DNA of 64,000 nt from Deltaproteobacteria bacterium (lineage in GTDB: Bacteria; Myxococcota; Kuafuiibacteriia; Kuafuiibacteriales; Kuafuiibacteriaceae), in the NCBI GenBank assembly GCA_040218735.1, contig JAVJQW010000057.1, forward strand, positions 1 to 64,000. Direction: 5' to 3'. The first letter of the stretch is position 1. Every line of letters starts with the position of its first letter. A program made the position numbers and the translations under genes. Positions 1 to 64,000 of this stretch are shown piece after piece. The notes beneath the pieces were generated by a model. It saw only the letters and a program-made list of their open reading frames with translations. It was not told where the DNA came from and ran no database searches.

Positions 1-71
1 TGCATCGCGGACCGCGGCACCTCCAGGAAGCGACACACGCGCCGCTCTGAGGCGCAGACCGTGGTCCTCAC
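1..71 (-). CDS. IS3-family transposase OrfB, N-terminal fragment truncated by the window edge
   Basis: GTG overlapping the OrfA stop; SERRVCR motif typical of IS3 OrfB N-termini. Confidence 0.55.
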   Translation of the reverse strand, partial: MRTTVCASERRVCRFLEVPRSAM

Positions 72-397
72 TCGTCGGACATCGTCGGGTCGAAAGGGCG
101 CCCCTTCATCGCCTCCTTAGCGATGTCGAGGTCCAGGACGACCTCGCCTACCTTCTGTTTGAGCTTCTTGATCTGCTCGTCCTTCATCCCCTCCTCGTCA
201 CGGGGCTTGGAGCGCAGAGCGTTCGTGGCGCCCGCAAGGAATCGCTCCTTCCAATCTTCGACGTCGCGGACCTTCAGGCCGTGCTGACGCGCCGCCTCCT
301 GAACCGACGTCTCACCCTTCAGGATCGACAGCACCAAGGCCGTCCGCTTGTTCGCGGTCCAGCGCTGCACACTCTCCAATGAACCGTTCTTCGCCAT
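68..397 (-). CDS. IS3-family transposase OrfA (HTH plus coiled coil)
   Basis: RWTANKRTALVLSILKGETSVQEAARQHGL HTH pattern followed by leucine-zipper-like IKKLKQKVGEVVLDLDIAKEA. Confidence 0.8.
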   Translation of the reverse strand: MAKNGSLESVQRWTANKRTALVLSILKGETSVQEAARQHGLKVRDVEDWKERFLAGATNALRSKPRDEEGMKDEQIKKLKQKVGEVVLDLDIAKEAMKGRPFDPTMSDE

Positions 398-465
398 CCG
401 TCTTCACCCTCTACCATGCCCCAATAGGGCGGTTGGGTGGCCTCACTTCGGTGGGGAGCAAGATA

Positions 466-608
466 GGCGACAGCTACCGGCGCAGGGAGGCCGAGGCGGA
501 GATCAAGTCACGGCGGAACGCGCGGTCAGCCGGTCCAAAAAGACGCACTTCCTGAAGTCCACCAACACTGGATGCACCGATCGACGTCAATTACTCCTGC
601 CGGTCGCA
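466..608 (+). pseudogene. istB: 3' remnant of IS21-family istB ATPase plus right end of the IS21 element
   Basis: 466-555 reads GDSYRRREAEAEIKSRR...* (IstB C-terminal GxSYR motif); minus-strand TGCGACCGGCAGGAGTAATTGACG from 608 resembles an IS21 terminal repeat. Confidence 0.55.
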
Positions 609-781
609 GCGCATCGTCGTTTCTGCAACCGTGGCAGAGCCGTTGCCTCGCTGATTCTGCTACCGAGACAAGAGACGTAGGCTCGCAGAAGCAGACGAAC
701 CTGCGACGGCAGTGCAGCTCCACATCAACTTCCATCTCCCGGTCGAGTAGCGTTCCGTCTTACCGTGGTTTCCTCCTGGAT

Positions 782-1561
782 TCACCGAGCAACGAATCTC
801 AGAAACGCTCGGGAGGCCGTAAAGTCCACGATGTTGTCGTGCATAGAGTCGACGTCGAGCGAAGTGACCGCCTCAAATACGAAGCCTGCCCGTTCTACCA
901 TCCCAACGAGGTCTTGGATACGAAAGGCGTGCATTACTCTCTCACGTGAGTACTGAATAAGGCGATCAGGTTCATCAGCATGGAACGTCAGTACTTCCAA
1001 GCGAAAAGTGAATCCGCCTCCTGCATCATGATTCAACCGACAAACGCTGGCTGTGCATGTGGCGCGGACGATGCCGCTGTTTGTGTTTGTCTCCCAGCTC
1101 TCCGAGCGCTCGAACTCACCATCGGTCCATAGCGCGCAGTCGAGAATTAGGAGCCCCCCCGCCTGCAGTAGCTGTCGAGTCTTTGCTAACGCACTTTCCA
1201 GACGAAACCGGGGCCACAAGCAGCTCACAACATCCGTGAGAAGCAAGACCACATCGAACCCTTGCTTCGACTCGAAGACCTCAATCGCCGTTGGCTGAAT
1301 TCGATCCAACGGCAATCCGTGGGCGTCGAACACCCGCTGCAACACTTCAACCATCGCTGGATCTGGTTCTACAGCAGTAACGACGTGTCCGAACTCGACC
1401 AGCGGCAGCGCGAATCTCCCGGTACCGGCTCCAACGTCGCAGACCTTCTTCGAGGGACCTTGAATTCCCGGCCAAAGGCGCCCAATAACCCCCAACTCAA
1501 CGCCTGGGTGCCAACCAAACGCCATCTCGTAGAGTTCAGCGAATGACAGTCTCCCAGGCAT
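782..1561 (-). CDS. Class I SAM-dependent methyltransferase
   Basis: Motif I VCDVGAGTGR, acidic VTAVEPD, FDVV, LQAGGLLILD. Confidence 0.85.
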   Translation of the reverse strand: MPGRLSFAELYEMAFGWHPGVELGVIGRLWPGIQGPSKKVCDVGAGTGRFALPLVEFGHVVTAVEPDPAMVEVLQRVFDAHGLPLDRIQPTAIEVFESKQGFDVVLLLTDVVSCLWPRFRLESALAKTRQLLQAGGLLILDCALWTDGEFERSESWETNTNSGIVRATCTASVCRLNHDAGGGFTFRLEVLTFHADEPDRLIQYSRERVMHAFRIQDLVGMVERAGFVFEAVTSLDVDSMHDNIVDFTASRAFLRFVAR

Positions 1562-1564
1562 AAG

Positions 1565-2605
1565 CTAGCCGGAGTGTGTGGTAGTAGCCGTCAAACGCAA
1601 TCGGCCTCGTAGTCTCACAAGACGGTCGCGCTTCACAAGGTCGTCGATGTTAGCAGCGACCATTGGATCAATCCTTGGAGCGCCATCATCGCCGATCCTA
1701 CAACCGCCCAAGCAATCAGCCTGAAACGGGCATTCGGTGCACGGCGCCTGCATCCAATCTAGGCTACGATACTCCTGATCGATGACTCGAGACTGCCAAA
1801 TCTGATGAAGCGGCGTGTTGAGTACATTGCCGTACGAACGGCTCGATTGATTACAGATTCTCAACTCTCCAAGAGGGTCCACTGACGCGAACCACTGGCC
1901 CGTACCGCAGCGAAATGCGAGATTTTCAGTAACCAGGCGCTCGTCCAAACAAAATGGAGTGGACGTACCGAAGCTCACCGAGAGACCGAGGTCATCCCGG
2001 AGCCATAGCATGTCGTCGATCGCACGCCTGAACTGACTCAGGGAAGGCGTGAGTGCGTCTTCGAAATGGCTGCCTATCCCGGCGGGCTGAAACACATTGA
2101 CGAACAGCGTGTGCATACCAAGTTGACGGGCTTGTCGACCAACGTCACGAAGGCACTCTGCGTTCGCCGCTGTCAATACGGTATCACTGTGCACTCGAAT
2201 ACCCATTCGCACATACTCAACTATCGAGTTTTCGATTGAGCTGAATGAACCAAGTGCACGCGTTATTCTCTCGTGCATCTGCGGCGTCCCATGCATCGAG
2301 AGATAGATCTCATCTACGCGTCCCTCAAGTTCGGGCACGAATATCCGACCGTTCGTAACCAGTGATCTCCATGAGCAATCTGAGAGAGCGTCGAGATATT
2401 GCGGCAGACGAGAAAGGAGCGTCACTTCGCCGCCAATAAGTTGAACGTGCCTTAATCGGTAGTCATTCAGGCGTCGAAGAATCCGTTCACGTACCGACTC
2501 GTCGAGCTGCTTTCCGTGGTTTGGGTTATAGCAGAATGAACAACTGCTATTGCACGCGTACGTCAGCTCGACCTGAAGAAACTGGGGCAAAAGTGCGTAC
2601 TCCAT
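1565..2605 (-). CDS. Radical SAM protein with SPASM domain
   Basis: ELTYACNSSCSFCY (CxxxCxxC), IGGE, TNG; C-terminal CGTG...VDPLGELRIC...CTECPFQADCLGGC. Confidence 0.92.
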   Translation of the reverse strand: MEYALLPQFLQVELTYACNSSCSFCYNPNHGKQLDESVRERILRRLNDYRLRHVQLIGGEVTLLSRLPQYLDALSDCSWRSLVTNGRIFVPELEGRVDEIYLSMHGTPQMHERITRALGSFSSIENSIVEYVRMGIRVHSDTVLTAANAECLRDVGRQARQLGMHTLFVNVFQPAGIGSHFEDALTPSLSQFRRAIDDMLWLRDDLGLSVSFGTSTPFCLDERLVTENLAFRCGTGQWFASVDPLGELRICNQSSRSYGNVLNTPLHQIWQSRVIDQEYRSLDWMQAPCTECPFQADCLGGCRIGDDGAPRIDPMVAANIDDLVKRDRLVRLRGRLRLTATTTHSG

Positions 2606-2644
2606 AGGCTGCTACATCCTGCTAATCCATGCGGAGTCGTCGAC

Positions 2645-2851
2645 TCAATCTGTCTTTAAGTTAGTGTCAGAGGCGTCCGGTTCGTCATCGTCTCTAGATG
2701 ATAGGCGGATGATCCCTTGAAAGACGCCTTGCAGGTGCGGGCTCGCGACGAATTCGTCGTAGTCGACTCTTAGAACAATCGTACGCTCCAACGATACGCT
2801 AACGCTGGTTCCCGCGAGTGCAGGGTCTTGACTTGGCTTGCATTTCGACAT
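2645..2851 (-). CDS. 68-aa small protein, candidate substrate or partner of the rSAM enzyme
   Basis: ATG start, co-oriented, 39 bp upstream of the rSAM gene, acidic C-terminal tail; weak RBS. Confidence 0.5.
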   Translation of the reverse strand: MSKCKPSQDPALAGTSVSVSLERTIVLRVDYDEFVASPHLQGVFQGIIRLSSRDDDEPDASDTNLKTD

Positions 2852-3405
2852 CTTGGTGGATGTAGCGCACGTTCAGCCGTAGATCAAGTCACCCCCAACG
2901 GTGCGCCCGCCCCATATTGAGTACACACGAGTGTCGTCCTGGGTGACCGGAACGAGGGCGCGACCAATCACGATCCCGAGGCCGTGGCGATGCATGCGAC
3001 TGGTCGAGGCGCCAATGCACGAAGGCAACCTGAACACCTGCGCGGTGAAGTCACAACCAAAAATGGGAGCTGTCGCGTTCGACGCATCCACCCGCGGGGC
3101 GTACCAAAACGACGCCGGGTGTATCGAGAGGTCAACTCCGACACCGTCGATAGGAAGTCGCCACCCGAGAGACAACTCCGCGGAGTCCGGGTGGCGTGCC
3201 ACGGAACCGCTCTTCATAGGTCGTCGTCGCTGCTCGCTCTACTTCGACCGCGTCTGACAAGCCGTTCGAACCGGTCCCCGTCGTCGATGTGATTCGCGTA
3301 GCGTGTCGGCGCGTGCAGACCGCCGTCGTCGAACGTTATCTCAGCGATGAAGCCGGGGATCGCGATTGTCCGCCCGGGGTCGTCGCGCTGGTACTCCAGG
3401 CTGGT

Positions 3406-3778
3406 GGAATAGGGCGTTCAAGCGCAGCGCAATTCCGCTTCTGCCGCTGGGACGGGGGCAGAGCTGCGGACGGTGGGGGGCATGGGATCCCGACTAAGGG
3501 CGTGCCGCGCCCGCTCGGTTGAGGCTGTTGTTGAGTGGGTGGCCTGGCGCGTCGGGAGGAAGTAGGCGGACGTGTCCATGAACGCGATGACGTGGTGAAG
3601 AATGGGTGCGGGTCCGTCTGGGGATCAGCTGGCGAGCGGCCACTCGAGTTGGCGGCTCAGGGGGCCTGGTGGTCCGGTCGAGGGCATCGGCAGGATTGTC
3701 CCTGTTCGATCCAGGCGCGGGCGTGGGGTGGAAGGACCGCTCCGATGGGCGCATCGGAGCTTGTCATTTGGGGCACTG
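3406..3778 (-). mobile_element. IS91/ISCR-like remnant 1 (transposase 3' tail plus oriIS-like end)
   Basis: Reverse-complement homolog of about 10988-11357; ends GCGCTTGAACGCCCTATTCC, resembling the ISCR oriIS terminus. Confidence 0.75.
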
Positions 3779-3851
3779 TTGAGTGTCCCGTGTGCATGAG
3801 GATGTAGCCGCCGTGGCGCACGAGCGCGTTCATGGATGACCTCCTGTAGAG

Positions 3852-4400
3852 GTGTTATCCTTCCGGCCGATGGAGCGGATTATGCTTGCCGAGTGGCTAG
3901 GCGCCTCCGACCACGGCGAGGTTGTGGCGTACCTCGAGTATGTCGTTCCCAAGCTACAGCTTGAAGCGGCATCGATGCTCGGTGGACAGGAAGAGTTGGC
4001 CGGCGAGGTTGTCGCGGAGGCCTTGGTAGACGTCCTACGCAACGGAGTCCCAGTCGACACGAACATTGAGGAGGAGCTGCGCAAACTCGTCCGCCATAGT
4101 GTTCGAAAATGGTTCCGACGGGGGGCAAGGGAGGTGGTCACCGATTCCGTCCCCGAAGTCGAGGATTCGGCCGTTCGACCCGATGAGAACCTTGAGCGCA
4201 AGCAAGCCCTTGAAGCCGTTGAGCGCGCAATGGCCGGCCTGCGCGAGCGAGAGCGCGACGTGCTCGAAAGGTATCTTCGCGGCGAAACCTTGTTCGAGAT
4301 CGGCCAAGCGATCGGAGCAACGCCGTCGAGGGTCTCCCAGATCATCCGGAGGATCCGCTTGAGACTCCGAGCCGAGGTTGAAAGGGCGACAAACCGATGA
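3852..4400 (+). CDS. Sigma70-family-like sigma factor (clear region 4, divergent region 2)
   Basis: LRERERDVLERYLRGETLFEIGQAIGATPSRVSQI region-4 HTH; true start may be ATG 3870 or 3882. Confidence 0.7.
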   Translation: MLSFRPMERIMLAEWLGASDHGEVVAYLEYVVPKLQLEAASMLGGQEELAGEVVAEALVDVLRNGVPVDTNIEEELRKLVRHSVRKWFRRGAREVVTDSVPEVEDSAVRPDENLERKQALEAVERAMAGLRERERDVLERYLRGETLFEIGQAIGATPSRVSQIIRRIRLRLRAEVERATNR

Positions 4401-4996
4401 CCAAAGACGGTAGTCAGCTTGCGCACCGCCAACTTCAGGCACTGAGACTTCTCAAGGAGGCTGGCGTCGAACAGCACGTTGTCGACCGAATCGTAGAGCT
4501 CGCGATCGACAGGTCTCACCTCCTTGAATTCGCAGATCTTTGGACACGTGGTGAATCCGCTCTCACGTACTGGGTGCTGATCATGTCCGGTGTGAACCAA
4601 GCCGATGAGTTCCGTATCGCAAGCGAGTTGCTCATCTGGCAGGAGTTCTTCTGCGGACGTAGCGCAAGAGTGACGTGCCTTCAACCGTCCGACGCTAGAT
4701 TCTTCCCTATGGCCACACGCCATATTTCGGAGCTGGAGCTGCCGGTGTTGCTCATTGGCGACAACCCGATGATGAGCGAGCACCTCATCGTCATGGGGGG
4801 TCTTCTCGAGCGGATCGGAGCGGAGCCTGGAAAGGTGCAGCGGTTTGCATCTAGAATTCACACGACGATTCAAGGAGGAGGCTCCATGTCGGACATCGCG
4901 TCCAAGATGAGAAAGGAGACCTTCTGGTCTTGGACCAAAATCGCGTACGACGAACTCAAAAGCCTTCTTAAGGTGTCCGTGTCCGTCAAGACTTAG
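4397..4996 (+). CDS. Hypothetical protein translationally coupled to the sigma factor
   Basis: ATGA overlap with the upstream stop; 199 aa of globular-looking composition; no motif recognised. Confidence 0.65.
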   Translation: MTKDGSQLAHRQLQALRLLKEAGVEQHVVDRIVELAIDRSHLLEFADLWTRGESALTYWVLIMSGVNQADEFRIASELLIWQEFFCGRSARVTCLQPSDARFFPMATRHISELELPVLLIGDNPMMSEHLIVMGGLLERIGAEPGKVQRFASRIHTTIQGGGSMSDIASKMRKETFWSWTKIAYDELKSLLKVSVSVKT

Positions 4997-5025
4997 CCCG
5001 CTCACGACCGCACCGCCTTCCACGC

Positions 5026-5374
5026 AGAATAGGACATTCAAGCGCAAGTCCGCAGTTGCGTCTGGGACGCGGGCGGAGCCGCAGACGGGTGGGTCGGCAT
5101 GGATCCCGACCAAGGGCGTGCCGCGCCTTGCTCGGTCGGAGGCCGTCTTTATAGCATTGGGAGGTGAGTTTGCCGGCTCTGAACGCATGTATCCATGAAC
5201 GCGACGACGCGTTTGAGAATGGTGCGGGGCCGTTTCTGGTATTACCCAGCGAGCGGCAATTCGCGTCGGTGGCTCAGGGAGCCCGGGGCCCGGTCGCGGG
5301 CGTCGGCAGGCCCCCGCGGCTCGACTCCGTCATCACGTCGTACGAGGACGCCGGCGTAGCGAACGAGGTGGAGG
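5026..5374 (-). mobile_element. IS91/ISCR-like remnant 2 (rearranged transposase tail plus oriIS-like end)
   Basis: Reverse-complement homology to about 10795-10865 and 11073-11357; ends GCGCTTGAATGTCCTATTC. Confidence 0.75.
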
Positions 5375-5497
5375 TGTTGCCGCTCGGGGTTGATGAGGGA
5401 GATGCGATCCGGGTCGACGATGTCCGTGGCTGAGCCGGAGCGGCGCTGACCAGGTGATCGATGGGCATCGTCGTGGCGGTCGGAGGGCGGTCCGGCT

Positions 5498-5686
5498 TTA
5501 GAATGGCAGGTCGTCGTCGTCGCGGAGGTTCGGGCGGGTGGCGTCGTCGATGAGGAGGTCGCTCATCTCGGGGCCGTGGATGCGCCAGAGCTCCGAGGTG
5601 ATGGTTTGAAGGAGCGCCACGAGTCGGAGGGCGTCGTGAGCGTCGATGTCCTCGAGCTCGATGGTGACGGTCGTGGGCTCGGTCAT
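5498..5686 (-). CDS. 62-aa transposon-associated small protein ending DDDDLPF
   Basis: ATGA overlap with the ATPase stop, GGAG RBS, acidic-LPF tail. Confidence 0.6.
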   Translation of the reverse strand: MTEPTTVTIELEDIDAHDALRLVALLQTITSELWRIHGPEMSDLLIDDATRPNLRDDDDLPF

Positions 5687-6485
5687 TGCTCCGCCTCGAG
5701 TACGAGAGCGAGATGATCGCGCTCGACGAGTTTTCGCTTCTTGCGAGCGGCGTGCGTCATCGCGCGCGTGGCGAGTCGATCGATCTCGCGGAGGCTGCCC
5801 TCTGCGGCCTCGTGGAGCATCGCGATGGCGTCGGTCGTGAAGAGCTCCCGCTTGCAGCCCGCCGCCTGGAGTCGATAGGCGACGTACTCTGCGGTGTCGT
5901 CGGGGGGACTCGCGTCGATGTGCAAGCGATGTTGCATGCGCGCGTAGAGGGAGCGGTTGCGGCGTAGTCGCAGCCGGTCGTGCAGTTCGGGGAGCCCGAC
6001 CAGGATCAACGACAACAGCGCGCGACTGTCCCACTCGTCGTTCATCAGGATGTGGAGGTGATCGAGGGTGTCCTGGTGCAGCAGGTGCGCCTCGTCGAGC
6101 AAGAAGGATGGATGGACGCGCTCGGTCGCGAGTGCCTGGATCTGGGTGCTGACAGCGTAGAAGACGGCCGCCGCCGTGGCGGATGGGTTGAGGCCAAGCG
6201 CGAGGCAGAGCTGTCGGTAGAAGTCGCGGCGACCGAGCGTCGCGTTGTGACAATAGGTCAGTCGAAATCCAGCGCCGGGGAGCGCATTTCTCAACGCGCG
6301 GAGGATGCACGTCTTGCCGACGCCCGGTCTCCGGTGAGTAGGATCGACTCGCGGGCGCGTACGGCGTCGCAGAGGCGATCGACGAGGGATGATTTCGACG
6401 ACGGCATCCAGAGTTGTTCGTCGTCGATCTCCTTTGTGAAAGGTGCACTGGCGAGGTTGAAGTGGCGTAGGTAGGCGGCAGGCAT
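5683..6485 (-). pseudogene. ExeA-like AAA ATPase (transposition helper), frameshifted in Walker A
   Basis: MPAAYLRHFNLASAPFTKE start; LLTGD/PGVGKT split by a 1-nt loss near 6327; Walker B LLDEAH, LILVGLPEL. Confidence 0.8.
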
Positions 6486-6486
6486 T

Positions 6487-7883
6487 CTATTGGTCCTCCG
6501 AATCGTCGAGACGTCGCTTGGCGGCGTTGAGCAGGGTCGTTGGGGATCGAATTCGGTCTTGCTCGGCGTCGCGGGAGGAGCGGTCTTTCGGCTCGTCGCG
6601 CCGTTCGCGACGGCGTCGACTTCGCGCAGCGGATACGTCTTGTCGTCGGCCTCGACCCACGGCGCGAGGGGGCGGTCGACGACCGCGTACGCGACGGTGA
6701 CCAAGCGCGACGCGAGGAAGCCTTGGTCGAGTTGGTACGTCGTGCCTTCGACGTCGAGCGTGGAGTCCTTGCGGACGCATCGGCGCACGCGCACCGTGAG
6801 CGCTTGCCTCAGCGCGTCCTCGTCGACGGCTCGGCCGCCCGGATCCGCGCGCCAGACCTTCCCCGGCAGCCCGCCGAGCAAGCCCGCATGCGGTGCTCGG
6901 AGGTAGTGTTCGTCGAGGAAGGTGTAGAGCCGGACGTTGACGTCGTGCAGCGTTGCGCCCGGCGCCATGAAGTCGAGGCAGCCTTCGCGGAGGGGCCGCC
7001 AGAAGCGCTCCATCTTCCCGCGTGACTCCGGGGCGTACGGCTGCGCGTGAATCAACGACACGGCGAGCCGCGCGCACGCGACGCGGAGCGTCTCGCCCCG
7101 GTAGGTCGATCCGTTGTCGAGGTACAGGGCGTCGGGCGCGCCGTGTTGGCGAAGGGCGCGGACAAAGAAGTGAAGCATGTCGACCTCGCGCTCGGTGTGC
7201 CGAGCCTCGATCGCGAGGACGAAGCGCGAGCAGTCGTCGAGGAGCGCGTGGATGCGGAGCGGTTTGCGTCGGCCGTCGATCTCGATCGCGGGTCCGTGAC
7301 AGACGTCGCCGTGCCACAGCGCATTTGGTCGCGCGGCTTGCCAGCGAAGACGAGGCGCCTCCCCGGCGCCGGCGCGCAGTGAGCGCCGGTCGAGGCCGCG
7401 CTCGACGTACAGGCGACGCACGGTCACGACGGAGACCTTCGCCGGATCGAGTTGGCCTTCGCGCACGAGTGTGCGGTGGATGAGCGTCGCGGACGCGGAG
7501 GGGTGCTCGCGCCGGATGTCGAGAAGGAGTTTTCGCTGCGGGTCGCTGAGGTGGCGTCCGCGTCCAGCGTCGCTTCGGCGGGTGGGTTTGAGGGCGGCGA
7601 GGCCGCCAGCTTTGTAGGCGGAGTACCAACGCTCGAGAGTGCTGACGCCGATGGTGCGTGTCACGTCGGCGCCGGGGAGGCGGAAGCGTTGCAGGCTGAG
7701 TTTACGGAGGGCGTCGCTGAGTTCGCCGCGGCGCAGGAGTGCGCCGATGACTTCGCTGCGGAAGATCGCGATCGCCTCGGCGTGGTTGGTGGGCTCGAGG
7801 TTTTCATCGCCACCTGAGATGCCGTGGGTCTCGGCGCGGCGGCAGTGGGCCGCGTTGGTGGGGGGCGGATCGGTGGGGATCAC
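6487..7883 (-). CDS. DDE integrase/transposase (rve core, Mu-like C-terminal domain), frameshift near the C-terminus
   Basis: WHGD, LDDCSR, LYLDNGSTY, PESRGKMERFWR; frame slip in the C-run near 6543 separates the TTLLNAAKRR...* tail. Confidence 0.85.
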
Positions 7884-8482
7884 ATGGTGATGACCCTCGT
7901 CGAACCTATCCGGACGGCTTGGGTGATGCCCGTCGATGACGGGAAGCGGGCGGCGATGGCGTGGGTGATGTGTTGGGCTTGGTCGCGGTAGGTGCCGTCG
8001 GGCGGGACGCGGACGGGGGCGAGGAGACGACCTTGGGCGATCTGTCGGATCCAGCGACGGAGGGTGCGCCAGCCGTCATCGAAGCCGCCTGGGGGATCCG
8101 GGCGGATGCGGCGGCGAACCTCAGCGACAGCGAGGCGCTCGTGTCCGAAGAGCGCGACGGCCCAGGCGATCGCCGTGAGGGCGTAGCGTCGAAGCGAAGC
8201 GACTTCCGCGGGGGCGACCGTGAACACGGCGGCGCAGGCGGTGCATCGGAATCTCCGGAGGAACAGCTCGAGCCGGGCGGGCGGTGTCTCAGGGGCGCTC
8301 GGACCGAGGAGATGGCGTCGCCGGATCCCGTGGCCGATGACGACCGGATATCCGCATTCTCCGCACGCCGCCGGTCGGACCGTAGAGATCGGCGGCGGGT
8401 CGTCCAACCAGAACTTGATGTCGATCGTAGAACGGACGATCCTCGTTGTGCTCCGTGCGCTCCTCAAACGTTCTCGGAGCAA
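7880..8482 (-). CDS. Transposon-associated Zn-ribbon/HTH protein (DUF6431-like)
   Basis: CGECG...GHG.RRR...RRFRCTAC...FTV.P...RRY pattern; overlaps the transposase start. Confidence 0.65.
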   Translation of the reverse strand: MLRERLRSARSTTRIVRSTIDIKFWLDDPPPISTVRPAACGECGYPVVIGHGIRRRHLLGPSAPETPPARLELFLRRFRCTACAAVFTVAPAEVASLRRYALTAIAWAVALFGHERLAVAEVRRRIRPDPPGGFDDGWRTLRRWIRQIAQGRLLAPVRVPPDGTYRDQAQHITHAIAARFPSSTGITQAVRIGSTRVITM

Positions 8483-8772
8483 CTTCGGCGAGGCGGTGTG
8501 CCAGCACCGTCCTCGTCACCTCCCTACCGAAGCCGCCCGCGCTCCTTCCGCGCCCGGATAGCGTGAGCGAGGTGGATCCGACAGAAACCGGCCTGATGAG
8601 GGCTGCGGGACGCCCGTCCATCACGCAGGTGGATCGAGATCCGGGGCGGAGCCCTCAACAACGAGGGGCGTCAACAGTTGAACGCGCTCGACTTCGAGTC
8701 GCGACTTCTTCTTGGTTCGGCGGCGATGTCTCTTCGATGGCAGACACGTGATCGCGAATCAAGCGTTCTTCG

Positions 8773-9150
8773 CTACCGCAAGTCAGGTTGCACGACGGAG
8801 AGGTGAGCGGAACGAGGGCGCGAACCTCGTCGCCGACGGGACGAGACATCGACGTCGTCCAAGAAGAGAAGCAGCTCGCGCGCTTCGGTCTCCCAGCAGA
8901 AACAACCATCTTCGATCCGAGGACGTCGAAAGCGCCCGCGGTCGAGACGCTTCGCCAGCAGACACCACCCGTGCGCGTCGCGAAAGAGCACGCGCACTTG
9001 GTTGCCTCGCTTGTTCAAGAACACGAAGAGCCCGCCCGCGCTCGGATCTCTTTTCATGGTGGCGGCTGCCGTGGCGGCCAGCCCGTCGAACGAGCGCCGA
9101 AAGTCGGCGGGTGCCGCGGCGAAGTCGACTTTGGTTCCGGCTGGGATCAC
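8773..9150 (-). CDS. tnpB: IS66 accessory protein TnpB
   Basis: DFRRSFDGLA...LFVFLNKR...VRVLF.D..GWCLLAKRLDRGRF. Confidence 0.9.
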   Translation of the reverse strand: MIPAGTKVDFAAAPADFRRSFDGLAATAAATMKRDPSAGGLFVFLNKRGNQVRVLFRDAHGWCLLAKRLDRGRFRRPRIEDGCFCWETEARELLLFLDDVDVSSRRRRGSRPRSAHLSVVQPDLR

Positions 9151-9512
9151 CGGCTGGCCTCCACCATTGCCCGGACCAGGACCCTGAGGTTCTCGGTCGT
9201 CGACGGGACGCTCACGAAGAAGCGGTCATCCACCACGAGCTCGATGCAGGCGCCGTCCTCCAACACGCCCTCGCGGTCGCCGGCCGTCACAACGACGAAG
9301 TCGGCGGCCCTAGCCGGCGGGTCTTTGGGCGCAACGCCGAGCCGACGAGACCAATACTGAACTCGCTGAACGTTGACCCCTCGGCGCCGCGCAAACTCGC
9401 TCTGCGTGAGCCCGCTGTCTCGCCACGCCTGCACGAGGGCGCTGCCCTCCGACTCCGTCATCCGATGACGCTTCGTACTCATCGCCAGAACTCCTTCGGG
9501 CGCGAGCGTCAT
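9147..9512 (-). CDS. tnpA: IS66 TnpA (HTH)
   Basis: WRDSGLTQSEFARRRGVNVQRVQYW; overlaps the tnpB start. Confidence 0.8.
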   Translation of the reverse strand: MTLAPEGVLAMSTKRHRMTESEGSALVQAWRDSGLTQSEFARRRGVNVQRVQYWSRRLGVAPKDPPARAADFVVVTAGDREGVLEDGACIELVVDDRFFVSVPSTTENLRVLVRAMVEASR

Positions 9513-9780
9513 CTACGAGGTCCACTCCAGGCCAGGTGCACTCCAGGGAACAGTTACCGAGGAACAACGTAAGCGGACGGAATCTATGGGGTTGTGACTC
9601 GGAACGGCGGCGCCTGTGGCAAATGTGTATCGAGCTTCGGACCGATGCGCTCCGATCGGTCCGACCCATCGTCAGCACCGTGCAGAGCGCACGTCCGCGT
9701 CCGGTTGATTTTCGGACGAAGTCACCGTCTAGACGCACACGGCCCTCACGCCCGGCACGGCGCTCGCGTCCGGCGGACCG

Positions 9781-11142
9781 GTGACCATCGCATCTACCGC
9801 CTATGTCCACGAGATCCGCGCAACGGTCCCCTTCAACCTCTGGTGAAGACGGCCTGGCCCCGCTGCGTCGAGTTGTTCGAAGCCTCCGGAGGCACCGTCC
9901 CAAGGTTGTGACCGCCTTCGACAGCTACCTCAGGTGCGGCCTCGCTGAGGAAGGCGGCTCCATCCGCCTCGGGTGCACCCAGTGCGGCACTGAGCGTGCA
10001 CTTCCGTTGTCCTGCAAGCGCCGAGGAATCTGTCCGAGCTGCGGCGCTCGCCGCATTCACGACCTCGCGCAACCTCTGGTCGAGCGCGTCCTCCCCGACG
10101 TCCCGATTCGTCAGTACGTCCTGTCACCGCCCTCCGAGCTCGTGGGCCTTCTCGGCGCTCGAACCGAGCCCTTGTCCGCGCTCGCGCGCATCTTCATGCG
10201 CTGCATGTTCGATGCGATCGGGCGGCGCGTCGATGTGGGCGTTCCCGCGCACCCCGGTGCAGTCGTCGTGGTGCAGAGATTCTCCAAGACGCTCGCGCTC
10301 TTTCCTCACCTTCACGTGCTCGCATTGGACGGAGCGCACGTCGAGGTCGGCGACGAGCTCGAGTTCCGCGTCGATCCCGGCCCCACGCCCGACGACCTCC
10401 TCGACCTCAAAGACGAGGTGGAGCGTCGATTCTCGCGATGGCTCGAACAGCATGGCTATCTCGAGGAGGACGACCAGGACGAGGAGGCCCTCGACGGCTG
10501 GTTCGGCCCCGCGGCCTACGACACCGTTCAAGGACACCGCCCGCCCGGAAAGCCGCGCGACCCCTTCCGCTTTCAAGTGCACGCCACAGTTCGCGTGCCG
10601 GCGGGTGATCGCCCGGGACGAAAACGACTCTGCACCTACGTCGCACGCCCACCTCTGGCGGAGGCTGAGATCGAGCACCTCGATGAAGACCGAGTCCGCC
10701 TCTGGCTCCGCAATCCGGGTCGAAGTCCCGCCAGCAGCGTCGTCTTCACCTCGATGCAGCTCATTCGCCGCCTCGCCTGGCGGTTCCGCCCCCCAACCTC
10801 CACCTCGTCCGCTACGCCGGCATCCTCGCCCCCGCGGCTCGACTCCGTCATCGCGTCGTACCTGCGGGACGGGTCGGCATCCAGGCCGCATGGTTCGGCG
10901 AGAGGAAGTTCGAGCCACTCGTTCCCGTCCCATCCCAAACCGCCTGGGCCAGGCTGCTGGCGAAGGTCTACGAGATCCACGCTCACCAGTGCCCCAGATG
11001 CCAATCTTCGATGCGCCCCATCGCCACGGTCCTTCCACCATAGGCCCATGCCTGGATCGAACAGGGACGGATCCTGCCCATGCCCTCGACCGGACCACCG
11101 GCCCTCCTGAGCCGCCAACTCGACCTGCCGCTCGTTGCGTGA
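9781..11142 (+). pseudogene. IS91/ISCR-family rolling-circle (HUH/Y2) transposase with several frameshifts and an internal stop
   Basis: YLRCG, CTQCG, SCKRRGICPSCG zinc domain, QYVLS.P, PHLHVL (HUH), YVARPP; HLVRYAG after a frameshift near 10783; TAG at 11041; ends QLDLPLVA*. Confidence 0.88.
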
Positions 11143-11328
11143 TCCCAAACGGCCCCCGCACCCAATCCTCAACGCGTCGTCGCGTTCATGGATACGTGCG
11201 TTCAGAGCCGTTCAACTCGTCCCCCGCCACCGCAAAGACGGCCTCCGACCGAGCCGGGCGCGACACGCAATCGGTCGGGATCCATGCCGACCGAGGGCGT
11301 GCCGCTCCCCACGAGTCCCAGAGGCAGC

Positions 11329-11357
11329 AGCGGAATTGCGCTTAGATGTCCTATCCC
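11329..11357 (+). repeat. oriIS-like terminus of the IS91/ISCR element (copies end at about 3406 and 5026 on the minus strand)
   Basis: GCGGAATTGCGCTTAGATGTCCTATCC; homology among the three copies stops just after CCTAT(T/C)C. Confidence 0.7.
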
Positions 11358-11358
11358 G

Positions 11359-11586
11359 CAAGAGAAGCGCCGGGTCGCGATTCACGAGTCGGGGCACGCG
11401 CTCGTTGCGATGTCCGTCGAAAACGCCGACCCGGTGCACCGCGTGTCGATCATCCCGCGGTCGATCGGCGCGCTCGGCGTCACGCTGCAGCTCCCCACGG
11501 AGGAGCGCTACCTGACGCTCAAACAGGAGCTCCTCGATCGCATCTGCGTGATGATCGGCGGACGCGCGGCCGAAGAGCTGGTGCTC
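11359..11586 (+). pseudogene. ftsH: Internal fragment of the FtsH protease (M41) domain
   Basis: EKRRVAIHESGHALV...DPVHRVSIIPRSIGALGVTLQLPTEERYL...GGRAAEELV; no start codon and no AAA domain. Confidence 0.85.
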
Positions 11587-11650
11587 CCGCTCCTATCCCG
11601 CGCTCGCAAGTTGTCGCATCCTACTCGACGATCGGCGTAAAATACGACGT

Positions 11651-13621
11651 ATGCGCGAATATCTGATGGCGGCTGTCTGGGTGCTGCTTCTGCAGAATCT
11701 GGCATGCGAAAGAGCTCCTACTGCAACCACCGCCAATGAGCGAGTCCTCCTGAAGATCTGCGCGGTGGCAAAAGTTAAGGCGGTTGAACGTCATCTCCTC
11801 CGTCGAGCATGGGCGTCACCGGTCGAGTTGCGGGAGGCGATAGCGAGGTCGGCGGAGGTGGCAACCGATGTTGCCGCCGAGGCCTGCTCCGGTGAACGAG
11901 TGATCGTTAAGTACCCCGGCGTGAACGAGGCCGTTGTTGCGGTTGCGACAGATAGGGAGAGGCAGCTGTGGCGGGCAGATGAGGACGTGGCCAAGCAGCT
12001 AGCGGTGTTTTTTGAACTTTCCTTTCGTGAATCGCTGCAACTCATGTCGGAGACAGGAAGTACGCTCGTATTGTCGACGATCAGGGGGTGTGCGCTGCAT
12101 AGCGATTCTGAGACCGGCGTCTCGGCGGCAGCAGCGCTTGTATGGGGCTTAACGCCGACTGATTCCATTTCAAACCCATTTTTCCAGACGGACTCACTCA
12201 GAAGTTCGATCGGGAGTCCCGATATGGAGTCGCTCGCTTCTGGGGGTCTCCCTCTGGGAGGATGTCGCGGAGCCTGGCGGGACGGCGATGACAACGGAGG
12301 ATTAGCCAAGAGAAACGAGGACTTGAAAGCTCAGCTATTGAACAATGACAACGAAACACTCGCGAACTGCCTTTCCGCGTGGGCCAATAGCCAAGTCGAC
12401 TGCGGCGTCTTGAAGGACACCAACTCCGATACGAGTATCGACGAGAGCACCGAGGAGGACGAATCTAGTCAATCGACCGCCGATCCGAGTGCATATTCGA
12501 GGCACGACGAGGCACTAGGCGACTTCTTTGCCGCAGTCGCAGAACTTAACTCGGCGCAAGACGGACTATACGATGCTGAGAGGGTGGAGAATGCGTTGAC
12601 GACCCTCTATGGAGACCTATCGACTGTTGTGGACAACATCGGCAATAGCGGAACCGAGGTGTCGGAGATTCACTTGACGGGGACCGTTGTGGAAGTTGGG
12701 TTCTCTCAGAATGCCTCGGTGGAGGTCGGAACAGGTGGCATCAACGCATCCGGAGGGGCTGAGGTCTCTGGTTCCGTTGAGCGATCGGAGCCAACAGTTG
12801 TAATGTCGGTCAAGAGCCCGTTCGAGCGCGTTAAGGAGGGCCTAGAGGCGGTCCGACTATATCAGGATAAGGCGCAGGAACTCGCTGCGGCGGCGTCACG
12901 CACAGCCAGTGCCCAGGAGAGGTATCTACGAGCACACGATGCCTATGCTAGAGCACTCGATCGAGCCATTGCGCTTGATCCGTCGCTGTCTGACCCGCTA
13001 AGTCCCGATGGCCCAGAGATTGAGCGTCAACTCTGTCCGATGATGAATGTCGCAGGTGGGCGGATGCCTCTCCTCGGCTCATCCGTCGGTGAGGCAATGG
13101 CCAGTGAGGATCAGTTTCATGCCTGCATCTGCTTGCACCGGCCATCGATGGATCCAAGTTGTTCCAAGGCAGACCGAGAGAAGGCTCGATGTCTACACAA
13201 CCCTAGTGGACCTGATGACGGCCCCGACCCCAAGTGCTTCCGATGGCTTGCGAAAGCCCCGAGGCCACCAAAGAAGGACTACTGCGCTCTTGCGCGGTGT
13301 CCGCCGGGAACAACGCTACTGTCTACCTACGATTCGGCAACAGGTGCTCCTGAGGACTGCGGGTGTTTTACCTACGAGGGAGCCGCTGCGGTGATGGGTT
13401 CCAGCAATTGCTGCAGTCTAACGAACTGTGGCCCTGGAGGCCTGTGTGTGAACGTTGGTATGAGTTGCACCTGCAGAGGGTTGGCAACTGGAACTGGCCT
13501 CATGATTCCAAAGAACGATCTGCGACCACGCTTGCCGGGCGCGCTGATTACTCCGCCAAAGCGCCGTCCTAACGGCCTTGAGGATCTTGATCCGGCCTTT
13601 AGAATGAGGGGGGTGAAGTAG
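11651..13621 (+). CDS. 656-aa probable lipoprotein of unknown function with coiled coils and a Cys-rich C-terminus
   Basis: Hydrophobic N-terminus with lipobox-like NLAC; long ORF with visibly lower GC than the core. Confidence 0.75.
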   Translation: MREYLMAAVWVLLLQNLACERAPTATTANERVLLKICAVAKVKAVERHLLRRAWASPVELREAIARSAEVATDVAAEACSGERVIVKYPGVNEAVVAVATDRERQLWRADEDVAKQLAVFFELSFRESLQLMSETGSTLVLSTIRGCALHSDSETGVSAAAALVWGLTPTDSISNPFFQTDSLRSSIGSPDMESLASGGLPLGGCRGAWRDGDDNGGLAKRNEDLKAQLLNNDNETLANCLSAWANSQVDCGVLKDTNSDTSIDESTEEDESSQSTADPSAYSRHDEALGDFFAAVAELNSAQDGLYDAERVENALTTLYGDLSTVVDNIGNSGTEVSEIHLTGTVVEVGFSQNASVEVGTGGINASGGAEVSGSVERSEPTVVMSVKSPFERVKEGLEAVRLYQDKAQELAAAASRTASAQERYLRAHDAYARALDRAIALDPSLSDPLSPDGPEIERQLCPMMNVAGGRMPLLGSSVGEAMASEDQFHACICLHRPSMDPSCSKADREKARCLHNPSGPDDGPDPKCFRWLAKAPRPPKKDYCALARCPPGTTLLSTYDSATGAPEDCGCFTYEGAAAVMGSSNCCSLTNCGPGGLCVNVGMSCTCRGLATGTGLMIPKNDLRPRLPGALITPPKRRPNGLEDLDPAFRMRGVK

Positions 13622-13685
13622 CTCTTCTGTACGCACTCGCCCTGGCACCCCTGACGCCTCCTGGCTCGTCATGTAGCCGCGCGGG

Positions 13686-13994
13686 ATGACCAACAAGACA
13701 CCGAGACCACGACGTTCCTGGCCAAAGGCGGAGAAGGCGCGCATCGCGCAGCTCGTCCGCCGCCGTCGCGCCGCGGGCGCACGCTTTCGAGAACTCGTCG
13801 ACGAGCTCGGCATCCAGGAGGGCTCGCTTCGACTTTGGCTGAAGCAGTACCCAGAGGCCGCACTGCAGCCGGTGGAGATCGTCGAGGAGCCCCTTCCGAT
13901 CGACCGGCCCATCGCCTTGGTGACTCCGGACGGCTTTCGCTTCGAAGGCATCGAGCTGGCGATCGCCGTTCGCCTCTGGGAGCGTCTTCGTTGA
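13686..13994 (+). CDS. tnpA: IS66 TnpA
   Basis: RRSW...EKARI HTH, ELGIQEGSLRLW, LVTPDGFRFEG. Confidence 0.8.
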   Translation: MTNKTPRPRRSWPKAEKARIAQLVRRRRAAGARFRELVDELGIQEGSLRLWLKQYPEAALQPVEIVEEPLPIDRPIALVTPDGFRFEGIELAIAVRLWERLR

Positions 13995-14377
13995 TCTCGC
14001 TCGGCCGCGGGGGTCGCGTGTTCGCGGCCGCAACGCCGACCGACATGCGCAAGGGCTTCGACTCGCTCGCGCGCATCGTCGAGGAGCAGCTCGGGCGCGA
14101 TCCGCTTTCCGGCGATCTGTTCCTCTTCATCAACAGCCGGCGGAATCGAGCGAAGGTGCTGCTGTGGGACGGCACCGGGCTGGCCATCTACATGAAGCGC
14201 CTGGAGAAGGGTCGCTTCGCCGCGCCCTGGGCGCGCGCCCGCGAGGGCGTGATCACGATGTCGGCGGCAGAGCTCGGACTGTTCCTCGAAGGCAGCCAGC
14301 TCGTGTTCGTGGGTCGCCTCTCGCCGAACGCGATCGAACCGCAGAGAGTCGCAACACGCGATCTTCACGCACGATAG
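13991..14377 (+). CDS. tnpB: IS66 TnpB
   Basis: PTDMRKGFDSL...GDLFLFINSRR..AKVLLWDGTGLAIYMKRLEKGRF; TTG start overlapping the tnpA stop. Confidence 0.92.
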   Translation: MISLGRGGRVFAAATPTDMRKGFDSLARIVEEQLGRDPLSGDLFLFINSRRNRAKVLLWDGTGLAIYMKRLEKGRFAAPWARAREGVITMSAAELGLFLEGSQLVFVGRLSPNAIEPQRVATRDLHAR

Positions 14378-14380
14378 TGC

Positions 14381-15877
14381 GTGATCGACCTCGACCGCGT
14401 CTCCGACGTCGAGCTTCTTCGACAAGTCGCCATGCTGCAGGACGCCGAGATTCGCCGCCTGCACAACGCCATCACGCGCATGACGAGGTAGCTCGCCGAG
14501 ACGAGCGGCACGCCTGACGAAGAACTCCGTCAGCAGATCCTCGCCCTGCAGTCGCAGCTCGAAGAAGCGTACCGCCGGACGTATGGCGGCGGCAGTGAGC
14601 GACGCCCGAAGACCGAGGACGAACCGGAGCCGGAGAAGAAGGCCCAGAGCGGCCACGGCCCGACGCCGCAACCTGAGTTGCCGATCGAGGAAGTCGAGCT
14701 CGAGGTCGACGAGGCGGACCGCGCTTGCCCGACGTGCGGCTTGGAGATGGCGGACTGGGACGGTCACCACGACGAGAGCGAAGAGATCGACGTCGTGCAG
14801 CTTCAGTACGTTCTGACGAAGGTAAAGCGGAAGAAGTGCAAGTGCTCGGCGTGCGGGCACATCGAGACGGCGATCGGGTTGGCGAAGGTCGTCCCCGGCG
14901 GTCGGTACAGCCTCGACTTCGCAGTCCACGTGGCCATCGAGAAGTACGCCGATCATCTGCCGCTCGACCGCCAAGTCCGCCGTATGAAGCGGGCGGGACT
15001 CATCACGACGACGCAAACGCTGTGGGATCAGATCCTGTCGTTGTCGCACTGCTTCTCCGACGCGCTCGAGCGTTTGCATGCGCACTTGCTCACGCGTGAT
15101 GTGGTGCTGGTAGACGAGACTCGCTGGCCCTTGCTCGGCGTGAAAGGCCGCAAGACGAAGAACTGGTTTGTGTGGTCGCTGGTCGCGGACCATGGCGTGA
15201 TCTACCGAATCCAGGACAGCCGCTCGAATGAGGCGGGCAAGGCACTTCTCCGCGACTTCTCGGGCGTGGCGGTCGCGGATGGGTACGTGGTCTACGAGTC
15301 GCTCGCGAGGCAGAACGGGTTCACGTTGGCGAACGATTGGTGCCACGTCCGTCGAAAACTCATCGAGGCCGAGGGCTCCAGTCCCGAGATCGCCGGTGAG
15401 TTGCTCGATGAGATCGGGGCGCTCTTCAAGATCGAGCGTGAGGTCGACGAGCGCGTGGAGGGGCTTGCGGCCGAGGATGCGCGTCGACTCCGGGAGCAAG
15501 TCCGCGACGAGCAGTCCCGCGAGGTCTTGAATCGCATCGGTGCGATCGCGGGTAGCGTGAAGGCGCTCCGCGAGAGCCCGATCGCCAAGGCGGTGCAGTA
15601 TCTCGACAATCGGTGGGAGGGCCTGAACGCCTTCCTGGCCGACGGTCGCGTGCCCATCACGTCGAACGGGGTGGAGCGCGCCCTCCGTGGGCCGGTGCTT
15701 GGACGCGTGAACCACTACGGCTCGAAGTCGCAGCGCGGCACCGAGGTCGCGGCCGTCTTCTACACCCTCATCGAGTCCGCGAACGCCAACGGCGTGGAGC
15801 CTGCGGCCTACCTCAGAGCCGGAGCTCTGGCGTATGGCCGTGGCGAGACGGTGCCGCTGCCGCACGAGATCGCGTAA
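14381..15877 (+). pseudogene. tnpC: IS66 transposase TnpC with an in-frame TAG at 14489-14491
   Basis: CPTCG zinc finger, KYADHLPL.RQ, VDET, VADGY, WCHVRRK, SNGVERALR. Confidence 0.88.
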
Positions 15878-15937
15878 AACGACCAGGATCACAGGACCGA
15901 GCGCCCGAGGTCAGGGGTGCCAGGGCGAGTCCGTACG

Positions 15938-16003
15938 CTGGACTAGCCGACCGGTGCACCGCCTGGGCACTATCTGGTCACCGAGGCGGACAAGCGTTCG
16001 TAA
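15938..16003 (+). pseudogene. C-terminal tail of a probable tyrosine integrase, cut off at the IS66 end
   Basis: LD*PTGAPPGHYLVTEADKRS* is collinear with the tail at 22981-23046, with the same 24-bp spacing to the att core. Confidence 0.55.
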
Positions 16004-16027
16004 ACGCTCGCAATCGCTAGCAGAAAA

Positions 16028-16050
16028 ACTCCGGAAGAGGGACTTGAACC
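16028..16050. repeat. att core: 23-bp exact copy of the tRNA-Asn 3' end
   Basis: ACTCCGGAAGAGGGACTTGAACC, identical to 23071-23093. Confidence 0.92.
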
Positions 16051-16182
16051 ACCCTGGCGAGGAAATGAGAATCACCATGCATCGCGCACTCTTGGGATTC
16101 AATGCCTCGCTATTTCGAACACTTGCGACGTCGGATTGGTTCCGAGTCGCACCGCTTCGTTCTCGTCTCAATCCGCGCGGTC

Positions 16183-16200
16183 TGGTCACTATTTGGTCAC
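16183..16200. promoter_or_regulatory. Candidate integrase arm-type binding site (copies at 15964-15981 and 23007-23024)
   Basis: TGG(T/G)CACTAT(T/C)TGGTCAC occurs three times near the att cores; the two left-hand copies end the same distance (47 bp) before their cores. Confidence 0.65.
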
Positions 16201-16446
16201 TGAGGAACGCTGCGTGCGTGAGTTCTGACCCCGGGCCGGAATCGGCCAGCGCGGGTAGTCTCGTGACTACCTTGTGGGGTTGACAGCTACGAGCAGAAGC
16301 ACGGAGCCCAAAGCCCCCACATTAGAGGCACTTCGACTCACAAGGCGGCAACCAACCTCGCGGAGGCGTTAATAGGATTGATCCAAATGAAACACTGCCG
16401 GTAGACTCACGCCGCACTCTACCTGACGAGTGCGGGGGGGGAATCG

Positions 16447-19400
16447 ATGTCGGTACTGCTTCGGGTCGCTTCGCTGGCGGCCGTTCTCGCGCCTTCGACG
16501 GTCTTCGCTCAGGCGCTGCAAGTCACGCCGGGCGACGGTGCGTACATCGTCGGCGACGACTACGTCACGCTCGAGATCTCCGTCGTTGGTCTCGACCCGT
16601 CGGCGTCGGTCGTCGACATGTACGCGACACTCGACGGTCAGACCTGTCACGAGGACTTCATTCAGTGCATCGGCGGGATGAGCGTACTGACGTCAGGACA
16701 GTCCACCTTCGCCTGCTTCTTCCACGCCTCCTATCTCGGCGTCGGAACCCACATGAAGTTCGTCAGTCTGCAACTCAGCGACGGCAGCTGGATCTCGGAC
16801 TCTCTCGTTTGGCACGTGGTGCAGGGCGGTGGCTGCCAGCCCACGCCGGAGCTCTGCGACGGAGTCGACAACGATTGTAATGGCGTCGTAGATGATGGGC
16901 CTCCGCCCGACGCTATGACTTGGTATCCCGACGTGGACGGCGATGGGTTCGGTGATGTCTCGGGCGCCGTGAGCGCTTGTGCTGCGCCCGCCGGCTATAC
17001 GGATGTCGTCGGCGATTGCGACGACGCAGTCCCATCGATAAACCCGGCCGCGGTCGAGATTTGTGACAACGTCGACAATGACTGTTCGAACGGGATCGAC
17101 GACGGCGTGCTCAACTGCGTCGGTGGTCAGCCGGTGCCGGCCGACCCGAGCCCGTTCGCCACCGCACGGGGGGGGAGCGCGGTGCAGCCCCTCGGTGAGG
17201 GCGTACAGTTCCTCTACTCAGGGCCCGACGCCGTTCAGATCGGCGCGACTCCGGGAGCGATCGATCCCGCGCAGGCGGCAGTGCTCCGGGGCCGCGTCCA
17301 GCTCGCCGATGGGAGCCCGGCGCCGCTGGTATCGGTCACCGTCGTGGGCCAACCCGAGTACGGCAGCACCCTCAGCAGAATCGACGGACAGTACGATCTC
17401 GTCGTCAACGGAGGCCGCGACATCGTACTGGACTTCACGGCGCCCGGCTACCTGCCGGTACAGCGCCGGATCCGCACGTCGCGACAGGAGTATGCGCTCC
17501 CGCCCGACGTCGTGATGACGGCCCTCGACCCGATCGTGACCCCGATCGACCTGTCGAGCACGCAGCCGTTCCAGGTTGCACAGGGTTCACAGGTCGTCGA
17601 TGCCGACGGCGCAAGACGCGGCACGATCCTCTTCCCTCAGGGACTTTCGGCGACCATGGTCATGCCCGACGGCTCGACCCAGGGGCTGAGCTCGATGAAC
17701 GTGCGCGTCACTGAGTACACCGTCGGAGATCTCGGCCAGGCGGCCATGCCTGGGAACCTCCCGGCGACCAGCGCCTATACCTACGCGGTGGAGCTGAGTG
17801 TCGACGAGGCGATGGCCGCGGGCGCGACATCGGTCGATTTCAGCCAGCCGATCCCGTACTACGTGGACAACTTCCTCTCCATTCCGACTGGCGAGAGTGT
17901 GCCGCTCGGATACTACGATCGGATCCGATCGATGTGGGTCGGTTCACCGAGTGGCCTCGTCATCGACGTGCTGTCCGTCGCCGGTGGTGTGGCGCAGCTC
18001 GATATCGATGGTTCGGGCGTGGCCGCGGATAGCGTTAGCCTGGGCGCGCTCGGGATTTCGACCGATGAGCTGACTACGATCGCATCTCTCTTTGCCGCCG
18101 GGAGCTCGTTTTGGCGAGTTCCGATACCGCATTTCACGCCCTTTGACTGCAACTGGCCGTACAACCTCCCGCTGGGAGCGGTCGTACCCAGCCCGCGCGT
18201 GGCAGCTGCGGCCCTCCGGCGCATTGCGTGCAGCAGCGTCGAGAACGGAGACGGAACTCAGCTCGAGAACCAGGTGCTGGGTGAAGAGCTCGATGTCACC
18301 GGGACGCCCTTCAAACTCCACTACGCGAGCGACCGCGCGCCGGGCTTCGACGTCCACCGTATCGTGCCCGTCGAGCTCTACGAGGGGGCGCCGCCGCCGA
18401 ACGTCGATCGAGTCGACGTGGAACTCCGGATCGCCGGGCGGAGCATCCGGACGTCGAGTCCCCCCGTTCCGGACGCTTCCGTGACCCTGACGTGGGACGG
18501 CGTGGACGCCTACGGTCGCACGATTCAAGGGCTCTTCCCCGGCCGCGTTCGCGTCGGGCACGTCTATACACCGGTCTACGCGGGCGAGGGTGTGGGCTTC
18601 GGTTCGTTCGCCGCGTCCCTCATCGGCTTCAATCCGCTGCGTTTCGAGCTGTTGGTCTGGGACGAGCGGGAGGTCGAGCTGGGAGGCTTCGATGCGAGGT
18701 CGATCGGGTTGGCAGGGTGGTCGCTCAGCCACCATCACGTCTACGATCCCATCAGCCGAACGCTCTACCGAGGAGACGGGAAGATTCAGAACGGCGAAGA
18801 GGTACCGTTCATCGTTCGCCGCCACGCCAACACCCCCCTTACGGGCCTCGTGCTGATCTATGGGTTTGCGATCGATAGCCTGGGCCGACTGTACTTCTCC
18901 AACAACTCCGTGAACGTCTCTCGAATCGGCCTTTCGGGCCAAATCGAACGGGTCGCGGGCAACGGGACAATCGGCTTCAGCGGCGATGGAGGGCCGGCCG
19001 ACCAAGCGCAGCTGTCGGTTCCTCGCGGTATTGCGATCGATCGCAATGACATGCTGTACATCGCGGATAGTCGGAACAACCGAATTCGGCGCGTCGACCT
19101 CTCGACCGGGATCATCTCGACCTTCGCCGGGAACGGCGTGGGTGCGTTCGCGGGTGACGGGGGTCCCGCGTTGTCGGCGAGTATTCGCAATCCGATCGGT
19201 CTCGCGATCGATAGTCAGGATGCCCTGTACGTGAGCACCGGCATCTTCTCCCGGCGTGTCCGCCGGATTCGGCCGGACGGTGACATCGAGACCTACGCGG
19301 GCAGCGGAAGTCAATGGTTCCTCGGTTTTACCGGCGACGGTCAGCTCGCCACCGCGGGGCGTCTGTGCGCGCCGGAAGGAATTGCCTTCGACCAGAACGA

Positions 19401-22400
19401 CAACCTGTACATCGCGGACGCCGGATGCGCCTCGATTCGGCGCGTTCGACCGGACGGAATCATCGAGATGGTCGTCCGCAATGAGATCAGGCAAGGAACC
19501 GGCGTCGTCGCCGTCGATGATCACGGTGTCCTCTACTTCAGCGACGGCAACCAGATTCAGCGCATGAACCTCATCGGGAGGCCGGAGGTCGTCGCTGGTG
19601 ATTTCTTCACGGGGCTCACGGGGGATGGTGGTCCCGCGACCGCCGCACGATTTCAGAGCATTCGGGCCATGCACATCGACGACGGCCGGAATATCTTCGT
19701 TGCGACGGGGATCAATGGGCAAGTCATTCGTCGTCTGACGCCCCCGTTCCCGGGGTATGACTCTCAGGGCATCTTCGTTGCATCCGCCGCCGGTGACGAG
19801 CTCTATCAGTTCGACCCCTCCGGCCGCCACCTGGCCACGATTCACCCACTGACGGGTTCGAGTCTGCTGTCGTTTGCCTACGACCCGAGCGGTCGCCTCG
19901 CGAGTGTTACCGACTCCGTCGGGAACGTTACGACGATCTCTCGGGCGGGTGGCATGGTCGATATCGACGCTCCCCCCGGGCTCCGCACGAGTCTCGTGGA
20001 GGACAGCAACGGTTTCCTGAGCTCCTTCATGAACCCCGACGGCGATGTGACGACGATGGCTCATTCATCCTCGGGGCTTCTCAGCTCGATGACCAAACCT
20101 CAGGGCGGGACGACACAGTATACCTACGACGCTGCGGGCCGGCTCCTCGGAGAAACGGACGAAACGGGAGTCACCCTCGGCCTGTCGCGAGTCGAAACAT
20201 CCACCTCGATGAGCGTTGCGCGGACCACGGGCCTCGGTCGTCAGACGTCCTATCGAGTTCTACAAGACGATGCTTCGTCCCGGATCCGCGAGGTCGTGCA
20301 TCCGAACGGAACGCGGAGCGTAGGCGTGGGCTATTCGAGTGGGGAGAGGACCCTGACGTTGCCGACCGGTACCGTGATCGAGCGCGCGACGAGCAGCGAT
20401 CCGCGATTCGGAATGGTGGCGCCCGTGCACACGATGCGAACGGTTACCCAGCCGAGCGGTCTCGCGAACAATGAGCTGGTCTCGAGAACCACGACGCTTC
20501 AGGACCCATCGGACCTCCTGAGTGTGACGTCGGTGGTCGACACCGTCGATCGCAACGGTCGCGTCTACACGATGACGTTCGACGGGGCGGCGAGATCCCT
20601 CACGACTGTCACGCCAGCCGGTCGTTCGTCGACGCGAGTCCTGGATTCTCTCGGGCGTATCGTGAGTATGATCTCACCGGGATTTCAGTCGGTGGACGTC
20701 AACTACGATACCTTCGGTCGGCCCACTCGGATCACTCGCGGTAGTGGTGCGACGGCGCGGCAGTATGATATCGTCTACGACTCGTCGGGTTTCGTGCAGA
20801 GTGTGACGGACCCGGGAGGCAATACTGCCGCCTTTTCCAGAGACGGTGCGGGTCGCGTACTCGTACTCACGATGCCGGACGGCCGCACCTCCAGCATGAC
20901 CTACGACGGCGACGGTAACATCTCGAGTGTCGTCTCACCCTCGGGCGCGGCGCATTCTTTTGCCTATGACGGCTCGGGCCGAGAGGTTGGTTATTCACCC
21001 GCGGCCGTCGGCGGACCCGCGACGAGCGTACTCACTCAGTACGACGCCGACGGGATGCTCGCGCGAGTCGTTCGGCAGGACGGCGTCCGCGTCGACTTCC
21101 TTCGCAATGCGGTTTCCGGTCGCATCGACCGGGTCAGCGTGCCCGTCGGCGACTTCGTGTACGCGTACGATCCGGTTTCGGGTCTGCTGAGTGGCGCCGT
21201 GTCACCGTACAACGTCGCCATCGCACGCACCTACGATGGTTTCCTGCACACGGATTCACTTTGGAGCGGCTCCGTATCGGGTCTCGTGTCTCGAACCTAC
21301 GACGCCGACTTCTCCGTGAGCTCGGAGTCGGTGAACGGCGCCGCCGTCGCGCGAACGTACGACGCCGACAAACTCCTGACCGGCGTTGGATCGTTGACGA
21401 TCTCCAGGGACGCAGTGACAGGTGGCGTGACCGGGACATCTCTGGGACTTGTTGCGACGTCGAGGGCGGAGAATGGATTTGGTGAGGTTCAGTCGGAGAC
21501 GTTCTTGTTCAACGGCTCGCCCTTCTTCTCGATGACCTACGCCAGCCGTGATGCGTTGGGCCGGTTGACCGCGCGGACGGAGGACATCCTCGGTGCGACC
21601 TCGACCGATGAGTACTTCTACGACTCGTCGGCGCGACTCTCCGAGGTCTGGAGGAATGGCGCGCTCGTGCGTTCGTACACGTACGACGTCAACGGCAACC
21701 GAGCGGGAACCGTGGTGGACGCCCGCGATCGCCTCATGCAGGACGCAACGTATAGCTACGTCTACGACGAGCACGGCGAATTGATCAGTCGTACGGACCT
21801 CCTGTCGGGCGCCGTCACATCCTTCGAGCGGGATGCCCTGGGCAACCTCCTCGCTGTACATCTCCCGGACGCAACGACGATCGAGTACCTGGTCGATGCC
21901 CACGACCGCCGGGTCGCGCGACTGGTCGGCGGGATCTTCGACGTCGGGTGGCTCTACGACGGCCGGCGGTCGCTCATCGCGAGCATCGACGTGAACGGAA
22001 ACGTGATCAGCCGATTCGTCTACGGAGAAGACGTAAACTCTCCGGAGTACATGGTGCAGGGCACCAGCACGTATCGCCTCGTGAAGGACCATCTCGGCTC
22101 GGTTCGACTTGTTGTCGACGTCGCAACCGGCATCGTTGCTCAGCGACTCGACTACGACGAGTTTGGCGTCGTCCTGACGGATACGCAGCCTGGCTTCCAG
22201 CCGTTCGGATTCGCGGGCGGCCTGTACGACGCGAGCACGGGCCTCGTACGCTTCGGGGCTCGCGACTACGACGCGCACTCCGGGCGTTGGATCTCGCGAG
22301 ATCCGATCCGGTTCCGCGGGCGTGACTTCAACCTCTACCGATATGCCGGGGGCGATCCGGTCAACTACACGGATCCATCAGGCCTCGTATGCGGGAGCGG

Positions 22401-22746
22401 CGTCACGGACTGCTGGGTGCCCGACTATCCGTTCGGCTTCGACTTCACGAAGGCCTGTGAGGCGCATGATGCCTGCTACGGCACGCTCGGTGCGTCTCGG
22501 GTGGGCTGCGACCTTCGGATGTTCGCGGATGTAGTCACCACGGCTTGTCTGGAGCAGTCACCAGCTGACATGGCGGGCTGTGTCGCGACCGCCCAGGCCT
22601 ATTTTGGTGCGGTTCGGCTGTTTGGCGCTTTGCCGTTTAGGTGGGCGCAAGAGGAGGCGGAAGAGCGTCAACGCTGCGGCGCGCCCGAGCACGAGTCCGA
22701 CCAGGAACCCTGCGGCATAGATCGATACTGGACGCCGAGCCAGTAG
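16447..22746 (+). CDS. Teneurin-like YD/Rhs protein (signal peptide, ExCDGxDNDC metal-binding repeats, NHL propeller, YD shell, Rhs core) with a C-terminal phospholipase A2-like domain
   Basis: ELCDGVDNDCNG repeats; GDGGPA NHL repeats; YD repeats; DHLGSVR, FGARDYD, DPVNYTDPSGL; tip CGSG...VPD...FTKACEAHDACY...CD. Confidence 0.92.
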   Translation: MSVLLRVASLAAVLAPSTVFAQALQVTPGDGAYIVGDDYVTLEISVVGLDPSASVVDMYATLDGQTCHEDFIQCIGGMSVLTSGQSTFACFFHASYLGVGTHMKFVSLQLSDGSWISDSLVWHVVQGGGCQPTPELCDGVDNDCNGVVDDGPPPDAMTWYPDVDGDGFGDVSGAVSACAAPAGYTDVVGDCDDAVPSINPAAVEICDNVDNDCSNGIDDGVLNCVGGQPVPADPSPFATARGGSAVQPLGEGVQFLYSGPDAVQIGATPGAIDPAQAAVLRGRVQLADGSPAPLVSVTVVGQPEYGSTLSRIDGQYDLVVNGGRDIVLDFTAPGYLPVQRRIRTSRQEYALPPDVVMTALDPIVTPIDLSSTQPFQVAQGSQVVDADGARRGTILFPQGLSATMVMPDGSTQGLSSMNVRVTEYTVGDLGQAAMPGNLPATSAYTYAVELSVDEAMAAGATSVDFSQPIPYYVDNFLSIPTGESVPLGYYDRIRSMWVGSPSGLVIDVLSVAGGVAQLDIDGSGVAADSVSLGALGISTDELTTIASLFAAGSSFWRVPIPHFTPFDCNWPYNLPLGAVVPSPRVAAAALRRIACSSVENGDGTQLENQVLGEELDVTGTPFKLHYASDRAPGFDVHRIVPVELYEGAPPPNVDRVDVELRIAGRSIRTSSPPVPDASVTLTWDGVDAYGRTIQGLFPGRVRVGHVYTPVYAGEGVGFGSFAASLIGFNPLRFELLVWDEREVELGGFDARSIGLAGWSLSHHHVYDPISRTLYRGDGKIQNGEEVPFIVRRHANTPLTGLVLIYGFAIDSLGRLYFSNNSVNVSRIGLSGQIERVAGNGTIGFSGDGGPADQAQLSVPRGIAIDRNDMLYIADSRNNRIRRVDLSTGIISTFAGNGVGAFAGDGGPALSASIRNPIGLAIDSQDALYVSTGIFSRRVRRIRPDGDIETYAGSGSQWFLGFTGDGQLATAGRLCAPEGIAFDQNDNLYIADAGCASIRRVRPDGIIEMVVRNEIRQGTGVVAVDDHGVLYFSDGNQIQRMNLIGRPEVVAGDFFTGLTGDGGPATAARFQSIRAMHIDDGRNIFVATGINGQVIRRLTPPFPGYDSQGIFVASAAGDELYQFDPSGRHLATIHPLTGSSLLSFAYDPSGRLASVTDSVGNVTTISRAGGMVDIDAPPGLRTSLVEDSNGFLSSFMNPDGDVTTMAHSSSGLLSSMTKPQGGTTQYTYDAAGRLLGETDETGVTLGLSRVETSTSMSVARTTGLGRQTSYRVLQDDASSRIREVVHPNGTRSVGVGYSSGERTLTLPTGTVIERATSSDPRFGMVAPVHTMRTVTQPSGLANNELVSRTTTLQDPSDLLSVTSVVDTVDRNGRVYTMTFDGAARSLTTVTPAGRSSTRVLDSLGRIVSMISPGFQSVDVNYDTFGRPTRITRGSGATARQYDIVYDSSGFVQSVTDPGGNTAAFSRDGAGRVLVLTMPDGRTSSMTYDGDGNISSVVSPSGAAHSFAYDGSGREVGYSPAAVGGPATSVLTQYDADGMLARVVRQDGVRVDFLRNAVSGRIDRVSVPVGDFVYAYDPVSGLLSGAVSPYNVAIARTYDGFLHTDSLWSGSVSGLVSRTYDADFSVSSESVNGAAVARTYDADKLLTGVGSLTISRDAVTGGVTGTSLGLVATSRAENGFGEVQSETFLFNGSPFFSMTYASRDALGRLTARTEDILGATSTDEYFYDSSARLSEVWRNGALVRSYTYDVNGNRAGTVVDARDRLMQDATYSYVYDEHGELISRTDLLSGAVTSFERDALGNLLAVHLPDATTIEYLVDAHDRRVARLVGGIFDVGWLYDGRRSLIASIDVNGNVISRFVYGEDVNSPEYMVQGTSTYRLVKDHLGSVRLVVDVATGIVAQRLDYDEFGVVLTDTQPGFQPFGFAGGLYDASTGLVRFGARDYDAHSGRWISRDPIRFRGRDFNLYRYAGGDPVNYTDPSGLVCGSGVTDCWVPDYPFGFDFTKACEAHDACYGTLGASRVGCDLRMFADVVTTACLEQSPADMAGCVATAQAYFGAVRLFGALPFRWAQEEAEERQRCGAPEHESDQEPCGIDRYWTPSQ

Positions 22747-22849
22747 GGAGGGCCGCGCTCGACATTTGTCCGAGGTACGCGCACCGAGCACGAGACCAAT
22801 AAGACGGAGGGCCTTGACCGAGCTTCCTTCTTCAACTTTCAACCGCCGG

Positions 22850-23046
22850 CGCGCTTCGATGTTCCGGTCGGCGCCCGCCCCCTCCGGGGACCTCCTCGAG
22901 CAGTCCGACTCCACTATACACAGATGCTCAGGTACAGGCGTCTACAGGACGTCGGTGAGAAACGCGACGCTGTGGCCGTGCTGTACAAGCTGACCGATGC
23001 GCCGCTTGGGCACTATTTGGTCACTGGAGTGGAGGCAGCTTCGTAA
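22850..23046 (+). pseudogene. Decayed C-terminal remnant of a probable tyrosine integrase
   Basis: DLLEQSDSTI then, after a frameshift, MLRYRRL...KRDAVAVL...GHYLVT; resembles the box II region and tail of phage integrases and reads toward the att core. Confidence 0.5.
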
Positions 23047-23071
23047 GATATCGAACTCGCTAAGGAAAAGA

Positions 23072-23144
23072 CTCCGGAAGAGGGACTTGAACCCCCGACC
23101 TAGTGGTTAACAGCCACCCGCTCTACCGACTGAGCTATTCCGGA
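23072..23144 (-). tRNA. tRNA-Asn (anticodon GTT), CCA not encoded
   Basis: TCCGGAA/TTCCGGA acceptor stem, AGCTCAGTCGGTAGAGC D-arm, CTGTTAA anticodon loop, GGTTCAAGTCC T-loop, discriminator G. Confidence 0.97.
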
Positions 23145-23273
23145 TCAGCCAGACACCAGGGCGCCCAGCGACCGCCGAGTCTAGCTTTCGCGCGGCTCGT
23201 GTCAAGACTCGATTCGCGCACTTCGTCCGACCATTCTTCCGCCCCAAGCGAGGGGGCGGGGCGGTAGGATGCG

Positions 23274-24299
23274 GTGATGCGACGGCGCCTCTCGACGCTG
23301 ATGCTCCTGCTCCTCGGGGCGACCGCCTGCGGTGATGAGCCGATGCGCGTGCCGCCGCCGCCGGCGGGGGCCGGGTCGATCATCATTCGGTGGTCTCTCG
23401 AGGACCCCGACGGGGTGGCGCTGAACTGCGCCGACCTGCAGATCGCCGAGGCCGAGGTGGCCATCGGCGGGACGCCGATCGTCGTGCCGTGCGGCGAGAC
23501 CGAAGAAGCCTCGTTCGAGAACGTCATCCCCGGGCGCATCCCCGTCGTCATCCGGCTCCTCAACTCCATCGGGCTCGAGTTCGACAGCCACATCGACAAC
23601 GCGATCGTCGAAGACCAGACGGAGCTCGAGTACACCCACGTCTTCGTCGTCGACGAAGAAGAGTTCCAACGCGGCACCCTCGACATCAACTGGCGCATCG
23701 ACACCCGCGTCCCCGCCCAGACCTGCGGGCTCATCGGCGCCACCACCATGCGCATCGCCACGCGCTCCGGGTCGATCTCCATGTTCGAGATGGACGCCGA
23801 CTGCGAAGCCGGCCAACTCATCATCCCCGACGTCCGCCGCGGCGGCTACGACTTCATCTTCTGGCTCGTCGCCGCCGACGGAACGCTGCTCGAACCGCCC
23901 GAGACGCGCACCTCCATCGGCGTGTTCGCCGGCGACACCACGCGCGTGAGCCTCAACTTCCGCACCGTCGATCCCCGACCGCGCACCGTGCTCACGCGCT
24001 GGACCGTCCAGACCTCGACCCCGACGGCGACCAACTGCTTCGACATCGGCGGCGAAGAAGTCCGCGTCACGCTCGAGACCCCCAACCCCCTCACGGGCCT
24101 CCTCGAGCTCACCGACACCGCCACGACCGCGTGCGCCTCCGGCTCCGCGACCGTCCGCGGCGAACAGACCGACGGCGCCCTCCTCACCGCACGCCTCGTC
24201 GACACCTTCGGCGGCACCCTCGTGCTTCGCAGCGTCGAAGACCTCGACCTGCGCGTCTCGAGCGCCACGGTCAGCGTCGACTTCACGCCCGAAGACTAA
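23274..24299 (+). CDS. Lipoprotein with three repeated beta-rich Cys-paired domains
   Basis: LLGATAC lipobox; three W...C...C units. Confidence 0.8.
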   Translation: MMRRRLSTLMLLLLGATACGDEPMRVPPPPAGAGSIIIRWSLEDPDGVALNCADLQIAEAEVAIGGTPIVVPCGETEEASFENVIPGRIPVVIRLLNSIGLEFDSHIDNAIVEDQTELEYTHVFVVDEEEFQRGTLDINWRIDTRVPAQTCGLIGATTMRIATRSGSISMFEMDADCEAGQLIIPDVRRGGYDFIFWLVAADGTLLEPPETRTSIGVFAGDTTRVSLNFRTVDPRPRTVLTRWTVQTSTPTATNCFDIGGEEVRVTLETPNPLTGLLELTDTATTACASGSATVRGEQTDGALLTARLVDTFGGTLVLRSVEDLDLRVSSATVSVDFTPED

Positions 24300-24314
24300 G
24301 GGCCCGCACGGGCC

Positions 24315-25475
24315 CTAAGACCCCGCCCGGCCCCGCGGCGGACGCTGCTTGAACAGCTCCGGATCCACACGCCGGCCGTCCAGCTTGATCTCGAAGTGCA
24401 GGTGCGGCCCCGTCGCCCGCCCGCTCTCCCCCGACAACATGATCACGTCACCCTTCGACACGTGATCTCCACGCCGCACCACCAGCTCGGATGCGTGGCA
24501 GTACGCGCTCGCCAATCCGTGGCCGTGATCGATCTTGATGAACTTCCCGTTCACCGAGTCCTCACCAGCGAACCGAATCACCCCGTCCGCCACCGCGCGA
24601 ATCTCGGTGCCCGTCCCCACCGCGAGGTCGGTGCCCGTGTGCAGCTTCTTCGTCCCGAGCACCGGGTGCGTGCGCCAGCCGAACGACGATGAGATCGGCG
24701 TCTTGAACGGCACCGGCCACTGCATCGAAAACGCCGTCACCAACGCAAACGTCCCGTTCACCAACGGGTCCGTCTCCAACGCGACGTCGCTCGGCAGGAA
24801 CCGCGAGAAGTCCTCGTACGCCGTCGGGTTCGCCGCCCCCGACGCCCGCGCGCGGTCGACCGCGTACGCCACCGCCGTGAGATCCACCGCCGTCGCCGCC
24901 ACGGCCGGCTCGAGCCCACCGAGCCGCTTCGACAGCTTCGCCACCGCGTCGAGCAACGCCTGCTCGCGCACCTTCGCCGGCGCGTCGGCGGCCGGCCACT
25001 CGATCCCCACCGCGAAGAACGAGCCGCGTCCGGACTCGAGCAGCTGCACGTCGTAGTGACGCCCTGCCCGCTTGCCGCCCGACAACATCATCACCAACGC
25101 CCGCGCCACGTCCGGCGGGACGCCGACCTTCTTCGCCTGGATGCTCACCGGCGCCCGCGGCTTCGGCGGCTTCACGATCTCCTCGAGCTGCGCGAGCGAG
25201 CTGTTCGACGACCCGCTGCCCGTGTCCGTGTCGAAGTAGCTGATCAGCGAACGTGTCTTCGCCTGTCGCCCGACGATCGCGTTGTAGCCGCGCTCGAGGA
25301 GCTGGCCGACCGGTGTCGCGATCACGAGCGCGTACGTCGCGAACACCACCGCGATCAGATCCAGGAACCCGCGGCGCGGTCCGCTCGGCTTGGACGGCGA
25401 CGGCGGCGGAGCACGCGGCGTCGAACGCTCCGCTTCGATCGAAGCGAGCAGGCGATCGAGATCTTCGCGACTCAC
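24315..25475 (-). CDS. Membrane-anchored M23 family metallopeptidase
   Basis: HTGTD and GPHLHFE zinc motifs, YCH; one TM helix; GTG start overlapping the upstream stop. Confidence 0.9.
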   Translation of the reverse strand: MSREDLDRLLASIEAERSTPRAPPPSPSKPSGPRRGFLDLIAVVFATYALVIATPVGQLLERGYNAIVGRQAKTRSLISYFDTDTGSGSSNSSLAQLEEIVKPPKPRAPVSIQAKKVGVPPDVARALVMMLSGGKRAGRHYDVQLLESGRGSFFAVGIEWPAADAPAKVREQALLDAVAKLSKRLGGLEPAVAATAVDLTAVAYAVDRARASGAANPTAYEDFSRFLPSDVALETDPLVNGTFALVTAFSMQWPVPFKTPISSSFGWRTHPVLGTKKLHTGTDLAVGTGTEIRAVADGVIRFAGEDSVNGKFIKIDHGHGLASAYCHASELVVRRGDHVSKGDVIMLSGESGRATGPHLHFEIKLDGRRVDPELFKQRPPRGRAGS

Positions 25476-26278
25476 GACAGCGGCCAGAGCGCGCGCAACG
25501 TCGCGACGATCGGTGTCGAGGCGAACACCGCGAAGAAGGTGATGGGGAGGATGACCAGCGCGGTCCACACGCCGCGCATCCGACGGTGACGCATCGGGAT
25601 GCTCGCCGCCCGATCCGCTTCGGCCCGGCGGTCCGCCCACGCCGCCGCCGACTTCACGACGTTCGTCGCGAGCCGCCACGTCACGAGCACCAGCGCGACG
25701 ATGCCGACCACCGCCGCGACGCGCCCCGCGCCGAGCGACAGATACGGGAGGCTCTTCACCGCCTCGTGCGTCCCGACCTGGACCTTCTGCGCCACGATCA
25801 CCACGCCCGAGATCGAGGCGAGCAGCGCCGCCAACGGCGCGACCAGACGCAGCACCGTGAAGTCGAGGTAGAGCTTCCGCAGGTTGTCGAGGATCGGCAC
25901 GTCGTCCGTGCGGTGCCGGAAGATCGGTATGGCGAAGATCAGATCCGCGCCCAGCTCGACGAGCAGCGCCGTCCACCGCGCCGCCCACGCCTTCACCTCC
26001 AGATCGATGAAGTCGATCGCCTTGAAGGTGTGCGCCGCGGTCGTGCTCACCGAGACGTCGAGCGCCCCGTACACGTTCTGGATCAGCCACGCGAGGAGGT
26101 CGTCGAGGCGCGCGTCGAAGAAGTTGAAGAGGACGAAGCTGAGATCGTCGACGCGGTCGCTCCCGGCGTGGATGCCGATCGCGACCACCGCGAACAGGCC
26201 GACCGGGAGGAAGAGGCCCCGGAAGAGCCCGAGCGTCATCGAGAGCCTACCGAGGAACGATGTCTTCGCTTCCGTCAT
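25472..26278 (-). CDS. Multi-pass membrane protein of unknown function
   Basis: Several hydrophobic segments; GC3-rich codons; coupled to the M23 gene. Confidence 0.75.
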   Translation of the reverse strand: MTEAKTSFLGRLSMTLGLFRGLFLPVGLFAVVAIGIHAGSDRVDDLSFVLFNFFDARLDDLLAWLIQNVYGALDVSVSTTAAHTFKAIDFIDLEVKAWAARWTALLVELGADLIFAIPIFRHRTDDVPILDNLRKLYLDFTVLRLVAPLAALLASISGVVIVAQKVQVGTHEAVKSLPYLSLGAGRVAAVVGIVALVLVTWRLATNVVKSAAAWADRRAEADRAASIPMRHRRMRGVWTALVILPITFFAVFASTPIVATLRALWPLS

Positions 26279-26422
26279 GAACGAACGCTCTCGGCCTCAA
26301 CGTCCGAGGCGGCGAACGGATCTGAAGAGATCCGCTCGTGCGACGGACAACGAAGGAGGCCTCCGAGTTTCTGCCCTTCGCCTCTCGAAACCTTAACCGC
26401 CCCCGCCGACGGGACAAGCCGA

Positions 26423-28183
26423 TCACGGCGCGACGACGCCACGACGACACGCCAGCGCCCGCAGACGCTCCCGAAGGTCCTCGGGCGGGTCCGTGGCCCG
26501 ATCCAACGTCTCCTGCAGCGCCGCACAGGCCCCCTCGACCCGGCCCATCCGTTTGCGCAGCTCCGCGACGAGCACCGCGTAGGCCGCTTCTTCGGGCTGG
26601 TGCCGCCACAGATCCGACGCGATGCGCTCGCCGCGATCGAGGTCGCCGCCGTAGTCCGCCGTGAGCTTCGCCAGCCCGTACAGCGCCTCCTTGTGCGTCG
26701 GCAGCGCCGCGAGCGCGCGCTCGTAGGCGCTCCGGGACGCGTCGACCTCGCCGATCGACGCGAGCTGATCCGCCAGCTCGACGTGTGCGCTCGACATCCC
26801 TGGGAACGTCGAGACCTTCTGCTTCGCCTTCGCGAGCGGCCGCGGCTCCGTCAACAGCGCCTGCGTCATCATCTCGTCGAAGATGGGCCCGTACGCTTCG
26901 ACCCACCCGCGCGGTGCCGACAACACCAGCGCGTAGCTGTAGTGCCCACGCGCGATCAGGACGTTGCGCGTCCGCTGCGGACCGGCCCGCGAGTCCAGCG
27001 CGATGTCGAGCTGCACGGCCTCGCCACCGTCGATCAGGTACGGGCGCTCCGCGAGGACCCGCACCGCCGCGATGTCGCCCGCCTTCTCGCGACGCGCGAG
27101 CTCGTCTTCGAGGAAACGCCGCCGCACTGCGTCCACGGAGATCGGGTGCGTGGTCCTTCGCTCGGCACGCACGCCGATGCTCACGCCGAGGGTGTTGCCC
27201 GCCGCCGCGTAGCCGAGGTGGTTCTCACCGAACGTCCACCGCGCCGGGTACGAAAACGAGATGCCACTCTCCTCCTCGACGAACGTCCGGTACGACGGGC
27301 CCGCCGCGCGCACGACGGGCCCGAGCGCCAACACCAACGCGACGATCGCCGCCGCCGCGAGCCCCGACGCGTACTTGTCCGAGAACGTGGTCGGGCGGCC
27401 GAGGTGCAACAGCTTCGGGTCCAGCGGGATCGTCGCGAGCACACCCGCGAGCAGCCCGCCGAGGTGTCCCCAGTTGTCCGTGTCGCGCGTCGCGAGGCCG
27501 ACGTAGAGGATGAACAACGCGTACGGCAGCACCGCGCCGCCGAAGTAGCGGCGGTAACGCGAGGGGAGGATCTCGCCGTACTTGTAGCCGAACACCGACG
27601 CGCTCCCGAACAACCCGAGCACCATCCCGCTCGCGCCGACGGAGGGGAGGCTCGACATCAACGTCGAGAACACCGTGGTGCCGACCGCCGACGCGACGAG
27701 GATCAGCAGGTAGTCACGCAGGCGGTACGCGTTCTCGATCGTCCCGCCGACGTTGAAGAGGAAGAACATGTTGAACAGCAGGTGCATCCGATCGCGGTGC
27801 AACACGTTCGCGGTCAGGAGCCGCCACGTCTCCCCGAGCTCGAGGATGTTCGGGTGCACCTTCGCGCCCGCGTCGATCAATGGATCGAGCGCGATGATCC
27901 GCGCGCTCCCCGCGAGCCCGAAGAACAACACGATCTGCAGCAGCACCAACCCCGTCGTCACGAACGGGAAGCGCCCCAACGAGAACGCACGCGTGAAGTG
28001 GATCCGCACCGGCGCGTAGAGGCGCTGGAACAGCTCGAGCTCGCGGGCGTCGACCCAGCGCTCGCCGGTCAACACCGTGAGTCGCACCGGCGTGGAGGGC
28101 GCGATGCGACCTTCACGCACGCGACGCTCGAACTCCTCGAGGGGGATCGTCTCCTCCCCGGTCTCGTTCTTCACCGAAATCAC
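26423..28183 (-). CDS. Rhomboid intramembrane serine protease with C-terminal TPRs
   Basis: WRLLT, HLLFNM, GASG, GHLGG; start uncertain (28183 or 28246). Confidence 0.9.
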   Translation of the reverse strand: MISVKNETGEETIPLEEFERRVREGRIAPSTPVRLTVLTGERWVDARELELFQRLYAPVRIHFTRAFSLGRFPFVTTGLVLLQIVLFFGLAGSARIIALDPLIDAGAKVHPNILELGETWRLLTANVLHRDRMHLLFNMFFLFNVGGTIENAYRLRDYLLILVASAVGTTVFSTLMSSLPSVGASGMVLGLFGSASVFGYKYGEILPSRYRRYFGGAVLPYALFILYVGLATRDTDNWGHLGGLLAGVLATIPLDPKLLHLGRPTTFSDKYASGLAAAAIVALVLALGPVVRAAGPSYRTFVEEESGISFSYPARWTFGENHLGYAAAGNTLGVSIGVRAERRTTHPISVDAVRRRFLEDELARREKAGDIAAVRVLAERPYLIDGGEAVQLDIALDSRAGPQRTRNVLIARGHYSYALVLSAPRGWVEAYGPIFDEMMTQALLTEPRPLAKAKQKVSTFPGMSSAHVELADQLASIGEVDASRSAYERALAALPTHKEALYGLAKLTADYGGDLDRGERIASDLWRHQPEEAAYAVLVAELRKRMGRVEGACAALQETLDRATDPPEDLRERLRALACRRGVVAP

Positions 28184-28263
28184 GCGATTCGAAGGCCAGC
28201 ATACCCCATCGGCCCCCCGGCCGATTGGCGCCGGTTCCCAGGTCATGGGCGTTATGGGGTGCC

Positions 28264-29517
28264 GTGCGCCTCCCCCTCGCCCTCGCCGCCGCCCTCGCCC
28301 TCGCCGCTTGCGGGAAAGCGCCGGTGGCCGGCCTCGGGGATCTGAACGGCGGCGCCACCCGCGACGCCGGCCCCGCCAGCACCCGCGATGGGGGCACCAC
28401 GACCCGCGACGCCGGACCGATCACGGTGCGCGACGGCGGCGACACCTTCGTCCCCGACAGCGGCCCCTTCCCCTACGACGGCGGGCCCGACTTCCCGCCC
28501 CCGCCCGACGGCGGCCCCGTCGACGCCCACTTCCGCGACGGCGGCGACACCCCGATCTTCGACGGCGGCACGCGCGACGGCGGCGTAGTGACGCCCCCGC
28601 GCGACGGCGGCGTAGTGACACCCCCGCGCGATGGCGGCGTCCCGAACACCCCGGACGCGGGCGTCGAGTGCACGTCGAACTCGGACTGCCAGGGCATCGG
28701 GCCCAACGACTTCTGCGACCTCGGCACGTTCACGTGCGTCGAGTGCCTCGTCGACAACCACTGCGGCTTCAACGAGGTCTGCGACACGCAGTACGGCCAC
28801 GTCTGCCGCAACGAGTGTTTCAACAACCAGTGCCCGCCCGGTCGTGTCTGCGACGTGGCCAACGACGTCTGTGTCGAGTGCCTGACCAGCGCGGACTGCG
28901 ACAACCTCGAGGTCTGCAGCCCGACCACGCGCGAGTGCGTGCAGTGCACGACCAACGCCGACTGTGCGCTCGTGCCCAACCGCCCATTCTGCGATCTCTC
29001 GGAGAGCGAGTGCGTCGGTTGCCTCAGCGACGCGGACTGCCCGACGGGCCAAGAGTGCTTCGAGTACCAGAACAACTTCTGCGCGACGGCGCAGAACCGG
29101 GCGATCTGCGAGCCGTGCATCGCCGACTCCGAGTGCGGCGGCGCCGACGACCTCTGCATCGGGTGGGTCAACAGCGGCGGCCTGATCGATCGCTCCTGCT
29201 CGCCGGGTTGCTCGAACAACAGCCAATGCCCGCGCGGTTGGGAGTGCGTGTCGGTGCGCCAGAACGACCAGGTGTGCCGCCCGCGCTACGACATGAGCCG
29301 CCCGACCTGCACGGCCGAACGCAACCTCGGCGAGGCGTGCAGCCCCGACCCGCAGGACGTCGACCCGGAGTGCGGCATCACCGGCCTCCAGGACGCGCGC
29401 TGCGTCGTCTCGGGCGCGACGGGTGCGGCGCAGTGTTCGTTCTGGTGCGACGACAACGACGACTGCCCGATCGGCCGGACGTGCACGAACGTGAACGGCA
29501 CGCAGTTCTGCCTGTGA
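28264..29517 (+). CDS. Cys-rich repeat lipoprotein with a DGG/Pro linker
   Basis: LALAAC lipobox; RDGG repeats; repeated CVECLxxxDC modules. Confidence 0.85.
   Translation: MRLPLALAAALALAACGKAPVAGLGDLNGGATRDAGPASTRDGGTTTRDAGPITVRDGGDTFVPDSGPFPYDGGPDFPPPPDGGPVDAHFRDGGDTPIFDGGTRDGGVVTPPRDGGVVTPPRDGGVPNTPDAGVECTSNSDCQGIGPNDFCDLGTFTCVECLVDNHCGFNEVCDTQYGHVCRNECFNNQCPPGRVCDVANDVCVECLTSADCDNLEVCSPTTRECVQCTTNADCALVPNRPFCDLSESECVGCLSDADCPTGQECFEYQNNFCATAQNRAICEPCIADSECGGADDLCIGWVNSGGLIDRSCSPGCSNNSQCPRGWECVSVRQNDQVCRPRYDMSRPTCTAERNLGEACSPDPQDVDPECGITGLQDARCVVSGATGAAQCSFWCDDNDDCPIGRTCTNVNGTQFCL
28571..28640 (+). repeat. 27-bp coding tandem repeat (about 2.6 copies; RDGGVVTPP)
   Basis: CGCGCGACGGCGGCGTAGTGAC(G/A)CCCC repeated directly. 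Confidence 0.85.
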
Positions 29518-29527
29518 CGGGGGGTCG

Positions 29528-29983
29528 ATGATGGGTCGTTTTCGCGGTTCGAACGGTCAGGTCTCGTACACCTGTGACTGCGGCAAGGAGGCGCCGCGGC
29601 CGATGGCGCAGCTGCACAAGGCCGGCAAGTGCGCCGGATGCAAAGCGCCCATCCCCGCGCCGGGCTCGCCGATCGCGGTGGACACCAAGACGTTCGACAA
29701 GATCCTGAAGATGTCGAAGGTGCCCGTCTTCGTGGACTTCTGGGCCACGTGGTGCGGCCCGTGCAAACAGGTCGCGCCGGAGGTCGATCGCGTCGCCGAG
29801 AAGACCGCGGGCGAGACGCTCGTGCTGAAGGTCGACACCGAAGCGAACCCGACGCTGTCGCAGCGCTACAACGTCCGCAGCATCCCGATGTTCGCGATCT
29901 TCAAACGCGGCAAACCGGTCGACCAGCGCGTCGGCGCGATGCGGGCGGGTGAGATGCAGGCTTGGTTGCGCGCGAACGGCTGA
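29528..29983 (+). CDS. trxC: Thioredoxin with N-terminal zinc-binding cysteines (TrxC-like)
   Basis: FWATWCGPCK active site; N-terminal CDC and CAGC. Confidence 0.85.
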   Translation: MMGRFRGSNGQVSYTCDCGKEAPRPMAQLHKAGKCAGCKAPIPAPGSPIAVDTKTFDKILKMSKVPVFVDFWATWCGPCKQVAPEVDRVAEKTAGETLVLKVDTEANPTLSQRYNVRSIPMFAIFKRGKPVDQRVGAMRAGEMQAWLRANG

Positions 29984-30005
29984 ACGTCCGAACGGCTGAC
30001 GCAGC

Positions 30006-30932
30006 TCAATCGAACAGCGCCGCTTCGGTGCGGTTCCGGCCCTTGCGCTTCGCCTGGTACAGGCGCTGGTCCGCCGCCTCGATCAGATCCGTGGGCCGGC
30101 GCATCGACGCGGTGAGCGCGGCGAGCCCGACCGACGCCGTGCAAGGTATCCTGCGCCCGTCGTGGGTGACCTCGAGCGCTTCGATCTCCCGGCGCACGCG
30201 CTCCGCGACGATGAACGCGCTCTCGAGCGGCGTGTTGCGTAACAGCAGCGCGAACTCCTCGCCGCCGTAGCGCGCGAAGATGTCCTCCTTGCGCATCATG
30301 TCTTGCACCGCCTGCGCGACGCTGCGCAGGACGAGGTCGCCCGCCTGGTGACCGTACGTGTCGTTGACCTTCTTGAAGTGGTCGAGGTCGAACATGATCA
30401 ACGACAGCGGCTGCTCGTGGCGACGCGCGAACCCGGCCTCCTTCTCGATCTCGGTGAGGAAGGCGCGTTTGTTGAACGCCTCCGTCATCGGGTCGTGCGT
30501 CTTGAAGTTCTGCATCAGCGCGTGGAACTCCATCTCGCGCTGGTCCTGCAGGCGGAACTGCAGGATGGTCGCCGTGCCGACCTGAATCTTCGCGCCGTCG
30601 GTGAGCGTGACGACCTGGATGCGCTCGCCCTCGGCGTAGGTGCCGTTCGTCGAGCCGAGGTCCATCAAGATGAGCTGGCCCTCCTGCTCGATGACCTTCG
30701 CGTGGTGCCTCGACACCCCCTCGTCATCCAGGAAGATCTCGCACTCGGGGGCGCGCCCGATGGTGGTCTCTCGCTTCGCAAGCAGGAACATCTGGCCGAT
30801 CGACCGACCGCTGATGCAGATCATCGCCGCGGATCGGTCCGGCTCGACCTTCTGGTCGAGCGTAGGGATCGCATGGATCGCGGTTTTCTCGAGATCCGCC
30901 TGCACCCCATCTGAAGGGTCGTCCGTCGTCAT
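30006..30932 (-). CDS. FHA-GGDEF diguanylate cyclase
   Basis: IGR, VSRHHA, STNGT (FHA); DLDHFKKVNDTYGH, RKED I-site, RYGGEEF. Confidence 0.93.
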   Translation of the reverse strand: MTTDDPSDGVQADLEKTAIHAIPTLDQKVEPDRSAAMICISGRSIGQMFLLAKRETTIGRAPECEIFLDDEGVSRHHAKVIEQEGQLILMDLGSTNGTYAEGERIQVVTLTDGAKIQVGTATILQFRLQDQREMEFHALMQNFKTHDPMTEAFNKRAFLTEIEKEAGFARRHEQPLSLIMFDLDHFKKVNDTYGHQAGDLVLRSVAQAVQDMMRKEDIFARYGGEEFALLLRNTPLESAFIVAERVRREIEALEVTHDGRRIPCTASVGLAALTASMRRPTDLIEAADQRLYQAKRKGRNRTEAALFD

Positions 30933-30985
30933 GCGAGATTGAGCCAAGGCTACGTCAGGGTTAGATCGCACGCCAGACCGACACG

Positions 30986-31843
30986 ATGCGCAAGTTGGCC
31001 ACACTCACCGTCGTCGCTGCGACGGCCTGCGCCCCATCCCTCCGCGTGCAGCACACGCGCACGGACCCTGGTCGAGTGGTCGGCGCCGAGCTGCTCGGCG
31101 CACGTGGCACCGACGCGATCGTGTTTCTCGAACGTCTCAGCCCGAGGGGATTCGTCGTCCGATCCCTCGCGCTCGACGACGGCACCTCGCAGATCCTCGC
31201 GCGCACCGAAGATCCACGCGACACCGCGTGGCTGCGCAGCGTGCACGATCGCTTCGGTTGGCGCGTGCTCCCGTCGAGCGGGCGCGCGGTTCGCCCCGAT
31301 GCCGTTTTTGCGATCGATGACACCCTCCTCCTTCACGTCGACGAACCGAGCGGTCTCGCGGGTTACGCGACCGCGTCCGTCCAAGCGGTGTACGGCGCCA
31401 GCCGCGTGACTCTGACAGAGCTCGTGCAGGTACGCGGCCTGAGCGTGGGGCCCCTGTACCGAACGGGCCACCACGGCGTGCTCGTCGTGCGCGACGGCGA
31501 TACGCAGAGCCTGCGTATCCTCGACCTCGACGCGGCCCGCACCGCGCTCGACAACCTCGAGGCGGTGCGCCACCTGAACGCGGGCGACCTCGAGCGCGCG
31601 GGCGCCCTCCTCGAGCGCGCGGTCGCCCGGGCGCCGTCGTCGGGCGAGAGCGTCTACAACCTCGCGTGTGTCCGGGCGCTGCAGGGGCGCCTCGACGAAG
31701 CCGAGGATACACTCGCGATCGCCCTCGCGATCGACGGCAAACGCTACGCCCGGCTCGCCCGCGGCGACGGCGACCTCGCCGCGCTGCGCGAACGCGACGC
31801 CGTGCGCGAAAAGATCGGCCTGAAACCGCGAAAGGGCTTGTGA
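30986..31843 (+). CDS. TPR-containing lipoprotein
   Basis: AATAC lipobox; YNLACVRALQG TPR. Confidence 0.75.
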   Translation: MRKLATLTVVAATACAPSLRVQHTRTDPGRVVGAELLGARGTDAIVFLERLSPRGFVVRSLALDDGTSQILARTEDPRDTAWLRSVHDRFGWRVLPSSGRAVRPDAVFAIDDTLLLHVDEPSGLAGYATASVQAVYGASRVTLTELVQVRGLSVGPLYRTGHHGVLVVRDGDTQSLRILDLDAARTALDNLEAVRHLNAGDLERAGALLERAVARAPSSGESVYNLACVRALQGRLDEAEDTLAIALAIDGKRYARLARGDGDLAALRERDAVREKIGLKPRKGL

Positions 31844-31898
31844 ATCCGCGGTCCAACGTTGACCGCGCCCCGCGACGTAGATAGGCAGGGACCCACCA

Positions 31899-32837
31899 AT
31901 GTCTCGGCAACCCGTAGGGCTCGTCCTCCTCATTGGCCTCGCCGCCGCTGGCGCCACCTGCAAGGGTAGCGACCCCGGCAAGCAGGATCCGCCGCCGCCG
32001 ACCTCCCCGGCCGACACGGGCGCCGCGCCCGCCCGTGCCCCGGCCGTGCAGGAGGTCCCCGGGTACGACGTCGCCCAGCTCGAGCCGAGCGTTCGGGCCG
32101 ACGCGCTCCGCATCCTCAACGAGACGTACTGCTACTGCGGGTGCCCGCGGACCATCGCCGCGTGCCTCGCGTCGGAGGCCGACTGCTCGTGCGTGCGGTG
32201 CTCCAAGCGCATGGCCAGCTTCATCATGAATGAGTACAAGCTGGGATCGTCTACAGAGGACGTGGAGGCACAACTGCTCGGCGGCTTCTCGGAGGGCTTC
32301 AACGGCCGCCCGCGCAAGTTCGACCAACCCGACCAACCCCGCAAGGGCCCGGCGGACGCGAAGATCGAGCTCGTCGAGTTCGCCGACTTCCGCTGCCCGC
32401 ACTGCGCCGCCGCGTACGACGTCCTCGACCAGGTCGTGAAGTCCAAGAGCGACGTCGCGCTCCGCTACTACTACTTCCCGCTCTCCGGGGGCGGCGAGAC
32501 CTCCATCCGCGCGGCGGAAGCCGCCGAGGAGGCACGCGAGCAGGGCAAGTTCTGGGAGATGGCGAGGACGCTGTTCAAGTTCCAGCACGCGCTGGAGGAC
32601 AGCGACCTGCGCGGCTACGCCCAGGATGTCGGCCTCGACCTGGCCAAGTACGACGCGGCCATGAAGAGCCGCAAACACAAGGAGAAGGTCCTCGAGGACA
32701 AACGTCTCGGGGAGAAGGTCGGGGTGCTCTCGACGCCTTCGATCTACCTGAACGGCCGACCGTTCCAGATGGCCCGGACCATCGAGAACATCGAGCTTCG
32801 AATCGAGATGGAGGCCGAACGCGGCCGCTGTGACTGA
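31899..32837 (+). CDS. DsbA-like thioredoxin-fold protein with an N-terminal Cys cluster
   Basis: EFADFRCPHC, STPSIYLNG; YCYCGC...C...CSCVRC. Confidence 0.88.
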   Translation: MSRQPVGLVLLIGLAAAGATCKGSDPGKQDPPPPTSPADTGAAPARAPAVQEVPGYDVAQLEPSVRADALRILNETYCYCGCPRTIAACLASEADCSCVRCSKRMASFIMNEYKLGSSTEDVEAQLLGGFSEGFNGRPRKFDQPDQPRKGPADAKIELVEFADFRCPHCAAAYDVLDQVVKSKSDVALRYYYFPLSGGGETSIRAAEAAEEAREQGKFWEMARTLFKFQHALEDSDLRGYAQDVGLDLAKYDAAMKSRKHKEKVLEDKRLGEKVGVLSTPSIYLNGRPFQMARTIENIELRIEMEAERGRCD

Positions 32838-32850
32838 AAGTGAGGACCTG

Positions 32851-33408
32851 ATGACAAGCTGGTTGCGAGCGTTCGCTGTTGCCCAAGTCGCTCTCTTCTC
32901 TTCGACCGCCTTCGCGCAGTTCGCGGACGGGCCGACGGAGAAGGTCGAGAAGAAACCTGAATCACGGAGTTGGACCGTCACGAAGGACGGCTTCTCGATG
33001 AGTTACCTGTTCGTGCCGGGCATCCCGGATCCGAACCAGGTCACCGAGATCGTGATCGTCGCGAGCGCGGTGCCGAAGACCCCGCACCCCCGCTACGGAA
33101 GCCGCGTGCCGCTCGAGAACGCGCGCATCGCGCTGGAGATCACGAACCCGGCCGGCGAGGTCGTGGGTTCGTTCGTCGCGCACGAGCTGCCGCTGACCTC
33201 CGGTAAGTACGGCGTGCACTTCACGGCGCAGCAGGAGGGCATCTACTCGATTCGCCTGAAGGGCAAGACGGCGGACGGCAAGGACATCCGCTCCGACGTG
33301 AAGCTCCCGGTCGCGGTCTGGCCGCTCCCGAAGGAGCTGCAGGGGAGCGGCGACGCCGAGGGAGCACGCACCGCGCGGCGCGTGATCCGCAAGCCGGTGG
33401 GTAAGTGA
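32851..33408 (+). CDS. Exported beta-sandwich protein (possibly YtkA/FixH-like)
   Basis: Signal peptide AFA; GKYGVHFT...EGIYSIRL; GAGGA RBS. Confidence 0.65.
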   Translation: MTSWLRAFAVAQVALFSSTAFAQFADGPTEKVEKKPESRSWTVTKDGFSMSYLFVPGIPDPNQVTEIVIVASAVPKTPHPRYGSRVPLENARIALEITNPAGEVVGSFVAHELPLTSGKYGVHFTAQQEGIYSIRLKGKTADGKDIRSDVKLPVAVWPLPKELQGSGDAEGARTARRVIRKPVGK

Positions 33409-33418
33409 GGTCCAGGTC

Positions 33419-34288
33419 ATGAAAGTCTCGAAACTCTTCCTCGCCTTCGGCGTCCTCTTCACGACCCACGCGACCGCGTCGGACGACATCCGAACGTTCG
33501 TCGGCGATCCACTGAATGGAAAGAAGCTCTACGACAAGGAGTGCGCTGCTTGCCACGGCAAGAACGGCGACGGCGGTCGTACGAGTGTGTCGCTCACGGA
33601 CTCGGGCCGCATGAACCTGATCCGCGACGACCAGATGTTCTCGATGATCCAGGTCGGGCGCGGGCTGAAGAAGCCGGGCGACCACAGCTTCACGAAGAAG
33701 CTCAAGTTCCTGGAGATCTGGGACGTCATCGCGCACGTGCGCGAGGGCCACATGACGATCGGTGACTTCTTCCCGACCGCGTCCCGTTACGTGAGCAAGA
33801 CCTACGAGATCGACAAGTTCGGCCTCGACCGCATCAAGGAGCGCGCGGGCGTCACGCTGAAGGACAAGAAGGCCGCGGTGTTCACGTTCTTCACGTTCGA
33901 GGGCGAAGAAGGGAACCTGCAGTACATCCCGCAGGACCCGATCAAGCTCGACCACCTGTCGAAGGACAAGAAGTCCGGCTACCTGGTGTTCCTGCCGTTC
34001 GAGCACGCCGGCTTCTCCGGCGAGCTCGGCGTCGCGATGGATCCCGACGGCCAGATCACGAAGCTCCTCGTCCACCGCGGCGCCAAGAACGCGGACCTGC
34101 TGAACAAGGACCTGTCGCGCTTCGAGGGCATGGGTAAGAAGAACCAGGCCGAGCCGTTCAAGGTCGGCGGCGGCAAGAAGATGGACGCCGTCGCGAAGAA
34201 GGTCTTCCCGGTCTTCATGCGCGCGATGGAGACCGTCACCATGTACGACCGCGAAGAGAACGAGCGTACGTGGGCCGACCCGAACTGA
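33419..34288 (+). CDS. Monoheme c-type cytochrome with an additional C-terminal domain
   Basis: Signal peptide; GKKLYDKECAACHG; IWDVIAHVR. Confidence 0.85.
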   Translation: MKVSKLFLAFGVLFTTHATASDDIRTFVGDPLNGKKLYDKECAACHGKNGDGGRTSVSLTDSGRMNLIRDDQMFSMIQVGRGLKKPGDHSFTKKLKFLEIWDVIAHVREGHMTIGDFFPTASRYVSKTYEIDKFGLDRIKERAGVTLKDKKAAVFTFFTFEGEEGNLQYIPQDPIKLDHLSKDKKSGYLVFLPFEHAGFSGELGVAMDPDGQITKLLVHRGAKNADLLNKDLSRFEGMGKKNQAEPFKVGGGKKMDAVAKKVFPVFMRAMETVTMYDREENERTWADPN

Positions 34289-34294
34289 TTCGGC

Positions 34295-34867
34295 TCAAGC
34301 GGCGAAGCCCCTGAGCATCGCCGAAACCGCCTCCCGCCACGCGCGCTTCGGGCGCGCACCCAACATCCCCGCGAGCTCACACGTCGTCAGCCCGTGCACC
34401 AGCGCGAAGAGCTGTCGGCCCATCGACTCCGCTCCGCGTCGGAACACCCCCGCGCGGACGCCGCGCGCGAACGTCTCGACCACCCGCTCGAAGCCGCGCC
34501 GCGCGAGGGCTACGTCCTCGGGGAGCGGCGCGCCGCCCTTCAACACCATCAGCGGGTAGAGCGTCGGGTGCAGCAGCGCGCTCGCCCGGTAGGCGAGCGC
34601 GAGCGCGAGGAGCTCTTCGGTGACGTCTTCCGAGACCGGCACGGCTTCGTGGTGCGCCGCCATCGCCGCCGCCATCTCGTGGTACATCGCGGCGAGCAGC
34701 CCCTCCTTGCTCTCGAAGAGGCTGTAGATCGCTCGGGTCGTCGTGTCGGCGCGTCGAGCGAGGCGCCGCAGCGACAACCCCTCGACGCCCTCCGCCTCCA
34801 CCAGTGCGCCCGCGACACGCAGCAGACGAGCGCGCGTCGTTTCGTCGTGTTCCCTCGGACGTCCCAT
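34295..34867 (-). CDS. TetR/AcrR family regulator (WHG-type C-terminus)
   Basis: MGRPR...GLSLRRLARRADTTTRAIYSLFESKEGL; LVHG. Confidence 0.9.
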   Translation of the reverse strand: MGRPREHDETTRARLLRVAGALVEAEGVEGLSLRRLARRADTTTRAIYSLFESKEGLLAAMYHEMAAAMAAHHEAVPVSEDVTEELLALALAYRASALLHPTLYPLMVLKGGAPLPEDVALARRGFERVVETFARGVRAGVFRRGAESMGRQLFALVHGLTTCELAGMLGARPKRAWREAVSAMLRGFAA

Positions 34868-34896
34868 GTTGATCTCCTGTTTCGACACACTGTAAC

Positions 34897-34909
34897 GTAA
34901 CGTCGTTGC
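34897..34909. promoter_or_regulatory. Candidate TetR operator
   Basis: Imperfect palindrome GTAAC-GTC-GTTGC in the 70-bp divergent intergenic region. Confidence 0.4.
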
Positions 34910-34937
34910 AAAACATCGGACAGACGGGGGTGGGCCC

Positions 34938-36239
34938 GTGAACGATCTCGTTGCAGGAGGGGCCTTCGGGCTCTTGGCCGGGGTGCTGGGGCTCGCCGCG
35001 CTCCGCGCACCCCTACTGGCTTGGGTCGCGCTGGCGCCGCTGGTCTTCGCGGCGGCGACGCTCGGCCCCGCTCCAACGGCCCTGGGCGCCGCCGTGACCG
35101 GAGCGCTGTACGGGTGCTCCGGCCAGTCGACCAAGACGGTGCGACGGCTGCTCCCGATCTCGTGCGGGACCAACGCGCTCGTCTACGCGGCGGGATGGGG
35201 AGCTGCTGCCGCGGTGTGGCCCAGCGACGCCTGGGGTGCGGTGATCGCCCCGGTCACCGCGGTGGCCGTCACCGTTCCGCTCTCGAAGCTCGGCGCCCCA
35301 CGCTACGTGGCGAACCTCCTCGCGCGGACGCAGGAGCCGTGGCTCGCGATCGTACACATCGCCCGGCTCGGCTCGGATCGGTTCGTGTTGCTCGCGATGG
35401 CCTCGGTCTCGACCGCCGTTGCGTTGTCGACGCGCGCGCCGGGTGCGGCCACGGGCGCGGCGTTCGTCGGCCTCGCGCTCGTCGCCTTTGGCGCGTACGC
35501 GTACCGCGCGACGGTTCTGCAGTTGCGCAACGTCCCGCGCCTGCGCATCGCGGCGGTCGTCGCCGACCCGAAGCCTCCCTCCGAAGTCCCCGTCGACGGC
35601 CTCTACCCGCTGCGCGCGCCCGACAACCGCGCGACGGAGGCGCTCCGGCGATACGCCCCACACGTCGAAGCGGCGGCCGACGCGGGCGCACGCATGGTCG
35701 TCCTGCCGGAGATCGCGATGCGGATCGACGACGAGGCTCGCGCGACGTGGACGGACACCATCGCGAGCTGGGCGAGGGACAACGGCGTTACCATCGTCGC
35801 CCCCTACTTCGACGACGACACCCAGACCAACGCGCTGGCGGTGTTCGACGGCGGCGGGTCGATCGTCGCGCGCTACGAAAAGCAGCACCCGGGACCGATC
35901 GAGCCCCCGCGCCACGAACGCACCGCGGCGGGACCGTACGCGGGACCCGACGGCGTCCCGCTGCACGTCGTCATCTGCGTGGACCTCGACTACGCGGACT
36001 TCCTCGCCGGCGTCCGCGTGCACCGCGGGTTACTCGCCGTGCCCGCGAACGACTGGCCGGGGTTCGACGTCGTCCACCACGCGACGAGTGTATGGGCTTG
36101 CGTGATGGCCCGCGTCCCCCTCGTCCGCGCGACGGGTCACGGGATCTCTTCGGTCCGCGACGCGAGCGGCCGCCTCGTCGCCTACCGCGCCGCGACCGCG
36201 GGCGCGGGTACGCTGGTGGCCGACGTCCCGATCCTGTGA
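34938..36239 (+). CDS. Membrane carbon-nitrogen hydrolase (apolipoprotein N-acyltransferase-like)
   Basis: N-terminal TM helices; E-K-C triad context LPE, YEKQH, VICVD; VRATGHGIS. Confidence 0.8.
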   Translation: MNDLVAGGAFGLLAGVLGLAALRAPLLAWVALAPLVFAAATLGPAPTALGAAVTGALYGCSGQSTKTVRRLLPISCGTNALVYAAGWGAAAAVWPSDAWGAVIAPVTAVAVTVPLSKLGAPRYVANLLARTQEPWLAIVHIARLGSDRFVLLAMASVSTAVALSTRAPGAATGAAFVGLALVAFGAYAYRATVLQLRNVPRLRIAAVVADPKPPSEVPVDGLYPLRAPDNRATEALRRYAPHVEAAADAGARMVVLPEIAMRIDDEARATWTDTIASWARDNGVTIVAPYFDDDTQTNALAVFDGGGSIVARYEKQHPGPIEPPRHERTAAGPYAGPDGVPLHVVICVDLDYADFLAGVRVHRGLLAVPANDWPGFDVVHHATSVWACVMARVPLVRATGHGISSVRDASGRLVAYRAATAGAGTLVADVPIL

Positions 36240-36290
36240 ACGGACCCGACCCGGGTTGCATCCTCACTATCGGCGATCGATGGTGGCGGC

Positions 36291-36644
36291 GTGGGTACGC
36301 CCGAACCCATTCCGTTCGAAGGCCAACACTCCGAAGACGACCTCGAGCTCTTCGGGCCCTACCGCTACCTCTATCCGATCGACGTCGAGGGTGACCGCTT
36401 CCTCGTCCCAGAGCGCAACTACGTGCTGCGCGCGCTGCAGTACGTGGAGATCAAACACCGCGCCGTGCGCCTGCCGTACTGGGACTACTGCTGGAACGAC
36501 ACGGTGGGCTGCTGCGAGATGACGTACCGCGAGTCGCCCGAGGAGCCCGAGCAGATCGGGCGCGCGTGCCGCGTCGAAGTGCAACCTGGCATGCAGATCG
36601 TGAAGCTCCCGAAGGGAGGCCGCCGATGCGCCCCGAAGCGGTGA
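36291..36644 (+). CDS. Small ferredoxin-like (2Fe-2S-type) protein
   Basis: VPE...VLRALQY, YCWN...CC, RACR.EVQPGMQI. Confidence 0.6.
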   Translation: MGTPEPIPFEGQHSEDDLELFGPYRYLYPIDVEGDRFLVPERNYVLRALQYVEIKHRAVRLPYWDYCWNDTVGCCEMTYRESPEEPEQIGRACRVEVQPGMQIVKLPKGGRRCAPKR

Positions 36645-38029
36645 ACGTCACGCGGGCGCGGCGCGCGCTCGAAGACCAACTCTCGACCGAGCAGGTCATC
36701 GCAGACCCGGACCTCCTCGAACGCTACGGCGAGGACTGGTCCGGCGGCGGCGTCCACCTCCCGGACTTCGTCGTGAAGGCAAAGACGGCCGCGGACGTTC
36801 AGGCAGTGCTCGCGGCCGCGACCGAACACGGCGTGCCCGTGACGCCGCGTGGGCTCGGCACCGGAAAGTCGGGCGGCGCGCTGCCCATCTACGGCGGCAT
36901 CGTGTTGTCGACGGAGCTGATGGTCGGCGTCGAAGACGTCCGACGCGACGACATGCTCTGCGTCGCGCAGCCCGGGACCATCACCGCCGACCTCATGAAG
37001 GCGGTCGAGGACGAGGGCCTGTTCTACCCGCCCGACCCCAACAGCCTGAACATCTGCTCGATCGGCGGCAACGTCGCGTGCAATGCCGGCGGCCCGCGCG
37101 CGCTCAAGTATGGGGTCACGCGTCACTACGTCTTGGGCGCGGAGGTCGTGCTCCCCACCGGGGAGCTGATCGAGGTCGGCAAGCGAACGATCAAACACGT
37201 CACCGGCTACGACCTCGCGGGGTTGATCGTCGGGAGCGAAGGGACGCTCGGCGTCATCACGCGGGTCATCCTCCGCGTGATTCCCAACCCGCCGTACGTG
37301 CAGACGGCGCTCGTCTCGTTCCCGAAGCTGTCGCAAGCGTCGGTCGCGCTCACGAAGGTGCTCGCCTCCGGCATCGTGCCGCGGACGCTCGAGCTGCTCG
37401 ATCACCACGCGCTGAACGCGGTCCGCGAGAAGACCCCCGGGCGCTTCCCGGAGGACGCCGGCGCGCTGATCATCCTCGAGACGGACGGCACCACCGAAGC
37501 GCGCGCGTTCGAAGATCTCGAGCGCGCGGGTGAAGTGTGTCTGAACGAAGGCGCGCTCGACGTGCTCGTCGCGCAGGACGCGCAGCAGCGCGAGCGCATC
37601 TGGGAGCCGCGCCGTGTCCTGTCGGTGACGTTGTCCGAGACCGCGGAGAAGAAGATCTCGGAGGACATCGTCGTCCCGCGATCGCTCATCCCCGAGATGC
37701 TCGACCGCGTCCAACGCATCGGCGACACCCACGGCGTGCGGTGTGCGACGTACGGCCACGCCGGCGACGGGAACCTCCATGTGAACGTCCTGTTCGATCG
37801 CGACGCTGAAGATCGCGCGCAAACGGCCGTTTTAGAGGTGATGAAGGCCACGGTGGCCCTCGGGGGTACCATCTCCGGGGAACATGGTATTGGGCTTCTG
37901 AAGCGAGACTTCATGCCCCTCGAACAGTCCCAGTCGATGCTCTCCGTTCAGCGCGCGATCAAACGCACGCTCGACCCGAAGAACATCCTCAACCCCGGCA
38001 AGATCTTGCCGCTGAACGGGGCGGGCTGA
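36626..38029 (+). CDS. FAD-linked oxidase, GlcD/D-lactate dehydrogenase family
   Basis: RGLGTGKSGG, YPPDP, GSEGTLG, GHAGDGNLH, ISGEHGIG, LNPGK; GGAGG RBS before ATG 36626. Confidence 0.92.
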   Translation: MRPEAVNVTRARRALEDQLSTEQVIADPDLLERYGEDWSGGGVHLPDFVVKAKTAADVQAVLAAATEHGVPVTPRGLGTGKSGGALPIYGGIVLSTELMVGVEDVRRDDMLCVAQPGTITADLMKAVEDEGLFYPPDPNSLNICSIGGNVACNAGGPRALKYGVTRHYVLGAEVVLPTGELIEVGKRTIKHVTGYDLAGLIVGSEGTLGVITRVILRVIPNPPYVQTALVSFPKLSQASVALTKVLASGIVPRTLELLDHHALNAVREKTPGRFPEDAGALIILETDGTTEARAFEDLERAGEVCLNEGALDVLVAQDAQQRERIWEPRRVLSVTLSETAEKKISEDIVVPRSLIPEMLDRVQRIGDTHGVRCATYGHAGDGNLHVNVLFDRDAEDRAQTAVLEVMKATVALGGTISGEHGIGLLKRDFMPLEQSQSMLSVQRAIKRTLDPKNILNPGKILPLNGAG

Positions 38030-38731
38030 GTGGGCACCTTCGATCTCGTCCCCGAGGTGCTCCGCGAGGTGCCGGTGTTCCCGCTCCCCGGGACCGTGCT
38101 GCTCCCGCGCACGATGATCTCGCTGCACGTGTTCGAGCCGCGCTACCGCGCGATGATGGAAGCCTGCATCGAAGGCGCGCGCCTCCTCGCCGTCGCGATG
38201 TTCGACGAGACCGGCTCCCCCGACGAACACGGTCGCCCCGCCATTCACCCCGTCGCCGGCATCGGCGCGCTGCGTCGCTCCGCGAAGCTCCCGGACGGCC
38301 GCTACAACATCGTCCTCGAGGGACTCGCGCGCGTCGACATCAGCGAGGAACACCCGCCCACGAAGACCTTCCGCCGCGCGACCGCGCGCGTGCTCGAAGA
38401 CGTCGTCGATGACGATCCGGCCGCCCTCGCCCGCTCGATCGCATCGCTACGCGCGCTCTGCACGCGCGCACTTTCGAAGAGCGAAGGGGACGACGACGGC
38501 GAGCTCCTCGAAGGGCTCGCGCACGTATCCGAGCCCGGAACGCTCGCCGACCTCGTCGCCGCCGCCGCGGTCCAAGACAGCCTCGATCGCCAGCGCGTCC
38601 TCGCGGAGCCCAACGTCCTCGAACGCGTCAACCTCGTGGCCGGCGCGCTCGGCGCACTCCTCCTCACGAACGACACCCCCGGCGGCGAGCCGGAGGCGTT
38701 CGGCTGGGGCATCACGCCCGGCGAAGCCTGA
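38030..38731 (+). CDS. LON peptidase N-terminal (substrate-binding) domain protein
   Basis: PVFPLPGTVLLP...LHVFEPRYRAM, LPDGRYNIVLEG. Confidence 0.9.
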   Translation: MGTFDLVPEVLREVPVFPLPGTVLLPRTMISLHVFEPRYRAMMEACIEGARLLAVAMFDETGSPDEHGRPAIHPVAGIGALRRSAKLPDGRYNIVLEGLARVDISEEHPPTKTFRRATARVLEDVVDDDPAALARSIASLRALCTRALSKSEGDDDGELLEGLAHVSEPGTLADLVAAAAVQDSLDRQRVLAEPNVLERVNLVAGALGALLLTNDTPGGEPEAFGWGITPGEA

Positions 38732-39044
38732 GCCCGCGCGGCACCTCGGAGCACATCCGCCGTGTACGTGGGGGCTGCCCGCGCGGCCGGATCCCGCGTT
38801 GTCACACAATTTGTGTACTCCGGGTGTATCCCAGAGTTCCGGTCGAAGGACGCGACGTAGGCGAGTGCGAGTTTTCAGGCGACTTCAAGCGATCCCCATC
38901 GTTGGAAGGCCTACCAACGGGTCGTGACTCGTCGGGGCGACCGTGACGTGTGCGCGGGCCCCGCGCGCCTTCCCGTACAGGGGGAACCCAACGATCAATG
39001 CGCGCGCGGTCGGGATCCACCTGTCCGCACGACCAGGGAGGAAC

Positions 39045-41189
39045 ATGACGAAACGAATCACGCACGCCCCTACACGCTCGACCGGCGTGGCGATCGCGAG
39101 CCTCGCGATCGCCGCCGTCGGATGTAAATCCGACGAGCCGAGCGCACCCGCCACCGGTGTCCTGGCCCAAGCGGCCCAGGCCGCCCAAGTCTTTCAGGCC
39201 ATCGCGCCGTGTGACCCCGTGACCATCGACCAATCGATGGTCATCCACGACCAGGCCACGCTGTCGCTCGTCGACTTCAGCTTCCTGCGCACCATCGCGG
39301 CCATTCGCGTGTCGAGCGGAGGCGCCACGACGACGGACGCCGACCTCGCCGAGACGATCACCAGCGGGCTCTTGAACACGACGTTCCCGCAGCCCGTGAG
39401 CGGACTGCCCATCCCCGCGACCCCGCGGCCTCCGGAGGCGGCGCTCACCGGCGCTCAGCTCATCGCGCAGATGCAACCCATCGCGCTCTTCAACCGGTTC
39501 GATCTCGCCCCCGCGAACGGCGATCACTGCGGTGAGTACAGAATCGTCTACGGCCGATATCCGAACGCCGTGACGAACCGCTACCTGCTGATCTTCGAAG
39601 CGGCGCTCCCGAACCCAACGCCGTCCTTGGGCATCGAAGGTTGCCGCGACGTCGCCGAGTTCTGGCACGGCCTCTCCGACACCGCGATGACCACCGCCCA
39701 GCGCGCCGCAGCGCTCGAGGACTTCTATTACAACGGTCTGCCGGGGTTCAGCCCGGTCGTCGACCACGCGCACTACGGCGTTCCGTTCGGTCAGGTGCGC
39801 TCCAACATGTTCGTCAACGCGGCCTCGCAGAACTTCACGTGGCAGCTGCGCGAGTGGCGCTCTTCGTTCAACACCGGCGGCCAGCCCGTGTTCACGCCCG
39901 ACACCGTGAAGGACAACCCACTCGTCGAATTCCACGACGAGAACAGCAGCAACCCGAACCCGACGCTGTTCTCCAGCGAGCAGACCGCGTTCGTCTCCCA
40001 CTACACGGGCGGCGCCATGCCCAACCTCCTCGCCTTCGAGCTCAACGGTGGTACCTCGCCGATCGTCGCGTGCCCCGAGGTGAACACGGTCTCGGCCGGC
40101 TTCGACAACCGCTTCAACGAGTTCCAGAGCCACTCCAACGGCCCCGCCCCCGACGATCCGGTCGCCGCCGCGAGCACCGCGTTCCACGGTTCGATCACCA
40201 CCGTGCTCTCCGGAAACACCGCGTTCGCCGGACTGAATTCGACGCACGTGTTGGCGCGCAGCACCGCGATGAGCTGCGCCGGCTGCCACGAGCTGTCGGT
40301 CGGCGACGCGATCTCCCCCTCCGCGACCTGGCCGGCCGTCGCCGCCGGTGGGTTCGTTCACGTCCGCGAGCTCGGCAGCACGCCGCCCGCCGTCACGCCG
40401 CTGTCGCCGGCGCTCAACAACTGCTTCCTCCCCGCCCGCGCGCAGAACCTCGAGTCGTTCGTTTGTAACGCCCCGCCGCCCGACGCCGGGGTGTCCGACT
40501 CCGGGACGCAGCCCGACTCCGGGACGCCCGACTCCGGGACGCCGTCGTCCTGCGGTGGTCCCTACGACCCGCCGTGCTCTCCGTACGAGTACTGCGAGTT
40601 CGGTCCGTACAACATCTGCGGTGCGCAGGGCTCCGGGACGTGCCAGCCGCGACCGACCGGCTGCGGCTACGGCGGACCTCAGGTCTGCGGCTGCGACGGG
40701 AACACGTACCCGAACGCATGCACCGCGCAGGCGTCCGGCACGGACGTCGCGAGCACCGGCGCGTGCGGCTGCAACCTCACCGCCCCCAACGGGTGCTGCT
40801 ACGACGACGAGGTCTGCGCGAAGACGATCCGCGGCGGCGAGTGCATCGGTGCGGCGTGCAGCAAGGCGCAGCCCGGCGTCTGCAAGGCCCCGCCTCCCGC
40901 TGGATACTGTTGGGAGAACGAGGACTGCGGGTCCGGCCAGATCTGCAGCGGCGCGAGCATCTGCCCGTGCGGCGCGCAGTGCATCAAGGCCGACGCACCG
41001 GGCGTCTGCAAGACGCTGTCGGACACGTCGAAGAGCGAGGTGACGACCGCGAAGGCAGGCTTGCTCTCAGCGACCAACAGCACGGAAGCCGAGCGCGCCA
41101 AGGCCGACTTCGACGAAGCGGTCGAGGCGGCCCGCGAAGCGGAGCGAGCGCAGCCCGGCGCGTTCGTTCCGCAGCGTCGTACGCACTGA
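39045..41189 (+). CDS. Lipoprotein with a CxxCH motif, Kazal-like domain and Cys-rich tail
   Basis: AVGC lipobox; CAGCH at 40275-40289; PDSGT linker; VCGCDGNTYPNAC; GGAGG RBS. Confidence 0.85.
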   Translation: MTKRITHAPTRSTGVAIASLAIAAVGCKSDEPSAPATGVLAQAAQAAQVFQAIAPCDPVTIDQSMVIHDQATLSLVDFSFLRTIAAIRVSSGGATTTDADLAETITSGLLNTTFPQPVSGLPIPATPRPPEAALTGAQLIAQMQPIALFNRFDLAPANGDHCGEYRIVYGRYPNAVTNRYLLIFEAALPNPTPSLGIEGCRDVAEFWHGLSDTAMTTAQRAAALEDFYYNGLPGFSPVVDHAHYGVPFGQVRSNMFVNAASQNFTWQLREWRSSFNTGGQPVFTPDTVKDNPLVEFHDENSSNPNPTLFSSEQTAFVSHYTGGAMPNLLAFELNGGTSPIVACPEVNTVSAGFDNRFNEFQSHSNGPAPDDPVAAASTAFHGSITTVLSGNTAFAGLNSTHVLARSTAMSCAGCHELSVGDAISPSATWPAVAAGGFVHVRELGSTPPAVTPLSPALNNCFLPARAQNLESFVCNAPPPDAGVSDSGTQPDSGTPDSGTPSSCGGPYDPPCSPYEYCEFGPYNICGAQGSGTCQPRPTGCGYGGPQVCGCDGNTYPNACTAQASGTDVASTGACGCNLTAPNGCCYDDEVCAKTIRGGECIGAACSKAQPGVCKAPPPAGYCWENEDCGSGQICSGASICPCGAQCIKADAPGVCKTLSDTSKSEVTTAKAGLLSATNSTEAERAKADFDEAVEAAREAERAQPGAFVPQRRTH

Positions 41190-41200
41190 GATCGTGCTCC

Positions 41201-41227
41201 GCCTCCGCGCGCTTGGCGCGCGGGGGC
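41201..41227. terminator. GC-rich hairpin between convergent genes
   Basis: GCCTCCGCGCGC-TTG-GCGCGCGGGGGC stem-loop; no U-tract. Confidence 0.45.
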
Positions 41228-41234
41228 GCCCTCC

Positions 41235-42029
41235 TCAGCGGACGAGGCCCTCGAGCACGGCCTTCACGCGCTCCGGCTCGAACGGTTTGTCGCAGATGTC
41301 CGAGACCCCCGCGTCGCGCACGGCGGCGAGGCGCACCGCGTCGCGCTCGCTGGTCACCATCATCACCGGGATGCTGCGCTGACTGCTCTCGTTGCGGATG
41401 TGCTCGAGGAGGCCCTGCCCGTCGAGGTTGGGCATGTTGTAGTCGGTGATCACCACGTCGAAGAACGCGCTCGAGAGGTGCTCAACCGCCTCGCGGCCGT
41501 CCTGCGCCTCCGTGATGTGGCAGACGCCGAGCCCCGCGAGGACCTTCGCCATGTAGCGCCGCGCGGCGGCGCTGTCGTCGACGAGCAGGACGTGCATCGA
41601 CTCGAGATCGGGCAGCTGCGGCTCCACGGTGGGATCGAGGATCTCCATGACGCGCACCAGGGCCCGCTCGAAATCCGAAGGCGCACAGGGCTTCGAGAGC
41701 ATCGCGGTCACGCCGCACTGGCGCACCGGCTCGAGCAAACGCACGTCGCGCTCGCTCGAGAGGAGCACGAAGGGGACGTCGCGATAGCGCTCGTCCTGCC
41801 GCATGCGAACGACGAGATCCGCACCCGACTCGCCCTCCATGTGTAAGGCCGAGACCACGAGGTCCGCGCCGCGATCCGCGAGCTCTCGCATCGCAGCCTC
41901 GCAGCCGTCCGCCGCCTGGACGTTCCACACACCGAGACCTCCGAGCTGCTCGACGAGAATCCGCTGCTGGACGTGAGAGGGCTCCACCAGCAGCACTCGG
42001 AGGTCCGAGAAGTTCATGTTTCGTCCCAT
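41235..42029 (-). CDS. Response regulator with two receiver domains
   Basis: VLLVEPS/LSKP (degenerate) and VLLVDD, ITDYNMP, DKPF (canonical). Confidence 0.88.
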   Translation of the reverse strand: MGRNMNFSDLRVLLVEPSHVQQRILVEQLGGLGVWNVQAADGCEAAMRELADRGADLVVSALHMEGESGADLVVRMRQDERYRDVPFVLLSSERDVRLLEPVRQCGVTAMLSKPCAPSDFERALVRVMEILDPTVEPQLPDLESMHVLLVDDSAAARRYMAKVLAGLGVCHITEAQDGREAVEHLSSAFFDVVITDYNMPNLDGQGLLEHIRNESSQRSIPVMMVTSERDAVRLAAVRDAGVSDICDKPFEPERVKAVLEGLVR

Positions 42030-42163
42030 CGGACGCAGGACGTGCGTACCTAAGCCCCGACCGGAGAAAAGGTAGCGGGTTGTCCCATTTCGGACGTTCC
42101 GAAAACGAACACCGGCCCAGGAGAATACTCCCGAAACCACCGACACCTCCGAAGGGAGGTGAT

Positions 42164-43543
42164 GTGCAGCTTCGCGAACCCACGGAGAGCTTCGTTCCGC
42201 CCGCCACGACGGACCTCGGCACCGCCGACCTCGCCGCGCCCATCTCGGACGATCGCCGCGGCGCCATCGCCGGTGTCTGTCTTCACGCTGTGCTCGCCAC
42301 CGCGGCGGGTCCCTACATCGATCCACAGAAGCTGAGCGCGTTCATCGACGGGCGCCTCGACCAGCTCTACGACGGACGCCACTTCGACTTCGCACCGGTG
42401 CTCCGCGCTCTGCTGAAGATCGAAGGGGTCAGCGAGCACGACCTCTACGTCGGCATCGTGAACCTGATCGGTCAGCTCTCCGCGATGGACGTCATCATGG
42501 AAGAGCCGCGCATGTCGCTCGACGCGGCGACCCGGCGCCGTCTCCTCGACATGGCGCGCGCCGCGACCGAAACCGCGCGCGCGACGTTCGAGCGTCGGAG
42601 GCTCCGCGCCGCCGTCGCCAAGTTGGATCGGAAACGCCTCGGCGACCTCCTCGTCGAAGCGCAGCTGATCGGCACCAACCAACTCGTCGCGGCGCTCGCC
42701 GCGCAGGAGCAACACGGAGGTCGCCTCGGAACGAACCTCATCGAGATGGGCTTCGTCGAGCCGTCGGACCTCGCGCACTTCCTGAGCAGCCAACTCGAGC
42801 TCCCGTGTGTCACGGCCATCGGCCAGATCGAACGCGACGTGCTCGACCTCGTGCCCCCCGAGCTCGCCGCTCGCCACAAGGTGTTCCCGATCGAGCTGAA
42901 GGACGACGCCATCGTCCTCGCGATGGCGGACCCGGCGAACCTCGCCGCCATCGAAGACGTCGAGCGACTCAGCGGACGCGTCGTACGACCGAGCGTGGCA
43001 CCCGAGCTCGTCATCACCTACGCGCTCGCCCGCTACTATCAGCACCGGCAGCCGACGCGCATTCGCGTCCACGCCGTCGCGCCGCGCATCCCCGCGACGC
43101 GCTCGGCGACGGCGTACGGGCTCCACGAGCTGGCCGGCGACTTCGCACGCGCGGACGATCACCTCGACATCCTCGCGATGGCGCAGCGGTACATGATGGA
43201 GCGCTACGCGGCCTCCGCCGTCTTCGACGTCGCGGACGGCGTCGTGCACGGCTTCTCCGCGGCGGGCGTGGAAGGCGCCAACGACATCCGGAGCCGCTTC
43301 GTCGCCAGCGATGGGGAGCTCCCCGAAGACGAGTGGTTCGTCGAGACACTCGGCCTGGACGAAGCGCCGGTGCACGTCATCGGGATCCGATCGGACGAAG
43401 ACGACCTGGTCGCGATCCTCGTCGGCGCACACCCGAACGCGACCATCCCCAGCGTGGAGCTTCATCGACTCGCCGCACTCACCGCGAGCGCGCTGCGCAT
43501 GGTCGAGCTCCGCGAAGCGATATTGATGGTCGCCGACAGCTGA
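42164..43543 (+). CDS. MshEN/GspE N-terminal domain protein without an ATPase domain
   Basis: RLGDLLVEAQLI...AL..Q...GRLGTNLIEMG; LAMADP; GGGAGG RBS before GTG 42164. Confidence 0.82.
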   Translation: MQLREPTESFVPPATTDLGTADLAAPISDDRRGAIAGVCLHAVLATAAGPYIDPQKLSAFIDGRLDQLYDGRHFDFAPVLRALLKIEGVSEHDLYVGIVNLIGQLSAMDVIMEEPRMSLDAATRRRLLDMARAATETARATFERRRLRAAVAKLDRKRLGDLLVEAQLIGTNQLVAALAAQEQHGGRLGTNLIEMGFVEPSDLAHFLSSQLELPCVTAIGQIERDVLDLVPPELAARHKVFPIELKDDAIVLAMADPANLAAIEDVERLSGRVVRPSVAPELVITYALARYYQHRQPTRIRVHAVAPRIPATRSATAYGLHELAGDFARADDHLDILAMAQRYMMERYAASAVFDVADGVVHGFSAAGVEGANDIRSRFVASDGELPEDEWFVETLGLDEAPVHVIGIRSDEDDLVAILVGAHPNATIPSVELHRLAALTASALRMVELREAILMVADS

Positions 43544-43565
43544 ACGCGCTAACGCTGAGCCCGCG

Positions 43566-44477
43566 GTGAAAGCGGACTGGCCCGAGCTCTCCGACCTGAT
43601 CCTCGACACCGACCCGAGCACACTCGAGCGTCGCCCGGTCGAACGCGCCCACGTCGAGTCGGTCCTCGCCACCCACGGCATGGGGAGCGCCCGCCGCGTC
43701 CTCGACCGCATCGGCGGCGGCGACACCCTCGACCCCGCCGAGGTCGATCAGATCCTCGTCCGCTCCCACGCCGAGCTGCAGCGACTCGCGTTCGAGTTCC
43801 GCAACGGCCACCGGCTGCTCATGCTCATGCGACCGCTGCTGGACGTCCTCGCGCAGACGACCGAGCACCTGCGCGTCGTCGACATCGGCTGCGGGATGGG
43901 CTTCCTGCTCCGGTGGGTCGCAGCGCACGGGCGCCTCGGGCCGAACGTGGAGCTCGTCGGCTGTGACTTCAATCCGACGCTCATCCGCGCCGCGCAGGCG
44001 CTCGCCGAAGAGGAGCGATTGGCGTGTGAGTTCCGCGTCGCGAACGCCTTCACGCTGGAGCGCTCCGCGGACATCTACATCTCGAGCGGCGTCCTCCACC
44101 ACTTCCGCGGCGAAGACCTCGATCGGTTCTTTGCCATGCAGGCCAAGGCCGGCGCGCGCGCGATGCTCCACCTCGACATCAAGGCGTCGTGGGCCGCGCC
44201 CATCGGCGCGTGGATCTTTCACCGCGCGCGAATGCGCGAGCCGCTCGCCCAACACGACGGCGTGCTCTCCGCGGTGCGCGCCCACCCCCGCGACGCGCTG
44301 CTCACCGCCTCGAGGAACGCCGGGCGACCGCTGCGTTACACATTGTTCGACGGGCGCCCTTCGCCGCTCCCCATCCTCCGAACGCTGAACGTCGTCGTGG
44401 GGATCGCACCCGAGCTCGAGGGCCCGTACGTCGAGGCGCTCGGTCCGCTCGCGAAGCGACTGGAGGCGTTCGGATGA
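43566..44477 (+). CDS. Class I SAM-dependent methyltransferase
   Basis: VVDIGCGMG, LVGCD, SSGVLHHF, HDGVLS. Confidence 0.85.
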   Translation: MKADWPELSDLILDTDPSTLERRPVERAHVESVLATHGMGSARRVLDRIGGGDTLDPAEVDQILVRSHAELQRLAFEFRNGHRLLMLMRPLLDVLAQTTEHLRVVDIGCGMGFLLRWVAAHGRLGPNVELVGCDFNPTLIRAAQALAEEERLACEFRVANAFTLERSADIYISSGVLHHFRGEDLDRFFAMQAKAGARAMLHLDIKASWAAPIGAWIFHRARMREPLAQHDGVLSAVRAHPRDALLTASRNAGRPLRYTLFDGRPSPLPILRTLNVVVGIAPELEGPYVEALGPLAKRLEAFG

Positions 44478-44986
44478 TCCTCGTCCTCCTCGGCGTGCTC
44501 GCGCTGGTCGACGGCGCCTTCTGCGGCTTCCGCGCGTCGGCCGGCCGCAACCCGCGCATCTTCCTGTGGCCCTACTACGCGACCGCGATGCGCCGCGGGC
44601 TCGCGTTCGCCGCCGTCTTCGTCGTCGTGTTCCTCGGCGCAGGGCTCGCGGTTCGGTTCGGCGTCTCGCAGGCGACGTGGAACGCGCTCGAGATCGCCGC
44701 GTCCTCGATGGTGCAAGTGTACGGCGTCTACGCGACGCTCGTCCTCGCGGCGCTCGCGCTCTACGGCTTCGGTGCGTTCGACCTCTCGGTGCTCGCGACC
44801 GTCATCGTGCTCGGGCCCTTTACGCTCATTCGCCCGCTCGTGATCCTCGGCGGCGCGATCTACGGCGCATCACGAACGGACGACCCGATCGTGTGGCTCT
44901 TCGCGATCGCGGCGGCGTTCGTGATGATGTCGTTCGAACGCATCATCGCGCTGGGGCGCCCGCCCTGGCACGACACGATGCCCTGA
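44474..44986 (+). CDS. Membrane protein of unknown function
   Basis: ATGA overlap with the methyltransferase stop; several TM segments. Confidence 0.75.
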   Translation: MILVLLGVLALVDGAFCGFRASAGRNPRIFLWPYYATAMRRGLAFAAVFVVVFLGAGLAVRFGVSQATWNALEIAASSMVQVYGVYATLVLAALALYGFGAFDLSVLATVIVLGPFTLIRPLVILGGAIYGASRTDDPIVWLFAIAAAFVMMSFERIIALGRPPWHDTMP

Positions 44987-44988
44987 GC

Positions 44989-46422
44989 TCACCGTCGCCA
45001 CTGTCGAGGCAGCGGTCGCTCCTCCACCTCGAGCGCGGTCGTCGTCGAGGTCGTGACGTTCAGCCAGGGCCGCGTCGCCCAGGCGTTGCTCGCGTGCTCC
45101 TCCACGAAGCGCACGCGCGCGCCTTCGTCGACGACGAGGGTCGCCGTCGGCTCCAGCCGGCGTCGCCCCAGGTGAAGCGCCGGCAACACCGCGACGCGCC
45201 GGGTGCGCACTTCGAACTCGATCGGCTCGGGCAGCGTCACGGACACGCGGCCGACGTGCACGGCGTTCAGTCGGTAGTGCCCCGGCTCGACGAGCATCGG
45301 GCCCGTCTGCACGTGGTGGTACTTCACATCGAACCCGAACTGCGTCTCGGTCAGCTCCACGGTGACCGGCTCGACGGGGACGGAGGTCGTGGAGCTGTCG
45401 ACGCGGAGCACCACGAGCCCATCGCCGGGCGAGTGGCGCGTCGAACGCGGCGACGCTTCGCCGCGGCGCCCTCCGGTTCCGAGCGTCCACACCGAGTCCT
45501 CACGCGCCACCTCGGGTGGCGCTTCGAACTGGGCGTCGCGAAAGCCCCCCCTGGCGTGGATCGCCACGAGGAATCGTCCGTCCGCGCGTGCGCCGGAGCC
45601 GACGCCGCCGTGCGCCACGGGGACCTCGTAGCCCGCAGTCAGCCCGAGCGCTTCGTACCAGTCGTGGTCTGCGTTCTCGCCGCGTCGGTATGTCGTGATC
45701 GTCGCGCCGAACACAGCGACCATCTGACGGCTCGCACCCGCGTAGGAGATCGTGCTGCGCACCGAGCTCTCCACCGTCGGCACCACGTGAAGTGCGCGGT
45801 CCGGCGACACCGCGAAGAGCTCGACCGGCGCCGCGACGAGCGCGTCGCCCCACAGCGCGCCGTCGACCGGGTTGACGTTCACCGGGTCGACGTAGGTCCA
45901 CGCTTCACCGCCCAAGGACGCCGTCCAGAGCAGCGGCCCGACGTCACCGCGGGCCGCGATCCCCGCGGTCGCGCCGTACGTGCTCGGCGCGTAGAGCGAC
46001 AGGTCGTGATCGAAGGCCAGCGCAACGCGCGACCCATCGCCGGACGTGTTCGCACGTACCCCGGCGAGCCACCCGAACGTGAAGTGCTCGCTGTCGTAGA
46101 GGACCCCCTGCGTCTCGAGCCCAACCGCGTCGAGCCCCGTGCCGAACAGCTCGTGCTCGGACCCGATCGTGAAGCCGAGCACCAGCTCGACGAACAGGAG
46201 ATCGAAGCGATATTCGCCGAGCATCGCGGTCGGCCCCTCGACCCCGATGTTCCGCCCGAAGCCGAGCCGCATCCCGACCTCGGGTGCGAGGACACGCGCG
46301 TGCAGCGGGGCGACGAGGCCGATGCGATCGAAGTTGCGTCCCTCGGTCTTCCGCGTGAAGGACGGCTCCGCCGAGACCGTCGCGGTCTGGGCGCAGAGCA
46401 AGGCGGCGACGAGCGCCTCCAT
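44989..46422 (-). CDS. Exported beta-rich hypothetical protein
   Basis: Short signal-like N-terminus; alternating beta pattern; coupled to the upstream gene. Confidence 0.6.
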   Translation of the reverse strand: MEALVAALLCAQTATVSAEPSFTRKTEGRNFDRIGLVAPLHARVLAPEVGMRLGFGRNIGVEGPTAMLGEYRFDLLFVELVLGFTIGSEHELFGTGLDAVGLETQGVLYDSEHFTFGWLAGVRANTSGDGSRVALAFDHDLSLYAPSTYGATAGIAARGDVGPLLWTASLGGEAWTYVDPVNVNPVDGALWGDALVAAPVELFAVSPDRALHVVPTVESSVRSTISYAGASRQMVAVFGATITTYRRGENADHDWYEALGLTAGYEVPVAHGGVGSGARADGRFLVAIHARGGFRDAQFEAPPEVAREDSVWTLGTGGRRGEASPRSTRHSPGDGLVVLRVDSSTTSVPVEPVTVELTETQFGFDVKYHHVQTGPMLVEPGHYRLNAVHVGRVSVTLPEPIEFEVRTRRVAVLPALHLGRRRLEPTATLVVDEGARVRFVEEHASNAWATRPWLNVTTSTTTALEVEERPLPRQWRR

Positions 46423-47474
46423 CAAAACTCCATGATCGCCGACGCGCGGTCCGTCGCGAGGTCGTAACGAATGTACGGTTGATCGTCACGGTCCGAGCGC
46501 CAGACCACGTGACCACCGTCGGTGACGAAGCCGCCGAGCATCTCCGACTCGAGCTCGGTGCGCCGCTCACCGGTGCGGAGGTGTGTCGCGCTCAGCTTGT
46601 CGTCGTCCGCGACGACGAGCCACCCCGCTTCGACTTCGAACTGCGCGTCGACGGGGAGCACCGCCGTGGGTTCCTCCGAGGTCAGCGCGGTCGTCGCGGA
46701 CGTGACGAAGACCTCCTGGCGATCGGTGTAGTAGTACGCCCAGCCGAGGTTGTCGCCCTGCGGCGACGGGTGAAAGATCGCCGCCGTGCCGGACCACACC
46801 CGGGACACGCTGCGGTCCACGGTGTCGACGACCATCAGGTCGGAGGGGCACAAGACGTCGAGGCCGAGCGGCTCGCCCTCCGTCCAACAATTACGCGGTG
46901 AGCGCATCACATCGACGAAGAGCACCCGTGTGCCGTCGGTCGCGAGGGAGCGGAAGAACCGTCCGCGGGCGGCGACGGTGGAGCGGGTCGTCAGGCGGAC
47001 CTCCTCCTGAGCATCGAGGTCGTAGCCGTACAGGTCGACGGCACAGTCCGGGTCCTGATCGGAGCCGAAGCACGCACCGTCGGAGTCGTGGCGCCGGTCG
47101 AGCCATACGAGCATGCGACCGGCGACCTCCAGGTCGCTGCGCGGTTGGGCGTCGTCGAGGAGCGTCGTCGCTTCACCCGAGTCCGGGTCGACCGCGACCA
47201 GCGCCGAACAATCCGTCGGGCAGTCCCGCCGCACGAGCGCCCACACGCCGTCCGCGTTGGCGATCCAGTCCCTGCCCGGCAGCGGCACCCGTCGGCATTC
47301 CCACGGCTGATGGAAGCTCGGCGTGCCGATGAAGGCATCGGTCGACTCGGTGCAGAGCGCGAGCTCCTCGCCCCGCCGCATCTGCATGGTCGCATCGCGA
47401 TAGCGGAAGGAGCCTCCGTTGACCCCGCACGCGGCGACGCAGGCGAGCAGCGGGAGCCATGCACGTGCGCTCAC
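46422..47474 (-). CDS. Lipoprotein with beta-propeller-like repeats
   Basis: CVAAC lipobox; LVWLDRR, DLYGYDL, IRYDLAT. Confidence 0.7.
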   Translation of the reverse strand: MSARAWLPLLACVAACGVNGGSFRYRDATMQMRRGEELALCTESTDAFIGTPSFHQPWECRRVPLPGRDWIANADGVWALVRRDCPTDCSALVAVDPDSGEATTLLDDAQPRSDLEVAGRMLVWLDRRHDSDGACFGSDQDPDCAVDLYGYDLDAQEEVRLTTRSTVAARGRFFRSLATDGTRVLFVDVMRSPRNCWTEGEPLGLDVLCPSDLMVVDTVDRSVSRVWSGTAAIFHPSPQGDNLGWAYYYTDRQEVFVTSATTALTSEEPTAVLPVDAQFEVEAGWLVVADDDKLSATHLRTGERRTELESEMLGGFVTDGGHVVWRSDRDDQPYIRYDLATDRASAIMEF

Positions 47475-47523
47475 GCTTCATGAGTGCCGCGTCGGACCCG
47501 GTTTTATCCAGGAAAGTTTCGAG

Positions 47524-48162
47524 TCAGCGCAGCAGGTGCCCGAGTCGGGCGCGCTTCGCGTCGAGGTAGCCCTTCGCGTGTTCGTTGACCTCGACCACGA
47601 CGGGCTCGCGGCGCACGACCTCGATGCCGTGGTCCTCGAGCCCCTTCACCTTGTCCGGGTTGTTGGTCATCAGCGCGACGCTCTCGACGCCGAGGTCCGC
47701 GAACATCGCGGCGGCGATGTCGTAGGTTCGAAGGTCCGTCTCGAAGCCGAGCTGGTGGTTGGCGTCGACGGTGTCCGCGCCCTGCTCCTGCAGCGCGTAC
47801 GCGCGGATCTTGTTGCCCAGGCCGATACCCCGGCCCTCTTGCCGCAGGTAGACCAGGATGCCCGCGCCGGCCGCCTGGATGCGGTCGAGCGCGAAGTGGA
47901 GCTGATCGTCGCAGTCACACTTGAGCGAGCCGAAGACCTCGGAGGTCACACACTCGCTGTGCACCCGCGTGAGGACGTCGCGGGGCCCCGGGTCGCCGAA
48001 GACCAGCGCCACGTGCTCCATGCGTTCGTCCACCTCGCCATCGACCGACTCGCGGTACACGACGAAGCGCGCCTCGCCGTGGTGGGTGGGCACGTTCGCC
48101 TCCGCGAAACGTACCACTGTGCGCCCGGCGGGAGCGGCGGCCCTTTTGGATGGCAGGATCAT
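47524..48162 (-). CDS. ribA: GTP cyclohydrolase II
   Basis: RVHSECVTSEVFGSLKCDC, YLRQEGRGIGL, LMTNNPDK; start may be further upstream (48213). Confidence 0.95.
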   Translation of the reverse strand: MILPSKRAAAPAGRTVVRFAEANVPTHHGEARFVVYRESVDGEVDERMEHVALVFGDPGPRDVLTRVHSECVTSEVFGSLKCDCDDQLHFALDRIQAAGAGILVYLRQEGRGIGLGNKIRAYALQEQGADTVDANHQLGFETDLRTYDIAAAMFADLGVESVALMTNNPDKVKGLEDHGIEVVRREPVVVEVNEHAKGYLDAKRARLGHLLR

Positions 48163-48275
48163 GGGACGGCGGAGTTGGGTAGGAGCGGCTGCTCTCGTTA
48201 GTGACGCTGTCAAGGGTACTCCAGGTTGTCAACGACGCTTGACCGCGGGGCCTACGACGAGGTTGTTCGAATCGC

Positions 48276-48896
48276 GTGCCGCAACAAAGCGACAACTCGA
48301 ATCCTTCCCGCACCGGGACGGTCGATCTGTCGGCGGCCCAGGAAGCCATCCGGGCGCTGCTCGTCGCGCTCGGATTCGATCCGTCTGAACCGGCGCTCAG
48401 TACGACCCCGGCCCGCGCGAGCGAAGCCTTCGTCGAGGCGCTCACCCGCGGTTACGCGCAGGACCCCGTCGAAGCGCTCGGCAGGGGATTTCCGACGACC
48501 GCGAGCGGCCCGGTGATCGCGGCCGGCATACCGCTGTTGTTCGTGTGCCCGCACCACCTGATGCCGGCGCGCGGCGTGGCCCACCTCGGCTTCGTCCCGA
48601 CGGGGCGCGCGCCGGGCCTGTCGCGGATCACGCGGATGGTCGACGTGCTGTCGCGGCGCCTGGTCCTGCAGGAAGACCTGACCGAACAGCTCGCGGCGAC
48701 GTTGTCGGAAGGCCTCGACGCGAAGGCGACGATCGCGATCGTCGAAGCCCAACACGGGTGCGTCGCGCTCGAAGACTTCGCGCAGCGAGACACGTGTTTC
48801 ATGACGCGCGCGGAGCGCGGCGACGCGGCGCTCGTGCGTTCGATGGCCGACCAGATCGGTGCTAGGTTGAAGTCGTGCGGGACGTCTGCCTTCTAG
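48276..48896 (+). CDS. folE: GTP cyclohydrolase I
   Basis: TPAR, CPHHLMP, GLSRI.R, RRLVLQE, EAQHGC. Confidence 0.85.
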   Translation: MPQQSDNSNPSRTGTVDLSAAQEAIRALLVALGFDPSEPALSTTPARASEAFVEALTRGYAQDPVEALGRGFPTTASGPVIAAGIPLLFVCPHHLMPARGVAHLGFVPTGRAPGLSRITRMVDVLSRRLVLQEDLTEQLAATLSEGLDAKATIAIVEAQHGCVALEDFAQRDTCFMTRAERGDAALVRSMADQIGARLKSCGTSAF

Positions 48897-49768
48897 CGAG
48901 CGACCGGCGCGCGCGCCTGGAGATCGCCATCGCGGTCACGACCGAAGTCGGCCGCGCCGCGCAGCGCGCCCACGGCTTCGGGACGACGTCGGCGATCGGG
49001 CTCGGACGCCTCCTCACCGCCACCGGGCTCCTCGCGCTGACGTCGAAGCGCCCGGGCACGACGAGCGTGCAGATCCTCGCGAAGGGTCGCGTCGGTCAGC
49101 TCTACGCGGACGCCACGGAGAACGGCGAGGTCCGCGGCTACAGCCGTAAGCCCAAGCTGATGTACCCGCTCATCGCAAAGGACCAACGCCTGGAGCGCGC
49201 ATCGATCGGCGCGATGGTCATGCCCGGTACGGTGTCGGTCGTGCGCTCGAACGCGAAGGGTGAGTACGTGCAGAGCGCGTCCCCCCTCACGAGCGGAGAG
49301 ATCGACCGCGACGTCGAGTCGTTCATCGCGCAATCCGAGCAGATCCCCACGGTCGTCGCGTGTGAGACGCTCCTCGACGGCGAGGGCGACGTGTTCGTCG
49401 CGGGCGGCGTGCTCGTGCGCGCGATGCCCGACAGTGACCTCGAAGCGCTCTACGACCTCCGCGACCGACTCGTGGACGGCGCGCTCGCGAAGCTCCTCGT
49501 GTCGAGCGAGGACATCGCGACACTCTTCGCTGCGGTCGCGCCCGGCGCCGAGCTCGTGGAGCCCGAGACGAAGATCGTCTGGAAGTGTCGTTGTTCGTTC
49601 GAGCGGGTGCTCGGCGCGTTCGAGCTGCTCGGACCGGAAGACCTCGCGGACATGGCGTCGAAGAACGAACCCACGGGTGTGGACTGTGACTTCTGCGGCC
49701 AGCACTACGAGGTGACGTCGGCGCAGGTGATGGAGATCTTCAAGTCGAAGATTCAGGCGCACGGATGA
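48875..49768 (+). CDS. hslO: Hsp33 redox-regulated chaperone
   Basis: LGRLLT, QSEQIP, AGGVLV..MP, CRCS...CDFC zinc switch. Confidence 0.92.
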   Translation: MRDVCLLASDRRARLEIAIAVTTEVGRAAQRAHGFGTTSAIGLGRLLTATGLLALTSKRPGTTSVQILAKGRVGQLYADATENGEVRGYSRKPKLMYPLIAKDQRLERASIGAMVMPGTVSVVRSNAKGEYVQSASPLTSGEIDRDVESFIAQSEQIPTVVACETLLDGEGDVFVAGGVLVRAMPDSDLEALYDLRDRLVDGALAKLLVSSEDIATLFAAVAPGAELVEPETKIVWKCRCSFERVLGAFELLGPEDLADMASKNEPTGVDCDFCGQHYEVTSAQVMEIFKSKIQAHG

Positions 49769-52700
49769 GCTCGTTCCATCGGCGCGCGACCGGCGCGCTG
49801 CTCCTCACGTTGCTGGCGGCCCCCGTCGAGGCCGCGAACATCTACGACCCCGAGGTCCCGTACTTCACGCTCGAGACGCCGCACTTCTACGTCATGTACC
49901 CCGAGGGGTACGGGCACATCGCGCTGCGCACCGCCGAGATCGCGGAGGCGGCGCGGCCGTACCTCGTGCGTCGTTACGAGTGGGAGCCGGCGGGCCGCAT
50001 CTCGATCGTCATCAACGACCAGACCGACTACGCCAACGGCAGCGCGACGATCGTCCCGCTCAAACTCATCACCCTCTTCGTCACCGCGCCCACGCGCATC
50101 TCGGGGCTCGAGGAGTACGACGACTGGTTGTCGACGGTGCTCGTCCACGAGATGGCGCACATCTTCCACCTCGACATGGCGTACGGGCTCCCGTGGATCG
50201 GCCGGCAGATCTTCGGGAAGTACGTCGCGATGAACCAGTACTACCCGGCGTGGAGCACCGAGGGGCTCGCGGTCTACGAGGAGACGGTGTCGTCGGGCGC
50301 AGGGCGCGGGCGCAGCACTTACGTGGACATGGTCGTGCGCGCCGCCGCGCTCGAAGATCGTTTCCCGCCGATCGACCAGGGCTACCGCGGTTATCCGAAC
50401 TGGCCGTTCTCGAACGTGGCGTACTTCTTCGGCGGGCGCTTCCAGCTGTGGCTGCGTGAGAAGTTCGGGGAGGAGGCGCTCCTCGACTACCACCAGACGA
50501 ACGCCGCGAACCCCATCCCTTACGTCACGTACATCAGCGCGAAGATGAACTTCGACACGAGCCTGGAGTCGCTGTGGCTCGGCTTCGAAGACGAGATGAA
50601 GGCGAAGTCCGCGCGCGACGTCGAGCTGATCGCGTCGGCGACGATCGCGGTGAGCCAGCCGGAGCGCCTCACGCGTCACGGTGGTGAGTCGGTCGGCCCG
50701 CGGTTCACGCCGGACGGCGCGCAGATCATCTTCTCGACGTCGTCGCCGGTGGACGGTCCGCGCGTGCGCCGAATGCCGGCGGAAGGTGGCGCGGACGAAG
50801 TGCTGCTGAACGACACGCTCAGCCAGGCGATCACGTTCGGACCGAAGGGGCGCGCGTTCTACTTTCAGCAGACGGAGATCAACCAGCGCTTCTACGCGCA
50901 CAACAGCATCTACCGCTACGACCAGGACAAGGACGCCTTCGACAAGGTGAAGCTCGCGGACGCGAAGAGGGACAAGAGCTTCCTCGCGCCGTCGGGCTCG
51001 CTGCGCGCGCGCGACCCGGACGTTTCGGCGGACGGCCAACACATCGTGTTCGTGCAGACGCCGAACGGCGCGAACCGGCTCGTGTACGCGAAGCTCGACG
51101 ACGACGGCATCTCGATTCATCCCAAGGAGATCGTCCCGGCGCTTCCCGGCGTGCAGCTCGCCGCGCCGCGCTTCGCGCCCGACGGCAACACGATCGCAGT
51201 GACGCGCTACGTGAAGGGCCGGCGCGACATCGTCGTCTACGACACGTCCGGCAAGCTCGTGCGGCAGGTGACGGACGACCGCGCGCAGGACACGGACCCG
51301 ACGTTCACGGACGACGGGCGGTACCTCGTCTTCAGCTCGGATCGCTCCGGCGTCTACAACCTCTACGCGTACGAGCTCGCGACCGAGCGGCTCGTGCAGC
51401 TGACGAACCTGATCACCGGGGCGTTCCAACCCGACATCTCCCCCGACGGATCGACGATGATCTTTCGCGGGTACTCGGCGGACGGCTTCGACGTGTACCG
51501 GCTGCCGTTCGATCCGGACGCGGGCGTGGAGGTCGCGCTGGAGCCCGAGCCCGAGACGTTCCTCCCGGTGGACACCACGGCGCGGCGTTGGCCGCCGCAG
51601 AACGAAGGGGCGCCGCCCATCCCGCCCCCGGCGCCGTCAGCGGACGTGCCGATGCCGAGCACGCTCCCCGACACGTGGTCGATCCACGACTACTCGGCGC
51701 TCGATACGATCCTCCCCTTCAACGACAACTGGAACCTGTTCCCGTCGGCGGGCGCGAACGAGCGCGAGATCTTCGGATCCCTTTCGCACTTCGGCGTCGA
51801 CGCGCGGCAGACGCACTACTACGGGCTGCAGGTCACCTACGGGACGTTCACGAACTTCGTGGGCGGGTCGGCGGTCTACGTGAACGACGTGCTGGAGCCG
51901 ACGTTCACGTTCTTCGGATCGGCGGACGCGGTGACGTACCGGAACAGCTCGCTGCTGGTGGACAGCGATCCGACGCGCCCCTGTGCGTTCGGCGACGAAC
52001 CCCTGGACCTCGACGACGGGCGCCGCATCTGCAACGGCGGCAACCCGCTCGGGGTCTACGCGGAGCGGCGGCTCGCGGTCGGCGCTTCGATCGGGCTGCC
52101 GCTCCTGCAGCGGCACTTCCTGTCGATCGGGTACATCTTCGAGCGTCGCGACCCGCTCGACGCGCTCCCCGCGAACACGATCACCTCGATCCTCCCCGCC
52201 GCGGGCAACTTCGCGCGCGTGCGGCTCGGGTACACGTACGCCAACGTCCGCGCGTTCCCGCACAGCATCTCGCTCGAGCGCGGTCCGTCGTTCGGCGTGG
52301 CGCTGTCGGCGCTGTCGAAGGGGCTCGGGTCGGACTACGAGCAGTTCGTCCTCACGTCGGAGGGGCGTTACTACTGGTCGATGCCGTGGACGACGCCCGG
52401 CTTCACGAACCACGTGCTCGCGACGCGGCTCGGGCTGGGGATCGGCATCGGCCGCGATCGTGCGACGCAGTTCCGGCTCGGCGGCGTCGCGGGGGCCAGC
52501 GCGATCACCACGACCACCGAAGACTTCTACGGGCTGCGCGGGCTGGGGACCTCCGTCCTCCAGGGCAGCGGCGTCATCTCCGGATCGACCGAGTACCGCG
52601 CGCCGCTGTTTCGCGTGGACCGGGGCGTCGGCACCCTCCCCTTCACGCTCCGGGTCGTGCACGCCGCGGTGTTCACGGACTACGGCCGGGTCGTGGACGA

Positions 52701-52911
52701 CGTCGCGCGGCTGCACGAGGACTTCGGCGGTCCCTGGGCGGTCAGCGTCGGCGCCGAGGTCCGGGCCGACGTCATCCTGTTCTACGGCCTGCCGCTCACG
52801 CTGAGACTGGGGTACGGACATGTGGTGAAGACTCCGCAGCTCGACGGCGTCGACGGGGCGACGCTGCTCGCGGACAACGCCCTGTACTTCCAGATCGGCT
52901 CGACCTACTGA
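49765..52911 (+). CDS. Outer-membrane protein: HExxH peptidase-like domain, TolB-like propeller and Omp85-like barrel
   Basis: HEMAH...EGLA; PD40-like FSSDRSG and PDISPDG; LRG...EYRAPL; C-terminal YFQIGSTY. Confidence 0.85.
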   Translation: MSSFHRRATGALLLTLLAAPVEAANIYDPEVPYFTLETPHFYVMYPEGYGHIALRTAEIAEAARPYLVRRYEWEPAGRISIVINDQTDYANGSATIVPLKLITLFVTAPTRISGLEEYDDWLSTVLVHEMAHIFHLDMAYGLPWIGRQIFGKYVAMNQYYPAWSTEGLAVYEETVSSGAGRGRSTYVDMVVRAAALEDRFPPIDQGYRGYPNWPFSNVAYFFGGRFQLWLREKFGEEALLDYHQTNAANPIPYVTYISAKMNFDTSLESLWLGFEDEMKAKSARDVELIASATIAVSQPERLTRHGGESVGPRFTPDGAQIIFSTSSPVDGPRVRRMPAEGGADEVLLNDTLSQAITFGPKGRAFYFQQTEINQRFYAHNSIYRYDQDKDAFDKVKLADAKRDKSFLAPSGSLRARDPDVSADGQHIVFVQTPNGANRLVYAKLDDDGISIHPKEIVPALPGVQLAAPRFAPDGNTIAVTRYVKGRRDIVVYDTSGKLVRQVTDDRAQDTDPTFTDDGRYLVFSSDRSGVYNLYAYELATERLVQLTNLITGAFQPDISPDGSTMIFRGYSADGFDVYRLPFDPDAGVEVALEPEPETFLPVDTTARRWPPQNEGAPPIPPPAPSADVPMPSTLPDTWSIHDYSALDTILPFNDNWNLFPSAGANEREIFGSLSHFGVDARQTHYYGLQVTYGTFTNFVGGSAVYVNDVLEPTFTFFGSADAVTYRNSSLLVDSDPTRPCAFGDEPLDLDDGRRICNGGNPLGVYAERRLAVGASIGLPLLQRHFLSIGYIFERRDPLDALPANTITSILPAAGNFARVRLGYTYANVRAFPHSISLERGPSFGVALSALSKGLGSDYEQFVLTSEGRYYWSMPWTTPGFTNHVLATRLGLGIGIGRDRATQFRLGGVAGASAITTTTEDFYGLRGLGTSVLQGSGVISGSTEYRAPLFRVDRGVGTLPFTLRVVHAAVFTDYGRVVDDVARLHEDFGGPWAVSVGAEVRADVILFYGLPLTLRLGYGHVVKTPQLDGVDGATLLADNALYFQIGSTY

Positions 52912-53109
52912 GTCACCCACACACCTACATCGGCGACAAATCTGTCATCGCCGTGTAAGCGAACGTCTCGAAACGATCCGGATCCTGGGAGGATGGCGAA
53001 GGAAATTGCGGGCCAGGGGCCCCGATGTCGAGGGCACGAAGGTAGGAACCGACATTGCACCGCGCCCGGGGGCCGGGTGAAGATTCATTCGCTCGTTCGG
53101 GGAGGTCTC

Positions 53110-56100
53110 ATGGGACGAATCAACAAGCTCCAGGTGCTGGTCGCCGTGGTCGGGATCGGGTGGCCCGCCGTCGGATCCGCGCAGCTCTACCAACCGTTGG
53201 ACACCGTGCCCAAGCCGAACCTGGTGGTCGGCTTCGACACATCGGTGACGATGCGGATCAACTCGGGGTGCACGAGCTGCCACTGGTCGACGACGTCCCG
53301 TCTCGACGAGGCGAAGGCCGACATCCTGACGACCCTCCCCATCTTCGATCCCTACTTCGACTACGGCTACTTCGAGTACCGCGGTTGCGGGACGGCCCAC
53401 ACGCAGAATCATGTTCAGCCGCGGGGCGACGGCACGTCGAACCTCGGCACGATCATGGGCCTCATCGGCGGGGCCTCGGCGTGTAACAGCAAGGAGCGGC
53501 GCCTCCCCGGCGTCGCCGCCGGCACCTGCCTCACGCCCGGCTGCCTCGCGACGGACTTCCCCGTGCTGAACGCGATGGCGACCAACCAGCTCAACGGCTT
53601 CAACCCGTTCTCCCCGTTCATCCACATGGGCTGCGCCTTCAACCCGACCTCCGTGGGCAACCCGTGTCAGAGCGGCGGCACCGACGTCGACGAGACCGTG
53701 ACCCTGCAGGCGGTCGGCACCGGCGCCGGCGGCCTCGGCTGCTTCCACCACACCAACTTCGGCAGCACGAACACCTGCAACCTCGCGGGCGCGCAGGCGG
53801 CGTTCATCGCCTCGCTCGCGACCTTCAACTGGCCGCGCTGGGAGCCCAGCTCGATGGACCCGAACCGCGTCCGCGTCGAGTTCTGCAACCCGATGCGCAA
53901 CGCCGCGCAGGCGGCGTGGGCCGCGCTGCAGAGCTGCTTCGCGTCGTTCGGGGAGTCGGTCCCGCAGATCACCAACGGCGACGTGATGAGCGCGATCAAC
54001 TCCAACACGTTCTGCGACCACAACCAGATCGCGGCGACCGGCTGTCAGCCCGGCAGCCCGCTGTTCAACACGTGTGTCTGTGACGACACGATCCCCGGCT
54101 GTGAGATCGGCGCCGGCGTCTCCGCGTGCAACACGACCCTCACTTGGAAGGCGCGCCAGCAGGTCGCGGTCTGCGAGCTCCGCCGCGACACGGGCGGGAA
54201 CAGCACGTTCTACGACTTCTACCAGAGCCAGCCGGACAACGTCGTCAACGCGGGTTGCCGCGAGAACGCCGGCCTCCTCTTCACGGACGGCTACATGGGT
54301 CACACGCCGGGCACGATCGTCGAGTCGGCGCTCGCGCTGCCGCACTACATCTCGTCGAACCCGATCGGGAACCTCGCGGTGTTCCGCATCTCGAGTGTCT
54401 TCGCGAGCTCGGCGAACACGATGATGGGCGCGCTGACGAACGGCGTCCTCGGCACCGCGTACGACGCGACCAACCTCGGCAACATGCAGGAGGCCTTCGC
54501 CTCGCTGCTGAACCGCATGTACCAGGGCAACTACACCGGCGCGGCGATGACGATGGACACGTACGGCAACGTCGCGGTCACGACCTCGTTCAGCGTGCCC
54601 GGCTACCGCGGCTTCTCGCAGCCGACCGACACGTACCTCGGCTGGCCGCAGCGCGTGGCGATGCACTCCGTGAACCCGACGACCGGCGCGATCGGGCCGG
54701 CGCTGTGGGAGTCGGACTGGTCGTCGAAGGCCAGCTCGCAGCTCGGCTGTTACTCGCAGTTCTACGGCCCGAGCCAAACGCCGATCACGAACGGCAGCTG
54801 GATCACCGCCAACCGTGGCCCGGACGACGCGTTCTCGAACGGCGTCAACCGCAGCGTGAACGTCGCGGGCGGGACCTTCGAGCGTGACAACTTCGGCGGG
54901 ACGAACCCGGCGGCGCTCCGCTTCGGACGTATGTATGGCACCGCGACGACGCGGCCGGTGATCGTGGAGCGCGGCTCCTCCGACGTCGGCGGGCTCCGCT
55001 CGGCGCTCTACCGCGCGCACCTCACGGCCATCCAGAACCGCCCCCGCATGATCTACACGATGGGCGGCGGCTACGTGTACGCGATCCACGGCGGCGACGC
55101 GCAGATCACGGCGAGCAACCAGCAGCGCATCACGTACAACGCGGTCTCGGCGAACGCCGGCCGCGAGGTGTTCCGGTACTCGCCGGAGTTCGTCGACCAG
55201 GGGCGCGGTTACAGCCCGAGCGGCACGTACAACCCCGGCGCGAACTCGACCGGCAACGTGATCAGCTACGACCCGAACGTGAACCCGATCGTCCCGCAGC
55301 CGATGACGACCGGTCAGCTCACGGCCCGCGAGGTCCTGATCGACGTCCAGAACAACAACCAGCCGGTGTTCCGCACGATCCTCGTCGGCGCGCAGGGCGG
55401 CGCCGGGCGCGGCTTCTTCGCGATGGACGTCACGGACCCGTGTACGCCGGACGTGCTCGCCGAGTGGGCGCTCCCGAACGGCTCCGCGACCAACGAGCCC
55501 ATGATCTACGAGTTCCCGCGCGACCCGCTCGCGCCGGCTCCGACGAACGGCGTCTCCGAGTACTTCTCGCAGCCCGCGGTCGTCGTGACCGACGGCCTCG
55601 GCTCGACCGCGCCGCGGATCTACGCGTTCAACCCGGCCACCGGCGGCATCCTCTCCGCGCGGGCGCTCCCGGGCGGGACGGACTACCCGACCGAGCCGGT
55701 CTGCGTGGACGTCGTGGGCAACGGCTACGTCACGCACTGCTACGTCGTCGCGCAGAACGGCACGCTCGTTCGTGTCGGCATCGACGGGACGACCGGGCAG
55801 TTCACCTCCTCGACGGACATCACGCCGGCGACGGTCGACCGGTCGCAGACCTACTCGACCCGCCCCGCCGTGTTCTTCGGCGTCGACGGTGCGGTCAACG
55901 TGCTCTACGGCTCGGGCGACTTCGCCAACCTGAACAACCCGGCCGGTGGCAACGCGGTCTACAAGGCGATCGACACCGACAGCCGCCTCGCCTCGATCAG
56001 CACCGCGCCCGCGGACGCGACGCGCGCATGCGACAACGCGCTCGTGCCGAACGGCGTGTTGAACATCGGGACCGAACGTGTGCTCGCGCCGCCGATGATC

Positions 56101-56430
56101 ACGAAGGGCGTCGTCGCCTGGACGACGTACGAGCCGGGCACCAACGGCTGCATCGCCGGTCAGGGCCGCCTCTACGCCATGGACTTCGCGACCTGCCGCG
56201 ACGCGATCGACCCGACACCGGCGACACCGCAGGCGCCTGCGGGTCAGGGGGTCGGCGACGGCATCCCGACCGCCCCGGTGCTGCACAGCAAGTCGGCGTC
56301 GCTCGTCGCGTCCACCTCGGTGGTCGTCGAGGGCAGCCAGGCCACGACGGTCAACAACGTGCGCACCAAGGGCCTGCAGGCTCCGGCCGTCCGGCGCTTG
56401 TACTGGAAGCTCGAACGGCCTAACCCTTGA
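53110..56430 (+). CDS. pilY1: PilY1-like pilus adhesin (vWA-like N-terminus, Cys-rich insert, beta-propeller C-terminus)
   Basis: KPNLVVGFDTSVTM, LFTDG, TILVGAQGGAGRGFFAMDVTDP, YGSGD, TTYEP...C...GQGRLYAMD, GDGIPTAP. Confidence 0.75.
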   Translation: MGRINKLQVLVAVVGIGWPAVGSAQLYQPLDTVPKPNLVVGFDTSVTMRINSGCTSCHWSTTSRLDEAKADILTTLPIFDPYFDYGYFEYRGCGTAHTQNHVQPRGDGTSNLGTIMGLIGGASACNSKERRLPGVAAGTCLTPGCLATDFPVLNAMATNQLNGFNPFSPFIHMGCAFNPTSVGNPCQSGGTDVDETVTLQAVGTGAGGLGCFHHTNFGSTNTCNLAGAQAAFIASLATFNWPRWEPSSMDPNRVRVEFCNPMRNAAQAAWAALQSCFASFGESVPQITNGDVMSAINSNTFCDHNQIAATGCQPGSPLFNTCVCDDTIPGCEIGAGVSACNTTLTWKARQQVAVCELRRDTGGNSTFYDFYQSQPDNVVNAGCRENAGLLFTDGYMGHTPGTIVESALALPHYISSNPIGNLAVFRISSVFASSANTMMGALTNGVLGTAYDATNLGNMQEAFASLLNRMYQGNYTGAAMTMDTYGNVAVTTSFSVPGYRGFSQPTDTYLGWPQRVAMHSVNPTTGAIGPALWESDWSSKASSQLGCYSQFYGPSQTPITNGSWITANRGPDDAFSNGVNRSVNVAGGTFERDNFGGTNPAALRFGRMYGTATTRPVIVERGSSDVGGLRSALYRAHLTAIQNRPRMIYTMGGGYVYAIHGGDAQITASNQQRITYNAVSANAGREVFRYSPEFVDQGRGYSPSGTYNPGANSTGNVISYDPNVNPIVPQPMTTGQLTAREVLIDVQNNNQPVFRTILVGAQGGAGRGFFAMDVTDPCTPDVLAEWALPNGSATNEPMIYEFPRDPLAPAPTNGVSEYFSQPAVVVTDGLGSTAPRIYAFNPATGGILSARALPGGTDYPTEPVCVDVVGNGYVTHCYVVAQNGTLVRVGIDGTTGQFTSSTDITPATVDRSQTYSTRPAVFFGVDGAVNVLYGSGDFANLNNPAGGNAVYKAIDTDSRLASISTAPADATRACDNALVPNGVLNIGTERVLAPPMITKGVVAWTTYEPGTNGCIAGQGRLYAMDFATCRDAIDPTPATPQAPAGQGVGDGIPTAPVLHSKSASLVASTSVVVEGSQATTVNNVRTKGLQAPAVRRLYWKLERPNP

Positions 56431-56433
56431 TGC

Positions 56434-57558
56434 ATGGCTAAACGTCCGCGGCAGCCCGGGGATCGACTCGGGGGCGGCAACGTCCCCGAGGACGAATTCG
56501 ACGAGGGGCCGGACACCAACGTCGATGAGCGGCCGGCGGTTCAACTGTCGCCGCTCGAACCCGACGGTCACGGCGACACCACCGTCGACCAGGCCCCCAC
56601 GATCGATCCGACGACGCGCCGCCCGGTGGGCGCTCGCCTGACGCGACCGATCCGCGAACGCCAAGCACCTTCTCGACCAGCCGCGGCGCCGCCGCCGCCG
56701 CCGCCCAAGAAGCCCGACAAGAACCGACTGCGCCTCCCCCTCCCCGCGGGGATGGGCGGCGCGCCAGCCGACGACGACGCCGACACCCCCGTGCCGGCGC
56801 TCGTCAGCCCCTCCTCATCGCCGAGCGCCGCGCCGCCGCGCGAACCTTCGAAGCCGGGGTCGCCGGTACCGGTGATGCCGGGTGTCGAGCGGCGTCGCGC
56901 CCAGTGGCCGATCGTCGCGGCGGTCGCAGCGGTCGCGGTCATCGCCGTCGCGTTCCTCGTCGCCTCGGACAACACCGACGGGACGGGATCGATCGCGACG
57001 CTCGGGCCGAACGCCACGGCCGATGCTCGGCAGGCGGAGCTGCTTCGTCGTGCGCGGGAAGGCGGCAACGTCCACCCCGACGGGTCGGGCGCGACGGGAC
57101 TCTCCCGCCAGCGCCCCGTGATCAAAGGCGCCGTCGTCAGCCGCAAGACACCGTCGGTGAAGCCACGTCGGCCGGCACCGGCGCGCCCCGAAAAGCGCCC
57201 CGTCGGACAGTCGCTCCTCGGCCACGCGCCGTCGACGGACGACTACCCCAAGTACCCGGATGACGTCGCGCCGCCCGAGACACGAACGATCCTGTTGGTG
57301 CAGTCGGACCCGACCGGTGTCGTCGTGCGGCTCGACGGGATGCTGATCGGCAACACGCCAGTGATGCTCCCGCTCACCGAGGACCGCAAGGGCGGCGCGA
57401 TCGAGTACACGCTGCCCGGTCTGAAGACGAAGACCGTGAACTTCACGGTCGAGGGTCCCGGGTTGATGGAGATCTTCGAGAAGCTCGAGGTCGACGAGAT
57501 CTACATGGCGAAGAAGCGCGCGCGCGCGGCGCAGATGAAGAACAACCCGCTCGAGTAG
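56434..57558 (+). CDS. Single-pass membrane protein with a Pro-rich region and C-terminal PEGA domain
   Basis: One TM helix; VQSDPTGVVVRLDG..IGNTP. Confidence 0.8.
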   Translation: MAKRPRQPGDRLGGGNVPEDEFDEGPDTNVDERPAVQLSPLEPDGHGDTTVDQAPTIDPTTRRPVGARLTRPIRERQAPSRPAAAPPPPPPKKPDKNRLRLPLPAGMGGAPADDDADTPVPALVSPSSSPSAAPPREPSKPGSPVPVMPGVERRRAQWPIVAAVAAVAVIAVAFLVASDNTDGTGSIATLGPNATADARQAELLRRAREGGNVHPDGSGATGLSRQRPVIKGAVVSRKTPSVKPRRPAPARPEKRPVGQSLLGHAPSTDDYPKYPDDVAPPETRTILLVQSDPTGVVVRLDGMLIGNTPVMLPLTEDRKGGAIEYTLPGLKTKTVNFTVEGPGLMEIFEKLEVDEIYMAKKRARAAQMKNNPLE

Positions 57559-57565
57559 GCGTCGC

Positions 57566-58336
57566 TCAGTCGAACGCCAAGGTCACGGCGGCGGCACCGA
57601 ACAACACGCCCGACGTCGCAAACGCCGCGATCGATCCGGTGTGAAGCGCCTTCGCAGACCCGAATCGCTCCTCACCGGTCACCGGATCCGCCGCACCGAA
57701 CGCGTCACTCGACGCCGACGAGGCGAGCGCCGCGAGCGTGATCGCCGAGATCAACGCGACGGCCCCCGCCCCACCCGTCACCCAGGTCGCGGTCGGGAGG
57801 CCTTCGTCGGTGCCGGTGGTCAGGTTCGTTCGCGTGACGGGGCCCGGCCCCGGAGGCGGCGCGGCCCGGGGCCGACTGTCCGGCGTCTGATCCGCGAGCG
57901 CCGCACGCTGCTGCGAGTCGAGCGGCTGCAGGAGGTTGGGGTTGGTCTTCGGTGGGGGCGGAGGTGGCGCCGTCGTTCGCCGCCGGGTCTTGCGGACCCG
58001 GGTCTTGATGCCGAGGCGTTCGCGCACCTGCACGAACAGCGCGGTGGCCGCCTTCGACGCCCGGGCCGGCAACCTGAGGCGCGGCGCGAGGCGGAGCGCG
58101 AGCTCGAAGGAGGCGTCCGCGTCCTTCACCGAGCCAGCCTCGTGCTGGATGAGCCCGATGAACAGCCGCGCCCGACCCCGCTCCGCCCGACTGCCCTTCG
58201 CATCCAGCGCAGCCAGGAGAAACCCCAGAGCGGCTTGGTTGTTGCCGGCCTCGTACTGCTCGACGCCCGCCCGGAGGTGCTGACCGGCCGTCGCGGCGGT
58301 CAGGGTCAGTCCCAAGATCAAGGCCGCCGCGCCCAT
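57566..58336 (-). CDS. TPR protein with a C-terminal hydrophobic hairpin
   Basis: Signal peptide, TPR-like helices, Pro linker, two Gly/Ala-rich hydrophobic segments. Confidence 0.75.
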   Translation of the reverse strand: MGAAALILGLTLTAATAGQHLRAGVEQYEAGNNQAALGFLLAALDAKGSRAERGRARLFIGLIQHEAGSVKDADASFELALRLAPRLRLPARASKAATALFVQVRERLGIKTRVRKTRRRTTAPPPPPPKTNPNLLQPLDSQQRAALADQTPDSRPRAAPPPGPGPVTRTNLTTGTDEGLPTATWVTGGAGAVALISAITLAALASSASSDAFGAADPVTGEERFGSAKALHTGSIAAFATSGVLFGAAAVTLAFD

Positions 58337-58434
58337 CGGCGAAGGATAACCCAATTTGCCCCCGCGCGGCGCCCCCTCGGATCCGCCGAGCGGCGCATTG
58401 CCGCTCGTGACCCGCCTGCGCTAGGTCCTTCGCC

Positions 58435-60201
58435 GTGCGTTGGACCATCCTCTGCCTCGCCCTTGGCGCCGTCGCGTGCCGCTCCGAGTCGCCGGCTCCG
58501 CTGGTCCAGGTCGCCGCCGAGGCGGCCGCGCTCGATCCGACGCGGGTCGAGATCACGTTCACGCACGCGATTGATGCGGCGGGGTTCGACCCGTCGTCGA
58601 TCACCGTCGTCGCGCCCTTCGAACGTCCCGCGCAGACCCTTGCGGTCACGAACGTAACTCTAGATGGAGCGACGCTCGTTCTCACCACTGCGCAACAGAT
58701 CGGTGGCGCGCTCTACGCAATCGACTTGGGCGAGGTGACGTTCGATGGCCTCGAGCGCGTCGACGCCCCATCCCAGATCAACTTCCGCGGTTACGGGCTC
58801 GCGTCCGTCACGTTGCGCCTGGCCACGGATGGGTTCGTGGTGCCCAGCGGTATCGACGCGCTCGTCACGATCGATACGAGCGGCGAGTACACCGCCGCGC
58901 TCGTCCGCATGCCGATGACGCAGGTGGAGGTCGGCGTGTTCGAGGCGACGATCTCGGCGCGCATCGATCCGAGCCGTCTGCACGCAGCGCGGGCGGTGAC
59001 ATCCGAGGGCATCGAGGCCGCCCAGCTCGTCACGTTCGACGTCGCGAGCGCGGACCCGGTGCTCGTCGGGATGACACCGCTCCTCGAGATGCTGCCGGAG
59101 TTCGACGCCCCGGTGGACGCGACGCCGGGTGATGGGCGCGCGCCGGTGCGGCTGATCTTCGACGATCGCTACGCACGGGCGCTCGTCGATCCGAAGGTGC
59201 GTCTTTCGGTCGACGCGGGGGGCGCGTTCGACGCCGGGAGCACGCGCGTCGACGGACTGACACGCGTCGCCGGCGAAGCGCGCGTGTTCGAGCGTGTCGT
59301 CGAGGTGGAGGTGGATCCGAACCGCACGCAGGAGGGGACGACGGCCGACACGTTCCCGTACGTCGCGTTCCTCGTGGAGGGGAACGAGGACATCCCACAG
59401 CGCGGGACGACGTTCGTGATGCCGACGGAGCGACCGCAGGTCATCGTCATCCCGATCGGCAACCCGGCGATGGTGCCGGTGACCTTCCGCGTCGACGTCG
59501 GGAGCGCGTTTGTCACGCCCGACGGGACGACGCGCGGTCACTACCCGGGTGAAGGCATCTTCCTCACCGGCGAGCTGCCGAGCGCGGAAGACGGCCTCGG
59601 TCGCCTCGCCGCCGACGCGTTCACGGGCGGCGAGCGCGCGACGCTACAGATGGCGGAGCGCCCCGACGCCCCGGGGGTCTTCGAGAAGACGATCTTCCTC
59701 CCGAGGAACCGCCCTTACGGGTGGAAGGTCGTGCGGTGCCCGACCGGCCGTGGATGCGCGGAGCTGAACCGTCACGTGGTGTCGTCCGGCCGTGCGTTCC
59801 CGACGGTGATGAAGAACCTCGTCACCGTGAACCAGGACGCCGCGCAGCTCGACAGCGTTCGACTCGTGGACCCGGCGAACCTCGACGCCGTCCCCCTCCC
59901 CGGCGGGGGCACGGAGGACTACTCGCAGGCCAACGTATCCCTCGACGGAATGGAGAGCGAGGGCACCTCGATCATGTTCAAGCAGGAGGCACCCGACCTC
60001 GTGGTCACCGTCGCGGAGGAGCCGGTCTTCACGCCGATCTACGTGGTGGGGACGTGGCGTGACGTGAACATCGAACAGACGCCCACCGAAATCATCGCGG
60101 CCGGCGGCACGCTGGAGCTCTCGCCGTACGACTACGACGACGGCACGCAGGGCCGGCTACCGATCCTCAGGGACCTGGAGCTACCGGCCGACCCGCCCTA
60201 A
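58435..60201 (+). CDS. Lipoprotein with Ig/CBM-like beta domains
   Basis: LGAVAC lipobox; repeated VTFRVD/VTLRL beta modules. Confidence 0.75.
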   Translation: MRWTILCLALGAVACRSESPAPLVQVAAEAAALDPTRVEITFTHAIDAAGFDPSSITVVAPFERPAQTLAVTNVTLDGATLVLTTAQQIGGALYAIDLGEVTFDGLERVDAPSQINFRGYGLASVTLRLATDGFVVPSGIDALVTIDTSGEYTAALVRMPMTQVEVGVFEATISARIDPSRLHAARAVTSEGIEAAQLVTFDVASADPVLVGMTPLLEMLPEFDAPVDATPGDGRAPVRLIFDDRYARALVDPKVRLSVDAGGAFDAGSTRVDGLTRVAGEARVFERVVEVEVDPNRTQEGTTADTFPYVAFLVEGNEDIPQRGTTFVMPTERPQVIVIPIGNPAMVPVTFRVDVGSAFVTPDGTTRGHYPGEGIFLTGELPSAEDGLGRLAADAFTGGERATLQMAERPDAPGVFEKTIFLPRNRPYGWKVVRCPTGRGCAELNRHVVSSGRAFPTVMKNLVTVNQDAAQLDSVRLVDPANLDAVPLPGGGTEDYSQANVSLDGMESEGTSIMFKQEAPDLVVTVAEEPVFTPIYVVGTWRDVNIEQTPTEIIAAGGTLELSPYDYDDGTQGRLPILRDLELPADPP

Positions 60202-60213
60202 TATCCCGGCGAG

Positions 60214-61557
60214 GTGCAGTTTCCGGCGAAGACCAACGCACCCGCGAAGGGTGATGTGATCGGCCCCGTCGAGCTCGTCGAGCGCATCGGGGTCGGTGGG
60301 TTCGGTTCGGTGTGGCGCGTTTGTCACCTGAGGACCCGCGAGACACTCGCGCTCAAGGTTCTGCACCCATCGCTCTACGAAGAAGTCCCCGGCGCGGGGC
60401 CCTCCGTGGTCGACCGGTTTCTGCGCGAGGCGCGCATCCTCCAGAACCTCCGCCACCCGGGCGTCATCCGAATCCTCGATGTCATCGAGGAACCGCAAAA
60501 GGGACTCATCGCCTATCTGATGGAGCTCCTCGAGGGGCGTGATCTCAGCACCTACGCGTTGAAGACCGACCTCCCGAGCGTGCTCGAGATCTTCGCGCGA
60601 ACCGCGCGAACACTCGTCGCGGTGCACGAGAAGGGCCTCCTGCACCGCGACATCAAACTCACCAACATCTTCGTGTGTAATCAGCTCGGGGGTGATGGGT
60701 TCCCGGTCGTCAAACTCATCGACTTCGGAATTGCCAAGGACCTCGAGACGAGCTCGCTCGCGCACCGGACGGCGGCGGGTCACTACGTGGGTACGCTGGA
60801 GAGCATGGCGCCGGAGTGTTACGAGCGTCTGCTCGGCACGGCGGTCACGCTGACCCCCGCGGTCGATCAGTGGAGCCTGGGGGTCTCGCTCTACCACGCG
60901 GTGAGCGGTCGGGTTCCGTTCAAGGCGACCAACGAAGCACAGTCCGCGCTGATCCAGCTCCAGCTCCGAATCTGCAACGACAAGCCGCCGCCGCTCGGAC
61001 TCCTCCGACATTATGGCCTCGCGGCGGTCCCCGACGGGCTTGAGGCGATCGTCCGCCGCTGCCTGGAGAAGAAGCCCGAGGATCGCTACCCGACGCTGGG
61101 GGCGCTCGCGGATGACTTGAGCAGCGTCTTCGCGGAGCAGACCGACGAGAACACCGCCGTGAGCTCGTGGGAGCCGACGTCACCGACGCTGGTGCCCTCG
61201 CAGAAGACCGTGGACGGCGCCACCGACGACATCCCGGCCTACGACGATCGGACATCGCGCACCGCCCAGGGCGCGCTGTCGGAGTCCGAGGAGTACGCCG
61301 AGACGGCAATCGACGATCCCCACGCGCTGCAGACGGCGGTGGGCACGCTCCGCGACGTACCGGATCGACCTTCGACGACCGCGCCGTTGACCAAGACGAA
61401 GCTCATCGACACGCCCGGACCGCCGCTGGTGCGCCCGGTCTCGGAGTCCTCGCTCGCGGCGCCGCAAAAGCGAACGTGGGGGCTGTCGCTCGGGTGGACG
61501 ATGCTGCTGATCGTGGCGGCCGCCGCCCTCTCGTTCCTCGTCGGCCTCTACGGATGA
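60214..61557 (+). CDS. Hanks-type Ser/Thr protein kinase with a C-terminal TM helix
   Basis: IGVGGFGSVW, ALK, HRDIKLTN, DFG, APE, DQWSLG. Confidence 0.95.
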   Translation: MQFPAKTNAPAKGDVIGPVELVERIGVGGFGSVWRVCHLRTRETLALKVLHPSLYEEVPGAGPSVVDRFLREARILQNLRHPGVIRILDVIEEPQKGLIAYLMELLEGRDLSTYALKTDLPSVLEIFARTARTLVAVHEKGLLHRDIKLTNIFVCNQLGGDGFPVVKLIDFGIAKDLETSSLAHRTAAGHYVGTLESMAPECYERLLGTAVTLTPAVDQWSLGVSLYHAVSGRVPFKATNEAQSALIQLQLRICNDKPPPLGLLRHYGLAAVPDGLEAIVRRCLEKKPEDRYPTLGALADDLSSVFAEQTDENTAVSSWEPTSPTLVPSQKTVDGATDDIPAYDDRTSRTAQGALSESEEYAETAIDDPHALQTAVGTLRDVPDRPSTTAPLTKTKLIDTPGPPLVRPVSESSLAAPQKRTWGLSLGWTMLLIVAAAALSFLVGLYG

Positions 61558-61577
61558 CGCGTGCCCCCGAGCGGCCT

Positions 61578-62102
61578 TCAGAGCTCGGTCGTCCAACAGC
61601 TCGACATCGCCTCCATCTGCGCGAGCACGTCCTCGACACGCGCGCGGGAGGCTTCGTCGTCGTCGGTGCGGACGAAGCGGAGCACCGTGAGCTGCGCGAG
61701 TGTCTCTTCGAGGAGCGCGAGGCCATCGTCGACCTCGACCGCGGCGCGCTCCTCGATCGGCGCGAGGCGCTCGAGCAGGGTCGGACGGGCGTCGTGTGCG
61801 GCGCGCGCGACCTCGGCGCGGCGCGCTTCGGCCACCAGGAGGCGACGCACGTACGCGCGCATCACCTCCGCGCCGCCGAGGTCGACGTGACGCCACGCCT
61901 CGTCGAGCTCCACGGCGATCGCGGTGAGGCGACCGGAGCGATCCGACGCCGGCGGCGTCGACACGAAGAACACCACCGGGACCAGGAAGGGCCACAGCAC
62001 CACCATGACCACGACCTCCGCCACCGAAGCGCGGCGCCGACGGACGAGCGCCGCCGCGGCGCCGCAGCCGACCACGAGATAGACGACGACGAAGGTGTTC
62101 AT
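61578..62102 (-). CDS. Membrane-anchored coiled-coil protein
   Basis: ATG 62102 overlapping the upstream stop; two N-terminal TM segments (LWPF) then helical region. Confidence 0.7.
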   Translation of the reverse strand: MNTFVVVYLVVGCGAAAALVRRRRASVAEVVVMVVLWPFLVPVVFFVSTPPASDRSGRLTAIAVELDEAWRHVDLGGAEVMRAYVRRLLVAEARRAEVARAAHDARPTLLERLAPIEERAAVEVDDGLALLEETLAQLTVLRFVRTDDDEASRARVEDVLAQMEAMSSCWTTEL

Positions 62103-62788
62103 AGCAGCACGTCGAAGCCCCAGAGCGCGAGCGCGACGTTCGCGCCGACGATCACCGACGCGAGGCGCGCGAGCACTCGGACCCGCGCCAGCTCGTCGTC
62201 GTCGAGCGCAGCGCCCTTCGCGTCCGTCGCGAACAACACGAGCGTCGCATGGAGGCGAACGCCGGTCGCGCCCCCCGCCAGCCCGAACGCCGCCACGAGG
62301 CCCACCGGCCCGAGCCACATGCGGTCGAGCGACAACAAGAACCACGGCGCCGGCGAGGCGGCGAGCAAGACCATCGCCCCGGCCGCCGTACTGCACAGGA
62401 GGATGACGACGAGGCGCGCGAGCGGCACACGCGCGGCGAGGACGATCGACGCCGCGTACACCGGACCGATCGACGCGGCGAGCGCGAGGAGGAGGTTCTG
62501 CGCGAGGAGCGCCGCACTCCGCGCCGCGTCGATCGGGTCGCCACGCACGACGACGAACGCCACCACGGCCGCGCACACGACGAGCGTCGCGAGCGCCGCG
62601 AGCACCACGCGCTGGACATCCGCCGGGGCGTCCATCTTCGCGAGCACACGGTGCGGGTCGCGGAGGATCTCCAACACCAGCGGCGGACGACGGCGACGCG
62701 CCGCCAGGAGCACCGGTGCGGCCGGCGCACCGAGGAACGGAGAGGTCGGCTCGACGAGCCGACGAGGCGCGACTTCTACGGCGGTCAT
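62099..62788 (-). CDS. Multi-pass membrane protein
   Basis: ATG 62788 overlapping the upstream stop; about five TM segments; resembles the upstream gene. Confidence 0.7.
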   Translation of the reverse strand: MTAVEVAPRRLVEPTSPFLGAPAAPVLLAARRRRPPLVLEILRDPHRVLAKMDAPADVQRVVLAALATLVVCAAVVAFVVVRGDPIDAARSAALLAQNLLLALAASIGPVYAASIVLAARVPLARLVVILLCSTAAGAMVLLAASPAPWFLLSLDRMWLGPVGLVAAFGLAGGATGVRLHATLVLFATDAKGAALDDDELARVRVLARLASVIVGANVALALWGFDVLL

Positions 62789-63351
62789 CAGCCAACACCT
62801 CCGTGCCCGCCGAGGAACATCGCGACCGCGAGCGCCAGGACTGCGCCGTCGACGAGTCGTTTGTTCTCGGCGCCGACCTGGAAAGCGCGACCGACGCGCG
62901 TGAACATCACCAGGAACGTCACACTCGCCGTGCCGACGGGGACGAACCCGATCAGCCGCCCCGCGCCGGTCTGATCCATCAGCTGGAAGTAGGTCACGAG
63001 CGGCAACGTCGCCATCGCGACGACCCCGCTCACCACCAACACCGTCCCGGTCGTGCCGAGCAGCGCCGCCGCATCGACCTCCGCGTCGATGTACGTGAAG
63101 TAGAGCATCAGGCTCGGGAGGACGATGGCGATCCCGGCGAGCGCGCCGCGTCCGAAGCGCACCGGGGAGGACGTGAGCACATCCGCGTTGGTGACGAGCG
63201 CCGCGCCGCCGAGCGTCGCGAGCGCCGCCAACGTGGCGCCGCACAGGGCGAGGCCGAGGGACTTGAACGCCGACTCACCGGCGAGGCGCGCGGCGGTTCG
63301 GGCTGGGGTGTCGAGGAGCTCGAAGAGCGGGGACAGGGTCGATGTGGACAT
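62788..63351 (-). CDS. Multi-pass membrane protein
   Basis: About five TM segments; first gene after the sigma54 promoter. Confidence 0.7.
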   Translation of the reverse strand: MSTSTLSPLFELLDTPARTAARLAGESAFKSLGLALCGATLAALATLGGAALVTNADVLTSSPVRFGRGALAGIAIVLPSLMLYFTYIDAEVDAAALLGTTGTVLVVSGVVAMATLPLVTYFQLMDQTGAGRLIGFVPVGTASVTFLVMFTRVGRAFQVGAENKRLVDGAVLALAVAMFLGGHGGVG

Positions 63352-63364
63352 GCCGCGGCGACTT

Positions 63365-63380
63365 CGCAAGCGGCGTGCCC
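63365..63380 (-). promoter_or_regulatory. Sigma54 (-24/-12) promoter
   Basis: Minus strand GGGCACGCCGCTTGCG = GG-N10-GC with GGCAC and TTGC consensus. Confidence 0.75.
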
Positions 63381-63420
63381 GCCCCTCGGCGCGTTCGTGG
63401 CGCGGGCGGGGCGCGTCGGA

Positions 63421-63440
63421 CTGGGTAACGCGTTACCCAG
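63421..63440. promoter_or_regulatory. Perfect 20-bp palindrome, candidate activator binding site or terminator
   Basis: CTGGGTAACGCGTTACCCAG is its own reverse complement; lies between the bEBP stop and the sigma54 promoter. Confidence 0.55.
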
Positions 63441-63445
63441 CGACG

Positions 63446-64000
63446 TCAATCGATGCGCAGGTCTTCCTTGATGTCGTGTTCGTGGATCTTGTTGAAGAGC
63501 GTCTTGTAGCTGATGCCGAGCAGGCGAGCGGCGGCGGCCTTGTTCCCGCGCGCGTGCCGCAGCGCCTGCACCACGGCCTTGCGCTCTGCGGCGCGCACCG
63601 CCCGGCGGATCGTCTGCACCGGCGCGTCGGGCTCCGCAGGGGCCTCCTCGATCGGCGCAATGCGCTTCGGGGTGACGACCGCCCACGCCGAGAAGTCGAA
63701 CGCCCCCAGGATCACTGCGCGCTCCACGAAGTTCTCCAGCTCGCGCACGTTCCCCGGCCATGTGTGCTGGGCGAGGCGCGCCTGCGTCGCGTCGTCGATC
63801 GCGGGGGCGTCCAGGCCGTGGTGCGCGGCGTGTTTCGTGAGGAAGTGATCGATGAGGCCCGGGATGTCCTGGCGACGCTCGCGTAGCGGCGGCAACCGAA
63901 TCGGCACCACGTTCAGACGGTGGAACAGGTCCAGGCGAAACGCACCGGACTCGACGAGCTCGGGCATGTTCCGGTGGGTCGCCGCGACGACACGCACGTC
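63446..64000 (-). CDS. Sigma54-dependent transcriptional activator (bEBP), C-terminal part
   Basis: VRVVAATHR, FRLDLFHRLNV, LPPLRER, WPGNVRELEN, Fis-type HTH AARLLGISYKTL. Confidence 0.95.
   Translation of the reverse strand, partial: DVRVVAATHRNMPELVESGAFRLDLFHRLNVVPIRLPPLRERRQDIPGLIDHFLTKHAAHHGLDAPAIDDATQARLAQHTWPGNVRELENFVERAVILGAFDFSAWAVVTPKRIAPIEEAPAEPDAPVQTIRRAVRAAERKAVVQALRHARGNKAAAARLLGISYKTLFNKIHEHDIKEDLRID

Follow-up and report, generated by a model that had tools for sequence, protein, structure and literature searches.

The tRNA-Asn locus in the window (the whole 64-kb stretch of DNA analysed) was probably built by two successive, related tyrosine-integrase insertions at the tRNA gene, and the unit nearer the gene would be an integrase-less, CIME-like remnant. 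Decayed mobile islands of this sort are already known, and the locus is not a new system.

An intact tRNA-Asn gene and its displaced 3′ end

The minus strand carries an intact tRNA-Asn(GTT) at 23072-23144 (ARAGORN; Rfam tRNA, 70.9 bits), with a promoter-like site upstream of it on the same strand at 23205-23178. Between 13000 and 24500 this tRNA is the sole RNA family match in Rfam. A 23-mer, ACTCCGGAAGAGGGACTTGAACC, composed of the last 22 bases of the tRNA and one flanking base, occurs as exact copies at 23071-23093 (the proximal att core) and at 16028-16050 on the minus strand (the distal att core), both in the tRNA orientation and 7,043 bp apart. The earlier, sequence-only reading of this DNA had reported the repeat at 16028 and 23071; we find both copies and no other. 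There is no further core in the window at up to 3 mismatches (0 expected from 100 shuffles), nor any at a looser cutoff of up to 7 mismatches over the whole 64 kb, including the region to the left, where that reading had suggested a search for more copies.

The distal core spans the discriminator, the 3′ strand of the acceptor, the 3′ half of the T-stem, the T-loop and 2 nt beyond. Beside it, 4 of the 5 bases of the T-stem 5′ half are kept (CCACC, where the tRNA has CCCCC), after which the two sequences diverge completely. Its sequence marks the distal core as the footprint of an integration: it is a piece of the tRNA 3′ end, displaced from the gene in the way typical of tyrosine integrases. 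We place the predicted crossover in or adjoining the T-loop, since the match to the tRNA first fails within the T-stem 5′ half and does not resume beyond it. The principle of a tRNA gene paired with a displaced fragment, tandem arrays, and sites in the T-stem region are all described in PMC4383910.

Repeated 18-mers on both sides of the core

An 18-mer, GGKCACTATYTGGTCACY, is found on the plus strand at three places, starting at 15965, 16184 and 23008 (expected 0.11), and the window holds no fourth copy at up to 5 mismatches. The sequence-only reading had seen all three, with the third set one base early, at 16183. The 18-mer is made of two TGGKCACY half-sites with 11 bp spacing, about a single turn of the helix. 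Both core-proximal copies begin 63 bp ahead of their own core, and the third begins 134 bp past the end of the distal core. The equal distance to each core, which had been taken as a feature in itself, is correct in value but is no separate coincidence, because these 18-mers sit inside a longer homologous flank. This flank comprises arm A1 (15937-16027, plus strand; 18-mer at 15965-15982), bordering the core of the putatively older left unit, and arm A2 (22980-23070, plus strand; 18-mer at 23008-23025), bordering the core of the right unit. The two are identical at 70 of 95 aligned columns (~74%; 73.7%). With the core included the match has a blastn E of 1.5e-18, and the duplicated stretch of flank and core amounts to ~118-127 nt.

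Beyond the distal core, within the right unit, lies arm B (16175-16205, plus strand), a 31-nt block that contains the third 18-mer (16184-16201). Arm B is 81% identical to 15956-15986. To 22999-23026 it is 86% identical, and B and A2 have an exact run of 16 nt in common. The arm block (GCRCSGYYTGGKCACTATYTGGTCACYGRRG) is present in three same-strand copies, on both sides of the core, and nowhere else in the 64 kb. Outside these 31 nt arm B does not resemble A1 or A2; a core would be expected 45 bp after arm B, but nothing core-like is there at up to 7 mismatches, and no other similarity to the flanks of the right unit was found within the window.

The arm-core-arm layout proposed earlier for the 16028 junction is confirmed, with 18-mers at −63 and +134 of the core, on both sides and within ~250 bp, which is the layout of a lambda-type attP. 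The 18-mers are most likely arm-type binding sites for a lost integrase. We infer from geometry both the class of recombinase and the function of the arm sites. The lambda arm-site consensus resembles GGTCACTAT, and a literature search for this sequence together with "arm-type" returned no papers.

Gene content of the two units

The right unit, which would be the younger, extends from 16051 to 23093 with a period of 7,043 bp. As the sequence-only reading had it, the unit has an arm motif at both ends, one gene and no integrase; this single real gene lies between attachment-site flanks of roughly 250-330 bp. The gene (16447-22746, plus strand) encodes a secreted, teneurin-like Rhs/YD-repeat protein with a Sec signal peptide, and its ORF is intact across 2,099 codons. 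The protein (2,099 aa) has Pfam matches to RHS_repeat (3e-37), TEN_YD-shell, TEN_NHL, TTR_TEN1-4, a MopE motif and Phospholip_A2_3 (6.8e-5), and NCBIfam places Rhs_assc_core at residues 1903-1980. The C-terminal tip that follows (residues ~1981-2099) is sPLA2-like, with the motif CEAHDACY and matches to the PDB PLA2 chains 8k1w_A (1.7e-6) and 1faz_A (3.4e-5), and is the predicted toxin tip. No PLA2-like tip was found on other Rhs-sized proteins, and the cluster of the Rhs protein has 4 members on 3 contigs. The 324 bp 3′ of the gene hold just a 75-aa ORF (22766-22993) with no family and a GC3 of 0.71, and no recognisable immunity gene lies downstream.

The GC3 of the Rhs gene is 0.77, that of the left-unit cargo 0.57-0.61, and that of 9 of the 10 genes to the right of the tRNA 0.86-0.94. 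The two units are thus distinct from the chromosome as well as from one another, and by this measure the cargo looks foreign.

The left unit covers more than 16 kb and holds IS elements and mixed cargo, among which no effector was recognised. Towards its right end lies an IS66-family insertion sequence (13629-15936, plus strand) with a TnpB gene (13835-14377; NCBIfam IS66_TnpB, 7.1e-30) and a transposase gene (14678-15877; transpos_IS66, 3.1e-87), bounded by 27-nt terminal inverted repeats (13629-13655 and 15910-15936, 96% identical). Its 8-bp flanks, GCTCTTCT and GCTGGACT, agree at only 5/8 positions and thus do not amount to a clean target duplication. The homology of A1 begins at the first base past the element, whose right end truncates arm A1. 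The tandem array claimed earlier holds for just two cores. Inside the window the left unit lacks a left core and a left boundary, and the count of two units thus rests on one internal junction.

Searches for an integrase and for relatives

No tyrosine integrase, nor a remnant of one, was found in the right unit or in the rest of the 64 kb. In 1-32 kb none of the 39 ORFs with 110 aa or more matched the Pfam family Phage_integrase, and neither did any of the 46 ORFs with 200 aa or more in 32-64 kb or any of the 95 stop-to-stop frames with 80 aa or more in 1-16050. The same held, even at E<=5, for all 28 frames with 25 aa or more from the two non-coding flanks of the right unit; at that cutoff these 28 frames gave two Pfam matches (E 0.33 and 0.052), both to unrelated families. 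A 60-aa frame at 22864-23043, compared with longer proteins, shared words with 298 candidates, of which 0 reached E<=10; the test has little power, since similarity over just 15-20 aa would be too short to score at this cutoff. A 99-aa frame had no match in NCBIfam or PHROGs. An integrase ending in GHYLVT, which the sequence-only reading had envisaged, found no support in three protein searches. The 74-aa frame at 16004-16225, which runs through the core, had two weak matches among 1.84 billion representatives (E 5.8e-5 and 3.6e-4), namely a DUF11/LPXTG repetitive surface protein and a protein without a Pfam family. Neither is an integrase, and an Mx8-like ORF across the core was rejected.

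Relatives of this locus had been expected to differ in cassette number and cargo. In genome_contigs, a collection without the source genome, the arm-plus-core pattern has 0 matches, and the 22-mer core is present at 5 loci, all plain tRNA-Asn genes, with the 18-mer in 0/5. One locus compared with the window (L001) has no real synteny with it, and the flank downstream of its tRNA is unlike arm A. A search of the phage collection gave no match, and a search of the plasmid collection gave the tRNA match alone.

Proposed history and alternative explanations

In the history we favour, two related elements, with tyrosine integrases recombining in the T-loop region of tRNA-Asn, would have inserted in turn, each insertion rebuilding the tRNA from the incoming attP and displacing the earlier 3′ end outward. 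Arm A1 and the core at 16028 would form the present end of the older left unit, and the younger unit would run from arm B through arm A2 and the core inside the tRNA. Both units would have lost their integrases, with the IS66 element sitting exactly where the arm homology of the left unit breaks. The right unit would have been reduced to its foreign-looking Rhs-PLA2-like gene while keeping attL, attR and both arms. Excision would restore a full attP, A2-core-B, of ~240 bp. The right unit would move solely by the integrase of a related element, probably with an excisionase, acting in trans or, if that element integrated as a neighbour, in cis.

It is highly improbable that no site-specific integration took place and that the Rhs gene landed by other means after an old local duplication downstream of the tRNA. 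The repeated stretch is short and diverged, as this account would have it, but the fragment ends precisely in the T-arm, the arm block recurs across the core, and the orientation and 3′-end nature of the fragment are those expected for att sites (PMC4383910). Under decay equal to that of the flank, 23/23 identities in the core would have p ~9e-4, and we therefore attribute the identity of the core to site-specific recombination and not to an old duplication. A different reading sees in the 18-mers no protein-binding sites but what survives of three decayed copies of an integrase or other island gene, each reduced to its 3′ coding end (…GHYLVT…stop), with arm B as a third, nearly deleted unit. 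All three copies do read G-H-Y-L-V-T in frame, their three nucleotide differences are synonymous, a stop lies within 6-8 codons of each (TTCGTAA being common to A1 and A2), and TAG in A1 against AAG in A2 fits a decaying pseudogene. Outside the hexapeptide, however, 9 of the ~13 A1-A2 codon differences alter the residue, and the similarity of B to A1 and A2 stops at 31 nt with no core 45 bp after it. The protein searches yield no family (0/298 at E<=10; Pfam and PHROGs null), and the two weak matches of the 74-aa frame are not integrases. We consider the coding-end reading unlikely and prefer the 18-mers as arm-type sites flanking two successive insertions.

The sequence-only reading went further and proposed a working non-autonomous cassette of 7,043 bp, excised, circularised and stacked by an integrase in trans, so that the tRNA would serve as an integron-like collector of effectors. 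This is quite unlikely. Both cores are exact, arm blocks stand at both ends of the unit with the 16-nt run common to A2 and B, and the Rhs gene is unbroken over its 2,099 codons and alone between short flanks. Against it, just one cassette is delimited, the left unit, longer than 16 kb, consists of IS elements and varied cargo in which no effector was recognised, no integrase was found in the 64-kb window, the motif was seen in no second genome in genome_contigs, and passive CIMEs are already described. The intact ends are explained by ascertainment: a unit can be recognised only where both of its cores survive, so that finding a lone gene between intact att flanks is no evidence of selection for mobility. 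More doubtful still is that the unit is a living minimal passenger, one of a set of single-gene Rhs toxin cassettes in Myxococcota whose split attP (A2, core, B) would let the integrases of related elements swap or stack them at tRNA-Asn. Were the unit still mobilisable, it would illustrate how a very large single toxin gene could travel between myxobacteria with ~700 bp of attachment-site DNA and nothing else, and the CIME concept, developed in streptococci, would extend to a predatory soil phylum. As the decayed remnant of two insertions, the locus is a clean, well-delimited case of island decay at a tRNA that opens no new question. Its use is in annotation, where the island boundary can be marked, the foreign-looking Rhs-PLA2 gene flagged and the IS66 insertion placed.

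Comparison with known systems

Myxophage Mx8 uses the 3′ end of a tRNA gene as its integration site. The locus shares with Mx8 a myxobacterial integration and coding-looking sequence on both sides of the core. The Mx8 integrase extends across attP (PMC4383910, citing Tojo et al. 1996), whereas here a TAA lying 9 codons upstream closes the frame through the core, in A1 and A2 alike, and the matches of the open 74-aa frame across the core include no integrase.

Integron cassettes resemble the right unit in being a single promoter-distal gene bounded by recombination sites and in principle stackable by an integrase encoded elsewhere. The locus differs in having no IntI, attI or attC hairpin, its site being a tRNA fragment with arm repeats, and in consisting of one cassette of 7 kb rather than ~1 kb. 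No integrase domain is present in the 64 kb, and Rfam finds the tRNA alone. An integron-like collecting of effectors is not borne out by a single delimited cassette beside an IS-ridden left unit without an effector.

The cargo shares with Rhs/YD toxins and bacterial teneurin-like proteins the YD shell and the NHL propeller, TTR and FN-plug domains, and, as in the polymorphic toxins, its YD repeats and an RHS-associated core ending …DPSGL are followed by a variable C-terminal toxin tip. It differs in having a Sec signal peptide instead of a PAAR/VgrG context and in the lack of a recognisable downstream immunity gene.

Islander islands (PMC4383910) combine an intact tDNA with a displaced copy of its 3′ part that lies on the same replicon and points the same way, and they show a crossover in the T-stem/T-loop region and tandem arrangements. 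The same is seen here, with an exact 23-mer at 7,043 bp, inside the 2-200 kb range, and with no Pfam domain across 15937-16446. With no integrase ORF in either unit, the locus does not pass the Islander integrase filter; Phage_integrase had no match in the unit or in the rest of the window.

CIMEs, and the tandem accretion of elements at a shared att site, with Streptococcus thermophilus ICESt1/ICESt3 as the model, are defined in PMC5704250 and PMC6323972, and the locus is therefore not the undescribed system that the sequence-only reading had suggested. By definition a CIME descends from an ICE or IME and can be excised or transferred along with an incoming relative. The locus differs from these elements in that its host is a myxobacterium, its unit is one 6.3-kb Rhs toxin gene, and it has no known parent among ICEs, IMEs or prophages. 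As in a CIME, the right unit lies between attL and attR, which at the sequence level are retained as identical cores with arm blocks inside both ends. The Rhs gene is its only gene, with no integration or transfer genes; it stands in tandem at one tRNA 3′ end, and the chimeric internal att site, A1-core-B, is present in the window.

A repeated tRNA-Asn 3′ end marks an integration footprint

The sole tRNA gene found by ARAGORN in the window is a minus-strand tRNA-Asn(GTT) at 23072-23144 (Rfam, 70.9 bits), with its closest matches in Myxococcota MAGs. Its final 22 nt and one flanking base form, on the plus strand, the 23-mer ACTCCGGAAGAGGGACTTGAACC (the core), which occurs at 23071-23093 and 16028-16050; this exact repeat, reported in the sequence-only reading, has no other copy in the window, whether up to 3 mismatches are allowed (100 shuffles gave 0 matches) or up to 7. 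The plus strand of the distal copy reads A, CTCCGGAA, GAGGG, ACTTGAA and CCACC in succession, the last matched by CCCCC in the tRNA, and beyond CCACC the two share no further similarity. The distal fragment is a tRNA 3′ end lying downstream of the tRNA in the same orientation, an arrangement described in PMC4383910 as the signature of tyrosine-integrase islands; the same source names the T-loop among their crossover subsites. Identity is lost inside the 5′ half of the T-stem, a break that puts the crossover within the T-loop or next to it.

The core is identical at 23/23 positions versus 73.7% in the adjoining flank (p ~9e-4 for equal decay), which argues against an old local duplication as the origin of the repeat. 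Composition also differs between the two sides of tRNA-Asn: GC3 is 0.86-0.94 in 9 of the 10 genes to its right, 0.77 in the Rhs gene to its left, and 0.57-0.61 in the cargo farther left (a radical SAM gene, a methyltransferase gene and a 656-aa Cys-rich protein). We conclude from the tRNA-end signature, the core identity, the T-arm break and the composition that the distal repeat is an integration footprint.

Immediately right of the tRNA, an M23 peptidase gene (24315-26090) has a GC3 of 0.75, versus 0.86-0.94 in the other nine, so the first genes on this flank may not be typical core genome. On the same chromosomal side, 5 kb from the tRNA, an ORF at 28225-29517 carries Myxo_Cys_RPT (myxobacterial Cys-rich repeat) and weakly matches the outer-membrane-exchange receptor TraA. 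These gene matches, the tRNA-Asn matches in Myxococcota MAGs and a G+C of ~68-70% place the organism in Myxococcota. In an unrelated low-GC Myxococcota MAG (L003 4100-5078), a ~459-bp tandem repeat precedes a tRNA-Asn gene and includes a diverged partial tRNA copy with the same 22-mer and no cargo between copies.

Putative arm sites on both sides of the core

Three copies of the 18-mer GGKCACTATYTGGTCACY (0.11 expected) lie on the plus strand, at 15965, 16184 and 23008, within one base of the positions first read; a fourth copy was not found in the window at up to 5 mismatches. The copies at 15965 and 23008 start 63 bp ahead of their respective cores and the third starts 134 bp past the end of the distal core. 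The equal spacing had been noted correctly, but it is not independent evidence because the flanks 15937-16027 (A1) and 22980-23070 (A2) are homologous (70 of 95 aligned columns identical, 73.7%). A1 is truncated, beginning directly after the last base of an IS66 element, and the block around the third copy (B) shares only 31 nt with A1 and A2.

We consider the 18-mers to be, with good probability, putative arm-type binding sites of a lost integrase. Each consists of two TGGKCACY half-sites 11 bp apart, that is, paired direct half-sites spaced one helical turn; they flank the core on either side within ~240 bp, sharp conservation is limited to them inside a 74%-identical flank, and their differences coincide with positions that vary between half-sites. 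A less probable reading is that they are coding remnants, as GHYLVT is in frame in all three with only synonymous internal differences and a stop codon follows each such frame after 6-8 codons or fewer. Outside this hexapeptide, however, most A1/A2 codon differences alter the residue, no search matched a protein family (one search being weak for matches of only 15-20 residues), the frame that crosses the core has no related integrase in a set of 1.84 billion representatives, and B has no core after it. The attP-like structure proposed for the 16028 junction and the tRNA footprints are upheld.

A single-gene Rhs unit

The unit between the cores (16051-23093, 7,043 bp) is, as first described, a single-gene unit lacking an integrase. 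Pfam Phage_integrase matched none of 39 ORFs of at least 110 aa in 1-32 kb, none of 46 ORFs of at least 200 aa in 32-64 kb and none of 95 stop-to-stop frames of at least 80 aa in 1-16050 (95 of 97 frames; the methyltransferase and radical SAM genes were covered in the ORF scan).

Its sole gene, an Rhs gene (16447-22746, plus strand), fills 89% of the unit, and antisense ORFs within it match no families. The protein has a signal-peptide-like N-terminus, MopE-type Cys motifs, teneurin-like TTR, FN-plug, NHL and YD-shell domains, and an RHS-associated core at residues 1903-1980 ending …DPSGL. The tip of ~119 aa, with the motif CEAHDACY, matches prokaryotic phospholipase A2 (PF09056, E 6.8e-5, below the curated cutoff of that family), and four of its five PDB sequence matches are PLA2 chains (8k1w_A, 1.7e-6; 1faz_A, 3.4e-5; 7ygk_A, 5.6e-5; 4aup_A, 0.11). 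The family is large (4,308 proteins at E<=1e-10 among 8,000 candidates scored), with the closest non-self relative at 44% identity and a 90% cluster of four member sequences on three contigs; in a word-based search of 1,591 candidates only this cluster passed for a PLA2-like tip on Rhs-sized proteins. The non-coding flanks (396 bp upstream, 324 bp downstream) encode no recognisable protein: a scan of their 28 frames of 25 aa or longer returned no relevant match at E<=5, with no immunity-like family, excisionase-like family or integrase remnant, and no recognisable immunity gene follows the Rhs gene at 22747-23070.

Transposable elements in the left unit

Genes and fragments from transposable elements are stacked in the DNA left of 16028. 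Nearest the junction, a complete-looking IS66-family element (13629-15936) has 27-nt inverted repeats, TnpB and a transposase; its 8-bp flanks agree at just 5 of 8 positions and form no clean target duplication, suggesting that a neighbouring deletion or rearrangement followed its insertion. A 656-aa ORF (11651-13621) ends 8 bp short of its left end, has a Cys-rich C-terminal third and low GC (57.8%), and matches no Pfam, NCBIfam or PHROGs family. An IS91/ISCR-like Y2 transposase (9785-11107, plus) is directly followed by the M41 domain alone of an FtsH protease gene (11143-11637, plus), as if rolling-circle transposition had captured a piece of the gene. The minus strand carries a second IS66 TnpB (8776-9225), an ISL3-like zinc-ribbon fragment (7883-8515) and an rve-domain transposase (6294-8075) beside a TniB-like AAA_22 ATPase (5686-6486); an IS3-like HTH protein is also present.

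At 782-2605, a low-GC pair (GC3 0.57-0.61) made up of a maturase-like radical SAM/SPASM gene and a methyltransferase weakly matching the daptide type may be a RiPP cluster remnant inside the left island. A ~270-bp non-coding segment is duplicated at 3400-3670 and 5020-5290 (71-81% identity) around an ECF-sigma-like gene (3840-4397, plus), and part of it, with a GGATCC-centred palindrome, recurs at 11273-11308. No left core of the left unit lies in the window, so the proposed "tandem array" comes down to one internal junction and the tRNA itself.

Order of events and comparison with known systems

We infer that element 1 integrated at tRNA-Asn and that a related element 2, whose core specificity was the same and whose arm was 74% identical, next entered the restored tRNA; this would give A1-core-B … Rhs … A2-core-tRNA. 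Both integrases would have been lost later, the left one likely through IS66 and neighbouring IS activity. Exact core x core recombination would release a 7,043-bp circle bearing A2-core-B, a complete attP, and leave A1-core-tRNA behind; excision would require a related element to supply an integrase and probably also a directionality factor.

The locus had been proposed as an undescribed, integron-like collector of genes, and neither part of that proposal is supported. IntI, attI and attC are all absent here, which rules out an integron. The unit also lacks the integrase required by Islander, the mapping of tRNA-integrated genomic islands (PMC4383910), and has both sequence-level features of a cis-mobilizable element (CIME). 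Judged by its sequence, the locus is not a new system and fits the published picture of CIMEs and tandem accretion.
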